Positions 1 through 58,876 of a stretch of DNA of 58,876 nucleotides are shown here, in pieces. Below the pieces are notes generated by a model, which made no database searches, was not told the DNA's origin, and saw only the letters and a list, made by a program, of their open reading frames with translations. This stretch comes from Chloroflexota bacterium. GTDB lineage: Bacteria; Chloroflexota; Dehalococcoidia; Lucifugimonadales; Australimonadaceae. The position numbers and the translations under genes were made by a program. Position 1 is the stretch's first letter. Each line of letters begins with the position of its first letter. Where the stretch lies: contig JADFQE010000003.1 of NCBI GenBank assembly GCA_022561985.1, positions 1-58,876 on the forward strand. The letters run 5' to 3'.

Positions 1-504
1 GAATCAACTTGATGACCGATCCTGCAGCTCTTCGCATACGGCGCCAACGGTTCCTTCGATGCATCGACGAAGCACGGAGCATGTACGACCTTGTCGTATT
101 GGACTGTACCTTCGAGTTCATTCATGACACGGACCGCGATCGAAGCAGCCACCCATATCCTTATACCCGTCCGAGCGGACAGATATTCCCTACTTGGAGT
201 CCAGATGCTGACGCAATACATTGAAGAGTTGCCCACCCTAGAGAGATCGCCACATATCCTAATCGTTGTCAATGATGTCATCAATTCCAAGTCCGCGAAT
301 GAGGTGATAGGCCAGCTGCGTTCTCATGCCATTTACGGCCCGTCTACGCTCGCCGCAACGATCCGCCACTCGACGCTGCTGATGGCGAAACAGGGCTTTG
401 TTGGCTTTGCGGTTGAGCAAGGTTTGCCGAACACCACCAACGTCCGACAACGCCTAGCTGCGGTCGCCGATGAGATAGCGACGAAAGTAGGGCTGCAATC
501 ATGA
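1..504 (+). pseudogene. ParA/Soj-family partition ATPase, cut by the window edge and split by a frameshift near position 108
   Basis: Frame 3 reads ...SMYDLVVLDC up to 107. Frame 1 continues from 109 as PSSSFMTRTAIEAATHILIPVRADRYSLLGVQML..., which is the ParA 'LDCPPS...A..vLIPV' core interrupted by one extra base. Local GC is about 54%, against about 70% elsewhere. Confidence 0.6.
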
Positions 505-1208
505 ATTTGAAGCACCGGTTAATCCAGGTACTATCCGACCCGGACATCCAAGATGGTGAATTCCAAAGAGTCATCAGTTGGCTTACCAAAGGGGGATTAG
601 CGGAGTGGATCTCCGACGCACAGGCAATCAGACGTTTACTGGTCCGGTACGGAACCGACACGAAGGATGATGGCCCCCGTCGAAGCGCTCTCAGCAGCGA
701 ATCTCTCATCGCCGAAATCGACCAGTTGCTGCGGCGTGAGGCTCATATGACCGCCCGTGAAGCCCTCGAGCAGCTGGCGCGCGTCGTCCGCTTCAAGCGA
801 CCTCTACGCGATCGTATCTCATTTGCCGACGGTATCCTCCAAATGGCCCGGTCGGTCGGCGCGTCTTCCGTGCTGGACGCGGCTAACCAAATCGTTGGTT
901 CGCCTCGAATGTCCGGAACCGTGACCGCCGCTGCTCGACCCCGTCCGAGTCCGGTTCGCGATGACTCCCTAATCGACGAAGTTGCCCGCTTATTGCGAAT
1001 CGAAGCCCGCATGACTGCCCGCGACGCGCTCGAAGAGTTGGCCGATGGCGTCGGCTTTGACGAGCCTCTACGTGAGCGAATCGCTTTTGCTGAAGGAGTC
1101 AGGCGCATAGCTCGAGAAGTCACTGAATCTCGGGTGCTGAGTGTAGCCAGTCAGATCAGGAATGAGAAAGTTCACGGATTTACAGCTCCGGCATGGCCGT
1201 TGAAGTGA
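501..1208 (+). CDS. hypothetical protein with an internal tandem domain duplication (possible ParA partner)
   Basis: The ATG overlaps the upstream stop (ATGA at 501-504). aa 66-132 and 154-220 are clearly related copies (SLIAEIDQLLRREAHMTAREALEQLA.. versus SLIDEVARLLRIEARMTARDALEELA..). No family recognised. Confidence 0.6.
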   Translation: MNLKHRLIQVLSDPDIQDGEFQRVISWLTKGGLAEWISDAQAIRRLLVRYGTDTKDDGPRRSALSSESLIAEIDQLLRREAHMTAREALEQLARVVRFKRPLRDRISFADGILQMARSVGASSVLDAANQIVGSPRMSGTVTAAARPRPSPVRDDSLIDEVARLLRIEARMTARDALEELADGVGFDEPLRERIAFAEGVRRIAREVTESRVLSVASQIRNEKVHGFTAPAWPLK

Positions 1209-1912
1209 CCGTTGATGCCTCGACTCAGCTGCGTGATCTGAACGCGGCTATCCAAAAGCACTGGTCCACTGCAGGGGAATCGCTCGCGCTCGCTACGGCG
1301 TCAGCCGCGGACGACTTAGCCCTCTGGCTGGTCCATTTCCGGAGCATGGCGTTATCTCCGACGGCCTCTGATCTGCTGAGCGGTGCTCAAGCTGCAGCCT
1401 TAGACACGATTGCATATGCGTTTCTGGGACTAGGAAGGGCAGCCATCACGAGCATCAGATTACAAGTCGAACTTCTCATAGGTTATACCTACTTCAAGGA
1501 CCATCCAATTGAATGGGATGCCGTACGTCAGACAGGCGATGGTTTCATGATGGTCAGCGCGGTCACCAAGTACCACAGTGACATCGACCCAACCTTAACT
1601 GCCCGAATGCAAATGGCTTCACAAAGGCTCTCACCTACCTTGCAGCAGATGTATAAAATCCTGTCTGCACACGTCCATGGCCAGTCGCCATACACGTTGC
1701 CGAAGTCTGGGCCTCTGCAAACGATCGTGGTCGACGAAGCGACTATGAGATTAATCGTTGAACTGCAGACGCAATCCATCGATGCCGTTTCAACATTCCT
1801 CGTAGCGGTCTATGCTCACGATTGGCCACAGTTGCCTCAAACATTCGTCTCGCGAGTGGCCAAAGGGCTGACGCCGACGCAGCGCAAGAAGTTCTTCTCG
1901 GATCCTGTTTGA
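1193..1912 (+). CDS. hypothetical protein (helical, no recognised family)
   Basis: 239-aa ORF that overlaps the previous ORF by 16 nt, with non-shadow-like composition in the lower-GC segment. Confidence 0.5.
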   Translation: MAVEVTVDASTQLRDLNAAIQKHWSTAGESLALATASAADDLALWLVHFRSMALSPTASDLLSGAQAAALDTIAYAFLGLGRAAITSIRLQVELLIGYTYFKDHPIEWDAVRQTGDGFMMVSAVTKYHSDIDPTLTARMQMASQRLSPTLQQMYKILSAHVHGQSPYTLPKSGPLQTIVVDEATMRLIVELQTQSIDAVSTFLVAVYAHDWPQLPQTFVSRVAKGLTPTQRKKFFSDPV

Positions 1913-2191
1913 GCAGCAGTGCACGAGTCCGCAGAACAGCGTTGCCTGTCTCCAGGCCACGTCGTCCGCCGGACGCTTCAACACGCTACCACCCGCGGCT
2001 GGGTGCCAGCGCCGGGCCAAAGCGACACGCGCAAACCACCAGCGAGTCGCCGCCTAGTGTTCCTAGACCCGTGCGCCTCTCGCGCTCGTCGAATTTTTCC
2101 GCGTTGCTACACTGCTGCTACATTTGAGAGTAACTGGGCCGCCATCAATTAAAGCGACGTTTCGGTTCTAAGGCAATGATGTGCTGGAAGT

Positions 2192-2268
2192 TGGTGACCC
2201 GGGTGGGATTCGAACCCACAACGCACGGATTAAAAGTCCGACGCTCTGCCGGGTTGAGCTACCGGGCC
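2192..2268 (-). tRNA. tRNA-Lys (anticodon UUU)
   Basis: The reverse complement folds as a 77-nt cloverleaf: acceptor GGCCCGG/CCGGGTC, D arm GCTC..GAGC, anticodon loop CTTTTAA, T arm GTGGG-TTCGAAT-CCCAC, discriminator A and an encoded CCA. Confidence 0.9.
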
Positions 2269-2303
2269 ACGGCAGGCTGAAGCATACAGCGCGTGGCGCG
2301 GGC

Positions 2304-2939
2304 CTAGCGAACCCCTGCCTTCAGCGTGCCGAAGCTGGCAGGCGGCCAGTAGGCGACCCACACCTTGCCGATGACGTGGTCCCGCGGCACGGGGCCCCAG
2401 TGGCGGGAGTCGTCGCTCCGCGCGCGGTTGTCGCCGAGCACGAAGTAGGAGTCCGCGGGCACCGTCCGCGCACTCAGCGTCTCGCCCGACGGGTGCTCGA
2501 CGTACGGCTCGTCCAGCGGCACGCCGTTCACGAACACCGTGCCCCCCTCGATCCGGACCGTGTCCCCCGGCAGGCCGATGACGCGCTTGACGAAGTTCTG
2601 GCTCGGGTCGCGCGGCCATCGGAACACGATGACGTCGCCGTAGGAGGGAAGGCCGAAGGGGCGCCAGAACTGCCCCTCCTCCGCCTCGAAGCCCGGGATG
2701 AACCGCGCGACGCGCGCGGCGTCGATCTCCATGTAGACCGCCCTGCTCACCAGAACGCGGTCTTCGTTGGCGAGCTGCGGGTCCATGCTGGGGCCCTCCA
2801 CCCGGTAGTTCTGGATGATGGCCTGGAGCACGAGCACGAGGAACGCGGCGAGCGCGATGGTCTCGATGGCTTCACGGAGGGCTGCGCGCATCTTCTCATT
2901 ATAGATGGACGACCCTTCGGCACCATGCGCTTCGCCCAT
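2304..2939 (-). CDS. lepB: signal peptidase I
   Basis: Motifs GPSMDP, VIVF, KRVIGLPGD and VLGDNRxxSxDSR, with an N-terminal TM segment. Alternative starts at 3041 (longest ORF) and 2891 (possibly leaderless, see the TATAAT at 2898-2903). Confidence 0.85.
   Translation of the reverse strand: MGEAHGAEGSSIYNEKMRAALREAIETIALAAFLVLVLQAIIQNYRVEGPSMDPQLANEDRVLVSRAVYMEIDAARVARFIPGFEAEEGQFWRPFGLPSYGDVIVFRWPRDPSQNFVKRVIGLPGDTVRIEGGTVFVNGVPLDEPYVEHPSGETLSARTVPADSYFVLGDNRARSDDSRHWGPVPRDHVIGKVWVAYWPPASFGTLKAGVR
2898..2903 (-). promoter_or_regulatory. -10-like TATAAT 6 nt upstream of the ATG at 2891 (possible leaderless lepB start)
   Basis: Perfect TATAAT on the minus strand in a 70% GC context. The spacing would put the transcription start at about the ATG. 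Confidence 0.25.
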
Positions 2940-3015
2940 GCGTTCCGGGCGCTCCACCGCGTAGAATGGGCCAGCTTCACTAGCCAAGGACGCGGTCCGA
3001 GGGGCCGCCCGAGCG

Positions 3016-3648
3016 GTGCCCGTGACGTCTGCATCCACCACCGATCAGGACGAGCTCGCATGGGTGAGCCGCGCGCAGGACGGCGATCTGGTCGCGTTCA
3101 ACGCCATCGTCGAGCGCTACCAGACCCGAGCGTATAACCTCGCGCTCCGCATGCTCCGCAGCCCGTCGGCCGCCGAGGACGCCACCCAGGAGGCGTTCTT
3201 CTCGGCCTACCGCCACATCGCCGGCTTCCGGGGCGGCAGCCTCCGCTCGTGGATCCTGACCATCGTCGCCAATGCCGCCCGCGACGAGCTCCGCGCGCCC
3301 AGCCGCCGCCGGACGACCTCCCTCGAGGGCTACACCGAGGGCGGCGACCCCGCCGGGCCCTGGCCGGACCCCGACCCCCTGCCCGACGAGCAGGCCGTGC
3401 GGGCCGAGACATCCCGTCAGGTGCGCGACGCCATCGACCGGCTCCCCGAGGACCAGCGCCTCGTCGTCACCCTCGTCGACCTCGAAGGGCTCGATTACGA
3501 CGAGGCCGCCCGCGTCGCACGCGTGCCCGTGGGGACCGTGCGCTCGCGGCTGTTCCGCGGACGGGGGCGGCTGCGGGACCTGCTGCGGCCAGCGCTGGAA
3601 CTTTCCGGCGACCTGCCCCGTCAGACTCAGAGAGAGGCCCAGGGATGA
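3016..3648 (+). CDS. ECF-type RNA polymerase sigma-70 family factor
   Basis: Region 2 (FNAIVERYQTRAYNLALRML...DATQEAF) and region 4 (LPEDQRLVVTLVDLEGLDYDEAARVARVPVGTVRSRLFRGR). GTG start. Confidence 0.85.
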   Translation: MPVTSASTTDQDELAWVSRAQDGDLVAFNAIVERYQTRAYNLALRMLRSPSAAEDATQEAFFSAYRHIAGFRGGSLRSWILTIVANAARDELRAPSRRRTTSLEGYTEGGDPAGPWPDPDPLPDEQAVRAETSRQVRDAIDRLPEDQRLVVTLVDLEGLDYDEAARVARVPVGTVRSRLFRGRGRLRDLLRPALELSGDLPRQTQREAQG

Positions 3649-4415
3649 GGATCAACATGCGCCTTCCACGCGTGCTCGACAGGCGGCGGCGCCGGTACGA
3701 GGAGCTGGTCACCCGGCACCTCGACGGCGTGCTGGATGCGGCCGGCGAAGGCCGGCTCCAGGCGGTCCTGAGCGCGGACCCGGCCCTCGAGGCGGAGGTC
3801 CGCGAGCTCGAGGCCGTGACCGCCGTGGTGCGCGCCACGCCCATGGTCGAGGCGCCACGCTCCTTCGCGCTGCCCTACGCCCCCGCCCGCATCCCCACAG
3901 CGCAGCGCACCGGCGCCCTGCCGTGGATGCAGGCGGCGACCGCCACGGCCGCGCTGCTCCTCGTCACGCTGATAGGCGTCGACCTCGTCTTCGCACCCAG
4001 CGCTGGGCCAAGCGCTGGACGAGAAGCGCCCGAGATCAGCGCGGCCATGGCGGAGAACGCCTCGGCGGCGGTCCAGGCCACGCCAACGCCAGCCTCGCTC
4101 GCGTCCCAGGCCGCGCCGGCGCCGGACGCCCCGCTCACGCTCCAGGCCGTGCCACCGCCATCCGGCGCACCCGCCATCGAGGACGCGACCAGTGACGGCG
4201 CCACCGAGCTGGCCGGGGCCGAGGCCGAGCCAGACGAGCGCGCCGTGGCGTTCGTGCCGGAACCGGCTCCCGCCCCCGTCACACCGGCTCCCGCCCCCGG
4301 CCGCTCTGGCCTCGACTGGGCCCAGCTCGGCCTCGGCCTCCTCACCGCGCTGCTGGCGATGGGCGTCGCCCTCGTGAGCTGGCGGGCAACGAGGCTGTCT
4401 GGGGGCCGCGGGTAG
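3645..4415 (+). CDS. putative membrane-anchored anti-sigma factor
   Basis: The ATG overlaps the sigma stop (ATGA). The N-terminal helical segment (RHLDGVLDAAGEGRLQAVLSADPALEAEV) is followed by a TM helix, an Ala/Pro-rich region and a C-terminal TM. Confidence 0.6.
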   Translation: MRINMRLPRVLDRRRRRYEELVTRHLDGVLDAAGEGRLQAVLSADPALEAEVRELEAVTAVVRATPMVEAPRSFALPYAPARIPTAQRTGALPWMQAATATAALLLVTLIGVDLVFAPSAGPSAGREAPEISAAMAENASAAVQATPTPASLASQAAPAPDAPLTLQAVPPPSGAPAIEDATSDGATELAGAEAEPDERAVAFVPEPAPAPVTPAPAPGRSGLDWAQLGLGLLTALLAMGVALVSWRATRLSGGRG

Positions 4416-4519
4416 CGGCGGGAACTTTTCCGGCGCCCGCTGCGTCTCGATCTATGAGCACGAGATGCCGCCGTCAGCGGCGGTCGATGCGGGCACAGCA
4501 GACTTCAGGAGGTGCGCCC

Positions 4520-5365
4520 ATGAAGACCCCGATTCTGAAGAGGATCCCAAGGTCCCTGAGAGCGGTACGGAGCGGCCTGGTGGTCGCGGCATTGGCGGCG
4601 TTCGTCCTGGTCGCGGCGGCGTGCGCCGACGGAACGGGCGGCGGCGGAACGACCGGCGGCATCAACACGGCGCAGCTCGAATCCCTCGCCCGGTCGCTGG
4701 GGCTCTCCCCGAGCGTCCTTGGCGGCAACACGGGCATCCACGTGACCGGCGCCGGCACGGCGAGCGCGAAGCCGGACATCGCGGTCCTCTCACTCAGCGT
4801 GGAGGGCCAGGGGCGGACGGTCGCCGAGGCCAACGCCATCGCGGCCGACGCCATGGCGGCGATCCTGTCGGCGCTGCGCGGAGCCGGGGTCGACGACGAC
4901 GACATGAAGACGCAAGGTTTCAGCATCCAGCCGGAGTACGCCTTCAACCGCGAGGACGGCACGCGCACGCTCACGGGCTACCGCGTGAGCAACTCGCTGG
5001 TCGTGACGCTGCGAGACATCGACGCCGTCGGGTCCATCATCGACGGCGCCGCGGCCGCGGGCGGGGACGCCACGCGCATCAACAGCATCGGCTTCCGGGT
5101 GGAGGACGGCGTGGCGCTGGAGGAGGAGGCGAGGCGCCTCGCGCTGGAGGACGCGGTCGCCAAGGCCGATCTGTTCGCGGAGGCGACGGGCGTGAGCCGC
5201 GGGAAGCTCGTGTTCATCACCGAGTCGAGCTTCCCGCAGTTCGCCAGAGCCGAGGCGGCCTTCTCGACGGGCGCCTCGATCTCCGGAGCCCCCGCCCCGA
5301 CGGAGATCCTCTCCGGCGACTTCGACGTCCGCGTCAACGTCCAGGCAGTCTTCGCGATCGACTAG
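4520..5365 (+). CDS. SIMPL/DUF541 family periplasmic protein
   Basis: AGGAGG 7 nt upstream of the start, and a signal peptide. The body (PDIAVLSLSVE..., GYRVSNSLVVTLRD, INSIGFRVED) is typical of DUF541. Confidence 0.8.
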   Translation: MKTPILKRIPRSLRAVRSGLVVAALAAFVLVAAACADGTGGGGTTGGINTAQLESLARSLGLSPSVLGGNTGIHVTGAGTASAKPDIAVLSLSVEGQGRTVAEANAIAADAMAAILSALRGAGVDDDDMKTQGFSIQPEYAFNREDGTRTLTGYRVSNSLVVTLRDIDAVGSIIDGAAAAGGDATRINSIGFRVEDGVALEEEARRLALEDAVAKADLFAEATGVSRGKLVFITESSFPQFARAEAAFSTGASISGAPAPTEILSGDFDVRVNVQAVFAID

Positions 5366-5419
5366 GCAGGGCACAGCCCTGCACCCACGAGCAGGCAGGG
5401 CCTGCACCCACGAAAGGGG
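5366..5419. repeat. two tandem copies of short repeat family A (CAGGGC-ACA-GCCCTG-C-ACCCACGA)
   Basis: Copies at 5366-5390 and 5391-5419. A third copy lies at 12590-12620. Each sits immediately after a stop codon. Confidence 0.6.
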
Positions 5420-5444
5420 CGCCCCGCTCAGGTGAGCGGGGCGC
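5419..5444. terminator. GC-rich hairpin between convergent genes (weak T-tract)
   Basis: 11-bp perfect stem GCGCCCCGCTC / GAGCGGGGCGC with a 4-nt loop, followed by TTCGGT. Confidence 0.4.
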
Positions 5445-5480
5445 TTCGGTGTCATCAGCTCATGAGTCGGGGCAATGGCC

Positions 5481-5822
5481 CTATGAGACCCCGAACTTTA
5501 TGTAAAGCTCGGGCATCGGCCCGGGCGGAGGGGCGTTGACATCCAACCCGTGGACCTCTTTCACCTTGCCGGCGAACCACACGTCGAAGGGATCGGTGCC
5601 AGAGCCCAGCTTCGCCATGAATGAATCTGCCCCGGGCCCTTCATGCTGCGCGACCACGATCGGCCCCATCGGCGTCTCGGCGAGCCACGCGGCGTGCCGT
5701 GTCAGGCCGTACCGAGCGTTGAAGCTGCTGAATTCCGACTGGCGAGGCCCCTGCAGCTCTGCCGCCCATGCCTTCCACGCTTCAAGCTTACCTTCGACGA
5801 TCGGCGCTACGATTATTCCCAT
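5481..5822 (-). CDS. hypothetical small protein
   Basis: GAGGAGGG 6 nt upstream of the ATG at 5822. 113 aa, no family recognised. Confidence 0.6.
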   Translation of the reverse strand: MGIIVAPIVEGKLEAWKAWAAELQGPRQSEFSSFNARYGLTRHAAWLAETPMGPIVVAQHEGPGADSFMAKLGSGTDPFDVWFAGKVKEVHGLDVNAPPPGPMPELYIKFGVS

Positions 5823-5916
5823 GTGATCCCTCCTCATATCGATATCGACATCGCGCGAACTGCCGTCAGCATACTCTCGACGCACGCGTTCCTAAACTGC
5901 GCGGTCGGCGGGGGCC

Positions 5917-6747
5917 CTACCCCAGCGTGAGCGGCGTGTCCTCGCGGTTGGCCCACTCGCCCATCGAGCCGTCGTACATGCAGACGCCCCGCTGCCCGAT
6001 GAGCGCGAGGGCGAAGGCTCCGTGCGCCGCACGGATCCCTCCCTGTCAGTAGACGTGGACGGCCGTCTCGGGCGTGATGCCGAGCCCGGCGGCCAGCGCG
6101 CGCAGCTCGCCGGCGTCCTTGAACGTGTCGTCGTCGTTGACTAACTCGACCCATTCGAGGTGGGCCGCGCCCGGCACGTGGCCCTTGCGAGCGTTGCCGC
6201 GGTCGTTCTCGCCCGCGAACTCCTCGCGCGTGCGGACGTCCCAGATCACGGTGCCGGGCCGGCCGATGGCCACGGTGAGCTTCTCGACCGTCGAGGCGGC
6301 CGCTGGGTGCACGATGGGCGTGAACGTGGCGCCGGCCGAGGGCGCGCCGGGGCCGGTCTCGGCCGGACGGCCCTCGGCGGTCCACTTCTTCCAGCCGCCG
6401 TTGAGCACCTTGACGTTGGCGTGGCCGTAGTAGCCGAGCACCCACCACGCCCGTGCGGCGTCGCGGTTGCGGAAGCGGTCGTAGACGACCACGAGCGTCT
6501 CGTCGCCGATGCCCAGGGCTTCGAACAGCGCCTTGGCTTCGGCACGCGGCGCGACCAGCCGCGGGTTGGCCTCGCCGGTGCCCTTGATCTGCGCGCTCGG
6601 GCAGCGCACGGCCCCGGGGATGTGGCCCGCCTCGAAATCCTCGGCCTTCGTCCCCATCTCGACGATCACCATGCCGGGATCGCCCATGTGCTCGGCGAGC
6701 CATGCCGTGTCGGCAAGAAGCTCCGGGGCTGCGTACGTATCGGCCAT
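5917..6747 (-). CDS. two-domain rhodanese (thiosulfate/3-mercaptopyruvate sulfurtransferase-like) with an in-frame TGA at the catalytic Cys codon (6046-6048): Sec candidate or pseudogene
   Basis: GGAGG 6 nt upstream of the ATG at 6747. The sequence reads ...TPETAVHVY-TGA-QGGIRAAHGAFALALIGQRGVCMYDGSMGEWANREDTPLTLG-TAG, and the active-site loop C-x-x-G-x-R begins at the TGA. Confidence 0.75.
6016..6038 (-). other. SECIS-like hairpin downstream of the rhodanese UGA
   Basis: mRNA GGAUCCGUGC-GGC-GCACGGAGCC. The 6-bp perfect core starts 11 nt after the UGA and the G-rich loop starts 17 nt after it. Confidence 0.35.
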
Positions 6748-6883
6748 GGTGCGCCTCCGTCTCTGCATAGGCTCTGCATAGGGGCCCGCCTGAGCGGACG
6801 CGGCCAGTCTCAGCCGGGGGTCTGGCGCTGTCAACCGCGCTCCGCGCGCGTGGAAGGCATGGGGGGCGCTCGTGTCCGACAGC

Positions 6884-6889
6884 TATAAT
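6884..6889 (+). promoter_or_regulatory. -10-like TATAAT upstream of glyQS
   Basis: Perfect TATAAT 50 nt upstream of the TTG start, in an otherwise GC-rich intergenic region. Confidence 0.3.
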
Positions 6890-6938
6890 CCATCGACGAC
6901 GTGACGGCCAGTTACGCGCGCATCACTGGAGGTCCCCC

Positions 6939-8275
<1,337 letters not shown>

Positions 8276-8279
<4 letters not shown>

Positions 8280-8298
8280 GGGCGCACGGCGTGCGCCC
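8276..8298 (+). repeat. REP element (GTAG head plus GGGCGCAC-GGC-GTGCGCCC palindrome)
   Basis: Exact match to the copies at 8898 and 50041. Its TAG is the glyQS stop codon. Confidence 0.8.
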
Positions 8299-8357
8299 TT
8301 CCTGGTACCTGCCATTCGCTTGGTGACACCACACGTCCCCGTCCCTACCCTGGCTGC

Positions 8358-8957
8358 GTGTTCACACGCACCGCCATCGGGCACCGCCGCTCGATCCGAC
8401 TCCCAGACTTCGACTACACCGAGCCGGGTGCCTATTTCGTGACGCTGTGCACCCGCGATCGACGATGCGTCTTCGGCGAAGTGACGCAGGACAGCGTGAG
8501 ACTCACGCCTGTCGGTGAGATCGTTCATGAAGAGTGGCGCAGGTCGTCTGAGGTACGCGCGGAGGTTGAGCTCGACGGTTTCGCGGTGATGCCGAACCAC
8601 ATCCACGGGATCGTCATCATCAATGGATCGCGCCTGCGGAGCGGCCCGAGGGCGCACGGCCGTGCGCCCCTACATCGTCAGGGCCGTTCGCTGGGGGCCC
8701 TCGTGGCAGGCTTCAAAGCCGCCGTTACCAGCCGAATCAATCGGCTGGCGGACACGCCAGGCGCTCCCCTGTGGCAGCGCGGCTACTACGAGCACATCGT
8801 CCGCAGCAACGAGGAGCTTGCACGCATCCGGCAGTACATCGCGGAAAACCCTGGGCGCTGGGCAGAAGACTCCGAGAACCCCACCGTCGCCCAACATGTA
8901 GGGGCGCACGGCGTGCGCCCTGGCTCCCGCCCCGCAGAGCCGCCACCCGCCACGTGA
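8358..8957 (+). CDS. REP-associated tyrosine transposase (RAYT, IS200/IS605 Y1 family)
   Basis: The N-terminal YFVTLCTRDR, the HUH motif MPNHIHGIVI and the catalytic-Tyr segment RGYYEHIVR are present. The gene is flanked by REP copies. Confidence 0.85.
   Translation: MFTRTAIGHRRSIRLPDFDYTEPGAYFVTLCTRDRRCVFGEVTQDSVRLTPVGEIVHEEWRRSSEVRAEVELDGFAVMPNHIHGIVIINGSRLRSGPRAHGRAPLHRQGRSLGALVAGFKAAVTSRINRLADTPGAPLWQRGYYEHIVRSNEELARIRQYIAENPGRWAEDSENPTVAQHVGAHGVRPGSRPAEPPPAT
8650..8673 (+). repeat. REP-like palindrome inside the RAYT coding sequence
   Basis: GGGCGCAC-GGCC-GTGCGCCC-CTAC, 24 nt, in frame, encoding RAHGRAPLH. Confidence 0.5.
8898..8920 (+). repeat. REP element
   Basis: GTAGGGGCGCACGGCGTGCGCCC, identical to 8276-8298. 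It overlaps the 3' end of the RAYT ORF. Confidence 0.8.
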
Positions 8958-8989
8958 CATCCGGCACCGCTCCCGCCTACCCTACCCGT

Positions 8990-10306
8990 ATGCGCGTCCT
9001 CCACTTCTCCGATGTCCACATCGGCGTCGAGAACTACGGCCGGCCCGCCACCGAGGCGGACGTCGCCGCGCTGCCGCCGCACTTCGCGCCGGGCGCGGAG
9101 CGCTCGGGCTTCGTCGGCATGCCGACGCGGCTGCTCGATTTCCTGACGGCCCTCGACGAGATGGTCGACTATGCGCTACGCGAAGGCGTCGACCTCGTGC
9201 TGTTCTCCGGCGACGCGTACAAGAGCCGCGACCCGTCGCAGACGCACCAGCGCGAGTTCGTCGGGCGCATCGCGCGCCTCGCCGAGGCCGGCATCGTGGT
9301 CTTCCTCACGCCCGGCAACCACGACCTCCCCCACGTCGCCAACCGTGCCTCGGCGCTCGATATCTTCCCGACGCTCCGCGTCGAGAACGTCGTCGCCGGC
9401 ACGACGCTCGCCACGTACCGCGTGGCCACGCGCGCAGGCGACGCGCAGGTCGTCGCGCTCCCCTGGATCCGCATCGGCGGTTTCATGGCGAAGGAGGAGA
9501 CGCGCGGCCTGAGCCTCGAAGAGATCAAGGTGGCGATCGAGGCGCGCATCACCGAGCACCTCGCCGACGAGGTTGCGCAGCTCGACCCGGCGCTCCCGGC
9601 GTTCCTGTGCGCGCACGTGAACATCGCGGGCGCGACGACGGCGTCCGAGCGCAGCATGATGCTCGGCAACGACCACGTCCTCGGCCTCGGCACCGTCGCG
9701 ATCCCGGCCTTCGACTACGTCGCGCTGGGCAACATCCACAAGCACCAGGTTCTCACCCAGAACCCAACCGTCGCCTACGCCGGGAGCCTGGAGCGCATCG
9801 ACTTCAGCGAGGAGCGCGAGGACAAGGGCTTCTGCGTGATCGACGTCGATCCCTCGAAGCCCCGCGGCGAGCGCATGAGCAGCTTCTCCTTCGTCCCCGT
9901 CGCCGCGCGGGCGATGCTGACCATCGACGTCGCGGTGCGCTCCGGCGAGGACCCCACCGACGCCGTGCTCGCCGCGATCGGCAAGCACGCCGGGTCAGGC
10001 TCGGGACAGGCGATCGAGGGGGCGATCGTGCGGGTGCGCGTGTCGATGGACGCGGAGCAGGAGCCGGCGTTCCGCGAGACGGCCGTGCGCCAGGCGCTCG
10101 CGGCCGCGCACTACGTCACCGGGATCGAGCGCAGCGTGCGGCGCGAAGCGCGCACGCGCCTCGGGACCGACGAGGCCGAGCGCCTCGGCCCGATCGAGGC
10201 CCTGCGGCGCTACCTCGGCTCGAAGAACACGCCGGCCGAGCGCGAGCGGGTGCTCATCGAGCGCGCGGAGGCGCTCATCCGCGAGGAGGTCGAGGGCGCG
10301 GAGTAG
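8990..10306 (+). CDS. SbcD/Mre11-family metallophosphoesterase nuclease
   Basis: MRVLHFSDVHIG, LVLFSGDAYKSRDP and LTPGNHDLP motifs. Confidence 0.8.
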   Translation: MRVLHFSDVHIGVENYGRPATEADVAALPPHFAPGAERSGFVGMPTRLLDFLTALDEMVDYALREGVDLVLFSGDAYKSRDPSQTHQREFVGRIARLAEAGIVVFLTPGNHDLPHVANRASALDIFPTLRVENVVAGTTLATYRVATRAGDAQVVALPWIRIGGFMAKEETRGLSLEEIKVAIEARITEHLADEVAQLDPALPAFLCAHVNIAGATTASERSMMLGNDHVLGLGTVAIPAFDYVALGNIHKHQVLTQNPTVAYAGSLERIDFSEEREDKGFCVIDVDPSKPRGERMSSFSFVPVAARAMLTIDVAVRSGEDPTDAVLAAIGKHAGSGSGQAIEGAIVRVRVSMDAEQEPAFRETAVRQALAAAHYVTGIERSVRREARTRLGTDEAERLGPIEALRRYLGSKNTPAERERVLIERAEALIREEVEGAE

Positions 10307-10340
10307 GGATCGCGACGGGCCAAGCAGCCCCGCGGCTTCA

Positions 10341-10799
10341 TCACGACACAAGCGCCGGCAGGTACTCGTCCAGGCAGTCGAAGTTCGAGTTCCAACCCGC
10401 GACGATGCCCACCCGCTCCTGCTCGCCGAGCTCGTCGGCAGATCTCTGCCGCATGGTGAGCTTCGTCTTGTCTCCAAGATCGTCGAACCGGTACGTCAAG
10501 ACCACCTTCTGCGGGGCGTCCCCACCCACCTCGAACTCGGCCGACGTCACGATCATCTCCGGCGGGACGATCTCGCGGAAGACGCCGCTCTGCGGGTACT
10601 CCGAGCCGTCGGGACCGAGCATGACGTATCGCCACCTCCCTCCGGGGCGCAGGTCCAGCTCATCGACGCGTGTGGTCATCCCATGCGGCCCCCACCACTT
10701 CGCGACGTGCTCGGGGTCCGTCCACGCCTTCCAGACAAGCTCCCGCGGCGCATCGAACACGCGCTCTATCACGATCTCGAAGCTATCCCCTTGCGTCAT
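10341..10799 (-). CDS. SRPBCC/AHSA1-domain protein
   Basis: The opening FEIVIERVFDAPRELVWKAWTDPEHVAKWWGP is typical of Aha1-like SRPBCC proteins. It overlaps and pairs with the ArsR regulator. Confidence 0.8.
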   Translation of the reverse strand: MTQGDSFEIVIERVFDAPRELVWKAWTDPEHVAKWWGPHGMTTRVDELDLRPGGRWRYVMLGPDGSEYPQSGVFREIVPPEMIVTSAEFEVGGDAPQKVVLTYRFDDLGDKTKLTMRQRSADELGEQERVGIVAGWNSNFDCLDEYLPALVS

Positions 10800-11145
10800 C
10801 CGGACCCTCCCTCTCTTTCTCTTTCCCCTTCATCTCCTGCAGGTACTCATCCAAGCGGCCGAACGCTCCCTCCCAGAAGGTGCGGTACCGCTCGATGTAG
10901 TCGGCGACCTCCGCGAGCGGCCCCGCCTCGATGCGCGACGGACGCCGCTGCCCATCCCGCCCGCGCGAGATGAGGCCCGCTCGCTCGAGCACCTTGAGGT
11001 GCTTCGAGATGGCCGGCTGGCTCATCCCGAAGGGCTCCGCCAGCTCCTTGACGGACGCTTCACCCGAAGCCAGCCGGGCAAGGATCGCCCGCCGGGTGGG
11101 GTCGGCAAGGGTTGCGAACGTGACGTCGAGGCTCGGGGGAGGCAT
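10783..11145 (-). CDS. ArsR/SmtB-family transcriptional regulator
   Basis: LADPTRRAILARLASGEASVKELAEPFGMSQPAISKHLKVLERAGLI winged-helix motif. Confidence 0.85.
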   Translation of the reverse strand: MPPPSLDVTFATLADPTRRAILARLASGEASVKELAEPFGMSQPAISKHLKVLERAGLISRGRDGQRRPSRIEAGPLAEVADYIERYRTFWEGAFGRLDEYLQEMKGKEKEREGPDDARG

Positions 11146-11167
11146 CTATCCATAACCTTTCAGTTGT

Positions 11168-11183
11168 ATAACTGGTAAGTTAT
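11168..11183. promoter_or_regulatory. candidate ArsR operator (ATAAC-N6-GTTAT inverted repeat)
   Basis: This is the only AT-rich patch in the divergent arsR / oxidoreductase intergenic region. An extra ATAAC half-site lies at 11152-11156. Confidence 0.35.
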
Positions 11184-11308
11184 GTGTAACAGCGGCCTCC
11201 TGTCAAGCCCGACGGCGCGCACGTGTTTGACACCCGGCACGCCCGGTGATACACACGGCGCCTCAGGCGAACCCCGCCCGCCAGGGCGGCCCAGTGAAGG
11301 AGCAACAC

Positions 11309-12589
11309 ATGGCGTCCAAGAGGACACTCGGCATCGCGATGGTCGGCATCGGCGTCGGCGGCACGGAGATGCTGCCCGCCTTCGAGCAGATGGAGGAGTT
11401 GGACCTCGTCGCCGGGGCCGACATCAACCCGACGACCCGCGAGCGGTTCACCGCCCGCTACGAGGCCGTCGCCTACGACAGCATCGAGAAGCTGTGCGAG
11501 GACAAGAACGTGGACGCGGTGTGGATCTCCACGCCCAACCGGTTCCACGCGCCCCACACGATCTACGCGCTGGAGCACGGCAAGCACGTCGTCGTCGAGA
11601 AGCCCATGGCCTTGAGCCTCGAAGAGGCGCAGTCGATGATCGACGCGGCCAAGCGCACGGGCAACATCCTGGTCGCCGGCCACACGCGCAGCTTCATCCC
11701 GCCCTTCCGCAAGATGTACAACATCATCCAGTCCGGTGACCTGGGCGCGGTCAGGACGGTCAACTTCTTCGCCTACACCGACTGGCTGCTGCGCCCGCGC
11801 GTCGCCGAGGAGCTCGACATGGCCCAGGGCGGGGGGCTCGTGTACCGCCAGGGCCCGCACCAGATCGACACCGTCCGGCTGCTGGCCGGCGGCATGGTCA
11901 AGAACGTCCGCGGCGTCGTGGGCCAGTGGATGCCGGAGCGGCCGATCCCCGGCTACTACTCGGCCATGTTCGAGTTCGAGAACGGCGTGTTCTCGACCAT
12001 CGTCCACAACTCCCACGGCTACTTCATGGGCGCGGCGCTCGTGCCCTGGGGCAACGACAAGCAGCGCTACGACGAGCCCGAGCGCATCGTCGTCCGCGAC
12101 GGCATGATCTCAGGGTCCCGCGACGAGGAGGCCGACAAGCAGGCGATCCGGATCGGCGGCGAGCGCGAGGTGGAGATCTTCAAGCGCGAGGGCGTGAACC
12201 GCGACCCCGCCGGCGACCCCTGGGTCCCCGGCGAGCCCGGCTTCGTGGTCGTCTCGTGCGAGCGCGGCGACATCACGCGCACGGCCTTCGGCATCATGAT
12301 CTACGACAACAAGGGCCACCACGAGATCGAGCTGAAGCCGCCCGACGGCTGGGCCATGAACCGGCGCGCCGAGCTCCAGGAGCTCTACGACGCAGTGGTG
12401 CACGGCGCGCCCGTCTACCACACGCCGGAGTGGGGCATGGCCACGCTGGAGGCGACCCTCGGCGTCATCGAGTCGGCCAAGACCGGCAAGCTGATCGAGA
12501 TGAAGCACCAGGTACCGGTGTCCCCCGACTACGGCGACGCCAAGATCTTCGACATGCCACCCGCCGACGCAGGCGTGCTACTGAAGTAA
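11309..12589 (+). CDS. Gfo/Idh/MocA-family NAD(P)-dependent oxidoreductase
   Basis: LGIAMVGIGVGG Rossmann N-terminus and a VVVEKPMALSLEEA motif. GAAGGAG lies upstream of the start. Confidence 0.8.
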   Translation: MASKRTLGIAMVGIGVGGTEMLPAFEQMEELDLVAGADINPTTRERFTARYEAVAYDSIEKLCEDKNVDAVWISTPNRFHAPHTIYALEHGKHVVVEKPMALSLEEAQSMIDAAKRTGNILVAGHTRSFIPPFRKMYNIIQSGDLGAVRTVNFFAYTDWLLRPRVAEELDMAQGGGLVYRQGPHQIDTVRLLAGGMVKNVRGVVGQWMPERPIPGYYSAMFEFENGVFSTIVHNSHGYFMGAALVPWGNDKQRYDEPERIVVRDGMISGSRDEEADKQAIRIGGEREVEIFKREGVNRDPAGDPWVPGEPGFVVVSCERGDITRTAFGIMIYDNKGHHEIELKPPDGWAMNRRAELQELYDAVVHGAPVYHTPEWGMATLEATLGVIESAKTGKLIEMKHQVPVSPDYGDAKIFDMPPADAGVLLK

Positions 12590-12620
12590 CCAGGGCACAG
12601 CCCTGGACCCACGAAAGGGG
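12590..12620. repeat. repeat family A copy
   Basis: CCAGGGCACAGCCCTGGACCCACGAAAGGGG, matching 5366-5419. Confidence 0.55.
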
Positions 12621-12666
12621 CACGCGTCGGAGACCGACAGATGTCGGCGTGCGCCCAGCAGGACGG

Positions 12667-12749
12667 CCGGAGCAGCGCGTGCCGCTTCAGTCCGGAGCCG
12701 TCCTTCGACAGGCTCAGGATGAGCGGATGGAGGAGCGTAGGCGCATAGT
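12667..12749. repeat. repeat family B, full copy
   Basis: CCGGAGCAGCGCGTGCCGCTTCAGTCCGGAGCCGTCCTTCGACAGGCTCAGGATGAGCGGAT..AGGCGCA.AGT. Near-identical to 43044-43126. Confidence 0.7.
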
Positions 12750-12777
12750 GAGCGTGAGGCCCCGCCCGGCAAGACGG

Positions 12778-12833
12778 CCGCAGCAGCGCGTGCCGCTTCA
12801 GTCCGGAGCCGGAGCAAAGCGTAGGCGCACAGT
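12778..12833. repeat. repeat family B, internally deleted copy
   Basis: It has the same 5' (..GCAGCAGCGCGTGCCGCTTCAGTCCGGAGCC) and 3' (GTAGGCGCACAGT) ends but lacks the central GTCCTTCGACAGGCTCAGGATGAGCGGAT segment. Confidence 0.65.
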
Positions 12834-12848
12834 TCTGGGAGGCAACCC

Positions 12849-13835
12849 ATGGCGTATCCACTGACACTGGCCTGCCGCAACTACGACCGCACGAGCCCCA
12901 TCCTGCGAGGCGATGTCTCGGTTCCGGGCGTGGAGCTCCGGCCGCGGGAGATGGCCAACCCCGGCGAGATCTTCACCGCGTTCTTCAACGGCGAGTTCGA
13001 CGCGGCGGAGATGTCCATGGCGGAGGTGGTCTACTACACCTCCCGGGGCGAGAACGACTTCCTGGCGATCCCCGTGTTCCCCTACCGGATGTTCAGGCAG
13101 GGGTACATGTTCTGCGGCGCCGACGCCCCCTTCGCGGGACCAGCGGACCTGAGCGGCAAGCGCGTGGCCTTCCCGCGCGTCGTCTTCACGGCGGGCGTCT
13201 GGATGCGTGGGATGCTCGTCGACGAATACGGCCTCTCGCCCGCCGACACCTCCTGGTACTACGGCACGATGCACCACTGGGACGCGGCCGCCGGCGAGGA
13301 GCTGACCCCGCGCGACGGCGCGGTGCTGCGGTGGATCTCCGAGGAGGGCCGCGCATCGGACGATGACGTCAAGCGCGCGCTGCTCGAAGGCGCGGTCGAC
13401 GCGCTGTGCACCACGCGCACGCCGCCCGAGACCGGCGGCAGGGTGAGGAGGCTCGTCGAGGACTTCCCTGCGGCCGAGGCCGAGTACTTCAAGCGGACGG
13501 GCATCTACCCGATCATGCACGTCATCGCGATACGGCGGTCGGTCATCGAGGCGCACCCGGAGCTGCCCGAAGCGCTGTTCGGCGCGTTCGTCGAGGCGAA
13601 GGCGCAGGCCACGAAGCGGATCGAGACCGACGCCAGCATCAGCCTGGTGTGGAAGGACCGCTACCTGGAGCACCAGCACGAGGTCTTCGCGGACGACCCG
13701 TGGGTCTACGGGCTGGAGAAGAACCGCCACGTCATCGCGAAGTTCCTCTCGTACGCCTACGACCAGGGCGTGAGCGCCCGCGAGATGAGCCCCGAGGAGC
13801 TGTTCTTCCCGAGCACGGTGGAGCTCGCGGAGTAG
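12849..13835 (+). CDS. NMT1/THI5-like periplasmic-binding-fold protein (4,5-dihydroxyphthalate decarboxylase-like)
   Basis: The N-terminus LTLACRNYDRTSPILRGDVSVPGVEL resembles proteins annotated as PhtD-like (recalled from memory). GGAGG lies upstream. Confidence 0.6.
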   Translation: MAYPLTLACRNYDRTSPILRGDVSVPGVELRPREMANPGEIFTAFFNGEFDAAEMSMAEVVYYTSRGENDFLAIPVFPYRMFRQGYMFCGADAPFAGPADLSGKRVAFPRVVFTAGVWMRGMLVDEYGLSPADTSWYYGTMHHWDAAAGEELTPRDGAVLRWISEEGRASDDDVKRALLEGAVDALCTTRTPPETGGRVRRLVEDFPAAEAEYFKRTGIYPIMHVIAIRRSVIEAHPELPEALFGAFVEAKAQATKRIETDASISLVWKDRYLEHQHEVFADDPWVYGLEKNRHVIAKFLSYAYDQGVSAREMSPEELFFPSTVELAE

Positions 13836-13896
13836 CCGGCCCCAGCAGACCGAGGGCCGGACGGCCCCTGCACGACGAGGAACCGGAGGAAGCACC

Positions 13897-15069
13897 ATGT
13901 CCGACGAATCGAGAGAGAGCCTGAGCACGATGGACCGGATCGACCCCTACTACCAGTGGCTCGCCGACGAGGGGCCGCGCGTCATCGAAGGCCTCTACTG
14001 CCGCGACGTCGGCGCTGCCGAGCTGGCGCCCTGGCCGCGCAAGGGCGTGGACGGCGCCGTCTTCAACTTCGACGGCTTCAAGGGCAACCCGAAGGGCAAC
14101 GACCTGCACATCATCGAGATCCCGGCGGGAGGGTCGACGAACCCCGAGCGCCACATGTACGAGGAGATCGTCTACGTCCACGCCGGCCGGGGAGCGACCT
14201 CCATCTGGCACGACGAGAAGGCCAAGCAGTCCTTCGAGTGGCAGACCGGCAGTCTCTTCGCCATCCCGCTGAACGCGCATTTCCAGCACTTCAACGCCAG
14301 CGGCGATCAGAAGGCGCGGCTGTTCTCGGTGACCACCGCTCCGACGACGCTGCGGCAGTTCCACTGGAACGAGGAGTTCATCTACGACTGCCCCATCGAC
14401 TTCACCGACCGCTACGGCCCCGAGGCGAACTACTACACGGCCGAGGGGACGATGTGGCGCAGCCGCAACAACCACGTGTGGGAGTCGAACTTCGTGCCCG
14501 ACGCGCCGAACATGCACCTGTTCGAGTGGAAGGAGCGCGGCGGTGGCGGGCGGAACGTCATGCTCCAGATGGGCGAGGGCAACCTGATCGCCCACATCTC
14601 GGAGTTCCAGGTCGGGACGTACAAGAAGGCGCACCGGCACGGCCCCGGCGCCTACCTCTACATCCTCGGCGGCGAGGGCTTCTCGCTGCTGTGGCAGGAC
14701 GGCGGGGAGGCTGAGCGGATGAAGGCCGACTGGGGAACGGGCAGCCTGTTCCTGGCGGGCGCCGGCGGCGGCGAGTGGTTCCACCAGCACTTCAACTCCG
14801 GGAAGAACCCGGCCCGGTACCTGGCCCTGCGCGGCGGCAACGGATCGTTCAAGTACGGCCCGAACGTCACCGGGGCCGGGCGGATGGCCGATGTGTCCAT
14901 CAAGGACGGCGGCATCCAGCTCGAGTACCAGGACGAGGACCCGGAGGTACACCGCATCTTCGAGGAGGAGGTGCGGGCCCACGGCGCCGAGTGCCGGATG
15001 AAGGCGCTCTCGCCGTATTGCACCGGCGAGACAGGCCCGACGGCCGAGGGCGAGTGGGGAGACGCTTAG
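13897..15069 (+). CDS. bicupin protein (gentisate-dioxygenase-like fold)
   Basis: Two cupin cores (NPERHMYEEIVYVHAGRG and AHRHGPGAYLYILGGEG). GGAGGAAG lies upstream. Confidence 0.65.
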   Translation: MSDESRESLSTMDRIDPYYQWLADEGPRVIEGLYCRDVGAAELAPWPRKGVDGAVFNFDGFKGNPKGNDLHIIEIPAGGSTNPERHMYEEIVYVHAGRGATSIWHDEKAKQSFEWQTGSLFAIPLNAHFQHFNASGDQKARLFSVTTAPTTLRQFHWNEEFIYDCPIDFTDRYGPEANYYTAEGTMWRSRNNHVWESNFVPDAPNMHLFEWKERGGGGRNVMLQMGEGNLIAHISEFQVGTYKKAHRHGPGAYLYILGGEGFSLLWQDGGEAERMKADWGTGSLFLAGAGGGEWFHQHFNSGKNPARYLALRGGNGSFKYGPNVTGAGRMADVSIKDGGIQLEYQDEDPEVHRIFEEEVRAHGAECRMKALSPYCTGETGPTAEGEWGDA

Positions 15070-15098
15070 GGGCAGCGACCAACCCCGTTCGCTGCGGG

Positions 15099-15857
15099 TC
15101 ACGAGGACGGGGCGATCAGCTCCTGCAAGGCTTCGCGGAGCTCGGCTTCCAGCAGGATGCCCGTGCGCTTGGCGACGAGTATCCCATCAGCCGTGAAGAC
15201 GAGCGTCGTCGGCATCCCCAGAACGGCGAACGAGCGCACCGGGTCCTCGGTGGCGAAGGCTGCCGGGTAGCTGATGTTGAGCTCGTCCAGCAAGGCGCGG
15301 GCGTCATCGTTGGAGCCCAGCCCCGTGAAGGGACCTATGTCGACTCCGACCAGCAGGAACCGGTCCCCCCAGTCGTCGTAGACCCGCTGGAATCCGGCCA
15401 TCTCGGCGCGGCACGGTGGGCAAAGTCCGGCCCAGAAGTTCAGGACCAAGGGCTTCGCGCGCCCGAGCAGCTGCGAGACGTCCAGCTCATCCGCACCCAG
15501 GACGTCCTGTCCTTGGTACGCGACCATGTGGAAGTCGGGCGCTCCGTCAGCCGCGGTTCCCCCGCCCTCGAGCTCCGCTGCCGCTGGCGTGGCGGTCGGG
15601 TCCGTGAGCGCCGGTGTCGGCGTCGAGTCTGCGCGTTCTGGAGCTAGCGGTGGTGTGGCGGGGTGGTCGGCGAGTGTCGGCGTAGGCGCCGCAGCTGCGG
15701 GCTGGGGGGTCGGCGTTGGCGTGGCGGCCGGCTCTGCCAGCGCAGTCGTGGCCTCCGAAGCCCCGCACGCAGCCGCGAGCAGCAGAACGAATGACGCCAC
15801 CACGAGAAGCGGTCCCCGTTTCCGAATCGTCGAGCCTCCCGGGCGCAGCACCCGCAT
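15099..15857 (-). CDS. TlpA/ResA-like thiol-disulfide oxidoreductase lipoprotein
   Basis: Signal peptide with lipobox LAAC, a Pro/Thr/Ala-rich linker, and a thioredoxin fold with WAGLCPPC. Confidence 0.8.
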   Translation of the reverse strand: MRVLRPGGSTIRKRGPLLVVASFVLLLAAACGASEATTALAEPAATPTPTPQPAAAAPTPTLADHPATPPLAPERADSTPTPALTDPTATPAAAELEGGGTAADGAPDFHMVAYQGQDVLGADELDVSQLLGRAKPLVLNFWAGLCPPCRAEMAGFQRVYDDWGDRFLLVGVDIGPFTGLGSNDDARALLDELNISYPAAFATEDPVRSFAVLGMPTTLVFTADGILVAKRTGILLEAELREALQELIAPSS

Positions 15858-15906
15858 GGCTATATACGCCCACGAAGCCAGAGCGGATCGCACCAACGAC
15901 AGCCCC

Positions 15907-18540
15907 TCACTCCCCCCCGGCGAGGCGCTGGAGCTCGGCGAGCTTGAGGAGCGCCTCGATGGGCGTGAGCGCATCGAGGTCGAGCGAGCGCAGCGCTTCG
16001 AGCGCGGCGGGGTCTTGTGCGGCCGCGGCGAAGAGGCCCAGGTCCGCCTGCACCGGCCCGCCCGGCAGGCGGCGGCTCTTCTGGCCACGCCGCCGGCCCA
16101 CGGCCTGCGGCTCCGCCTCGAGCGCGGCGAGCAGGCCGCGCGCCCGCTCGATGACGGGCTTGGGGAGCCCGGCGAGCTGCGCGACGTGGACCCCGTAGCT
16201 GCGGTCGGCGCCGCCCGGTGCGATGCGGTGCAGGAAGACGACGTCGCCGCCCTCCTCGGCGACCACCACGTTGTAGTTGCGCACGCGGGGAAGGCGGCCG
16301 GCGAGCTGCGTCAGCTCGTGGTAGTGGGTCGCGAAGAGCGTGCGGCAGCCCAGGTGCGGGTCGTTGTGCAGGTGCTCCGCCACCGCCTGGGCGATGGACA
16401 GACCGTCGTAGGTCGACGTGCCCCGGCCGATCTCGTCCAGGATCACCAGCGAGCGCTTCGTCGCCTGGTGCAGGATGGCGGCCGTCTCGAGCATCTCCAC
16501 CATGAACGTCGACTGCCCCGCGGCCAGGTCGTCCTGGATGCCGACGCGCGTGAAGATGCGGTCGACCAGCCCGACGCGCGCCTCATCTGCCGGGACGAAG
16601 CTGCCGACCTGCGCCATGAGCACGATCAGGGCCACCTGGCGCAGGTACGTCGACTTCCCGGCCATGTTCGGGCCGGTCAGGATCACGAGCTGCTCGTCGT
16701 CGGTGGAGAGCACGGTGTCGTTGGGCACGAATGACCCCGCGGGCAGGAAGCGCTCGACCACCGGGTGGCGCCCGCCCCTGATGACGAGCTCGGACGCTTG
16801 CCCTGGGTCCGCCTGCGGGTCGTCGAGCTCCGGGCGCACGTAGCCGTGGCGGACCGCCGCCTCCGCGAGCGCGACCAGCACGTCGAGGGAGGCCAGCGCA
16901 CCGGCCGTGCTCATGACCTCGGCCGCCGAGGCGGTGATCCGCCCGCACACCTCCCGGTACAGCGTGCCCTCGAGCTCCTCCATGCGCTCGCCGGCGTTGA
17001 GCACGCGGCTCTCGTACTCCTTGAGCTCGGGCGTGTAGTAGCGCTCCGCGTTGGTGAGCGTCTGGCGCCGGACGTACTCCTCCGGGACCCGGGCCAGGTG
17101 CGAGTTCGTGACCTCCAGGTAGTAGCCGAACACCCGGTTGTAGCCGACCTTGAGGTTCGGGATGCCCGTGCGCTCCCGCTCGCGCCGCTCCAGCCCAGCG
17201 ATGTACGTCCGCGCGTCCTGGGAGGCCGAGCGCAGCTCGTCGAGCTCGGCCGAGAAGCCCGCGCGCACGACACGCCCGCCGCCGACGTCGCCCTGCGGGT
17301 CGTCCTCGATGGCATCGGCGATCAGCGAGACGACGCCCTCGCACGGCGCCAGGCCGGCGGCGAGCCACGCGGGCCCGCCCCCCTCGTCCACGAGCGCGTT
17401 CAAGACCGGCACCTGCTCGAGGGAGCGGCGCAGCGCGACGACCTCGCGCGGGATGGCCACGCCCGCGCCGATGCGGTGCACCGCGCGCTCGACGTCCGCC
17501 ACCTGCTTGAGCGCGTCCTGGAGGTGCTGGCGCCGGACGCCCCCCTCGTGGGCCCAGGCGACCGCGTCCTGGCGCTCGCGCAGCTCGGCGAGGTCCAGCA
17601 GCGGCTGGCCCAGCCAGCGGCGCAGCGCCCGCGCGCCCATCGGCGTCTCCGTGAGGTCCAAGACGGCGAGCAGCGACTGCTCCCGCGAGCCCCAGCGCCC
17701 GCCCTCGAAGAGCTCCAGGTTCCTGCGCGTCTGCTGATCGAGCACCATGAACCCGGCGGTCGAATAGGCGCGCAGGCCGCGGAGCTGCACCAGCGACGCC
17801 CGGTGCGTCTCGTCCAGGTACCCGACGATGGCCCCGGCGGCCGCTGCGGCGAGCGGCATGTCCTCGATGCCGAACGCCTCCGCCGAGGCAGCGCCGAAGT
17901 GGTCGAGCAGCCGCCGCTTCGAGAACACCGATGGTGCGCGCCGCGTGATCGTGGGCCCGGCGTCGGCGGGGAACAGACCGGCGGCCGTCGCCTGGGCCAC
18001 GCTCTCGGCGACCAGCACCTCGGCGGGAGCCAGGCGCGCGAGCTCCTGCGGCGCATCGGCCAGCGCAACCTCGGTCGCGCCGAACTCGCCCGTCGTGACG
18101 TCGACGTAGGCGATGCCGGCCATCGCCTGTCCTGAGGCTGTCGGAGCGTCCCCGACCGCGACCGCGGCCAGGTAGTTGTTCGCGCCCGCCTCCAGCAGCC
18201 CCGGCTCGATGACCGTGCCGGGGCTCACGACGCGCACGATGTCGCGGTCGACGAGCTTGCGTCCGTCGGGCTCGGAGGTCTGCTCGCAGATGGCGACGCG
18301 GTGGCCCTTGCGGATGAGCTTGGCCAGGTAGCCGTCGAGGGCGTGGTAGGGGATGCCGGCGAGCGGCACGACCTCGCCCTGGCCCATGTCGCGCTGCGTC
18401 AGCACGATCTCCAGGTCGCGGGCGGCGATGCGGGCGTCGTCGTCGAAGGTCTCGTAGAAGTCGCCCATCCGGAACAGCAGGATCGCGTCCGGATGGCGCG
18501 CCTTCATCTCCAGGTACTGGGTGCGGACGGGCGTGGCCAC
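15907..18540 (-). CDS. mutS: DNA mismatch repair protein MutS
   Basis: MGDFYETF, Walker A TGPNMAGKST and FATHYHELT motifs. 877 aa. Confidence 0.95.
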   Translation of the reverse strand: MATPVRTQYLEMKARHPDAILLFRMGDFYETFDDDARIAARDLEIVLTQRDMGQGEVVPLAGIPYHALDGYLAKLIRKGHRVAICEQTSEPDGRKLVDRDIVRVVSPGTVIEPGLLEAGANNYLAAVAVGDAPTASGQAMAGIAYVDVTTGEFGATEVALADAPQELARLAPAEVLVAESVAQATAAGLFPADAGPTITRRAPSVFSKRRLLDHFGAASAEAFGIEDMPLAAAAAGAIVGYLDETHRASLVQLRGLRAYSTAGFMVLDQQTRRNLELFEGGRWGSREQSLLAVLDLTETPMGARALRRWLGQPLLDLAELRERQDAVAWAHEGGVRRQHLQDALKQVADVERAVHRIGAGVAIPREVVALRRSLEQVPVLNALVDEGGGPAWLAAGLAPCEGVVSLIADAIEDDPQGDVGGGRVVRAGFSAELDELRSASQDARTYIAGLERRERERTGIPNLKVGYNRVFGYYLEVTNSHLARVPEEYVRRQTLTNAERYYTPELKEYESRVLNAGERMEELEGTLYREVCGRITASAAEVMSTAGALASLDVLVALAEAAVRHGYVRPELDDPQADPGQASELVIRGGRHPVVERFLPAGSFVPNDTVLSTDDEQLVILTGPNMAGKSTYLRQVALIVLMAQVGSFVPADEARVGLVDRIFTRVGIQDDLAAGQSTFMVEMLETAAILHQATKRSLVILDEIGRGTSTYDGLSIAQAVAEHLHNDPHLGCRTLFATHYHELTQLAGRLPRVRNYNVVVAEEGGDVVFLHRIAPGGADRSYGVHVAQLAGLPKPVIERARGLLAALEAEPQAVGRRRGQKSRRLPGGPVQADLGLFAAAAQDPAALEALRSLDLDALTPIEALLKLAELQRLAGGE

Positions 18541-18571
18541 GGGCCGATTCTAGCGCAAGGGCTCGCCCTTG

Positions 18572-19342
18572 CTACTCTTCTTCTTTCCAGAAGCGCTCTT
18601 CGATGAAGTTCCAGCCCTTCGGCTTCAGCCGGGCTTGGACGTCCTCGATCATGCCGGGGTTGCCGCAGAGGTAGACGACCGTGTCGTCCTTGGGCAAGCT
18701 CCACTTGGCCAGGTACTCCTCGACCAGCGTGTTGACGCGCCCGGTGGGACCGGCCCAGCTCCGGTTGCGCTCGGCGTTCGGACGGCTGACCGTCGTCACG
18801 TAGGTGACCGTGTCGGGGTGCTCGGCGGCGAGGCGCTCGAGCTCCGTGTCGTACACGAACTCGTCCTGGTGGCTGGCGCCCTCCATCACGAAGAACCGGT
18901 GGCCGCGGACGCCGTCCCGCTCGCTCTGGCGCAGGATGCTCACGAAGGGCGCGACCCCCGTGACCGTCCCCACCATCACGTGGTTGTGGTACTCGGACTG
19001 GAAGGTGAAGATGCCCTTCGCCTTGGGCCTCATCGACACCGACTCCCCCACGTGCATCTCCCACAGGAGGGGGGTCAGCTTCCCCCCGTACTCCGGCAGC
19101 ACGTACTCGACGAAGAGCTCGATGAGCTTCTCGTAGGGGGCCGAGGCGATCGAATAGGGCCGCTCGATGCCGCCCGTGCCGATGGTGATGTACTGGCCCG
19201 CCTTGAACGGGAACGGCACCTCCGGCCGGAGCCACATCAAGAACAGGTCCTCGCTGACCTCCTGCTTCTTGGCGACCCACGCCTTCGGCAGCTTGGCGAG
19301 GCGCTCCAACAGACGCGCCTGGCGCTCCGGATCGGTGGTCAT
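18572..19342 (-). CDS. ferredoxin-NADP reductase-family flavoprotein (FAD/NAD(P)-binding)
   Basis: RPYSIAS FAD motif, GTVTGVAPF NAD(P) motif and YLCGNPGM. The ATG overlaps the upstream stop (ATGA), with GGAGGA upstream. Confidence 0.8.
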   Translation of the reverse strand: MTTDPERQARLLERLAKLPKAWVAKKQEVSEDLFLMWLRPEVPFPFKAGQYITIGTGGIERPYSIASAPYEKLIELFVEYVLPEYGGKLTPLLWEMHVGESVSMRPKAKGIFTFQSEYHNHVMVGTVTGVAPFVSILRQSERDGVRGHRFFVMEGASHQDEFVYDTELERLAAEHPDTVTYVTTVSRPNAERNRSWAGPTGRVNTLVEEYLAKWSLPKDDTVVYLCGNPGMIEDVQARLKPKGWNFIEERFWKEEE

Positions 19343-22218
19343 TCGCCTTCCTCCTGATCGGGCTGGTCGGGCTCCTCGGGCTCCTCGGCTTCGATGCGCA
19401 CCGGCTGCGCGTTCAGCCGCGGTATGTGGTTCGTCGGGTCCGGGTGCTCCGAGGAGTCGACGGCGATCGCGAGCTCCCCGAAGAGCGTCGTGAGCGAGAC
19501 GACGCCGGGGAGCGCATCGTCGGAGACGCGCACGACCCCGCGCCTCGACGTGCCGTCCGCTGCCGCCGCGACCGCGCGCTGGCCGTCGGCGAGGCCGAGG
19601 TGCTCGGCGTCGGCGGCGCTCAGCACGAGCTCCTCGTCGCGCTCGATGCGGTTGCGGCCGCCGCTCGCCGCCACCTTCGCCGGCCGGCCCGGCTGCGCGA
19701 GCACGCGCCCGTGGGCGAGCAGCAGCGGGAAGCGCTCGTCGTCGTGCGCCGGGCGGGCGCGCCACGTGAGCACACCGAGGTGCGCCTTGGCATCGCGGAA
19801 CCCGTTCGCGTACAGGTCGGGCGTGCCGGGATCGGACCCCGACGCGCACGGCCACTGGATGCCGGTCCGCACCTCGCCGGAGTACATCACCTGGGTCGGC
19901 TGCGGGTTGTCGTTCGAGGGCTTCGGCACGCTGATGACCTGGACGCGGAGGCGCTCGGCGGAGATGCCGGCGTAGAGGGGAACCGCCTGCGCGATCTCAT
20001 CGAGCACCTGGTCCGGACCCTCGTACTCGAAGCCCGCCACGCCCATGCGCTCGGCGAGCGCGCAGAGCGTGTCGAGGTCGGAGCGCGCACGCACGCTCTT
20101 GTTCGTGAGCACGTGGCTCAGGAGCTGCACGCGCCGCTCGATGTTCGTGAAGGTGCCTGTCTTCTCCGCCCACTGGGACGCGGGCAGCACCACGTCCGCG
20201 TGGCGGGCGATGGGCGAGAGGAACCCATCGGTCACGACGAGGAAGCGCAGGCCATCGAGCGCCGCGGGAACGTCACCCAGGGTGCCGTCCTCGTAGTGGA
20301 CGTGGTCGCCCAGGAGCAGCATCGCGTCCAGGCCCCCGTTCCGGGCCGCGCTCAGCATCGCCCGGGCCCCCGCGCCCTTCGCCGCCGGGACCTCCGCGCC
20401 CCACAGCGCGCCGAGGCGGGCCCGCGCGTCGCCGTCGTCGATCGCGTCGTGCCCAGGCAGCGCGCCCGGCCACACGCCCATGTCCCAGGCGCCCTGGTCG
20501 TTGGCCCCGTGGAAGAGCGGGAAGATGCCCGCGCCGGGGACGCCGACGTTGCCCGTGAGCAGCGCCAGGTTGGCAACCGCGCGGGAGGCGGAGCGCCGCG
20601 TCCCGCCGGGCGAGCTGTCGAGGCCGTAGATGATCGCGGACGGGCCGCCGGTGGCATAGAGCCGGGCGGCCTCCTCGATGCGCTCGGACGCCACGCCGGT
20701 CTCGCGGGCGACCGCTGCCATCGTGAAGGGCGCGAGCGACTCCATGAGCTCGGCCCAGCCGTCGCAGCGCTCGTCGGCGAAACCGTGGTTCACGAGCCCC
20801 CCGTCCACGATCGCGCGCAGCATCCCGCCGAGCAGCGTCCCCTCCGTCCCCGGATGCGGCCGCAGCCAGAGGTGCGCGAAGCGCGTGAGCTCGACCTCCC
20901 GGTGGTCGATCACGATGAGCTTCTGCGTGCCCTCGCGGACGGCGCGCTTGATCGGGAGCGCGAGTATGTTCTGCTCCTCCGTGACGTTCGCGGCGACGGC
21001 AAGCACCACGGACGAGCGCTGCAGATCCCAGACGCTCATGCTCCCGGCGGAGTAGCCGAGCACGTCGCGCAGACCCTCCACCATGCCGGGCCGGTCGTTG
21101 GAGGCCACGTCCACGTTGTTCGAGCCCATCACGACCCGCGCGAACTTCTGGGCCGTATAGAGCTCCTCGTTCGTGTTGCGGGGGCCGGCGATGAGGCCGA
21201 AGCGCCCGCCCCGGTAGGGCGCGAGGCCTTCCGCCGCGGCCGCAAGCGCCTCCTCCCACGTCGCTTGGACAAGCTCCCCGTCGCGGCGGACCAGCGGGTG
21301 CTTGAGCCGGGACTTGTGGTTCACGTAGTCGAACCCGAACTTGCCCTTGAAGCAGGCCTGGCCCTGGTTCACCGGCGAGTTGAGCTCGGGGATGGCGCGG
21401 ACGACCCGCTCCCAGCCGTTGACCTCGTAGGTCATCGTGCAGCCCACGGGGCACTCGGCGCAGATCGACTGCTCTGTCCGCGCGGCCCGCTCCCACTTGT
21501 AGTCGCTCTCCGTGAGCGCGCCGACCGGGCACACGTCGATGCAGGCGCCGCAGAACTCGCACCCCGCCTCCAGGAGCGAGTCTCCCATGACCGTGCCCAC
21601 GAGCACCTGGCCCGCGCGCTCGGTCAGCGTGAGCGCGACGTCGCCGCGCAGCTCGTCACAGGCCCGCGTGCACCGCGCGCACACGATGCACAGGTTGTAG
21701 TCGCGGTCGTAGAAGGGGTCCTTCGTCTCGACCTGGAGCTCCCGGTACTGATAGGTCAGCGGCGAGGTCATCCCCTGGGGGTGGAACCGCGTCGTGTCCT
21801 TGAGCTCGCACCGCTCGTTCTTCGGGCACGTCACGCACCGGTCGGTGACGTCGACGTGGCGCAGGCAGATGTCCTGCGGGCCGCACAGGTCGACGCGGTG
21901 GCACGTGAGGCAGCCGTGGGGGTGCTCGGACAGCAGCAGGTCGAGGGTGGCGTCGCGCACGGCCACCGGCTTCTCGGCGTTCGTGTGCACGACCATGCCG
22001 TCGGCAACGGGCAGCGTGCACGATGCGAGGGTCGCCGTGCCGCGCGGGCCCTCGACGTCCACGACGCACATGCGGCAGGCGCCGTAGGGCTTCATGCCGG
22101 GGTGGTAGCAGAGATAGGGGATGTAGATGCCGGCGGCGTTGGCGGCTTCGAGCACCATCTGGTCCGCCGTCGCCCGCACCTCGCGGCCATCGATCGTGAT
22201 ACTCAGCTCATCAGGCAT
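19339..22218 (-). CDS. formate dehydrogenase alpha / NuoG-like molybdopterin oxidoreductase with an N-terminal 2Fe-2S and 4Fe-4S ferredoxin module
   Basis: ITIDGREV...YLCYHP...GACRMC, several Cys clusters, CAECPVGC and GQACFKGKFGFDYV. 959 aa with an acidic C-terminus. Confidence 0.8.
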   Translation of the reverse strand: MPDELSITIDGREVRATADQMVLEAANAAGIYIPYLCYHPGMKPYGACRMCVVDVEGPRGTATLASCTLPVADGMVVHTNAEKPVAVRDATLDLLLSEHPHGCLTCHRVDLCGPQDICLRHVDVTDRCVTCPKNERCELKDTTRFHPQGMTSPLTYQYRELQVETKDPFYDRDYNLCIVCARCTRACDELRGDVALTLTERAGQVLVGTVMGDSLLEAGCEFCGACIDVCPVGALTESDYKWERAARTEQSICAECPVGCTMTYEVNGWERVVRAIPELNSPVNQGQACFKGKFGFDYVNHKSRLKHPLVRRDGELVQATWEEALAAAAEGLAPYRGGRFGLIAGPRNTNEELYTAQKFARVVMGSNNVDVASNDRPGMVEGLRDVLGYSAGSMSVWDLQRSSVVLAVAANVTEEQNILALPIKRAVREGTQKLIVIDHREVELTRFAHLWLRPHPGTEGTLLGGMLRAIVDGGLVNHGFADERCDGWAELMESLAPFTMAAVARETGVASERIEEAARLYATGGPSAIIYGLDSSPGGTRRSASRAVANLALLTGNVGVPGAGIFPLFHGANDQGAWDMGVWPGALPGHDAIDDGDARARLGALWGAEVPAAKGAGARAMLSAARNGGLDAMLLLGDHVHYEDGTLGDVPAALDGLRFLVVTDGFLSPIARHADVVLPASQWAEKTGTFTNIERRVQLLSHVLTNKSVRARSDLDTLCALAERMGVAGFEYEGPDQVLDEIAQAVPLYAGISAERLRVQVISVPKPSNDNPQPTQVMYSGEVRTGIQWPCASGSDPGTPDLYANGFRDAKAHLGVLTWRARPAHDDERFPLLLAHGRVLAQPGRPAKVAASGGRNRIERDEELVLSAADAEHLGLADGQRAVAAAADGTSRRGVVRVSDDALPGVVSLTTLFGELAIAVDSSEHPDPTNHIPRLNAQPVRIEAEEPEEPDQPDQEEGE

Positions 22219-24007
22219 GCGGTGTGGCCTCCACTCCGGTGCCCACCGGCTCGCGGCTCGCGACGAAGTCCGCGTTCACGATGGCCGTGGGTGTTTCGCC
22301 ATCGAGCTGCGCGCCGCGCAGCGGGGCCCGTGGGCTCACGAGCGTGCCGAGGTCGCGCGCGGTTTCCCGGCTGCACTGGGCGGCGAACTCCTCGCCGAAG
22401 AACCGCACGGCCGAGGCGACCGGGTTGTAGCCGAGCTGACCGTGGCCGCAGAGCGAGCCCACCTTCATGTTCGCGCCGATACGCTCCATCAGCGCCAGGT
22501 CCTCCGGACGGCCCTCCCCGGCGCAGAGCCGGTCCAAGACTTCGAGCAGGTGGCTCGTCCCCAGCCGGCACGGGAAGCACTTGCCGCAGGACTCAAGCTG
22601 GTCGAAGGCGAGCAGGGTGCGGGTGAGGTCGACCACCGAGCGGTCCTCGTTGCAGACGATCAGTCCGCCCGATCCGAACATCGCTCCGGCCTCCGCCATC
22701 ACGTCGAGGTCGAGCACGATGTCGAGCTGGTCGACCGGCAGCACGCCGCCGAGGGGACCGCCCGTCTGGACGAACTTCAGCCGCTTCCCGGCCGGGTCTC
22801 CGCCGCCGCACTCCTCGACCACCTGGCGCATGGTCAGGCCGAAGGGCACCTCCACGAGCCCCGGATAGGCGATGTCGCCGGAGAGACACGCGATGGCCGT
22901 GCCGGGACTCTTCTCGGTACCGATGCTCCTGAACCACTCGGCGCCCCGGCGCACGATCTCCGGGACATAGGCCAACGTCTTGATGTTGTTGATGTTGGAC
23001 GGCTTGCCCCAGACGCCGAAGGCCGCGGGGAAGGGCGGGCGGAAGCGCGGCATCGACCGCTTCCCCTCGATCGCCTCCATCAGCGCCGTCTCCTCGCCGG
23101 CGACGTAGGAATCGCCGACCAGAGAGATGTCCATGTCGAAGGAGAAGTCGCTGCCCAGGATGTGTGGGCCCAGGAGGCCGTTGTCGTAGCACGCCGCGAT
23201 GGCGGCGCGCGTGCGCTCGATGGGGGAATCGTGGCCGTGGCGGATGAAGACGATGCCGTTGGACGCGCCGGTGGCGAACCCCGCGATGATGCATCCCTCG
23301 ACGAGGGTGAAGGGGTCGGCCTCGAGGATCGTCTTGTCGTTGAAGGCGCCGGGGTCGCCCTCCTCGGCGTTGCACAGGATGTACTTCTCGGGAGCCGGGT
23401 TGCCCGCGAGGAACCCCCACTTCACGCCGGTGGGGAAGGCGGCGCCACCGCGGCCCCGGAGCCCGGAGTCCTTGACCTCCTGAAGCACGCGCTCCGGGTC
23501 CAGCTCGGAGACGGCGCGGTCCAACCCCGCGAAGCCACCGCGCGCGACGTACTGGTCGATGTCGGCCGGGTCGATCTCGCCCGCGTTGCGCAGGGCGATC
23601 CGCTGCTGGAGGCGCATCATCGGGAGGTCCTCGCGCCGCGGCAGTCCGGGGTGGTCGGAGTCGACGGTGGCAAGCGCCAGCTCGACCACGGGGAAGCCGT
23701 TCTTGATGTGCCGCTCCACGATCTCCGGGATGTGCTCGGGGCCAACGTTGGCATAGAGCACGCGCGGCGTGGCCGGCACGTAGACGTCGACGAGCGGCTC
23801 GGCGAAGCACAGCCCGGTGGAGCCGACCTCCGAGACGGTGGCGTCGATCCCGGCCTGAGCGAGGTCGTGCCGGAGCGCGCCGAGCGTGTCGCGCGCGCCG
23901 GCAGCCATGCCGAGCAGCCCGGTGCTCACGCGGATCCAGGGCTTGCGGTGGAGGTCGGTCCACCGCCTGTTCCCGCGGATCTTGAGCGCATCGAACGCCT
24001 CACTCAT
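22211..24007 (-). CDS. NuoF/HoxF-like NAD(H)-binding FMN iron-sulfur subunit
   Basis: GLRGRGGAAFPTGVKW and ESCGKCFPCRLG motifs, with an N-terminal thioredoxin-like extension. It overlaps both neighbours by 8 nt. Confidence 0.85.
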   Translation of the reverse strand: MSEAFDALKIRGNRRWTDLHRKPWIRVSTGLLGMAAGARDTLGALRHDLAQAGIDATVSEVGSTGLCFAEPLVDVYVPATPRVLYANVGPEHIPEIVERHIKNGFPVVELALATVDSDHPGLPRREDLPMMRLQQRIALRNAGEIDPADIDQYVARGGFAGLDRAVSELDPERVLQEVKDSGLRGRGGAAFPTGVKWGFLAGNPAPEKYILCNAEEGDPGAFNDKTILEADPFTLVEGCIIAGFATGASNGIVFIRHGHDSPIERTRAAIAACYDNGLLGPHILGSDFSFDMDISLVGDSYVAGEETALMEAIEGKRSMPRFRPPFPAAFGVWGKPSNINNIKTLAYVPEIVRRGAEWFRSIGTEKSPGTAIACLSGDIAYPGLVEVPFGLTMRQVVEECGGGDPAGKRLKFVQTGGPLGGVLPVDQLDIVLDLDVMAEAGAMFGSGGLIVCNEDRSVVDLTRTLLAFDQLESCGKCFPCRLGTSHLLEVLDRLCAGEGRPEDLALMERIGANMKVGSLCGHGQLGYNPVASAVRFFGEEFAAQCSRETARDLGTLVSPRAPLRGAQLDGETPTAIVNADFVASREPVGTGVEATPHA

Positions 24008-24740
24008 CGGAGTCCGTCCCGTCGGCGTCAGGCTCCGCGCCGGCTTCGCCATCCGCGTCAGCGTCCGGGCTCTCGGCGTCGTCAGGCTCAGCGCCGGCCT
24101 CGGCTCCCGCGTCAGCATCTGCATCCGCGTCCGCCTCGGCGGCGGCTTCGGCTTCGGCTGCCGCCTCGGCTGCCACCAGAGCGGCAGCCGCCACGCGCGC
24201 GTCCCGCTCGGCCTTCACGCGCTCGGTCTCCGCTTCGAGGACCGCGCTCCTGCCCTCCTCGACGTCGCTGGCGAGCAGCAGGTCGATGTGGCGGACCGCC
24301 GTCTCACGCGTCGCCCGCCCGACGATCTCGTGGTCGAAGCTCGTGGCCGGGCCGTGGGGGCAGACGCCCAGGCAGGTGTTCAGCCGCAGCGTGAAGGTCC
24401 CATCGGGCGTGTCGCCCTCCCCATCGAGCCCGAGGCGCTCCATGACGCCACGGAGCAGCGGCTGCGCGCCGAGGATGTGGCACGCCGGTCCCCAGCAGAC
24501 CTCGACGGTGTGGCGGGCGGGGGGCGTGAAGCGGAAGTTGGGGTAGAAGGACGCGACGCCCCAGACCTCGTTGGTGCTGGCGCTCGTGCGCTGGGCTGTC
24601 TCGTCGATGGCCTCGGGCGGCAGGTAGCCGAGCTTGTCCTGCGCGGCGAGCAGCGACGAGAGGACCGTAACCACTCGCGCCGACTGGTCGGCGATGGCCT
24701 GACGGGCCTCCTCGCGCAAGCCCGTGGGAGTGGCCGTCAT
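24000..24740 (-). CDS. NuoE-like 2Fe-2S subunit with an acidic low-complexity tail
   Basis: The core contains VCWGPACH...CLGVCPHGP. The last 60 or so aa are Ala/Glu/Asp repeats. Confidence 0.8.
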   Translation of the reverse strand: MTATPTGLREEARQAIADQSARVVTVLSSLLAAQDKLGYLPPEAIDETAQRTSASTNEVWGVASFYPNFRFTPPARHTVEVCWGPACHILGAQPLLRGVMERLGLDGEGDTPDGTFTLRLNTCLGVCPHGPATSFDHEIVGRATRETAVRHIDLLLASDVEEGRSAVLEAETERVKAERDARVAAAALVAAEAAAEAEAAAEADADADADAGAEAGAEPDDAESPDADADGEAGAEPDADGTDSDE

Positions 24741-24896
24741 CGCGTTCTCACCGTTCGTGAATTTCGGAACGAATGCCTCTCCGCATGGTAGCACGGCGCT
24801 CGTGAGGCTCACAAGGCGACGGCCAGGGGGCCGTAGGGGCCGCGATTCATCGCGCCTTCGTCGTTCCGTAGCGCGCGCCCCCTGTCGCCCGGACGA

Positions 24897-24919
24897 GGGC
24901 GCACGCCGTGCGCCCCTAC
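24897..24919 (-). repeat. REP element (opposite orientation)
   Basis: GGGCGCAC-GCC-GTGCGCCC-CTAC. The CTA at 24916-24918 is the TAG stop of the minus-strand lipoprotein gene. Confidence 0.75.
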
Positions 24920-25803
24920 GGAGTACCGGGCGGCACGTAGAGGACCGTGAGCACCGGGCGTACCGTCTCGTCGGTGTGCTCCCTGCTGTTGAAGCGCTTG
25001 ACCCCACGGTCCGTCACCTCGTCGCCCACGATCGCCCACCCGTAGTTGGACCCCGGGTCGTCGAGCCATGCCTGGACGTCCGCCGCCATCGCGTCCGTCG
25101 GTCCCCAGGTGTACGGCCCGAGCCGGAACACCTCGGTGGCGGCACTCGCGTCGGGCGCGAAGTCTCCGCCGGGCGTGGCCCAGAGCTGATCGTCGAAGGT
25201 GCGGTGCACCCACGTCGCGTCGCCGGGGACCACCTCCAGTCCGCTCCCCTCGTTGCCGGGTGCGTCCGTCGCCCCCTCGGCCCAGGACGAAGAAGTCCGG
25301 TGCAGCATGACGACGTTCACGAAGAGCGGCAGACCCGAGCGCGACATCGTGAGGGTCAGATCCGCGCTCACGACGGTGGCGCCCGCCGGGACGGCGCCCG
25401 CGACGTCGAAGGCGATGAGCGAGCGGCGGGCCTGCGGCTGGCCGGTGAGCCCCGCGAAGAGGTACTCGCCGGCCCCGTTGGCGAGCGCGCTGCCGGGGGA
25501 GTCGTAGAGCGTCACGTCCTGGGACGCCACCAAGCTCACGCTCACGGCGCCCTCCGGCGGCGCGACCGTCAGCCCCGCCTGCGGCGTGGCCGTGGCCGTC
25601 GGGGACGGGGTCGGGGTGGGCTCGGGCGTCGGCGTCGCGGTCGGCGTCGCGGTCGCCGTCGGCGTGGGCTCGAGCGTCGGCATCGCGGTCGCCGCCGGCG
25701 TGGGCGTGGGCTCGGGCGTCGGCGTCGGGTCAGCCGAGCAGGCCGCGAGCGTGACGACGGCGCCGAGGACGGCGATCCAGCCGAGGTAGCGTGGGTATCT
25801 CAT
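24916..25803 (-). CDS. secreted lipoprotein with a Pro/Thr linker and a DNRLRE-like domain
   Basis: Lipobox LAAC and a linker of about 55 aa rich in PT. The pattern RRSLIAFDV..VPAGATVVSADLTL ... SSWAEG ... ATW resembles DNRLRE domains (recalled from memory). Confidence 0.6.
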   Translation of the reverse strand: MRYPRYLGWIAVLGAVVTLAACSADPTPTPEPTPTPAATAMPTLEPTPTATATPTATPTPEPTPTPSPTATATPQAGLTVAPPEGAVSVSLVASQDVTLYDSPGSALANGAGEYLFAGLTGQPQARRSLIAFDVAGAVPAGATVVSADLTLTMSRSGLPLFVNVVMLHRTSSSWAEGATDAPGNEGSGLEVVPGDATWVHRTFDDQLWATPGGDFAPDASAATEVFRLGPYTWGPTDAMAADVQAWLDDPGSNYGWAIVGDEVTDRGVKRFNSREHTDETVRPVLTVLYVPPGTP

Positions 25804-25883
25804 GCGCGTGCCCTCCAACATGACTACGCCGGAGTCGTGCCGGGGGGTTCACGGAGCTCTCTGCGGGGGGCGTGGGCCGCGCG

Positions 25884-27467
25884 TTAGGCGATGACGAGCC
25901 GCACGCGGGTCATGCCGGGGATCGCACGGATGTCGTCCACCACCGCGTCGCTCAGCTCGTCGTCGAACCCGACGATCATCGTCGCGTTGCCCCGCGGGCC
26001 GTCGCGGCCGACCTCCATGAAGCTGATGTTCGAATCGTGCGCGCCGGCGATGGTGCCGACCTTGCCGATCATGCCCGGCTGGTCGATCTGCGAGGTGAAC
26101 AGCATGTACGGCGCGTTCATCTCCATGTTCAGATGGAAGTCGTCGAGGCGCACGAGGCGCACGCGGCCGTTGACGGACGTCCCGTCCACGCGCACGAGGC
26201 CGGCGCTGGTGCGTATCTCGACGCCGACCAGGTTGGTGTACTCCCCGGCGCCCTCGCGGTCCTTCTCCTCGACCACCTTGAGGCCGCGCTCGCGCGCCAG
26301 CATCGTTGCGTTCACCAGGTTCACCCGCACGTCCGAGGCCGCCCCGAGCGCTCCCACAAGCACCGCGGAGCCGAGGATGGACGTGTCGTACTCGGCGATC
26401 TCGCCCGCGACCCGCACCGTGATGGACTCGAGCTGGCCGTCGGCGAGCTGGATGGCGAGCTTGGCCATCGCCGTCGCCACCGGGACGTACGGCGCCAGCG
26501 CCTCGCGGACGTCGGCCGGCAGGAACGGGACGTTCAGCGTGTACGGCGCGGACCCACCCGCGAGGATCGCCACCACCTGGTCGGCGACCTCGACCGCGAC
26601 CTCGACCTGCGCCTCCTCCGTCGAGGCGCCGAGGTGCGGCGTCACGACCACGTGCTCCTGATCGAGCAGCGCCAATTCGCCGGGCGGCTCCGAGGCGAAG
26701 ACATCGAGGGCCACGCCGCCGATCCTGCCACTGACCAGCCCGTCGCGCAGCAGCGCCTCGTCGATCAGACCGCCGCGCGCCGCATTCACGATGCGCACGC
26801 CGGGCTTGAGCGTTTCGAGCTGCTTCGCGTTGATGAGACCCTTGGTCCCGGCCGTGAGCGGCGTGTGCACGCTGATGAAGTCGGAGGAGGCCAGCAACCG
26901 GTCCATGTCCACCATCTCGACGCCGAGGCTGCGGGCGAACTCCTGCGGCACGTAGGGGTCAAAGGCGATGATGGTCATCTGGAACGCCTTCGCACGCCGC
27001 GCGAGCTCCGACCCCACCTTGCCCAGGCCCACGATGCCGAGGGTCTTGTTGCGCAGCTCCACGCCGGTGAACTTCGACCGCGTCCACTCGCCGCGCCGCA
27101 TGGACGCGTCGGCCTGCGGTATATTGCGCGCGAGGGCCATCATCAGCGCGAAGGCGTGCTCGGCCGCGGCGATGGTGTTCCCGGTGGGGGCGTTGACGAC
27201 GGCGATGCCCCGGGCCGTGGCGGCGTCGATGTCGATGTTGTCGACGCCGACGCCGGCGCGCCCGATGGCCTGGAGCCGGCCGGCCGCGGCGATGACCTCG
27301 GCCGTGACCTTGGTCTCCGAGCGCACGAGGAGCGCTTCGTAGTCGCCGACGATGGCCAGGAGGTCGGCGGGCGCGAGGCCGTGCTTCACGTCGACGTCGT
27401 GGCCGGCGCCGACGAGACGCTCCACGCCGGCCTGGTCGATGGGATCGGATACGAGGATGCGCGCCAT
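25884..27467 (-). CDS. serA: D-3-phosphoglycerate dehydrogenase
   Basis: MARILVSDPI..., GRAGVGVDNIDIDAATARGIAVVNAP, and a C-terminal ACT region. 527 aa. Confidence 0.9.
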   Translation of the reverse strand: MARILVSDPIDQAGVERLVGAGHDVDVKHGLAPADLLAIVGDYEALLVRSETKVTAEVIAAAGRLQAIGRAGVGVDNIDIDAATARGIAVVNAPTGNTIAAAEHAFALMMALARNIPQADASMRRGEWTRSKFTGVELRNKTLGIVGLGKVGSELARRAKAFQMTIIAFDPYVPQEFARSLGVEMVDMDRLLASSDFISVHTPLTAGTKGLINAKQLETLKPGVRIVNAARGGLIDEALLRDGLVSGRIGGVALDVFASEPPGELALLDQEHVVVTPHLGASTEEAQVEVAVEVADQVVAILAGGSAPYTLNVPFLPADVREALAPYVPVATAMAKLAIQLADGQLESITVRVAGEIAEYDTSILGSAVLVGALGAASDVRVNLVNATMLARERGLKVVEEKDREGAGEYTNLVGVEIRTSAGLVRVDGTSVNGRVRLVRLDDFHLNMEMNAPYMLFTSQIDQPGMIGKVGTIAGAHDSNISFMEVGRDGPRGNATMIVGFDDELSDAVVDDIRAIPGMTRVRLVIA

Positions 27468-27469
27468 GG

Positions 27470-28579
27470 CTAAGCGGCCCCGGCGGGCTGGTAGCCCAGC
27501 TTGGGCAGCGCCTCTTTGAGCGCCGCGAGGACGTCGTCGATGTCCTCGGTGGAGACGTAGCCCATGTGGCCGATGCGGAAGACGCGCCCGGCGAGCAGGC
27601 CGCGGCCTTCGGCTGCGATGATGTCGTAGTCGTCCCGCAGCATGTTCAGCAGGTCCTCGTCCTTGATCCCCTCCGGCAGGTACGCCGCGGTGACGGTGTT
27701 CGAGGCGTACTTCTCCTCGGTGGCAACGAGCTTGAGCCCGAGCGCCTTCAGCCCGTCCCGGGTGTAGCGCGCGATCTTCTGGTGGAACGCGTAAACGGAC
27801 TCCATGTCGCCCTGGGCCAGCATCTGCTGGAGGGCGTGGTCGAGCCCGTACATCAGCGAGATGGCCGGCGTCCACGGCGTCTGCCCCAACCCGAAGGACT
27901 TCTTCGCCTCGGCGAGGCTGAAGTAGAACCTCGGCATCTTGGCCGTCTCCGACGCCTTCCAGGCGCGCTCGCTGAAGCTGATCATGGCGAGGCCCGGCGG
28001 GCACATCCAGCCCTTCTGCGAGCCCGCGATGACCACGTCGAGGTCCCAGGCGTCCACGGGCAGGTTGATGGAGCCGAGCGAGGAGATCGCGTCGACCAGG
28101 ATGAGCTTGTCGAACTCGCCCTTGACGATGGGCGCGATGACGCCGAGCTCGTTGGTGATGCCGGTGGACGTCTCGTTGTGGGTGACGAGCACCGTCGTGA
28201 CGGCCGGGTCGTCCTTGAGCGCCTGTCGGACCCGCTCGGGGTCCACCGCCTCGCCGTCCGGGAACTTCAGCACGTTCACGTCGGCGCCATAAGCCGTCGC
28301 GATTCGGGCGAAGCGGTCGCCGAAGTTGCCGACGGTGACCGCGAGCACGCGATCGCCGGGCGAGAGCGTGTTGACGATGGCCGCCTCCATGGCGCCGGTG
28401 CCGGAGGAGGTGAAGACGAAGATGTCGTTCTTCGTGAGGAACGCGCGCTGGAGGTTGGCGGTGATGCGCCTGAGCATCTCCGCGAACTCGGCGCCGCGGT
28501 GGTCGATCATCTGCTTGCTCATCGCCTCCACGACGTCCGGCGGGACGGGCGTGGGGCCGGGCAGGCGGAGGTTCGCCAT
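27470..28579 (-). CDS. class-V aminotransferase (serine-glyoxylate / phosphoserine aminotransferase-like)
   Basis: LPGPTPVPPDVVEAM..., SQKGW (PLP Lys). It lies directly upstream of serA, with AGGAGA upstream. Confidence 0.8.
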   Translation of the reverse strand: MANLRLPGPTPVPPDVVEAMSKQMIDHRGAEFAEMLRRITANLQRAFLTKNDIFVFTSSGTGAMEAAIVNTLSPGDRVLAVTVGNFGDRFARIATAYGADVNVLKFPDGEAVDPERVRQALKDDPAVTTVLVTHNETSTGITNELGVIAPIVKGEFDKLILVDAISSLGSINLPVDAWDLDVVIAGSQKGWMCPPGLAMISFSERAWKASETAKMPRFYFSLAEAKKSFGLGQTPWTPAISLMYGLDHALQQMLAQGDMESVYAFHQKIARYTRDGLKALGLKLVATEEKYASNTVTAAYLPEGIKDEDLLNMLRDDYDIIAAEGRGLLAGRVFRIGHMGYVSTEDIDDVLAALKEALPKLGYQPAGAA

Positions 28580-28712
28580 GGGTATCTCCTGAAGCTGGTC
28601 TGGTCTGCGGGGAGCCGGTCGTACGGGACTGCGTCGATTATACGGGCGGCGCTGGCGGGCCATCAATGGTCTGTGCGCAGATTCACAAACGGCCGGCACC
28701 CACGACCGTCCC

Positions 28713-29468
28713 CTAGCCGCGGGCGGCCGAGTACCCGATGAGGCCGGAGACGACGGCGCCCACCCCCGCCAGGAGCACGACGACGAGCGAGATGCGCCGG
28801 AACAGGGCGACCGCGATCCTCGGGGCGAGCCATATGCCGACCCCGACGCCGGCCAGGGCCCCCGGAAGCAGCACCAGCGAGAGCATGAGCACGTCGCGGG
28901 TGAGGATCCCGCCGATCGCGAAACTCGGCAGGGCGATCAGGTTCAGCACCTGGAAGTAGAAGACGAGGTTTGCCCGGAACTCCTTCGGGTCCACGCCCTG
29001 ATTGGCGAAGAAGAGGACGACGGGGGGGCCCGAGAGCCCCGTGGCGCCGCCGAGGAGTCCGCTGGCGGCGCCCACCGGTATCGAGGCGAGGCGCTCGTTC
29101 GATGCGGTGCGCTGGATGCCGAGCAGCATCCCCACCGACGTCACGCCGACCACGACGCCCATCACCACCCGGATGATCGCACCGTCGAGCCCGATGAGCA
29201 GCGCCGCTCCGACGGGCGTGAGCGCGGCGCCCGCAAGCACCAGTGCCCACACGCGCCGCAGGTTGATCCTCCGGTATCCGCCGATCAGGATGGCCGCGTT
29301 CAGCGCGACGCTCTGCAGCAGCATGACCGGGACGACGAGGGTTGGCTCGAGGTAGATCGTGAGCACCGGGGCGGCGACGATGACGAAGCCGAAGCCCGTG
29401 ACTCCCTGCACGAGGGCCGCCGCGAAGACGGCAACGGCGGAGACGAGGATGAGGGGCACGTCAACCAT
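28713..29468 (-). CDS. TauE/SafE (DUF81) family anion exporter membrane protein
   Basis: Polytopic membrane protein with the characteristic opening LVQGVTGFGFVIVAAP. Confidence 0.75.
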   Translation of the reverse strand: MVDVPLILVSAVAVFAAALVQGVTGFGFVIVAAPVLTIYLEPTLVVPVMLLQSVALNAAILIGGYRRINLRRVWALVLAGAALTPVGAALLIGLDGAIIRVVMGVVVGVTSVGMLLGIQRTASNERLASIPVGAASGLLGGATGLSGPPVVLFFANQGVDPKEFRANLVFYFQVLNLIALPSFAIGGILTRDVLMLSLVLLPGALAGVGVGIWLAPRIAVALFRRISLVVVLLAGVGAVVSGLIGYSAARG

Positions 29469-29523
29469 GCGGGATCGACCTTCAGGGGGTGGCGGTGAGC
29501 GGCAGGAAGTACCGGCGGCGGGC

Positions 29524-30291
29524 CTAGAGTATCTGCGACAGGAAGAGCTTGGTCCGCTCGTTCTGAGGGTCATCGAAGATCTGGGCCGGGGTCCCCGCTT
29601 CGAGGATCGTGCCCTCGTCGAACATCATCATGCGGTCGGCGACCTCCCTCGCGAACCCCATCTCGTGGGTGATCACGATCATGGTCATGCCGGAGGTTGC
29701 CAGCTCGCGCATGACGTCCAGCACCTCCTTGATCATCTCGGGGTCGAGCGCGGAGGTGGGCTCGTCGAACAGCATGATCTTCGGCTGCATGGCGAGCGCC
29801 CTGGCGATCGCGACCCGCTGCTGCTGTCCGCCGGAGAGCTGCGCGGGGTACTTGTCTGCTTGCTCCAAGATGCCAACGCGCTCCAGCAGCTCGGTGGCGG
29901 TCGCCTCCGCCTGGTCGCGGCTCCACTTCCGCACGCGTCTCGGCGCCAGCGTGATGTTCTGCATCACCGTGAGATGCGGGAAGAGGTTGAAGGACTGGAA
30001 GACCATGCCCACGTCGCGCCGGACCGCATCGATGTTGCGGATGTCGTGGGTGAGGGCCACGCCGTTCACGATGATCTCTCCCCGCTGGTGCTCCTCCAGG
30101 TGATTGAGCGTCCGGATGAAGGTGGACTTCCCCGACCCGGATGGACCGAAGACGACGACAACCTCCGCCTGATGGATGGTGACGTTGAGGCCGCGGAGCA
30201 CGTGGAAGTCGCCGAACCACTTGTGGACGTCCCGGCAGACGATGCTCTCGGGCGGGGTCTCTGCCTGAGTCTCGAGTGACTCGCTCGTCAT
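29524..30291 (-). CDS. polar amino-acid ABC transporter ATP-binding protein
   Basis: [24 protein letters not shown] and [13 protein letters not shown] motifs. Confidence 0.9.
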
Positions 30292-30318
30292 ATGTCCTTC
30301 CTTGATCCTGCGATAAGC

Positions 30319-31701
30319 CTACCGCGTGCCCACGCCGAGCGTGTCCTCTAGCTTCCTGCTCGCATAGGCCATCGCGAACGTGAAGACCCAGAAGACGGCG
30401 GCGATGAAGAGGTAGACCTCGGCCTGGGCGCCGAACCACCGGACGTTGCCCAGGAAGAGGGCCTTCCCGATCCCCAAGACGTCGAGCAGGCCGACGATGA
30501 CGACGAGGGTCGTGTCCTTGAACAGGCTGATGAACTGGCCCACGATCGCCGGTATCACCGCCCGCAACGCCTGCGGAAGCACGATGAAGAGCATCGTTTG
30601 GAACCCGCCCAGCCCCAGCGCCTTCGCTCCCTCGATCTGCCCTAGCGGCACGGCCGCAAGCCCGCCGCGGATGTTCTCCGCCATGTACGCCGAGCTGAAG
30701 AGCGTGATGGCGAACAGGGCGCGCAGCACGAGGTCGAAGGAGGTCCCCCGGGGCAGGAAGAGGGGGACGATGATCACCGTCATGAACAGCAGCGTCACGA
30801 GTGGAACACCACGGACGAGCTCGATGAAGGTGATGCTGAAACCCTTCAGCACCGGCAGCCGGCTCCTTCTGCCCAGGGCCAGCAGCACCCCGATGGGGAA
30901 CGATGCGGCGATACCCACCAGGGCGAGCACGAAGGTGAGCAGCAGTCCCCCCCACCGGCTCGTGCCCACCCGGGGCGCGATGTCCGTCTGCCCGAGCCCC
31001 CAGAACATGACGATGGTCACGAGGAAGAGCGCGCCCCAGCCCCAGGCGAGCCACCGCAGCACGACCCCCGCCGGGAACCGGCCGACCCACCCCGCCACGC
31101 CCAGCACGACCGTGAGCGCGGCTCCCGCGCCGAAGAAGCCCCGGAGGCTCTCACCGAGGGACGTCTCCTCGAAACCCCATATGAGCGCCATGCCGAGGAA
31201 GAAGCCCAGCACCCAGGCCCGCATCACCCACTTGGGATCGAGCGCCGCAGCGCGCGCCAGCGCGAAGCCGAGCACGATCGAGGCAGCGCCGCCGAGATAC
31301 CACGCCCGCACCGCGAGGTCGAACCCGGCCGGCTCCAGGGGCGAGAGCGCGACGATCAAGCTCCCCGCTGCCATGATCCTCGCGAAGGTGCGCAGGACGC
31401 CGCCCCACACCGCCCACGAGACGCCCATCAGCGCGGCGGCGCCGACCACCACGGCCCCGACGCGCCAGAGCTCCTCGGTGGGGTACTGCCCGACCAGGAA
31501 CAGCTTGAGGCTCTCGGTAACGGGGCTCCAGTCGGCCGAGAAGACGACCCACCGGAAGATGGCAACGAGCATGAGCACGCTCAGGACACCCGTCACCACC
31601 GTGAACGCCGCGTTGAGGGCGGTGCTGAACAGGTTCGCCCTGAGCCAACCCACGATCCCCACGCTCGTGGATGGCGGCAGCACTTCGGGTGTGGTGGCCA
31701 T
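30319..31701 (-). CDS. amino-acid ABC transporter permease (long AapM/YhdY type)
   Basis: Multi-TM protein with FIELVRGVPLVTLLF and an EAAxALG-like motif (IEGAKALGLGGFQ). Confidence 0.85.
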   Translation of the reverse strand: MATTPEVLPPSTSVGIVGWLRANLFSTALNAAFTVVTGVLSVLMLVAIFRWVVFSADWSPVTESLKLFLVGQYPTEELWRVGAVVVGAAALMGVSWAVWGGVLRTFARIMAAGSLIVALSPLEPAGFDLAVRAWYLGGAASIVLGFALARAAALDPKWVMRAWVLGFFLGMALIWGFEETSLGESLRGFFGAGAALTVVLGVAGWVGRFPAGVVLRWLAWGWGALFLVTIVMFWGLGQTDIAPRVGTSRWGGLLLTFVLALVGIAASFPIGVLLALGRRSRLPVLKGFSITFIELVRGVPLVTLLFMTVIIVPLFLPRGTSFDLVLRALFAITLFSSAYMAENIRGGLAAVPLGQIEGAKALGLGGFQTMLFIVLPQALRAVIPAIVGQFISLFKDTTLVVIVGLLDVLGIGKALFLGNVRWFGAQAEVYLFIAAVFWVFTFAMAYASRKLEDTLGVGTR

Positions 31702-31703
31702 GC

Positions 31704-32873
31704 CTAGCGCTCCACCATCTGGACCCGCCTGTTGTACAGGTTGCCGACGGCCGCCCAGGTGAGGCTCATGGCGAGATACGCGGCCATGATCAGCAGGAAG
31801 ATGGGAAGGGCACGCCCCGCCTGGTTGATCATCGTCCGTCCAACCGTGAACAGCTCTGGGTAGGCGATGGCCACGGCCAGGCTCGAGTTCTTGGTGAGGT
31901 TCAGGTACTGGCTGATGAGGGGCGGCACGATGACGCGCAGCGCCTGCGGGAAGATCACGAGCCGGGTGGTCTGGGCGTTACTCAGCCCCACCGCCAGGGC
32001 GGCCTCGCGCTGCCCGCGGCTGACCGATTGGACCCCCGCACGCACGATCTCCGCGATGAACGCGCCCGTATAGAGGACGAGCCCCACGAGCAGAGCCCCG
32101 AACTCGGGCGTGATCCGGCCCCCACCCGCGAAGTTGAACTCGCCCAGAACGGGCACGTTCCGCACGACGGGGCTGCCGTCCGCCGCGAGCCAGCCAGCCG
32201 CGGCGATGGCGGCGAAGGCGAGCCAAGGGCCCACGACGGCGTGCGAGGGGCGCCCGGTCCGCTGCTCGCGCCACCTGAGCGCGAAGCGCAGGGCGGCCGC
32301 CACCGCGAGGGCGGCCGCGAGGTACGCCACCCACGCATCGAAGGACGGCGTGGCCTGCGGCGAGACGAAGAACAGCCCCCGGTTGCTCAGGTAGACCGGC
32401 CCCGGCAGACGGATCGCCTGCTGGACGAGGGGCAGCGCCTGGAATACGGCAAAGTACCAGAAGAAGAGCTGCACGAGCAGCGGTACGTTGCGGATGATCT
32501 GGATGTAGACGCCGGCCAGGTTCCGCACCAGCCAGTTGGACGAGAGGCGGGCGAGCCCGACGACGATGCCGAGCACCGTGGCCAGGAGCACGCCGAGCAC
32601 CGCGGCCTTGAGCGTGTTGATGATGCCGACGGCGAACGCGTGGAGGAAGGAGTCGCCGGGGTCATAGTCGATGACCGACTCCCCGATGGGGAAGCCCGCC
32701 TCCTGGCCGAGGAAGTCGAAGCCCAACGAGAGGCCGCGCTCGTCCGCGGCCGAGCGCAGGTTCGCGACGAAGAACACCAGGAGGGAGACGACGAACACGA
32801 CCGACACGAGCTGGCCGATCGCCTGAAGGACCCGGACGTCCCGCCACAGCGGGATGCCACGGTAGGTGAGCAT
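31704..32873 (-). CDS. amino-acid ABC transporter permease (AapQ/YhdX type)
   Basis: Multi-TM protein with QREAALAVGLS and IIRNVPLLVQLFF. The ORF extends to 32939. Confidence 0.85.
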   Translation of the reverse strand: MLTYRGIPLWRDVRVLQAIGQLVSVVFVVSLLVFFVANLRSAADERGLSLGFDFLGQEAGFPIGESVIDYDPGDSFLHAFAVGIINTLKAAVLGVLLATVLGIVVGLARLSSNWLVRNLAGVYIQIIRNVPLLVQLFFWYFAVFQALPLVQQAIRLPGPVYLSNRGLFFVSPQATPSFDAWVAYLAAALAVAAALRFALRWREQRTGRPSHAVVGPWLAFAAIAAAGWLAADGSPVVRNVPVLGEFNFAGGGRITPEFGALLVGLVLYTGAFIAEIVRAGVQSVSRGQREAALAVGLSNAQTTRLVIFPQALRVIVPPLISQYLNLTKNSSLAVAIAYPELFTVGRTMINQAGRALPIFLLIMAAYLAMSLTWAAVGNLYNRRVQMVER

Positions 32874-32966
32874 GCGGCGGAGTTGGTTCGTCAATGGCTG
32901 ATGCCAGGGAGCACGTGCGGACGGCCGGGCCGGACCCACACGTGCTCCCCTCAGACCCGAGCGCCG

Positions 32967-34025
32967 CTACTTGAGCGGCGGTGCGTAGATCAAGCCACCG
33001 TTGAGCCACAGCTCGTTGCTCTGGCGCGGGAGCTCGAAGGAGATGCCGTTCGGTCCCATGTAGCGGTCGTAGATCTCGCCGTAGTTGCCCACGGCCTTGA
33101 TCACGTCGACGGCGAAGTCCGCGTCCAGTCCAAGGTCGGCCTGGCCGAACTCACCCTCGGCGCCGAGCATGCGCCGGATGGCGATGTTGTCGCTCGTGAC
33201 CATCGAGTCGACGTTCGCCTGCGTCACGCCCATCTCCTCGGCGTTGATCAGGACCCACATGACCGTCTTCACCAGGTCGAACCACTGGTCGTCGCCGTGC
33301 GGGACGACGGGTGTCAGCGGCTCCTTGGAGATGGTCTCGGGAAGGATCTTGTGGTCGCCGGGGCTCGCGAACCCACTGCGTATGGCCGCCAGCTGACTCT
33401 TGTCGCTGGTGGTCACGTCGCAGCGGCCCGACTCGTACGCCCCGTACACGCTTGCTGTGTCCTCGAAGACCACGGTCTCCAGGGCCAGGCCGTTCTGACG
33501 GAAGAAGTCCGCCAGGTTGAGCTCCGTGGTGGTCCCGCTGGTGACGCAAGCCGTCACGCCGTCCAGGTCCAGGGCGCTCTCGAACCCGCTGTCCGCCCGC
33601 ACCATGAAGCCCTGGCCGTCGTAGAACATGATCGTCGTGTAGTTGCCCCACTGGGAATCACGCGTGGAGGTCCACGTGACGTTCCTGGTGAGCACGTCGA
33701 CCTCACCGCTCTGGATCGTCGGTCCGCGCTCGGATGCGGAGATCGGCCGCACTTCGATGGCGTTGGGGTCGCCGAAGATCGCCGCCGCCACGGCCCGGCC
33801 CAGGTCGATGTCGAACCCGACGTTCTTCCCCGAGGAGTCGAGGAACCCGAATCCGGCCAGGTCCGTCCGGCCCGCGATGATCAGGTTGCCTCGGTCCTTC
33901 ACGGTGTCGAGACGGCCACCGGACGCCGCGGCGTCGCCGTCATCGTCGCCGCACGCGGCGAGCGCCGCCATGAGGATGGCCACGAGGATGAGCAAGAGAG
34001 GGTATCTGAGTTTCATGTGTCGCAT
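32967..34025 (-). CDS. amino-acid ABC transporter substrate-binding lipoprotein (AapJ-like)
   Basis: AGGAGA 5 nt upstream of the ATG at 34025, lipobox LAAC, and a type-3 SBP-like body. Confidence 0.85.
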   Translation of the reverse strand: MRHMKLRYPLLLILVAILMAALAACGDDDGDAAASGGRLDTVKDRGNLIIAGRTDLAGFGFLDSSGKNVGFDIDLGRAVAAAIFGDPNAIEVRPISASERGPTIQSGEVDVLTRNVTWTSTRDSQWGNYTTIMFYDGQGFMVRADSGFESALDLDGVTACVTSGTTTELNLADFFRQNGLALETVVFEDTASVYGAYESGRCDVTTSDKSQLAAIRSGFASPGDHKILPETISKEPLTPVVPHGDDQWFDLVKTVMWVLINAEEMGVTQANVDSMVTSDNIAIRRMLGAEGEFGQADLGLDADFAVDVIKAVGNYGEIYDRYMGPNGISFELPRQSNELWLNGGLIYAPPLK

Positions 34026-34083
34026 GATTTCTCCTAGCGAGCCTGTACGTCTACCGATGTCGTTCCATGATTCGTCACGATGC

Positions 34084-34092
34084 ACTATACCA
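34084..34092 (-). promoter_or_regulatory. extended -10-like TGGTATAGT upstream of the ABC transporter operon
   Basis: Seen on the minus strand about 60 nt upstream of the SBP start. Confidence 0.3.
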
Positions 34093-34262
34093 ATAACCGC
34101 CGGCGTCGCAGAGATGCCAAGCAGACGGGCCCGGCCACGGCCACCCGGTCCTCTGACAGCCCCCAGGTTCGCGCCGCGCCGTGAGGGAGCCGTGAGTCCA
34201 AGCCGGGATGGCGTGAAGGTGCCGTGCAGGCGCCGCTGCGCGCACGGCCGCGGCGGCCTACC

Positions 34263-35450
34263 CTACCCCGGCTTCGGGCACCCGATGCCGAGGAAGTCCG
34301 TTTCCTCCATGAGGTATCCATCGTCGGGCGACACCGTCAGTGTCATTCCTGCGAACGCCTCGACGTTCTCGCGGAGCAGGTCTACGTTGACCAGCCGCCG
34401 CAGCTTCCCGGTCGTGTCGGCGGCCACCATCTGGAGCAGGATGCGCTGGATCACCACGTCGCCTGGGTGGAGTCCGTCTTTGAATTCGCACGACTCGAAG
34501 CCGAGTGAATCCGGGTCTAGGAAATCGATAAAGGGCAGCCCCAACCGGCGCACGGCACCTTCGATCTCGTCGAGATAAGCGTAGGCATCTCCTTTGGCGC
34601 GCATCGCCTCATAGACCTCCGGCGCCACCGGCGGCGAGAACGCCCAGATCTCGATGTCGTGCTCATCGAGGAAGCTCAGCAATTCCATGAGCGACGAGAG
34701 CCGCACCTCGCTGACGTGCGCCCCCGGCGCGAGGCGCTCGAGCCCATGCTCCACCTCCCGGAGCGTCCCCTGGAAGGGGGAGCCGCCGCTCGTGGGTTCT
34801 TCGAGCACCTCAGCCCCGTACTGGTACGACCCGTCGGGCCGGAACCCCGCAGCGCGCTGGACCGCCAGGATGCCGCTCAGGTTCCCCTCGGTGTACACGT
34901 TCCGAGGCTTCCCCGTGACGATCATCCAGAAGAACGAGGAGAGCGTGATCGTGCGGTTGCGGATGCCCTCCAGTGGAACGAGAAGCTTGCTGAGTGTGCT
35001 GGTCCCGGCTTCAGCGGTAACGGTCCTGACCGCGGCGTAAGCATCGTTGAACTCCCAGAAGTCGAGATCGAGCAGGACCGCTTCGGGGAGCCGCTCGCGG
35101 GGAAGGTCGAGCAGGAATCGTAGCGCGAGATCCGAATTCACCGTGGCGCCACCAGCATTGGTGAACGGGACAGTGAAGAACTCCTCCCTGAGCTGGAACG
35201 AGCGCGAGGAGCCCAGCGCGAGCAGCTCAGGCCGGCGCTGACGGACCAGCTCCTGCTTGTACGCGTACACGTCCCCATGGATAGCCGAGCCCCAGACCGC
35301 ATCCCTGGCCAACTGGGATTCCACGATCTCGCCGTAGCTCTTGAGCTCATCGGTCCGCCACAGATACCCCGCGCTCAACAGTCCGGGCACGACAAGCAGG
35401 CTGAGGGTCAGCACGTAGGTGCTGAAGTATGTCGAAAGATGGATTCTCAT
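34263..35450 (-). CDS. DltD/AlgJ-like membrane-anchored protein (partner of the MBOAT acyltransferase)
   Basis: N-terminal TM and an LALGSSRSF Ser motif resembling the DltD GSSE region. It lies directly downstream of the MBOAT gene. Confidence 0.55.
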   Translation of the reverse strand: MRIHLSTYFSTYVLTLSLLVVPGLLSAGYLWRTDELKSYGEIVESQLARDAVWGSAIHGDVYAYKQELVRQRRPELLALGSSRSFQLREEFFTVPFTNAGGATVNSDLALRFLLDLPRERLPEAVLLDLDFWEFNDAYAAVRTVTAEAGTSTLSKLLVPLEGIRNRTITLSSFFWMIVTGKPRNVYTEGNLSGILAVQRAAGFRPDGSYQYGAEVLEEPTSGGSPFQGTLREVEHGLERLAPGAHVSEVRLSSLMELLSFLDEHDIEIWAFSPPVAPEVYEAMRAKGDAYAYLDEIEGAVRRLGLPFIDFLDPDSLGFESCEFKDGLHPGDVVIQRILLQMVAADTTGKLRRLVNVDLLRENVEAFAGMTLTVSPDDGYLMEETDFLGIGCPKPG

Positions 35451-35474
35451 GCGCTATGTGTGACCGGCAGAAGG

Positions 35475-37037
35475 TCAGAACTGATAGTAGAGGAACTCGC
35501 TGCTACGGGAGACCATGAGGAGCACGGCCACAGCACCCAGGGCCGCCGTGAACACCGCCCACGCCGCGCTGGGGCGCCACTGCCACCACGCGCGGCCCAC
35601 GGCCCGACCCCCGGTAGGATCAAGGACCGGACGCGCCCTCGTCATCCACTCGTGGGTCGGAGGGACGAACCAGACGATCAGGAGCAGCGCGCCAAGGAAG
35701 GCGATACCGTTGGCCAAGCCCCCCGATGCGGTGAAGTTCCCAAGCCCGCTCTGGTAGGTGATCCACGGCACGACGGGGAGTGAGAGCGATTCGAGCCGCA
35801 GCGGCAGGACCACCCCGTTCAGACCGGCCATCCCCTCGAGCATCGCCAAGGCGCCGGACATCGTCGGAGCCCGGAAGAAGACCCAGAGGGTCGCGACCGC
35901 GATCAGCGTGAGCGCCCGGCTCGCACCGGTCTGGAGGGCCGACGAAGGCGCCCCGGGTCGGTGTCCCCGGAGCGTGCGCCACAGGTGGTTGAGCACGAGG
36001 AGCAGGCCGTGCAGCGCCCCCCAAACGACGAAGGTCCAGCCGGCCCCGTGCCAGATGCCTCCGATCAGCATGGTCAACAGGATCGCGGAGTAGCGGCGCG
36101 CCTCCGAGTAGCGGTTCCCGCCCAGCGGGATGTACACGTAATCGCGGAGGAACCTTGACAGCGTCATGTGCCACTGACGCCAGAAGTCGATCAGACTGGC
36201 CGCCTTGTAGGGCTGAGCGAAGTTCAGCGGTAGGCGGATCCCGAACATCCTGGCCAGTCCGACGGCCATGTCGGAATAGCCTGAGAAGTCGAAGAATATC
36301 TGGAACGTGTAGGCGAAGGTCCCTCCCCACGCCTCGAAGAACGAGGGAGCGGCCCCGGCCGCCGCCCCCTCGAACACGGGTGATGCGAAAACCGCGATGT
36401 GGTCCGCGATCACGACCTTCTTCACGAGCCCGACGGTGAAGATCGCCAGTCCCACCGCAAGGTCGAACCTCAGACGGCGCCAGGGGACGCGAGTGAATTG
36501 GGGCACGATCTCCCGATGATGAACGATGGGCCCAGCGATGAGCTGAGGGAAGAACGACACGAACAGGGCGTAGCGGAGGACGTTGGACTCGAACGCCCGG
36601 CCCCGGTACACGTCCACGAGGTAGGCGACCTGCTGGAGGGTGAAGAACGAGATGCCCAACGGCAGGATGATCTCGTCTAGCTGGAAGCCGGCCGCCCCAA
36701 GGTTCGTTGATGTATCGATGAAGAAGTTGGCGTACTTGAAGTATCCGAGGAGGCCAAGGTCCGCGGTGACCCCGGCGGCGAGGAGCAGCAGGCGCGCTCC
36801 GGGGCTCCGGTCCGCAAGCTCCCACGACCGCATGAGCCGGCCGACGGTGTAGTTGAACAGCACCGAGCCGCCGAGCAGCGGCAGATAGACCGGGTTCCAC
36901 CAGCCATAGAAGAAAAGCGACGCCGCCACCAGCCAGCCAATCCACCATAGTCCGGAGGAACGTCCGCGAAGGACGACGAACCCAGCGACAACGATGGGCA
37001 GGAACCCGAAGATGAACGGGAATGAGTTAAAGAGCAT
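35475..37037 (-). CDS. MBOAT-family O-acyltransferase (AlgI/DltB-like)
   Basis: MLFNSFPFIFGFLP start, WRQWHMTLSRFLRDYVYIPLGGNR, and GGIWHGAGWTFVVWGALHG with the catalytic His. The ORF extends to 37073. Confidence 0.85.
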   Translation of the reverse strand: MLFNSFPFIFGFLPIVVAGFVVLRGRSSGLWWIGWLVAASLFFYGWWNPVYLPLLGGSVLFNYTVGRLMRSWELADRSPGARLLLLAAGVTADLGLLGYFKYANFFIDTSTNLGAAGFQLDEIILPLGISFFTLQQVAYLVDVYRGRAFESNVLRYALFVSFFPQLIAGPIVHHREIVPQFTRVPWRRLRFDLAVGLAIFTVGLVKKVVIADHIAVFASPVFEGAAAGAAPSFFEAWGGTFAYTFQIFFDFSGYSDMAVGLARMFGIRLPLNFAQPYKAASLIDFWRQWHMTLSRFLRDYVYIPLGGNRYSEARRYSAILLTMLIGGIWHGAGWTFVVWGALHGLLLVLNHLWRTLRGHRPGAPSSALQTGASRALTLIAVATLWVFFRAPTMSGALAMLEGMAGLNGVVLPLRLESLSLPVVPWITYQSGLGNFTASGGLANGIAFLGALLLIVWFVPPTHEWMTRARPVLDPTGGRAVGRAWWQWRPSAAWAVFTAALGAVAVLLMVSRSSEFLYYQF

Positions 37038-37097
37038 TGGGCCGCGGCCCGCCGAGCTGAGTGACCGCGCCACCGGCCTTCGAGGAGCTTCGCACCC

Positions 37098-37610
37098 CTA
37101 CTCCAGCCCACCCTCGCGCTTGAACTCGGCCGCCTTGCCCACGTAGTGGCGCCACGTGTCGTCCATCATGTCGCGGTGGCGCTTCGCGACTTGCCCCCGC
37201 ACCCGCGCCGGTGCGCCGGCAACCAGCGTCTCGTCGGCGACCTCCGCCCCTTCGAGCACGACCGAGTTCGCGGCCACGAGCGCGGAGCGGCCGATGACCG
37301 CGCCCTCGTTCACGACGCAGCCGTTGCCCAGCAAAGCGCCGTCGCCCACGCGCGCGGCGTGGCAGACGACGCCGTGCCCAAGCGTGACGTGGTCGCCGAT
37401 GGCGGCGCCGTGGTCGGCGTGCACGACGGCGTTGTCCTGGATGTTCGTGCTCGCGCCGATGGTGATCTTGCCGTTGTCGGCGCGGATCACGACGCCGGGC
37501 CAGATGCTCGAATGCTCGCCCACCTCGATATCGCCGACGAGATAGGCGGCCTCGCTCACGAAGGCCGTGGGGTGGATACGGGGCGACTTACCGTTGAAGC
37601 TGCGGAGCAT
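37098..37610 (-). CDS. gamma-carbonic-anhydrase-like hexapeptide-repeat protein
   Basis: The opening IHPTAFVSEAAYLVGDIEVGEHSSIWPGVVIRAD is typical of the YrdA/PaaY family. Confidence 0.85.
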   Translation of the reverse strand: MLRSFNGKSPRIHPTAFVSEAAYLVGDIEVGEHSSIWPGVVIRADNGKITIGASTNIQDNAVVHADHGAAIGDHVTLGHGVVCHAARVGDGALLGNGCVVNEGAVIGRSALVAANSVVLEGAEVADETLVAGAPARVRGQVAKRHRDMMDDTWRHYVGKAAEFKREGGLE

Positions 37611-37739
37611 CGATGGGGGGCTCCCCGGGGGTGATCGAGACCCCGCTCAGCATACAGGCCCACGGCATGGCTGTGCCCTCGCGGTGTAGACTGGCGTCTG
37701 CTTCTCAAGCCCTCTCTCTCTTGACGCCGAGGTAGCCCG

Positions 37740-38741
37740 ATGGCAGCAGGACGCGTCTATTCGGCCATGCGCCCCTCCGGGCGGCTGCACCTCGGGAACC
37801 TGTTCGGGGCGCTGGAGAACTGGGTCCGCCTCCAGGACGACTACGAGTGCTTCTTCGGCGTGGCCGACATCCACGCGCTCACGACGCTCCAGGGCACCGC
37901 GCAGGTCGCGGAGATCGTGCCCAACACCTACGAGATGGTGCTGGACTGGCTCGCGGCGGGGCTCGACCCCGAGCGCTCCGTCCTCTACGTCCAGTCCCAC
38001 GTGCCCGAGGTGCTCACCCTCTCCATGCTGCTCGGCATGAGCACGCCGCTGGGCTGGCTGCTGCGCGTGCCGACCTTCAAGGACCGCGTGCGCCAGATGG
38101 GCGAGGACGAGGAGCACATCCCCTACGGGCTCGTGGGCTACCCCGTCCTCCAGACGGCCGACGTCATCCTCTATAAGGCGGACCGCGTGCCGGTGGGCAT
38201 CGACCAGGTCCCCCACATCGAGATCTCCCGCGAGATCGTCCGCCGCTTCAACCGGCTCTACGGCGACACCTTCCCGGAGCCCCAGGCGCTGCTCACCGAG
38301 TCGCCGTCCATCGTGGGCACCGACGGCAAGAACAAGATGAGCAAGAGCCTCGACAACCACATCGAGCTCGCGGCCACGGAGGAGGAGACGCTCAAGCGCG
38401 TGAAGAGCATGGTCACCGACCCCCAGCGCGCCCGGCGCACCGACCCCGGCCGGCCGGAGGTCTGCAACGTCTACGCGCTGCACAAGATCTTCAACCCCCA
38501 CCTCCTCGACGACGTGTACGCCAAGTGCACCACCGCGGCCATCGGCTGCGTGGAGGACAAGCAGCAGCTCGCCGATGGCATCAACCGCTACCTGGGTCCG
38601 TTCCGCGAGCGCCGCCGGGAGCTCGCCGAGAAGCCGGAGGTCGTGCGCGAGGTGCTGGCGGACGGCGCCGCACGCGCGAGCGCGGTCGCGCGTGCGACCA
38701 TCGCCGAGGTCTACGAGCGCATGGGCCTGGCGCCGCGCTGA
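37740..38741 (+). CDS. trpS: tryptophan--tRNA ligase
   Basis: SGRLHLGN (HIGH-like) and KMSKS motifs. 333 aa. Confidence 0.95.
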   Translation: MAAGRVYSAMRPSGRLHLGNLFGALENWVRLQDDYECFFGVADIHALTTLQGTAQVAEIVPNTYEMVLDWLAAGLDPERSVLYVQSHVPEVLTLSMLLGMSTPLGWLLRVPTFKDRVRQMGEDEEHIPYGLVGYPVLQTADVILYKADRVPVGIDQVPHIEISREIVRRFNRLYGDTFPEPQALLTESPSIVGTDGKNKMSKSLDNHIELAATEEETLKRVKSMVTDPQRARRTDPGRPEVCNVYALHKIFNPHLLDDVYAKCTTAAIGCVEDKQQLADGINRYLGPFRERRRELAEKPEVVREVLADGAARASAVARATIAEVYERMGLAPR

Positions 38742-38793
38742 GGCCTCGGGCAAGGACAGCACACCCCAGACGCAACAGCAGGGAGAAACCGAC

Positions 38794-40011
38794 ATGATGA
38801 GCAATCGATCCGGGCTCCTGGTAGTGATCACCGCGGCGATGAGCCTGCTCCTGGCCGCCTGCGGCAGCGCCGAGCCGACCGCGACGCCGACCCCAGTGCC
38901 CGACGCCGGCTCCGCCCAGGAGCCTGTGGCGACGGTCGCGCCGGTCCAGACCGAGTGGGAAGCGCTGATCGAGGCCGCACAGGGGGAAGAGGAGCTCGTG
39001 ATCGTCTTTCAGCCTTCGGGCGGGCGCAACTACCGCCCGCTGGTCGCGATCTTCGAAGAGCGATTCGGCATCAAGGTGGTGGTCTCCGTCGGGAGCGGCT
39101 CCGCGCAGGCGAACCGTATCCTCGCCGAGCAGACGGCCGGGCGGTACCTCGCGGACGTCTTCTACTCGGGTGAAGCGACCTCGACCACGAGGATGGTCCC
39201 TGGGGGTGCCCTCGACCCCATCCCAGATCTGCTCGTCCACCCGGAAGTGACCGACCAGTCCCTCTGGTACCAGGGCCAGCACTGGTACGCGGACGCGGAT
39301 CAGAAGTACGTCTTCAACTTCGCCGCGACCGCAGCCCCCACCAGCCTGGCGCTGCGGTACAACACGGACCTGGTGACCCAGGAGGACCTCGACGCCATCA
39401 CCTCCGTCTTCGACTACCTGGACCTGAAGTGGAAGGGGATGATCGTCGCGCACATCCCTGGGGGCGGCGGCTCCGGAGCGTACGTCACGTCCTACGTCCA
39501 CCCGGAGATCGGCCCCGAGTGGCTGGACCGGTTCGTCTCGCCGGAGCTGGACGTGACCTTCTCCGAAGACCGGAGGTTCATCGTCGACGGGGTCGCCAAC
39601 GGCAAGTTCGCCCTGGGCATCGCCATCGGTGGCGCCGGCATGGACCTCGACAGCATGACGACCCTCGGTGCGCCCGTCGGCTCGCTCATCAAGGAGCTCA
39701 AGGAGGGAGGCTCCCTGTCGAACAGCGGCAACAACATCATGGCGCTCACGAGGGCGCCGAACCCGAACTCCGCGGCGCTCTGGATCAACTGGTTCCTCAC
39801 GAAGGAGGGCCAGACGCTCATGCACACGCTCTCCGAGCGGGACCCCGACCCGACGCTCCGCGACGACGTGACCGAGTGGGGCATCACCCGCGAGTTCGAC
39901 CGCCGGGTGGAGGGGAAGACGTACTACAACTTCGCCACCGACCCCGCGTACATCGCGAGGAGGCAGGAGGCGCTCGACTACGCACGCAGCGTCTACGAGG
40001 CGAGTCGCTAG
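38794..40011 (+). CDS. orphan ABC transporter substrate-binding lipoprotein (family-1 SBP)
   Basis: GGGAGA upstream and lipobox LAAC. The body resembles an iron/polyamine-type SBP. No adjacent permease or ATPase gene. Confidence 0.7.
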   Translation: MMSNRSGLLVVITAAMSLLLAACGSAEPTATPTPVPDAGSAQEPVATVAPVQTEWEALIEAAQGEEELVIVFQPSGGRNYRPLVAIFEERFGIKVVVSVGSGSAQANRILAEQTAGRYLADVFYSGEATSTTRMVPGGALDPIPDLLVHPEVTDQSLWYQGQHWYADADQKYVFNFAATAAPTSLALRYNTDLVTQEDLDAITSVFDYLDLKWKGMIVAHIPGGGGSGAYVTSYVHPEIGPEWLDRFVSPELDVTFSEDRRFIVDGVANGKFALGIAIGGAGMDLDSMTTLGAPVGSLIKELKEGGSLSNSGNNIMALTRAPNPNSAALWINWFLTKEGQTLMHTLSERDPDPTLRDDVTEWGITREFDRRVEGKTYYNFATDPAYIARRQEALDYARSVYEASR

Positions 40012-40099
40012 CGGGCGGCTTCTTTAAAAAACAGGGCTCGTTGGCGGAACCCGGTGGCGTGATGGCACACGCGGGCCGTGTATCGGCGTGCTCGCCCTC

Positions 40100-41392
40100 T
40101 TAGAGGTCCCCGTCCAACGGGTTGATGACCAGGCCGCTCGGCAGCTTCGGGTGGAAGAACGTCGACTTGCGCGGCAGCCGGATCCCCGCGCCCACGATGG
40201 CCTCGAAGGCCGGCGCCGGGACGCCCTTGATGAAGAAGGCGATCTGCCCCTCCCCCCGGGCAACCATGTCCAGCGCCTGAGCCCCGTCGTGGACGTAGGC
40301 GACGTGCTCGGCGACGCGCTCGCCCATCACCGGCCGGAACAGCATCTCCTGGAGGACGAACGCCTCCACCGCGCGCGCCTGCTCCTCGGCTCCCGCGCCG
40401 GGGTCGGGCACGGGGACCTCCCCGCTTGCCGGCGTGAGGATCACCGGCGCCTTGCCCGGCTCGACCACGCCCAGGGCGACCTGCCCCTGGGCCGCCTCGG
40501 AGACGGCCCGGTCCAAGATCGCGGGCGCCGCCTCGTTCGTGCCGCCCATCGTCACGGGCGCGGCCGCGAAGTAGCGCGCGAGCAGCGCCCGCAGCTCGTC
40601 GAGCTGGGCGGCGGCCAGGCCGTGCACGACGCGGTAGTACGGCATGATGAGCAGCCCCGGATCGTCGAAGTCGATCAGGCACGTCAGCACGTAGTGGCTC
40701 GCGGCGGATGGCGGGCCGCCGGCCTCCCGCTCGTACGCGAGCGCCGTCTCGTAGCGGTGGTGGCCGTCCGCGATGTAGACCGGCTGCGATCTCAAGCCTG
40801 CGCCGATCGCGTCCACGCCGTCGGCGTCCGTGAGCGGCCAGAGCGTGTAGCGCTCGCCGTCGCCCGTCTCGAAATCGACGGCCGGCTCGCGCTCCACCGC
40901 CCGAGCGCGGATGTCGGCGATGCGCCCGCTGGGGTCGCGGTAGAGCATCATCAGCGGACTGAAATTCGCGTGCGCCACGCGCATCAGCGCGAGGCGGTCC
41001 GCCTTCGCGCCGGCCGCGGTGTCCTCGTGCACGAGCACGCCGGTCCCCGGCTGCTCGAGGCCGAGCGCGCCGAAGATACCCGCCCGCTCCCACTCCCGCC
41101 CGCCCGAGGAGAACCGCTGCCGGAGGAGGTAGTACGCCGGGGTGGCGTCGCGCTGGAGGATGCCCGCTGCCTGCCACTCCCGGAAGGCCGCGGCGGCACC
41201 CGCGTACCGCTCGGCCGGCGCCTCGCCGGGGGCCTCCGTCAGCTCGAGCTTGACCATGTTGTGCGCGTTGCGCGCGACGAGCGCGCGTTCTTGCGCCGGC
41301 GAGATGACGTCGAAGGGCGGGCAGATGAGATCGGCCGGTGCGCCTGCCGTGGAGGCGTAGCGGACCGCTCGGAACGGACGGAAATCGACCAT
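40100..41392 (-). CDS. DUF1015 family protein
   Basis: The MVDFRPFRAVRY... start and length are typical of DUF1015. The ORF extends to 41449. Confidence 0.75.
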   Translation of the reverse strand: MVDFRPFRAVRYASTAGAPADLICPPFDVISPAQERALVARNAHNMVKLELTEAPGEAPAERYAGAAAAFREWQAAGILQRDATPAYYLLRQRFSSGGREWERAGIFGALGLEQPGTGVLVHEDTAAGAKADRLALMRVAHANFSPLMMLYRDPSGRIADIRARAVEREPAVDFETGDGERYTLWPLTDADGVDAIGAGLRSQPVYIADGHHRYETALAYEREAGGPPSAASHYVLTCLIDFDDPGLLIMPYYRVVHGLAAAQLDELRALLARYFAAAPVTMGGTNEAAPAILDRAVSEAAQGQVALGVVEPGKAPVILTPASGEVPVPDPGAGAEEQARAVEAFVLQEMLFRPVMGERVAEHVAYVHDGAQALDMVARGEGQIAFFIKGVPAPAFEAIVGAGIRLPRKSTFFHPKLPSGLVINPLDGDL

Positions 41393-41547
41393 ACGCGTGT
41401 GCACCTGTGGGGTCTGCGGGGAGATGGACTCCTCAGTATACGGAGCCACCGGCCCCAGCGCTCCCTCGCGCTCCCCTTGAGCCCATCGCTGGCCGGCCGT
41501 AGAATCGGCGGGGGCCCGGCTCCAGCACGTCCCATGAGGAGGATCAC

Positions 41548-42195
41548 ATGCCGCAGCTCAAGGCAGACGTCTACTTCGACTTCCGCTGACCGTTCGTCTT
41601 CAATGCAGCCGTGTGGCTGGATATGGTCAAGGCGGCCCGCGGGGGCGAAGCGCCCATCGAGATCACGTGGAAGCCCTTCTCGCTCCAGCAGGTCAACCAG
41701 AAGGTCGGACCCGACTACCTGGCGTGGAACGAGCCGGACGAGGAGCTCCACCACAGCGTGTGGGGGCTGCGCGCGGGCGAGGCGGCGCGGCGCCAGGGCG
41801 AGGACGCGCTCCGGCGCTTCATGCCGTTCATCCTCGAAGCACGCCACGTGGAGCGCAAGGAGCTCAACGACAAGGAGCTGCTGAAGGGTCTCGCGGCCAA
41901 GGCTGAGCTTGATGTGGCACGGTTCGGGAAGGACCTGGACGACCGCTCGCTGCTGGATCTCATCGCCGCCAGCCACACCCATGCGGTCGAGGAGCTCGGC
42001 GTCTTCGGCACGCCGACCTTCGTCTTCGAGAACGGCGCGTCCGCGTTCCTCAAGATGCTCAAGCCCCGCACGCCGGAGGAGGCCGTCCGCTCCTTCGACG
42101 CGCTGATCCCCGTGCTGGAGGGCGAGGTCGCGGTCGGCGAGCTCAAGCGCCCGCAGCCGCCCTGGCCCAAGGGCATCTTTGATAAGACGCCCTAG
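41548..42195 (+). CDS. DsbA-like thioredoxin-fold protein with an in-frame TGA (41587-41589) at the N-terminal redox Cys position: Sec candidate or pseudogene
   Basis: GAGGAGG 7 nt upstream of the ATG at 41548. The sequence reads MPQLKADVYFDFR-TGA-PFVFNAAVWLDMV..., matching the 'FDf.CP' active-site strand of DsbA-family proteins. The frame is continuous with ORF 41611-42195. Confidence 0.7.
41606..41619 (+). other. weak SECIS-like hairpin downstream of the DsbA-like UGA
   Basis: CAGCC-GUGU-GGCUG. The loop starts 21 nt after the UGA. The stem extends by U-A and A-U pairs after a G.G mismatch. Confidence 0.25.
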
Positions 42196-42958
42196 GAGAC
42201 CGGCGGCCGGAGGCAAGACCAAGGCCGGCGGCGGGCCCGACTGGGCGGCGCTCGAGCGCGTCTTGGGCGTGCGCTTCAAGGACCGTGCGCTCCTGCGCCA
42301 AGCGCTGGTGCACCGGTCGATCCTCAACGAGCAGCGGGCCCAGAACCCACCTCAGGCCGCGGACGACCCCGGAAGCGAGCCGCTGGAGAGCTACGAGCGG
42401 CTGGAGTATCTGGGCGACGCGTTCCTGGGCTGGGTCGTCGCCCACGAGCTCTTCGTCCGCTGGCCCTCCTTCTCCGAGGGCGAGCTGACCCGTGCGCGCG
42501 CCTCGCTGGTGCAGGGCCGCACGCTGGCTGGGATCGCCCGGGGCATCGGACTCGGCGCCTACCTCCGCCTTGGCCAGGGCGAGGGCTCCACCGGCGGACG
42601 CGAGCGCACCTCGAACCTGGCGGCCGTCTTCGAAGCGGTGGTCGGCGCCGTCCTGATGGACCGCGGCGAGAAGGCGGCACGGGCGCTCGTGATGCGCCAC
42701 CTCGGCGCGCCGATGGACGCGATCGCCCCCTCCGGCGTCCCGCGGGATGCCAAGAGCGCCTTCCAGGAGCTGACGCAGCGCCTCGGCCTGCCGCTGCCCG
42801 CCTACGAGCTGCTGGCGGCGGACGGCCCTCCACACGCGCGCCGGTTCACGGTCCGGGTCCTCGTGGACGGCGTCCCCCGCGGCGAGGGCACCGGCGCCCG
42901 CAAGGCCGACGCGGAGCAGGCCGCCGCGGCCATCGCCCTCGACTCCCTCACTCCTTAG
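42179..42958 (+). CDS. rnc: ribonuclease III
   Basis: ERLEYLGDAFLG signature and a C-terminal dsRBD (AKSAFQELTQRLGLPLPAY...GEGTGARKADAEQAAA). The start is uncertain (TTG at 42179). Confidence 0.9.
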   Translation: MIRRPRRPAAGGKTKAGGGPDWAALERVLGVRFKDRALLRQALVHRSILNEQRAQNPPQAADDPGSEPLESYERLEYLGDAFLGWVVAHELFVRWPSFSEGELTRARASLVQGRTLAGIARGIGLGAYLRLGQGEGSTGGRERTSNLAAVFEAVVGAVLMDRGEKAARALVMRHLGAPMDAIAPSGVPRDAKSAFQELTQRLGLPLPAYELLAADGPPHARRFTVRVLVDGVPRGEGTGARKADAEQAAAAIALDSLTP

Positions 42959-43043
42959 CTCGGTGGTGAGTCCTGCGCCGCCGCGCGGGCGTACGGCCTT
43001 GTGAGCGCGCCCGAGCGGCTGTTACCATCGCCCCCGCGCACCG

Positions 43044-43126
43044 CCGGAGCAGCGCGTGCCGCTTGAGTCCGGAGCCGTCCTTCGACAGGCTCAGGATGAA
43101 CGGATAGGGGAGCAGAGGCGCACAGT
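43044..43126. repeat. repeat family B copy
   Basis: Near-identical to 12667-12749. It contains the first ATG of the ftsY ORF. Confidence 0.7.
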
Positions 43127-44153
43127 CAGCGGACTCTTTCGACTCTTCAGACGCAAGGAAAAGACCACCGATGCCCTCGCCAAGACGCGGCAGGGCTGGG
43201 GCGGCGGGCTCGGCGCGCTCTTCGGCGGCGGGTCCGGGGGGGACGACGCGTTCTGGGGCGGCCTGGAGGACGCGCTGATCTCCGCGGACGTGGGCGTCCC
43301 CACCTCGCTCGCACTGATCGAGCGCGTGCGGGAGCGGGTCCACGGCCGCTCGGCCTCGGACCGGGCTGCCGCCGCGGACGCGCTCAAGGACGAGCTTGCG
43401 CTTCTGCTGGACGTGGCCGAGCCCGCGTTGTGGGACTGGTACGACCAGGAGGAGCTACCGGCCAAGCCCATGGTCCTGCTGGTCGTTGGCGTGAACGGCG
43501 CCGGAAAGACGACGAGTATCGCGAAGATGGCGCACCACTATCAGGAGCTTGGCAAGACCGTGCTGCTGGGGGCGGGCGACACCTTCCGCGCGGCGGCCGT
43601 CGAGCAGCTCCGCGTCTGGGGCGAGCGCCTCGGGGCGGGCGTCGTGGCGCAGGCGCAGAACGCCGACCCGGGCGCGGTCGCCTTCGACGCCTACCAGGCC
43701 GCGGTGGCCCGCGGGGTGGACGTCCTCATCTTCGACACGGCGGGCCGGCTCCACAACAAAGCGCCGTTGATCGAGGAGCTGCGCAAGATCTGCCGCGTGC
43801 TCGGGCGCCAGGGATCGGGCGCGCCGCACCAGACCCTGCTCGTCCTCGACGCGACGACCGGGCACAACGGGCTCGAGCAGGCGCGCGTCTTCCAGGAGGC
43901 CGTGGGCGTCGACGGCGTCTTCTTGGCCAAGCTCGACGGCACGGCCAAGGGCGGGATCACCGTCGCCATCGCCGCGGAGCTCAAGCTGCCGGTCGTCTTC
44001 ATCGGCACGGGCGAGGGGATCGACGACCTCTCGCTCTTCGACGTCGACGACTTCGTCGACGCCCTCTTCGGCGGCGCCACGGCCGGGGACGCTCCGGCGG
44101 GGGACGGTCTGGCGGGGGACATGGGGGCCGGCGGCCAGGAGCCCTCCCGCTAG
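43056..44153 (+). CDS. ftsY: signal recognition particle receptor FtsY
   Basis: GVNGAGKTTSIAKMA, DTAGRLHNK and the LAKLDGTAKGG NG domain. The start is uncertain because the 5' end lies inside a repeat. Confidence 0.9.
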   Translation: MPLESGAVLRQAQDERIGEQRRTVSGLFRLFRRKEKTTDALAKTRQGWGGGLGALFGGGSGGDDAFWGGLEDALISADVGVPTSLALIERVRERVHGRSASDRAAAADALKDELALLLDVAEPALWDWYDQEELPAKPMVLLVVGVNGAGKTTSIAKMAHHYQELGKTVLLGAGDTFRAAAVEQLRVWGERLGAGVVAQAQNADPGAVAFDAYQAAVARGVDVLIFDTAGRLHNKAPLIEELRKICRVLGRQGSGAPHQTLLVLDATTGHNGLEQARVFQEAVGVDGVFLAKLDGTAKGGITVAIAAELKLPVVFIGTGEGIDDLSLFDVDDFVDALFGGATAGDAPAGDGLAGDMGAGGQEPSR

Positions 44154-44165
44154 GGCGGCGCAACC

Positions 44166-47100
44166 ATGGTTGACACCCTCACCTGGCTCCTCGCGCTCGA
44201 GCTCTTCAGCCTCGCCTCGTTCCCGCTGGCGTACCGGGTGTTCTCGCGCCTCCCGGAGCGCGGATGGGCCTTGAGCAAGCCGCTCGGCCTGCTGCTCGTC
44301 GGGCTCGGCACGTGGGGGATCGGGCTCACCCACCTCATCGTCAACTCGCGGCTGACCGTGGCGCTCGCGCTCGCGGTCGTGCTCCTGCTCTCGTGGCGAG
44401 CGGCCCGCGGCCGGACGGGGGAGATACGCGCCTTCCTCAAGGAGCACGCCAGCCTCGTGCTCTCCACCGAGCTGCTGTTCGTCGCCGTGTTCCTCGGGGT
44501 CGCGGCCCTGCGCGCGTCGGTGTCCGACATCGCCGGCACCGAGCAGCCCATGGACCTCATGTTCCTGAACGCGACGGTGACGAGCCCGTACTACCCGCCC
44601 AACGACCCGTGGCTCGCCGGCGAGGCCGTCTCCTACTACTACATGGGGTACCTGTTCATGGGCGCGCTGGCGCTCTTCACCGGCATCGCCACGCCCATCG
44701 CATACAACCTCGGGCTGGCCACGGCGGCCGCGCTCGGCGGCGTCGCGGCGTTCGGCCTGACGTTCAACCTGATCCGGCTCGCCCGCGGCTCGCACGACGG
44801 CGCGGTGCTCGGCGGGATCGCGGCGGTGTTCCTCCTGCTGGTCGCGAGCAACCTCGCCGGCGCGCTGGAGCTCGGCCGCGCGGCGGGAGCAGGCGGCGCC
44901 GCGTTCTGGGAGTGGGTGGGCATCAAGGACCTCACCGCGCCGGCCGCTCCCGCTTCGAGCTGGTACCCGGAGGAGTTCCGGTGGTGGTGGCGGGCGAGCC
45001 GCGTGTCGACGGTGCTGAACGGCCAGGAGCTCACCATCACCGAGTTCCCGATGTTCAGCTTCATCCTCGGGGATATGCACCCCCACGTGATGTCCATGGG
45101 CTTCTTCCTGCTTACCGCGGCGCTCGCGGTGCAGGCCTACCTGCTCCCGGACGCCCTGCGTGCGCGGACGCTGGTGCGCGAGTGGCCGCTCGCCCTCGCC
45201 GCCGTCGTCGCCGTCGGAGCGCTCGGCGCGATCAACCTGTGGGACCTGCCCATCGGGTTCGCCATGCTGACCGGCGCCCTCATGCTCAACGCCGCCCGTC
45301 ACGAGCGCACGATGCGCTTCGGCGCCGCCGTCGCCATGAGCGGTGGCACCACCATCGTCGGCGCGCCGCACGACCCGGAGGCCGCGCCGGCGGGGGGCTC
45401 CGCCTTCGTGTACGTCCGCGGTCCGAAGGGGTGGCGCCGCAACGCACGCCTGCGCCCGGCCGACCCGCACCCGGGCGCCGCGTTCGGCGCCGCCGTCGCC
45501 TTCGACGGCACGCTCGCCGTGGTCGGCGCGCCGTCCGCCGGTGCCGTCTACGTCTTCGCGCAAGCTGGCGGCCGGTGGTCCCTGCTCACGACCTTGCGCG
45601 CGCCCGTAGCGGCACTTGAGTTCGGGCGGTCCGTTGCCGTCGACGGCGGTCTGATCGCGGTCGGCGCGCGCCGGGCCGTCTACGTCTACGACGGGGGCGA
45701 GCGGACGTGGCCGCTCACCGCCGAGGTCGCGCCGGACGGCGTGAGCGACGGGTTCGGCTCCGCCGTCGCCCTCGAGCACCGGACGCTCGCCGTGGGGGAC
45801 CCGGGAGCGGACGGCGGATGCGTTCACGTGCTCACGCGCCGGGGCGTGTCCGCCTGGACCCCCTCGGCCCGGCTCACCGGCCCCGCGGGCGCGTTCGGGC
45901 GGAGCGTCTCGATGAGCGACGGGCTGCTCGCCGTCGGCGCCGAAGGGACCGCCGTCGTCTTCGAAGCCGGGCCCAGAGCGGGTGCGCGGGCGCGGACGTG
46001 GAACGAGCAGGCGGTGGTCCGAGCGCCGGGCGCGCGGAGCGTCGCCTCCTTCGGCGCAGCGGTTGCCATCGGCCAGCGCTACCTGGCGGTGGGGGCACCG
46101 GAGGCCCACAACACCGCTCCGGGCTCCGGAGCCGCCTACATCTACGAGCGGGAGCGGGCCGGGCCGGCGTGGCCCCTCCACGCCGCGCTCGCCGGGGCCG
46201 ACGCCGGGGCGGACGCGCGGTTCGGGAGCGCCGTGACGATCGACGGCGACACCGTCGTGGTGGGCACGCCGGGGATCGGACACGGCGCGGTCCACATCGT
46301 CGACCGCGTGCTGGATGCCTGGAAGCCCGGCTCGAAGCTGATCGCCCGGTGGCGGTTCGGGCGCTCGTTGCTCGCCGTCGCGCTGCTGGGCGCGGCGGTC
46401 CTGGTCTTCCTCGCGCCGTTCCTCGCGACCTTCGAGAGCAACGCCGGCGGCATCCTGCCGCTGCGCGCGCTGCTCACGCGCCCGGTGCACCTGCTGTTGA
46501 TATGGGGGGTCTCCGCGTTCCTGGTGCTGCCCGTCTTCTTCCTTGCGATGGGGTCGGTCTTCCGGCGCGGCAACTGGAGCCTCATGCGCTTCGGGGTCGC
46601 TCTCTTCATCGGGTTCGGGCCCGTGGCGCTCTGGCTCCAACCGGTCTGGGGCCCACCCTTCTTCGTCGTCGCGCTGCTGTTCAACGGTCTGGTGGTGATG
46701 CTGTTCGGCCTCCACCGGGCCGGGTTCCGGCTTCCCCGGGCCGACGAGATGGTGTTCGCCTTCAACAGCGGCGTGACGCGCGTCGTCGGCACGCTCCTGC
46801 TGGTCGGGCTGCTCATCGGCGACGGCGTCCTGCACGGGGAGCGCGGGATCGACGGCCGGTTCCTTGCCGTCGACCGCCTCCTCATCGTCGTGCCGATGGC
46901 GGCCATCGTTGCGCTCTCCGTCTACGGCGCGTGGACGTTGGCGCACCGCGACAGCGAGGCCGCCCGCTCGGGCGAGGCCGGTGCCACACGGGGCCGGAAC
47001 GACGGCATCGTGCCCGTGCTGCTGCTCCTCGCGGTCGGCGCGGCACTCATCATGGGCACCGAGCTGTTCCACGTCTGCGACACGTTCTGCGGCGGCGGCG

Positions 47101-47816
47101 ACGGCATCCTCCGGCGCCTCAACACCGTGTTCAAGCTGTACTACCAGGCGTGGCTGCTCATGGCCGTGCTCGGGGGGTTCGGCCTCTGGTACGTGGCCGG
47201 CCGCTGGAACAGGCGCGTGCTCTGGGGGCGCGTGGGCGTCACCGCGTGGGCCGGCGTGCTCGTGATCGGGCTGGGGGCGGTCGGCTACTACCCCCTGGCC
47301 GCGGTCACCACCAGGGCGAATGACGGCACCGGGCTCGGCCTCGACGGCCAGGCGTACCTGCTCCGCTCGGCGCCCGACGAATACCGGGCCATCCAGTGGA
47401 TCAAGGAGAACACGCCCCGGGACGCGGTGGTGATCGAATCGCCCGTGGCGCCATGCGCCGGCGACCCCGCCGGGTGCAGCTCCTACGTCACGGAGGCCGC
47501 CCGGATCTCGGGCAGCACGGGCCGGCCAACGGTGATCGGCTGGATCGGACACGAGCGGTTCTGGTGGCGGGCGGAGGGCCGCCACGACATCGACGGGCGG
47601 GTGGCTGATGTCCGGACGATCTACGAGACCGAGGACGAAGCGCTGGCCCGCGAGCTGCTCGATCGCTACGACGTCTCCTACGTGGTCGTCGGCGGGCGCG
47701 AGCGGGACATCTACGGCGAGGCGGGGATGACCAAGTTCGGCAGGATGGGCACGCCCGTGTTCGGCCTGGGGGCCGGAGTGACCATCTACCAGGTCTCCGG
47801 CGGAGGGGCGTCCTGA
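44166..47816 (+). CDS. DUF2298 / Chlor_Arch_YYY polytopic membrane protein with an inserted FG-GAP-like repeat domain
   Basis: The SYYYMGY motif, many TM segments, and seven FGxxVAxxGxxxxVGAP...VYV repeats at aa 384-715. Confidence 0.8.
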   Translation: MVDTLTWLLALELFSLASFPLAYRVFSRLPERGWALSKPLGLLLVGLGTWGIGLTHLIVNSRLTVALALAVVLLLSWRAARGRTGEIRAFLKEHASLVLSTELLFVAVFLGVAALRASVSDIAGTEQPMDLMFLNATVTSPYYPPNDPWLAGEAVSYYYMGYLFMGALALFTGIATPIAYNLGLATAAALGGVAAFGLTFNLIRLARGSHDGAVLGGIAAVFLLLVASNLAGALELGRAAGAGGAAFWEWVGIKDLTAPAAPASSWYPEEFRWWWRASRVSTVLNGQELTITEFPMFSFILGDMHPHVMSMGFFLLTAALAVQAYLLPDALRARTLVREWPLALAAVVAVGALGAINLWDLPIGFAMLTGALMLNAARHERTMRFGAAVAMSGGTTIVGAPHDPEAAPAGGSAFVYVRGPKGWRRNARLRPADPHPGAAFGAAVAFDGTLAVVGAPSAGAVYVFAQAGGRWSLLTTLRAPVAALEFGRSVAVDGGLIAVGARRAVYVYDGGERTWPLTAEVAPDGVSDGFGSAVALEHRTLAVGDPGADGGCVHVLTRRGVSAWTPSARLTGPAGAFGRSVSMSDGLLAVGAEGTAVVFEAGPRAGARARTWNEQAVVRAPGARSVASFGAAVAIGQRYLAVGAPEAHNTAPGSGAAYIYERERAGPAWPLHAALAGADAGADARFGSAVTIDGDTVVVGTPGIGHGAVHIVDRVLDAWKPGSKLIARWRFGRSLLAVALLGAAVLVFLAPFLATFESNAGGILPLRALLTRPVHLLLIWGVSAFLVLPVFFLAMGSVFRRGNWSLMRFGVALFIGFGPVALWLQPVWGPPFFVVALLFNGLVVMLFGLHRAGFRLPRADEMVFAFNSGVTRVVGTLLLVGLLIGDGVLHGERGIDGRFLAVDRLLIVVPMAAIVALSVYGAWTLAHRDSEAARSGEAGATRGRNDGIVPVLLLLAVGAALIMGTELFHVCDTFCGGGDGILRRLNTVFKLYYQAWLLMAVLGGFGLWYVAGRWNRRVLWGRVGVTAWAGVLVIGLGAVGYYPLAAVTTRANDGTGLGLDGQAYLLRSAPDEYRAIQWIKENTPRDAVVIESPVAPCAGDPAGCSSYVTEAARISGSTGRPTVIGWIGHERFWWRAEGRHDIDGRVADVRTIYETEDEALARELLDRYDVSYVVVGGRERDIYGEAGMTKFGRMGTPVFGLGAGVTIYQVSGGGAS

Positions 47817-50044
47817 TGCTTGCCCGGCTGAGGCCAAGGGCCGGCGCCGCCCTCCGGAGGGCGTGGGCGTCGCTCGCGCAGGGTTGGCGCGAGGCCGGCT
47901 GGGAGGCGTGGGCGTACCTCGCCATCATCGCCGTGGCGCTCGGGACGCGGCTGTGGGACCTGGGCGGCCGCTCGCTGCACTACGACGAGATCCTCCACGC
48001 CTACTACTCCTTCCAGTTCGCCGTGGGGGCCGGGTACTCGCACACGCCCGTCACCCACGGCCCGTTCCTGTTCCACACGGCAGCGGCGACCTTCGCGCTG
48101 ATCGGGGCAAGCGACGTCACCGTCCGGCTCCTGCCGGCGCTTTTCGGGACGGTGCTGGTGGGGCTGCCGTACTTCCTGCGGCGGGAGCTCGGCCGCTACG
48201 GCGCGCTTGCCACGGCCGTGCTGCTGACGGTCTCGCCGTCGATGCTGTACTTCAGCCGGTTCATCCGCAACGACATCTTCATGGCCGTGTGGACCCTCGC
48301 GCTCCTCGTCGTCATGTGGCGCTACATGGAGCGGCCGCGCACCGCGCTGCTGGTCGCCTGGGCGGCGCTGTGGGCCCTTGCCTTCGCCACCAAGGAGTCG
48401 TCGTACCTCACCGCCGCCTCCTTCGGGCTCTTCCTGCTCATGCTCGCGGCACCCCCTCTCTGGCGCTGGGTCCGGGGAACCGGGCGCCTCTCGGACATGA
48501 CGCCCGCGGGCGACCTCATCATCGTGCTCGGGACGCTCTCGCTGCCGCTCCTCACCCCCGCCGCCGGACTGTTCCAGAGGTCCCTCGGCATCACGCTCGT
48601 CAATCCCGACGGGAACGACCCGCGCATCGCGGCCGGGGAGATCGCGCGGGCAGCCGTCGAGACGGGCGCGCCGGCCGGTGGAGGGCTGTACATCGCCGCC
48701 GTCCTGGTCGCCGTGGCGGTCGCGATCTCCGTCTCGATCGGCATGCGGTGGGACCCGCGGCGCTGGCCCCTGCTGGCGGCGGTCTTCGTGGGCATCTGGC
48801 TCACGCTCTTCACCAGCGTCTTCTCGAACTGGGACGGCTTCTTCACCGGCTTCTGGGGATCGCTCGGCTACTGGATCGCGCAGCAGGGGGTCGAGCGGGC
48901 GGGACAGCCCTGGTACTACTACTTCATCGGGCTGCCGGTCTACGAGTTCCTCGCCGTCGTCCCCGCGGTGGTGGGCGGGGCTTACCTCGCCATCCGCGGC
49001 CGGCTGTTCGACCGCATGCTGGCCGGCTGGGCCGTGCTCACGCTGGTCACGTTCTCCCTCGCGGGCGAGCGCATGCCGTGGCTGCTGGTCGGCATCACGC
49101 TGCCCATCGTGCTGGTCGCCGGGCGGTCCGTCGGGATGCTCGTCGGGTCCGCCCTGCGGTCCCGGTACGCGCCCGCGGGGTTCGGCGGCGGCGCCGGGCT
49201 CGCCGTGCTCGGCCCCTTCGCGGCCGTGCGCGCGATCCGGACCGACGACCTGGCCTCGGACGTCGGCTTCTGGCTGGCGGTCGCGGGCAGCGGCGCCGTC
49301 CTCGCGGCCGCGCTGTTCGTCGCGCTGCGCCTCCGGCCGGCGCCCGCCCTCGCCGCGGCGACGCGGTTCCTCGGCGTGCTCCAGCAGCCGCACGTACTGC
49401 CAACGCTCTCGGGAGCGGCGCTCGGCGTGCTCGCGGTGCTCCTCGCGATGACCGTCTTCGTGAGTGCGCGGGCGACGTACAGCTATGCGGGGTTCGAGCG
49501 GCCCACCGAGCTGCTGATCTACTCGCAGACCGGCCAGGAGACGTCGTATGCGGCCGCTTGCATCGACCGCATCGCCGCCTCCTCGGGCAAGGGGCAGGAG
49601 GGGCTGCGCATCTTCTCCGGCGAGTCCGACAACTTCGCGTGGCAGTGGCGGTGGTACCTCCGCGACTACGCCAACATCGAGTACCGCTTCCTCCACGAGA
49701 CGCCGCTCACGGAGCCGCCCACCGTGCACGGGCAGCCCGCGGACGTGGTGCTCATCAGCCAGTCGGTGGAGGCCGCCAACCGCGAGGCGCTCGCTGGGTT
49801 CACGCGCGTGGGCGAGATACACCACCTGTGGTGGTTCCCCAACGCCGCCTACGCGAGCCTCACCCCCGCGGGCGTGCTCCAGGCGGCCTTCACGAAGGAG
49901 AGCTGGCGGACGATGACCGACTACTTCTTCACGCGGACGCTCAACCGCTCGATGCAGCGCTCCAACGGCGCGGTGTACGTGGCGAACGACCTGGCCGGCC
50001 TCGCCGTCGACTGCACCGCGCTACGCGCCACCGTGGGCCTGTAG
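47816..50044 (+). CDS. TIGR03663-like PMT_2/ArnT-type membrane glycosyltransferase
   Basis: LWDLGGRSLHYDEILHAYYS and a polytopic N-terminal half. The start overlaps the upstream stop (TGATG). Confidence 0.75.
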   Translation: MLARLRPRAGAALRRAWASLAQGWREAGWEAWAYLAIIAVALGTRLWDLGGRSLHYDEILHAYYSFQFAVGAGYSHTPVTHGPFLFHTAAATFALIGASDVTVRLLPALFGTVLVGLPYFLRRELGRYGALATAVLLTVSPSMLYFSRFIRNDIFMAVWTLALLVVMWRYMERPRTALLVAWAALWALAFATKESSYLTAASFGLFLLMLAAPPLWRWVRGTGRLSDMTPAGDLIIVLGTLSLPLLTPAAGLFQRSLGITLVNPDGNDPRIAAGEIARAAVETGAPAGGGLYIAAVLVAVAVAISVSIGMRWDPRRWPLLAAVFVGIWLTLFTSVFSNWDGFFTGFWGSLGYWIAQQGVERAGQPWYYYFIGLPVYEFLAVVPAVVGGAYLAIRGRLFDRMLAGWAVLTLVTFSLAGERMPWLLVGITLPIVLVAGRSVGMLVGSALRSRYAPAGFGGGAGLAVLGPFAAVRAIRTDDLASDVGFWLAVAGSGAVLAAALFVALRLRPAPALAAATRFLGVLQQPHVLPTLSGAALGVLAVLLAMTVFVSARATYSYAGFERPTELLIYSQTGQETSYAAACIDRIAASSGKGQEGLRIFSGESDNFAWQWRWYLRDYANIEYRFLHETPLTEPPTVHGQPADVVLISQSVEAANREALAGFTRVGEIHHLWWFPNAAYASLTPAGVLQAAFTKESWRTMTDYFFTRTLNRSMQRSNGAVYVANDLAGLAVDCTALRATVGL

Positions 50045-50064
50045 GGGCGCACGGCGTGCGCCCC
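50041..50064 (+). repeat. REP element
   Basis: GTAGGGGCGCACGGCGTGCGCCCC. Its TAG is the stop of the glycosyltransferase gene. Confidence 0.8.
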
Positions 50065-50113
50065 GGCCCCGCCCTGGCCGCCCCTGCCCCGCCTGGCCGC
50101 CCTGGCCGCCGCG

Positions 50114-50119
50114 TATACT
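50114..50119 (+). promoter_or_regulatory. -10-like TATACT upstream of the UPF0104 gene
   Basis: The GCGTATACTCG context resembles the one at 54111 upstream of ligA. Confidence 0.25.
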
Positions 50120-50161
50120 CGTCGGGTTGGCCGCAACCCGCTTGCTGAGGTAGTTCGACCC

Positions 50162-51286
50162 TTGGTACGAGATCCCCTGATAAGGCGGATATGGCTCGGG
50201 ATCGCCATCACCGCGCTCTTCGTCGCGCTGGCGCTCGTCCGGCTCGACCTCGGCGAGACGTGGTCGGCCGCGGCCGGCGCCAACTACGCGTACCTCGTCC
50301 CGGCGATCGCGGTCTACTTCGTCTCGCTCTACGTGCGCTCGTACCGGTGGCGCTATCTGCTCCAGCCCTTCGCGGCGGTCCACTCCTGGCGGCTCTACCC
50401 CGTCATCCTCGTGGGGTACATGGCCAACAACATCCTCCCCGTCCGCCTCGGCGAGCTGGCGCGCAGCTACTACCTCTCGGTGCGCGAGCCGGTGCGCGGG
50501 TCGACGGCGCTGGCGACGATCCTCGTGGAGCGCGTGTTCGACGGCCTGACGCTGCTCGTGTTCCTGGCGGTCGCGGCCCTGTTCCTGCCCATCGAAGCGC
50601 TCGCCCTCCGCATCGGTGAGACCCGTGGTCTGGCGCCGTGGGGCGTGGCCGCGCTGCTCGCCGCGCCCTTCGTCGGCGTGCTGGCCGGCATCGTGCTCGT
50701 CGCGCTCCGGCCGGAGCCCTCGCGCGCCCTCGTGCAGCGGCTCACCCAGCGCCTTCCGGGGGGGGCGGGGGCGCGTGTCCAGGGAGTGGCCGACCGGTTC
50801 ATCGCCGGCTTCGAGGGGCTGCACCGGCCCAGCCGGCTGGGGGCCGTCTTCGCGCGCTCAGTCCCGATCTGGCTCGCCGAGGCCGTCATGTACTACATCG
50901 TCGCCCTGGGCTTCGACCTCCAGGACCAGCTCGGCGGGCCCCTCGCGATGGCTTCAGCCATCCTCGTCGTGACCGCCGCATCCAACCTCGCCACGGCCCT
51001 GCCCTCCTCGCCCGGATCGCTCGGACCCTTCGAGGCATTGGCCGTGCTCGCACTCGTCTTCTTGGGCGTCGACGGCGAGACCGCGCTTGCCTACGCCATC
51101 GTGCTGCACCTGGCGCTGCTGCTGCCCGTGATCGCTGCGGGCCTCGCGCACCTCGCGGCCCGCGGCCTCACCCTCGGCGAGCTCATGCGCCGCCGCGAGG
51201 CTGCCGTGGCGCCGGATGCCCAAGCAGCCGTCGCGCCGGATGGCCCCAGTGCCGTCGCGCCGGATGGCAGAGAGGAGCGCGCATGA
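50162..51286 (+). CDS. UPF0104 / lysyl-phosphatidylglycerol-synthase-TM-like (flippase-like) membrane protein
   Basis: RSYRWRYLL and MANNILPVRLGELARSYYL motifs, about 8 TM segments. Confidence 0.75.
   Translation: MVRDPLIRRIWLGIAITALFVALALVRLDLGETWSAAAGANYAYLVPAIAVYFVSLYVRSYRWRYLLQPFAAVHSWRLYPVILVGYMANNILPVRLGELARSYYLSVREPVRGSTALATILVERVFDGLTLLVFLAVAALFLPIEALALRIGETRGLAPWGVAALLAAPFVGVLAGIVLVALRPEPSRALVQRLTQRLPGGAGARVQGVADRFIAGFEGLHRPSRLGAVFARSVPIWLAEAVMYYIVALGFDLQDQLGGPLAMASAILVVTAASNLATALPSSPGSLGPFEALAVLALVFLGVDGETALAYAIVLHLALLLPVIAAGLAHLAARGLTLGELMRRREAAVAPDAQAAVAPDGPSAVAPDGREERA
51200..51271 (+). repeat. 24-bp tandem repeat x3 inside the UPF0104 3' end
   Basis: Encodes AAVAPDAQ / AAVAPDGP / SAVAPDGR. 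Confidence 0.8.
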
Positions 51287-52614
51287 GGGTCGGTATCGTC
51301 GGCGCGGGCGCGGCCGGCCTGGCCGCGGCCTACGAGCTGGGCCTCGCCGGGCACACGGCCGAAGTCTTCGAGGGCGCGCCGTTCCTGGGCGGGCAGGCCT
51401 CCACCTTCGACGTCAACGGCACGCCGCTGGAGCGCGGGTACCACCACCTCTTCCGCAGCGACACCGCGATGACGGACCTCATCGGGGAGCTGGGCCTCGC
51501 CCACCGGCTGCGCTGGATCGACTCCAACGTCGCCTACTTCAGCAGGGGGCGCCTCTGGCGGTTCACCTCGCCCATCGACCTGCTGCGGTTCGGCCCGCTG
51601 CCCTTCGAGGACCGGATACGGCTCGGGCTGCTGACCGTGGGGCTGCAGCGCCGCAAGGAGTGGCGCTCGCTCGAGGCTCAGACGGCGACGGAGTGGCTGC
51701 TGGAGCACGCCGGCCGGCGCATCTACGACGTCATCTTCGCGCCGATGCTGCGCGGCAAGTTCGGCAAGTACCACGAGGACATCAGCATGGCGTGGCTGTG
51801 GAACAAGTTCGCGCTGCGCACGACCTCCCGCGGCAAGGGACTGATCGGCAAGCTCAAGGAGCAGCTCGGCTACCCCACCGGCAGCTTCGGCGAGGTCTTC
51901 GACGTCCTGGGTGCGACGATCCAGGCCCAGGGCGGGCAGGTGCACCTCCGCACGCCCGTGCGCCGGGTCATCGTCGAAGACGACCGCGCGACGGGGCTCG
52001 AGGTGGCCATCGACGGTGGCTCGCCGGAGCGCCGCGACTACGACATGGTGCTGGCGACGACGCCGTCCTACATCTTCCCGAAGCTCGTGCCGCAGCTCCC
52101 GGCCGGCTATCTGGCCATGCTCACCGACAAGGTCTACCTGGCGGCGGTGCTGGTCATCCTGGAGCTCGACCGGCCCTTGAGCCCCCACTACTGGACGTAC
52201 ATCGGCGACCGGCGCATCCCATTCCTGGGCGTCATCGAGCACACGAACTTCATGCCGCCCGAGAAATACGGCGGCGCGCACGTCGTCTACCTCGCGAACT
52301 ACCTGGAGCGCGACGACCCGCTCTACGCCATGAGCCCGGAGGAGCTGTACCGGGAGTACCTGCCGCACCTGAAGCGGCTGAACCCGGCCTTCGACGAATC
52401 GTGGGTCAAGAACTACCACCACCACAAGGTGGACGCCGCGCAGCCCATCGTGACGCGGGGCTACTCCGAGCGCATCCCCGACCACCGCACGCCGATCCGT
52501 GGCCTCTACCTCGCCAACACCACGCAGATCTACCCCGAGGACCGCGGGACGAACTACAGCGTGCGCATGGGCCGCATGGTCGCGCGCATGATGGACGGCG
52601 ACAGCCGGGCGTAG
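51283..52614 (+). CDS. FAD-dependent oxidoreductase (amine oxidase / phytoene desaturase-like)
   Basis: MRVGIVGAGAAGLAAAYEL...FLGGQ dinucleotide-binding N-terminus. The ATG overlaps the upstream stop (ATGA). Confidence 0.8.
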   Translation: MRVGIVGAGAAGLAAAYELGLAGHTAEVFEGAPFLGGQASTFDVNGTPLERGYHHLFRSDTAMTDLIGELGLAHRLRWIDSNVAYFSRGRLWRFTSPIDLLRFGPLPFEDRIRLGLLTVGLQRRKEWRSLEAQTATEWLLEHAGRRIYDVIFAPMLRGKFGKYHEDISMAWLWNKFALRTTSRGKGLIGKLKEQLGYPTGSFGEVFDVLGATIQAQGGQVHLRTPVRRVIVEDDRATGLEVAIDGGSPERRDYDMVLATTPSYIFPKLVPQLPAGYLAMLTDKVYLAAVLVILELDRPLSPHYWTYIGDRRIPFLGVIEHTNFMPPEKYGGAHVVYLANYLERDDPLYAMSPEELYREYLPHLKRLNPAFDESWVKNYHHHKVDAAQPIVTRGYSERIPDHRTPIRGLYLANTTQIYPEDRGTNYSVRMGRMVARMMDGDSRA

Positions 52615-52627
52615 GGGCGCCGCGCCC

Positions 52628-52631
<4 letters not shown>
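52611..52631. repeat. shortened REP variant (GTAGGGGCG-CCG-CGCCCCTAC)
   Basis: Near-perfect palindrome. The TAG at 52612-52614 stops the plus-strand gene and the CTA at 52628-52630 stops the minus-strand MFS gene. Confidence 0.7.
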
Positions 52632-58193
<5,562 letters not shown>

Positions 58194-58194
<1 letters not shown>

Positions 58195-58829
58195 TGGCGC
58201 GTGCGTCCAGGGGCGTTCTCGGCTGGCTGCGCGCCAAGCGCCCCAAGACGATGGGGGGCCCGCCCGCGGGGCCGCGGCCGGCCATCGTCATGGGGCTCGG
58301 CAATCCGGGGCCCAAGTACGCCGGTACCCGCCACAACGTCGGCTTCCGGTGCATCGACGTGGTGGCCGAGCGCGCCGGCATCAGCCTCAACGACCGCCGC
58401 AAGCACGCGGACCTGGGGCGCGGCACCGTGGGCGGCGTGCCCGTGGTGCTCGCCAAGCCGCGCACCTTCATGAACGCGAGCGGGCTCGCGGCGCGCTACC
58501 TGCTGGACCGCTTCGGCACGGGCCCGGAGCGCATGCTCGTCGTCATCGACGACCTCGACCTGCCCCTGGGCAAGATACGCATGCGTGGCGCGGGCAGCTC
58601 CGGCGGCCACCGTGGGCTCGATTCCATCAGCGCGGAGGCGCGCACCGGCGCCTACCCCCGGCTCCGCATCGGCATCGGGCGCCCCGATGCGGGCGCCATC
58701 GCCCACGTCCTCGGCGGCTTCGCGCCCGCCGAGGAGGCCGCGCTCGCCGAAACTCTCGCCCTCGCCGCCGACGCCGTGGAGATGTGGGCCGAGCACGGCG
58801 TCGACGCCGCCATGAACCGGTTCAATTGA
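58194..58829 (+). CDS. pth: peptidyl-tRNA hydrolase
   Basis: GLGNPGPKYAGTRHNVGF and GSSGGHRGL motifs. A later start at the M of MGGPPAG or MGLGNPG is possible. Confidence 0.9.
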
Positions 58830-58876
58830 GACACCTCCCTCCCCTGCTGCTGGCAGTGCTTGCCGCGTCCCTCGCG

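Follow-up and report, generated by a model that had tools for sequence, protein, structure and literature searches.

A tandem-domain rhodanese gene with UGA at the catalytic cysteine codon: a probable COG2897-type selenoprotein gene in a Chloroflexota bacterium

Among the selenoproteins catalogued from the Sargasso Sea in 2005 (Zhang, Fomenko & Gladyshev; PMC1088965) is a selenocysteine (Sec)-containing 'rhodanese-related sulfurtransferase, COG2897', for which a SECIS element was predicted, and it is to this kind of survey that a previous sequence-only reading of the DNA studied here had referred. In a 2026 review the family appears as the rhodanese-like selenoprotein 'form 4, UxxG', 'predicted with high confidence', and the bacterial SECIS (bSECIS) model is given there with an upper stem of 4-16 bp and a loop starting with G[G/U]N (PMC13188914). 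The BSepDB paper records MAGs of Dehalococcoidia that have 46-49 selenoprotein genes (PMC13326102). In this work, we analyzed a stretch of 58,876 nucleotides from a Chloroflexota bacterium (hereafter the window), which carries a rhodanese gene interrupted by an in-frame TGA. We consider it, with a probability of about 0.93, to be a genuine bacterial selenoprotein gene, encoding a tandem-domain rhodanese of SseA/COG2897 architecture in which the catalytic Cys is replaced by Sec.

The features of the locus are listed in Table 1. The sequence-only reading had described a minus-strand frame that stops at a TGA right after ...AVHVY and then remains open for 42 codons up to a TAG, and both sequence and translation bear out all of its coordinates. 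The N-terminus of the product, MADTYAAPELLA, is common to the relatives, and the part that follows the TGA includes the peptide GVCMYDGSMGEWANR. With Cys written at the TGA, Pfam Rhodanese (PF00581) matches the product in two stretches (E = 5e-33), and residues 5-275 align with solved tandem rhodaneses with E values from 6e-44 to 5e-32. In these alignments the catalytic Cys of the solved proteins, among them the Thermus rhodanese 1UAR, falls opposite the TGA, and full-length relatives read YCQGGIRAAH at the same place, in agreement with the earlier placement of the UGA at the catalytic Cys of the active-site loop.

Table 1. Coordinates of the features discussed, in positions of the window
Feature	Position	Strand	Remarks
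Predicted Sec-containing two-domain rhodanese, full coding sequence	5917..6747	-	276 codons plus stop; Sec would be codon 234
Putative Shine-Dalgarno-like GGAGG	6754..6758	-	6 nt upstream of ATG 6747
Start codon ATG	6747	-	233 codons to ...AVHVY, before the TGA
Predicted Sec-UGA codon	6046..6048	-	in place of the catalytic Cys that forms the persulfide; U-Q-G-G, a UxxG motif
Post-UGA tail		-	42 sense codons, QGGIRAAHGAFALALIGQRGVCMYDGSMGEWANREDTPLTLG, in frame to TAG
True stop codon TAG	5917..5919	-	from sequence and translation
Extended lower stem	6013..6041	-	5 extra pairs, 6041-6037 with 6017-6013; 1-nt bulges 6036 and 6018
Predicted SECIS core hairpin	6019..6035	-	7-bp stem UCCGUGC/GCACGGA, loop GGC
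6-bp stem within the core hairpin	6034-6020	-	CCGUGC/GCACGG, loop GGC; U-A pair 6035/6019 in addition
DsbA-like gene, predicted second selenoprotein gene	41548..42195	+	TGA 41587-41589, motif D-F-R-U-P
Hairpin of the DsbA-like gene	41606-41619	+	CAGCC-GUGU-GGCUG, 21 nt after the UGA

The NCBIfam search of the rhodanese gave no equivalog-level match. The best match, 3-mercaptopyruvate sulfurtransferase (3-MST), covers residues 12-273 with 122.5 bits, against a cutoff of 250 for the SseA equivalog NF008557, and NF041203 (LYCAU, form 3) reached 29.1 bits against a cutoff of 115, the window protein having two domains and a UxxG motif, not CxU. The active-site loop UQGGIRA, moreover, is one that we take to differ from both the classical thiosulfate-type loop and the mercaptopyruvate-type loop. 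According to these comparisons, the protein shares the fold and architecture of SseA, yet it is not an SseA equivalog, and since it lies below the SseA cutoff and has an atypical loop, the substrate preference of SseA is not transferable to it. The small ORF downstream of the rhodanese (5484-5825) had no match in NCBIfam.

An in-frame TGA of this kind could also be the result of a TGC/TGT-to-TGA nonsense mutation or of a sequencing or assembly error that truncates an ordinary Cys-rhodanese, an alternative that had already been raised when only the sequence was at hand. A single base change turns TGC into TGA, and the 233-aa product is what gene callers annotate. However, when the gene was followed in the DNA of 80 species-representative genomes (mostly Dehalococcoidia/SAR202 MAGs, a few being labelled Binatia, Gemmatimonadetes or Thermodesulfobacteriota), which together with the window gave 84 gene copies, the catalytic codon was TGA in 77 and TGC in 7, and TAA or TAG in none. 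The TGA-carrying copies span 45-98% identity, and three genomes have two tandem copies with TGA in both. In a protein search, about 80 of the best 120 clusters (51-97% identical) have a length of 230-240 aa and stop at ...H[VTIA]Y, and relatives of 276-280 aa show YCQGGIRAAH exactly where the shorter clusters end. The TGA, the tail and the hairpin are kept in contigs of two independent assemblies, with 98.4% (L081) and 98.8% (L152) nt identity to the window, and therefore a sequencing error is excluded. The TGA forms as a whole stem from many projects and assemblers, which also speaks against an artefact of a shared pipeline.

A decay of the sequence downstream of the TGA had been named beforehand as an outcome that would count against a selenoprotein, and no such decay was found. 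In each of the 77 TGA forms, the TGA is followed by 40-47 in-frame codons without a stop, and the tails of the relatives end with TAG in 50 cases, TAA in 17 and TGA in 10. The tail has a median pairwise dN/dS of 0.27-0.29, against 0.53 for the 40 codons upstream of the TGA, and it contains QGGIRAAH and YDGSxxEWxN, which are conserved elements of the catalytic domain. Judging from this pattern of substitution, the tail is translated and under purifying selection. With the same codon occupied by TGA over so wide a range of identity and the tail uninterrupted throughout, a mutated or misread Cys gene has a next to negligible probability, and the initial proposal of a selenoprotein candidate is upheld by the orthologues, the tail, the independent assemblies and, as described below, the hairpin.

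Bacterial Sec insertion is generally inefficient. It could be proposed that translation mostly terminates at the UGA, that the protein of 233 residues is functional as such and that the hairpin serves mRNA stability or attenuation; indeed, given this inefficiency, a truncated product is to be expected when selenium is scarce. However, the 233-residue product consists of an inactive N-terminal domain and a partial C-terminal domain, and we know of no activity of a rhodanese domain truncated before its active-site loop, which we count against this possibility. Moreover, the conserved catalytic-domain elements lie in the 42-codon tail, the dN/dS of the tail is the lower of the two, and the tail aligns with solved rhodaneses up to their C-termini. 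A functional protein ending at the UGA is for these reasons very improbable, and the reading that we prefer is that of a full-length Sec-containing enzyme.

In the selenoprotein reading a SECIS element is expected close to the UGA, and a hairpin of this type had been proposed from the letters alone. Its perfect 6-bp stem was confirmed, starting 11 nt after the UGA and with the loop at 17 nt, and the core hairpin is built from codons +4 to +9 (I-R-A-A-H-G) of the active-site loop. The extended stem, previously estimated at about 10 bp, folds to 12 bp across 1-nt bulges with an energy of -22 kcal/mol, its lower stem being present in both the minimum-free-energy and the centroid structures; the 15-nt core has -8.0 kcal/mol and the 7-bp stem in a 19-nt stretch -10.7 kcal/mol. 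The segment of the lower stem looks variable among relatives. When compared with dinucleotide shuffles, the extended hairpin has z = -2.0, its stability being equalled by 7 of 200 shuffles, and by itself the window hairpin is only moderately unusual for a sequence with 70% GC. Rfam gave no match to a SECIS family in the whole window at the gathering threshold, and in positions 5900-6100 at E <= 10 its sole match was a spurious lncRNA fragment. We also coded the bSECIS model strictly, with a loop of 3-9 nt that has G in its first two positions, a stem of 4 bp or more, a distance of 16-37 nt from the UGA and an energy of -7.5 kcal/mol or lower (constraints from PMC13188914, section 5). The window hairpin, with its 3-nt GGC loop, 6-7 bp stem, 17-nt distance and folding energy, lies within all of these constraints.

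The signal from this single hairpin is moderate, yet the comparative data settle that the hairpin and the TGA together exceed chance. The 12-nt segment CGUGCGGCGCAC (CGU GCG GCG CAC) is used by all 51 TGA forms that encode R-A-A-H and by none of the six Cys forms that encode it, in which the codons are CGC or CGG and GCC, GCA or GCU (Fisher p = 2.8e-8, with a small control set of 7-8 Cys-form sequences). In the nearest Cys form, L082, the Arg codon is CGG, which breaks the U-A pair. Over the alignment of 77 sequences, 74 of them distinct, 87% of the cells are paired, and two kinds of compensatory change were found. In 11 sequences a C-G pair is exchanged for G-C or the reverse, by the third base of an Ile-to-Val codon together with the second base of a Gly-to-Ala codon; in 4 sequences the exchange is between G-C and U-A, and it changes Ala to Ser and His to Asn simultaneously. 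These two-sided pair changes amount to 15 cells, a level reached in none of 500 shuffles; since related sequences are not independent, both this figure and the Fisher value overstate the significance. RNAalifold returned an empty consensus for the 77-sequence alignment, and the pairs were counted on the named structure instead.

Relatives that have lost the first hairpin bear a shifted one that still complies with the model. Seven sequences with Asn and no compensating Ser (L021, L064, L067, L069, L072, L075 and L077) have an alternative hairpin a few nt onward, with a 7- or 8-bp stem and a loop beginning with G, and L032 shows a third arrangement. The strict bSECIS model recognized 73 of the 77 TGA forms, compared with 109 of 1008 control in-frame positions taken from these genes (10.8%) and one of the 7 Cys forms. 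Among the 73 relatives that pass, the loop of the main hairpin is GGC in 52, GUC in 9 and GGG in 5, and UGA and loop are 17 nt apart in the window as in most relatives, against 19, 24 or 25 nt in the variant hairpins. The energy of the folded segment separates Sec from Cys forms only weakly (-10.8 vs -8.5 kcal/mol), all of the sequences being GC-rich; more was learned from conservation at the codon level and from the test against the model. As the codon usage and the pair changes indicate, the constraint on the hairpin acts at the RNA level and is confined to genes with TGA at the catalytic codon. This fixation of the hairpin codons in TGA forms alone is a further argument against a pseudogene. 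The paired change of Ala to Ser and His to Asn, and the relocation of the hairpin in one subclade, might be cases in which RNA pairing visibly steers protein evolution.

The UGA might also be read as Trp, Gly or Cys, by a variant code or by SECIS-independent suppression, and an in-frame UGA with a translated tail would look identical in that case. The Sec machinery was not seen within the 59-kb window: ARAGORN and Rfam found there no tRNA-Sec, only a tRNA-Lys, and domains of SelA, SelB or SelD were absent from the Pfam matches of its approximately 39 called genes. However, in two SAR202 genomes (L038 and L043, the latter a single-cell genome) the contig with the TGA-form orthologue also carries, about 2 kb further downstream, a tRNA-Sec, as found by ARAGORN and by Rfam RF01852 with 71-72 bits. 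The window locus is syntenic with L001-L017, with which it has a downstream tRNA-Lys(UUU) in common. In addition, TGA is the terminator of 11 of the 36 called genes of the window, among them mutS, ligA and trpS, all of normal length, and therefore there is no genome-wide reassignment of TGA. When the window was scanned for in-frame TGA flanked by coding signal before and after it, just two sites emerged, 6046 and 41587, each of them a redox or catalytic Cys position, and the hairpin recognized by the SECIS model travels with the TGA. Decoding of the UGA as a standard amino acid is accordingly highly improbable, and Sec remains the preferred residue. Three other in-frame TGA candidates of the window were rejected as antisense frames of real genes. 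A third selenoprotein candidate, the formate-dehydrogenase-like gene at 19342-22218, was also rejected, as its frame is uninterrupted and the motif search found no Cys/Sec-His site.

The second of the two sites, which had likewise been pointed out from the sequence as a UGA at a Cys position, proved to be real. It lies in a gene whose protein has a weak match to Pfam DSBA and no match in NCBIfam. In the 34 metagenome relatives in which a motif search located the site, the codon is TGA in 33 and TGC in 1, and the hairpin of this gene recurs in most of its metagenome relatives. The motif DxxUP matches that of the catalogued 'DsbA-like form 2, DxxUP' (PMC13188914). This conserved DsbA-like TGA gene supports the existence of Sec decoding in the organism from which the window comes.

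In the mechanism that we propose for the rhodanese, the UGA (6048-6046) would be bypassed as a stop during translation. The hairpin 10-11 nt past it, which the active-site-loop codons themselves make up, would be bound by SelB with Sec-tRNA(Sec), Sec would be inserted and the ribosome would proceed for 42 codons to the TAG, producing an enzyme of 276 residues whose catalytic domain is complete. This enzyme would carry out the double-displacement chemistry of rhodaneses with a Se-S (selenenyl-persulfide) intermediate in the place of Cys-S-S, the sulfane sulfur passing from a donor, which could be thiosulfate or a persulfide, to the selenolate and then to an acceptor.

In a rough neighbour-joining tree the Cys forms (L019, L082 and the Tepidiforma group) branch from within the Sec forms at no fewer than three points, which suggests, as an indication only, given how crude the tree is, that Sec and Cys have been repeatedly exchanged in this family, as in other families. 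It could be speculated, and we regard this as rather unlikely, that Sec is ancestral and prevailing across SAR202/Dehalococcoidia, with several reversions to Cys, and that the enzyme performs a job that is hard for a Cys-rhodanese. It may, for selenophosphate synthesis, act as a carrier to which selenium or sulfane sulfur is bound in a Se-Se or Se-S adduct; alternatively, it may handle thiosulfate or polysulfide at very low concentrations.

The gene is one more member of a selenoprotein family that was predicted twenty years ago, and it changes little in that respect. Its value lies in the correction of truncated annotations and in the pointer to a widespread predicted Sec enzyme of an abundant marine lineage. 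Public annotations describe a 'sulfurtransferase' of 231-238 residues without the catalytic residue or the active-site loop, and the DsbA-like gene at 41587 is truncated likewise; therefore metabolic reconstructions of Dehalococcoidia/SAR202 carry systematically truncated models. The ratio of Sec to Cys, 77 to 7 among the closest species-representative copies, points to selenium-dependent sulfur handling in an abundant ocean lineage. SAR202 bacteria are reported to have been cultivated (PMC10444878). Moreover, the family offers a natural Sec/Cys pair for probing the role of selenium in persulfide-transfer chemistry. In the one library that was searched, no paper linking SAR202 to selenoproteins was found, which is no proof of novelty.

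As regards the RNA element, the SECIS of the E. coli fdhF type and the bSECIS consensus (Zhang & Gladyshev 2005) are also hairpins inside the ORF right after the UGA, and they share with the window hairpin a small apical loop starting with G-G/U, a loop placed 17 nt from the UGA and a core, about 17 nt in length, that begins 10-11 nt after the UGA. Unlike the fdhF SECIS, to which it has no sequence similarity, the window hairpin has an upper stem without a bulged U and a loop of 3 nt, and its binding by SelB is predicted. Its spacing agrees with that reported for the minimal fdhF element.

As regards the protein, the Cys-containing tandem rhodaneses 1UAR (Thermus thermophilus), 3HZU (M. tuberculosis SseA), 1E0C (Azotobacter RhdA) and 1URH (E. 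coli SseA) have the same fold and length as the window protein, but with Cys instead of the predicted Sec. The active-site loop is CRIAERS in 1UAR as opposed to UQGGIRA in the window, and those of the other three presumably differ from it as well. The other subfamilies of Sec-rhodaneses, namely form 1 (UxxS, Geobacter), form 2 (COG0607/PspE, UxxG), form 3 (NF041203, CxU) and form 5 (TsoB), have in common with the window protein the rhodanese fold and a Sec in or beside the active-site loop; however, they are single-domain or fusion proteins, mostly with other motifs, whereas the window protein has two domains. Form 2 shares the UxxG motif but is of the single-domain COG0607 type (PMC9312934).

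The closest of the described systems is form 4, the COG2897 Sec-rhodanese, which like the gene studied here is of the two-domain SseA/COG2897 type, with Sec at the catalytic Cys position, a U-x-x-G motif, a SECIS immediately downstream inside the ORF and an origin in uncultured marine bacteria, and which likewise is a prediction. There is no difference in kind between them, as judged from the published description of the family, whose representatives are AACY01016424 and MCY3690685.1; neither accession turned up in ten clusters of relatives that were looked up. The present analysis adds to this family that the sampled carriers are mainly Dehalococcoidia/SAR202, with TGA prevailing over Cys codons by 77 to 7, and that the SECIS is formed from the codons of the active-site loop. 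Both the rhodanese and the DsbA-like gene of the window are members of catalogued selenoprotein families, the rhodanese being of a kind that was already known.

Within the rhodanese family, the position of the SECIS has been relocated. The usual hairpin, with its GGC loop 17 nt after the UGA, was lost in one subclade (L021, L064, L067, L069, L072, L075 and L077) through a His-to-Asn codon change that is uncompensated, and these relatives present instead a hairpin that is shifted, with a stem of 7 or 8 bp and a loop beginning 24-25 nt past the UGA. In a further relative, L032, the usual 5' arm is paired with another 3' arm and the loop is GUCA. Three Dehalococcoidia genomes carry tandem rhodanese paralogues, two in each; in both copies the catalytic codon is TGA and the hairpin is the same (see table).

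The TGA-form genes of L054, L057, L058, L071 and L073, which come from metagenome-assembled genomes labelled Binatia, Gemmatimonadetes, Deltaproteobacteria and Thermodesulfobacteriota, form a tight single cluster in the tree. This suggests either horizontal transfer or binning errors.

In two SAR202 genomes, the TGA-form rhodanese is followed at a distance of about 2 kb by a tRNA-Sec gene, and none of selA, selB and selD was seen in the fetched flank. A thioredoxin gene adjoins the tRNA-Sec gene in L043. TAG is the commonest stop among the 36 genes called in the window (22 TAG, 11 TGA and 3 TAA) despite a GC content of 70%; the true stops of the 77 Sec-rhodanese genes are TAG in 50, TAA in 17 and TGA in 10. 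This preference for TAG may mean that TGA is avoided in a lineage rich in selenoproteins.

The rhodanese of the window has a cysteine 22 residues past Sec, in the stretch VCMYDGS. Cys256 is typical of the subclade to which this gene belongs, and in most other relatives, including the Cys forms, the position is taken by Arg, Lys or a different residue; judging from the sequence, it could be a resolving cysteine. The gene's ribosome-binding site is closely preceded by an 11-bp tandem duplication (CCTATGCAGAG twice), unchanged in the 98%-identical contig L081.

Features located in the window and in contigs carrying relatives
Feature	Location	Strand	Remark
Tandem duplication	window 6760-6781	-	
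Rhodanese residue 256	window 5980-5982	-	Cys
ORF	window 8358-8957	+	...MPNHIHGIVII...
Metallophosphoesterase call	window 8771-10306		
Molybdopterin oxidoreductase and adjoining NuoF-like flavoprotein	window 19342-24124	-	oxidoreductase NuoG/formate-dehydrogenase-like, 959 aa
DsbA-like selenoprotein gene	window 41548-42195	+	D-F-R-U-P; TGA 41587-41589; hairpin 41606-41619
tRNA-Sec gene	L038 5718-5810	-	SAR202 genome
tRNA-Sec gene	L043 5723-5815	-	SAR202 genome
Rhodanese paralogues	L024 2743, 3684		
Rhodanese paralogues	L030 2743, 3684		
Rhodanese paralogues	L036 2757, 3696		

Elsewhere in the window, the ORF that overlaps the beginning of the metallophosphoesterase call looks like an IS200/RayT-type Y1 transposase. 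The reading frame of the molybdopterin oxidoreductase is unbroken, and a simple search did not find a Cys/Sec-His motif in it.

The window also holds a second selenoprotein gene, which is DsbA-like. The site was found in 34 metagenome relatives, of which 33 carry TGA there, and the gene's SECIS-like hairpin, 21 nt past the UGA, is present again in most of them. This gene fits the "DsbA-like form 2 (DxxUP)" family of the 2026 review (PMC13188914).

Follow-up and report, generated by a model that had tools for sequence, protein, structure and literature searches.

Does the TGA triplet at positions 41587-41589 end a short reading frame, or is it read as selenocysteine (Sec) within a longer gene for a DsbA-like protein? 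The question is raised by one locus in the 58,876-nucleotide stretch of DNA that was analysed here (hereafter, the window). There, a mechanical list of open reading frames (ORFs) includes a 194-residue ORF that begins at a GTG codon at position 41611, in the same frame as an ATG codon at position 41548 from which it is separated by the TGA. As considered below, comparison of this locus with its relatives favors, with a probability of about 0.9, the reading that positions 41548-42195 correspond to a bona fide bacterial selenoprotein gene that is absent from the annotation.

The reading frame and its in-frame TGA

Translation from the ATG at position 41548 yields 13 sense codons (MPQLKADVYFDFR), then the TGA and then PFVFNAAVWLDMV, with the frame remaining open until a TAG at positions 42193-42195. 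The full selenoprotein gene would thus occupy positions 41548-42195 of the + strand and comprise 215 codons, with Sec as codon 14, and the TAG stop. The GTG at positions 41611-41613 (+), although the start of the mechanically listed ORF, is a Val codon within the loop of a SECIS-like hairpin and not a real start. A ribosome-binding site (RBS), GAGGAGG, was read from the sequence at positions 41536-41542 (+). A preliminary description of the locus had given the same ATG, TGA and shared frame, and these coordinates were confirmed; the RBS that it reported is likewise present, with a spacer to the ATG of 5 nt, and not of 7 nt as stated there.

When the TGA was read as Cys, the translated product matched the Pfam DSBA family (PF01323) with an E-value of 4.3e-13 and a score of 49.9 bits, relative to a cut-off of 25.6. 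The match covers residues 7-163 (profile positions 3-175), spanning the active-site strand and helix. As it starts at residue 7, the DSBA domain begins upstream of the TGA. By contrast to Pfam, NCBIfam contains no model that recognizes the window protein, the only match being one of 12 bits to a seleno-lipoprotein family, below the cut-off. The N-terminal peptide around the predicted Sec reads KADVYFDFR-U-PFVFNAAVWL, such that the tryptic peptide across residue 14 would be (K)ADVYFDFR-U-PFVFNAAVWLDMVK. The protein contains no Cys at all, and no signal peptide was found in it, with strand beta-1 beginning at residue 6. The putative Sec codon (41587-41589, +) specifies residue 14, at the N-terminus of helix alpha-1, corresponding to the position of the nucleophilic Cys of the thioredoxin fold.

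Conservation of the TGA and the Cys forms of the family

A search of 5.8 billion proteins returned approximately 1,000 relatives of the window protein, the best 120 cluster representatives of which were examined. In addition, one genome per GTDB species was scanned, revealing 449 loci with a relative. The best 80 of these 449 loci, all from Dehalococcoidia, SAR202 or other Chloroflexota metagenome-assembled genomes (MAGs), were kept, and in most of them, residues 1-212 could be aligned by tblastn. The window sequence, together with the 79 of these loci that include the N-terminus, made up the 80-sequence set considered here. In each of the 80 sequences, encompassing relatives down to 44% identity, TGA was found at the column in question; neither TAA, TAG nor a sense codon was seen. 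Chance would not produce anything close to this degree of conservation. The peptide is, moreover, preserved on both sides of the TGA, with the consensus being ...KADVY[FY]D[FY]x-TGA-P[FY]V[FYW]NAAVWL.... A start codon is found exactly 13 codons before the TGA in 74 of the 80 sequences (ATG in 72), with an RBS-like motif preceding the equivalent start in 78. The 12 codons upstream of the TGA vary mainly at the third position (variability of 0.22, 0.29 and 0.41 by codon position), namely, in the pattern expected of coding sequence.

The N-terminus is covered by just three of the best 120 cluster representatives, namely, P0013, P0085 and P0104. In these, the TGA column is occupied by Cys (DFHCPFVW, DYRCPFVY and DYRCPFVY, respectively). 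Among 1.84 billion representatives, searched exhaustively with HMMER, 725 relatives were identified, and all 74 Cys-form N-termini that were recognized present C-P-[FYW]-x at the TGA column, mostly without a second Cys. As such, the family is one of 1-Cys 'CPxx' DsbA-fold proteins, with UGA replacing the Cys codon in the Dehalococcoidia clade. The assignment of the UGA to the nucleophilic Cys position in the preliminary description is therefore supported by the three representatives and the 74 Cys forms alike, while the alignment of Cys and TGA forms that it proposed as a check gave TGA in all 79 closest representatives and Cys in orthologues.

Examination of the region downstream of the TGA-containing gene in the window revealed genes encoding RNase III (42179-42958), FtsY (43056-44153) and a DUF2298 membrane protein with FG-GAP repeats (44166-47816), all on the + strand, such that the group spans positions 41548-47816. 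The same order, namely, DsbA-like, RNase III, FtsY and DUF2298, was found for P0013, from SAR202, and for P0085. The Cys forms that share this dsbA-like > rnc > ftsY > DUF2298 synteny, with P0104 also counted among the syntenic orthologues, are true orthologues. In 81 of 83 loci (L001-L083), RNase III is encoded by the very next gene downstream, in the same orientation. The four-gene order is deeply conserved, with a functional link between the products not being evident.

Several family members of unusual form were also noted. P0108 (209 residues, encoded on a 1.76-Mb contig) possesses an odd N-terminus (...LWDVTAVPCVYNAAMWL), where the usual column holds neither Sec nor Cys and a Cys is found two residues later; the copy may have degenerated, its active site may have shifted or a frameshift may have arisen locally. 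P0188 (833 residues) and P0228 (1196 residues) each contain 5-6 separate matches to the DsbA-like domain and appear to be tandem multi-domain versions of that domain.

A SECIS-like hairpin and the decoding of UGA

A SECIS-like hairpin is found at positions 41603-41622 (+), within the codons for N-A-A-V-W-L-D. Its core stem is formed by the pairing of CAGCC (41606-41610) with GGCUG (41615-41619) around a GUGU loop (41611-41614), and is extended by two outer A-U pairs. The core is encoded by the A-A-V-W-L codons GCA GCC GTG TGG CTG, and the loop starts 21 nt after the UGA; the core pairing and this spacing are as previously described. In the published bSECIS model (PMC13188914, Fig. 2), the apical loop comprises 3-9 nt with a G within the first two positions, the upper stem includes at least 4 bp, the spacing from the UGA is 16-37 nt and the MFE is -7.5 kcal/mol or lower. 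The window hairpin, with its GUGU loop, 5-bp stem, 21-nt spacing and MFE of -10.2 to -16.6 kcal/mol, depending on the flanks included, falls within all four limits. The hairpin core is short, at 5 bp. A 46-nt fold has an energy of -16.6 kcal/mol and a z-score of -2.3 relative to shuffled sequences; for a 64-nt fold, the z-score is -0.89, such that stability is not significantly above that of shuffled sequences.

When RNAalifold was applied unaided to the 80-sequence alignment, a trivial 3-pair structure was obtained and the hairpin was missed. The hairpin was judged by pair counts on the named structure and by synonymous-site statistics. In the 72 distinct sequences of the 80-sequence alignment, each of the five core pairs is a standard pair in 82-100% of cases, while across all 8 hairpin pairs, 73% of cells are paired, as compared to no more than 50% in any slid register. 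Several hairpin variants are compensatory or wobble-preserving (L013, L031, L032/L034 and L041), with true compensatory covariation being sparse because the sequence is so conserved.

The strongest evidence for a SECIS is the constraint seen at synonymous sites, where the wobble positions of the stem-loop are frozen while those of the flanks vary freely. Third-position variability is 0.13 in the five stem-loop codons, as compared to 0.38 and 0.49 in the flanking codons. The first Ala is encoded by GCA in 61 of 80 sequences (76%), as opposed to 13% of the Ala codons elsewhere in the same genes and 4% in the genes of the window. Likewise, the second Ala is encoded by GCC in 73 of 80 sequences (91%, relative to a background of 42%) and the Leu by CTG in 64 of 80 (80%, relative to 43%). 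The SECIS check put forward in the preliminary description thus yields both agreement with the published model and strong synonymous-site constraint. At the protein level, the peptide [AS]A[VM]W[LF] is found in 71 of 80 Sec forms and in only 4 of 74 Cys forms, while in two of the three Cys orthologues, the hairpin is lost (fold z-scores of +0.13 and +0.60, as compared to -2.30 for the window). At the locus of the Cys orthologue P0104 (L088, positions 235-864), GCT GCC TTG TGG CTG follows the TGC, and four of the five SECIS stem pairs are kept; this may represent a recent Sec-to-Cys conversion.

Components of the Sec-decoding machinery were also sought. Rfam at gathering thresholds and ARAGORN, applied to the 58.9-kb window, detected only tRNA-Lys and neither tRNA-Sec nor a SECIS family, and a Pfam scan of approximately 30 window ORFs did not reveal SelA, SelB or SelD. 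As the window corresponds to some 2% of the genome, this is expected. Earlier reports speak to the lineage. In BSepDB, two Dehalococcoidia MAGs are among the ten bacteria richest in selenoprotein genes, with 49 and 46 (PMC13326102), many Chloroflexi, Dehalogenimonas among them, are on record as having SelA, SelB and SelD (PMC5029168 supplement), and the SelA and SelB COGs co-occur in the majority of sponge-symbiont bins (PMC5649159).

The window contains a second gene with such a TGA, as had been claimed in stating that two UGAs at redox Cys positions lie within 36 kb of each other. A rhodanese gene at positions ~5917-6747 (-), matching PF00581 with an E-value of 5e-33 when U is read as C, includes an in-frame TGA (6046-6048) where the CxxGxR loop (VHVY-U-QGGIRA) would hold its catalytic Cys, 35.5 kb from the TGA of the DsbA-like gene. 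A 7-bp hairpin follows, with its GGC loop 17 nt after this UGA, and the protein corresponds to the selenoprotein type catalogued as 'rhodanese form 2, UxxG'. From the lineage and this second TGA-containing gene, we infer that the source organism probably decodes Sec. In a crude scan of the window, the only further in-frame TGAs with coding-like GC3 flanks were at 29564 (+) and 14309 (-); both are antisense to well-supported genes and are likely to be artefacts arising from a GC content of 70%.

Genes of related interest were seen elsewhere. On the contig encoding P0272, a Molybdop_Fe4S4 gene (154 residues) followed directly by a Molybdopterin gene (819 residues) lies beside a gene for a CoaE-DsbA-like fusion; this split being usual for formate dehydrogenase with Sec, the organism in question probably decodes Sec despite the Cys in its DsbA-like domain. 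In the window itself, positions 19339-22275 (-) encode a Fer2_4, Fe4S4 and Molybdopterin oxidoreductase (FdsA/Nqo3-like) and positions 22211-24214 (-) a Nuo51-like FMN subunit, both in uninterrupted ORFs without a TGA; if the former is a formate dehydrogenase, it is thus not of the Sec type. A class-V aminotransferase of the cysteine desulfurase/selenocysteine lyase superfamily adjoins a TauE/SafE sulfite-exporter family protein (27470-28936 and 28713-29624, respectively, both -). Finally, ORFs of 336 and 396 codons with coding-like GC3 at positions 12825-13835 (+) and 34263-35453 (-), respectively, gave no Pfam match at E <= 1e-5.

Three other readings of the TGA can be weighed against this evidence. 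The first is that the UGA is recoded to Cys or another standard residue, either by a Cys-charged tRNA-Sec-like tRNA acting with a SelB-like factor or by near-cognate read-through. The inserted residue is not decidable from sequence alone, all non-TGA relatives present Cys at the column and the window holds no Sec machinery, each of which would be compatible with such recoding. Nonetheless, the hairpin fits the SelB-type bSECIS consensus, the lineage is rich in selenoproteins and includes Chloroflexi with SelA, SelB and SelD (PMC13326102; PMC5029168), and the second TGA, in the rhodanese gene, occupies a classic selenoprotein position. Moreover, TGC or TGT would be a simpler means to specify Cys, yet 80 of 80 sequences retain TGA while nearby wobble sites are saturated. 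Recoding to Cys is, as such, very improbable.

Slightly less probable still is the second reading, namely, that the TGA is a genuine stop that ends a 13-residue leader peptide, with the functional protein beginning at the GTG at 41611 or at an ATG at 41623. This is how every public annotation treats the gene, and in-frame start codons are indeed present just past the TGA. Starting downstream would, however, remove the active-site residue, as the preliminary description had held, as well as strand beta-1, and the Pfam domain extends from residue 7. Public gene calls predict products of 190-197 residues, named 'DsbA family protein' or 'hypothetical protein', the starts of which differ between genomes and fall just after the TGA column (MYNAAVWL, MFNAAVWL, MWLD, MVKA and MGGE). 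Such assorted starts are the signature of gene callers restarting past a stop, whereas the upstream ATG and RBS are found at a fixed distance of 13 codons. The upstream peptide, moreover, is conserved with a coding pattern and, in the syntenic Cys orthologues, runs unbroken into the remainder of the protein. Where homologues start, also raised earlier as a point to be checked, is thus not at the equivalent of 41611, given the upstream homology seen by tblastn, the ATG at -13 codons and the conserved RBS-like motif.

The third reading, that TGC or TGT, each one base away from TGA, was altered in the window only, whether in a pseudogene or through an error of sequencing or assembly, is effectively refuted, since the gene shows no other disruption and evolves under purifying selection, and since the TGA is found in 79 other species-level genomes and in four independent metagenome assemblies (three 99.2-99.3% and one 91% identical to the window), which excludes a window-specific error.

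The predicted selenoprotein and known systems

The syntenic Cys orthologue P0013, as modeled by AlphaFold, served in place of the window protein for structural comparison. In the model (pLDDT 91.9; pTM 0.87), Cys19 is found between a strand (residues 9-15) and a helix (residues 20-35), the canonical position of the nucleophile, and each of the best matches in the PDB has the DsbA fold, comprising a thioredoxin fold with an inserted helical domain. The invariant F-G-T-P-T-F sequence probably corresponds to the cis-Pro loop, opposite Sec14. With no Cys in the window protein, nor downstream of the TGA column in 101 of the 120 closest homologues (the best 120 of ~1,000), Sec would be the sole redox residue. 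The U-P-F-V motif proposed in the preliminary description accordingly stands, with the correction that it offers a single Sec without a resolving Cys.

Based on these features, a mechanism can be proposed. Translation would start at the ATG at position 41548, and the hairpin at 41603-41622, 14-33 nt downstream of the UGA, would recruit SelB carrying Sec-tRNA(Sec), such that the UGA at 41587-41589 would be decoded as Sec by SelB delivery. The product would be a 215-residue cytoplasmic DsbA-fold protein with Sec14, as part of U-P-F-V, at the N-terminus of helix alpha-1. The selenolate of Sec14 could attack an oxidised sulfur (a disulfide, mixed disulfide or sulfenate), yielding a selenenyl-sulfide. 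As the protein lacks a resolving cysteine, the selenenyl-sulfide formed with such a substrate would need to be resolved by an external thiol, be it a low-molecular-weight compound or part of a partner protein. The mechanism would thus probably be monothiol and similar to that of mycoredoxin or Rv2466c, rather than involving DsbA-type disulfide donation. Mycothiol is not known to occur in Chloroflexota.

Coenzyme A might conceivably serve as the thiol partner, with the leads being protein fusions and the 'crotonase' name carried by a reference selenoprotein considered below. In P0125, P0126 and P0156 (~415 residues), dephospho-CoA kinase (CoaE, PF01121) is fused to a Cys-form DsbA-like domain. 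A coaE gene was found adjacent to the DsbA-like gene neither in the window nor in any of the 83 loci, and so, the gene-context case for coenzyme A comes from the fusions only.

Every public gene call of this family in Dehalococcoidia/SAR202 is shortened, with the active site being lost, and NCBIfam holds no model for the family. As a result, the gene is overlooked when selenoproteins are counted, or functions inferred, for this lineage, which is abundant in marine and subsurface settings. Sec as the only catalytic residue, fixed in 80 of 80 sequences beside rnc and ftsY, would imply a standing selenium requirement. The gene also provides a clean case of a SECIS constraining the amino acid sequence of the helix that it encodes.

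Of proteins with a solved structure, DR2335 of Deinococcus radiodurans (PDB 7DK9; C24S mutant, 7DKA) is the best match to the predicted selenoprotein, both by sequence and by structure. In the sequence alignment (E-value of 9.3e-14; residues 6-204), FDFLCPYAW of DR2335 is aligned to FDFRUPFVF, such that Cys24 corresponds to Sec14, while comparison with the P0013 model gave TM-scores of 0.78-0.80. Both DR2335 and the window protein present a single active-site residue, no CxxC motif, no signal peptide and a C-terminal ...RRP.P tail, although DR2335 relies on Cys instead of Sec and shares only ~25% identity with the window protein. DR2335 is listed without functional or expression data (PMC8945050), and no functional paper on it was found; hence, there is no function to transfer. 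The gene provides an entry point to what the DR2335-type single-Cys DsbA-like proteins, as yet uncharacterised, do in the cell.

Knowledge of DsbA-like selenoproteins dates back to analysis of the Sargasso Sea, where form 1, of the COG2761/FrnE type, was described as containing UxxC (PMC1088965). Form 1 and the window protein share the DsbA fold and Sec as the residue that opens the active-site motif, with a SECIS following closely. They differ in that form 1 includes a resolving Cys, whereas the window protein presents U-P-F-V and no Cys anywhere. With this motif and no Cys, membership in the classical DsbA/FrnE dithiol C/U-x-x-C group was rejected. The preliminary description, in speaking of a DsbA/FrnE-type entry into the active site, was hence correct as to the DsbA fold (PF01323) but not as to FrnE, the closest relatives being 1-Cys proteins of the DR2335 type. 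Indeed, in addition to the difference in motif, the structural match to the FrnE type is much weaker (TM-score of ~0.6; rmsd >13 A). A 'DsbA-like protein form 2' also appears in a 2026 review, which attributes it to Peng et al. 2016 (PMC13188914), being defined by PF01323 and the motif DxxUP, with the reference member, MDP6049977.1, being named 'crotonase/enoyl-CoA hydratase'. The PF01323 match and the D-F-R-U-P sequence (residues 11-15) of the window protein fit form 2, as judged by family and motif.

Rv2466c of Mycobacterium tuberculosis, a mycothiol-dependent reductase (PF22234), is the second-best structural match (TM-score of 0.66-0.71). Like the predicted window protein, it is cytoplasmic and DsbA-like; it works with a low-molecular-weight thiol, and its motif, CPWC, is unlike that of the window protein. 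Precomputed PF22234 matches exist for some orthologues. Still, the window protein itself gave no PF22234 match at E <= 0.1 and lacks the second Cys, and so, was not assigned to the Rv2466c-like group. Kappa-class GST and 2-hydroxychromene-2-carboxylate (HCCA) isomerase present the same overall fold and share the N-terminal layout of strand, catalytic residue and P-[FY], with the catalytic residue being Ser rather than Cys or Sec. Although some JGI records label family members as HCCA isomerase, this assignment was rejected given the motif and the weaker fit (TM-score of 0.57-0.60; rmsd of ~8-10 A).

It is rather doubtful, if conceivable, that the gene defines a distinct and uncurated selenoprotein family, combining a DR2335-type 1-Sec DsbA fold, near-fixed Sec in SAR202/Dehalococcoidia, location in an rnc-ftsY cluster and possibly a coenzyme A partner. 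Given its fit to form 2, the gene is instead a genuine selenoprotein gene that belongs to a general type already known, and a fairly ordinary one, with its interest lying in Sec being nearly fixed throughout a class, in single-Sec chemistry and in the gap in annotation.
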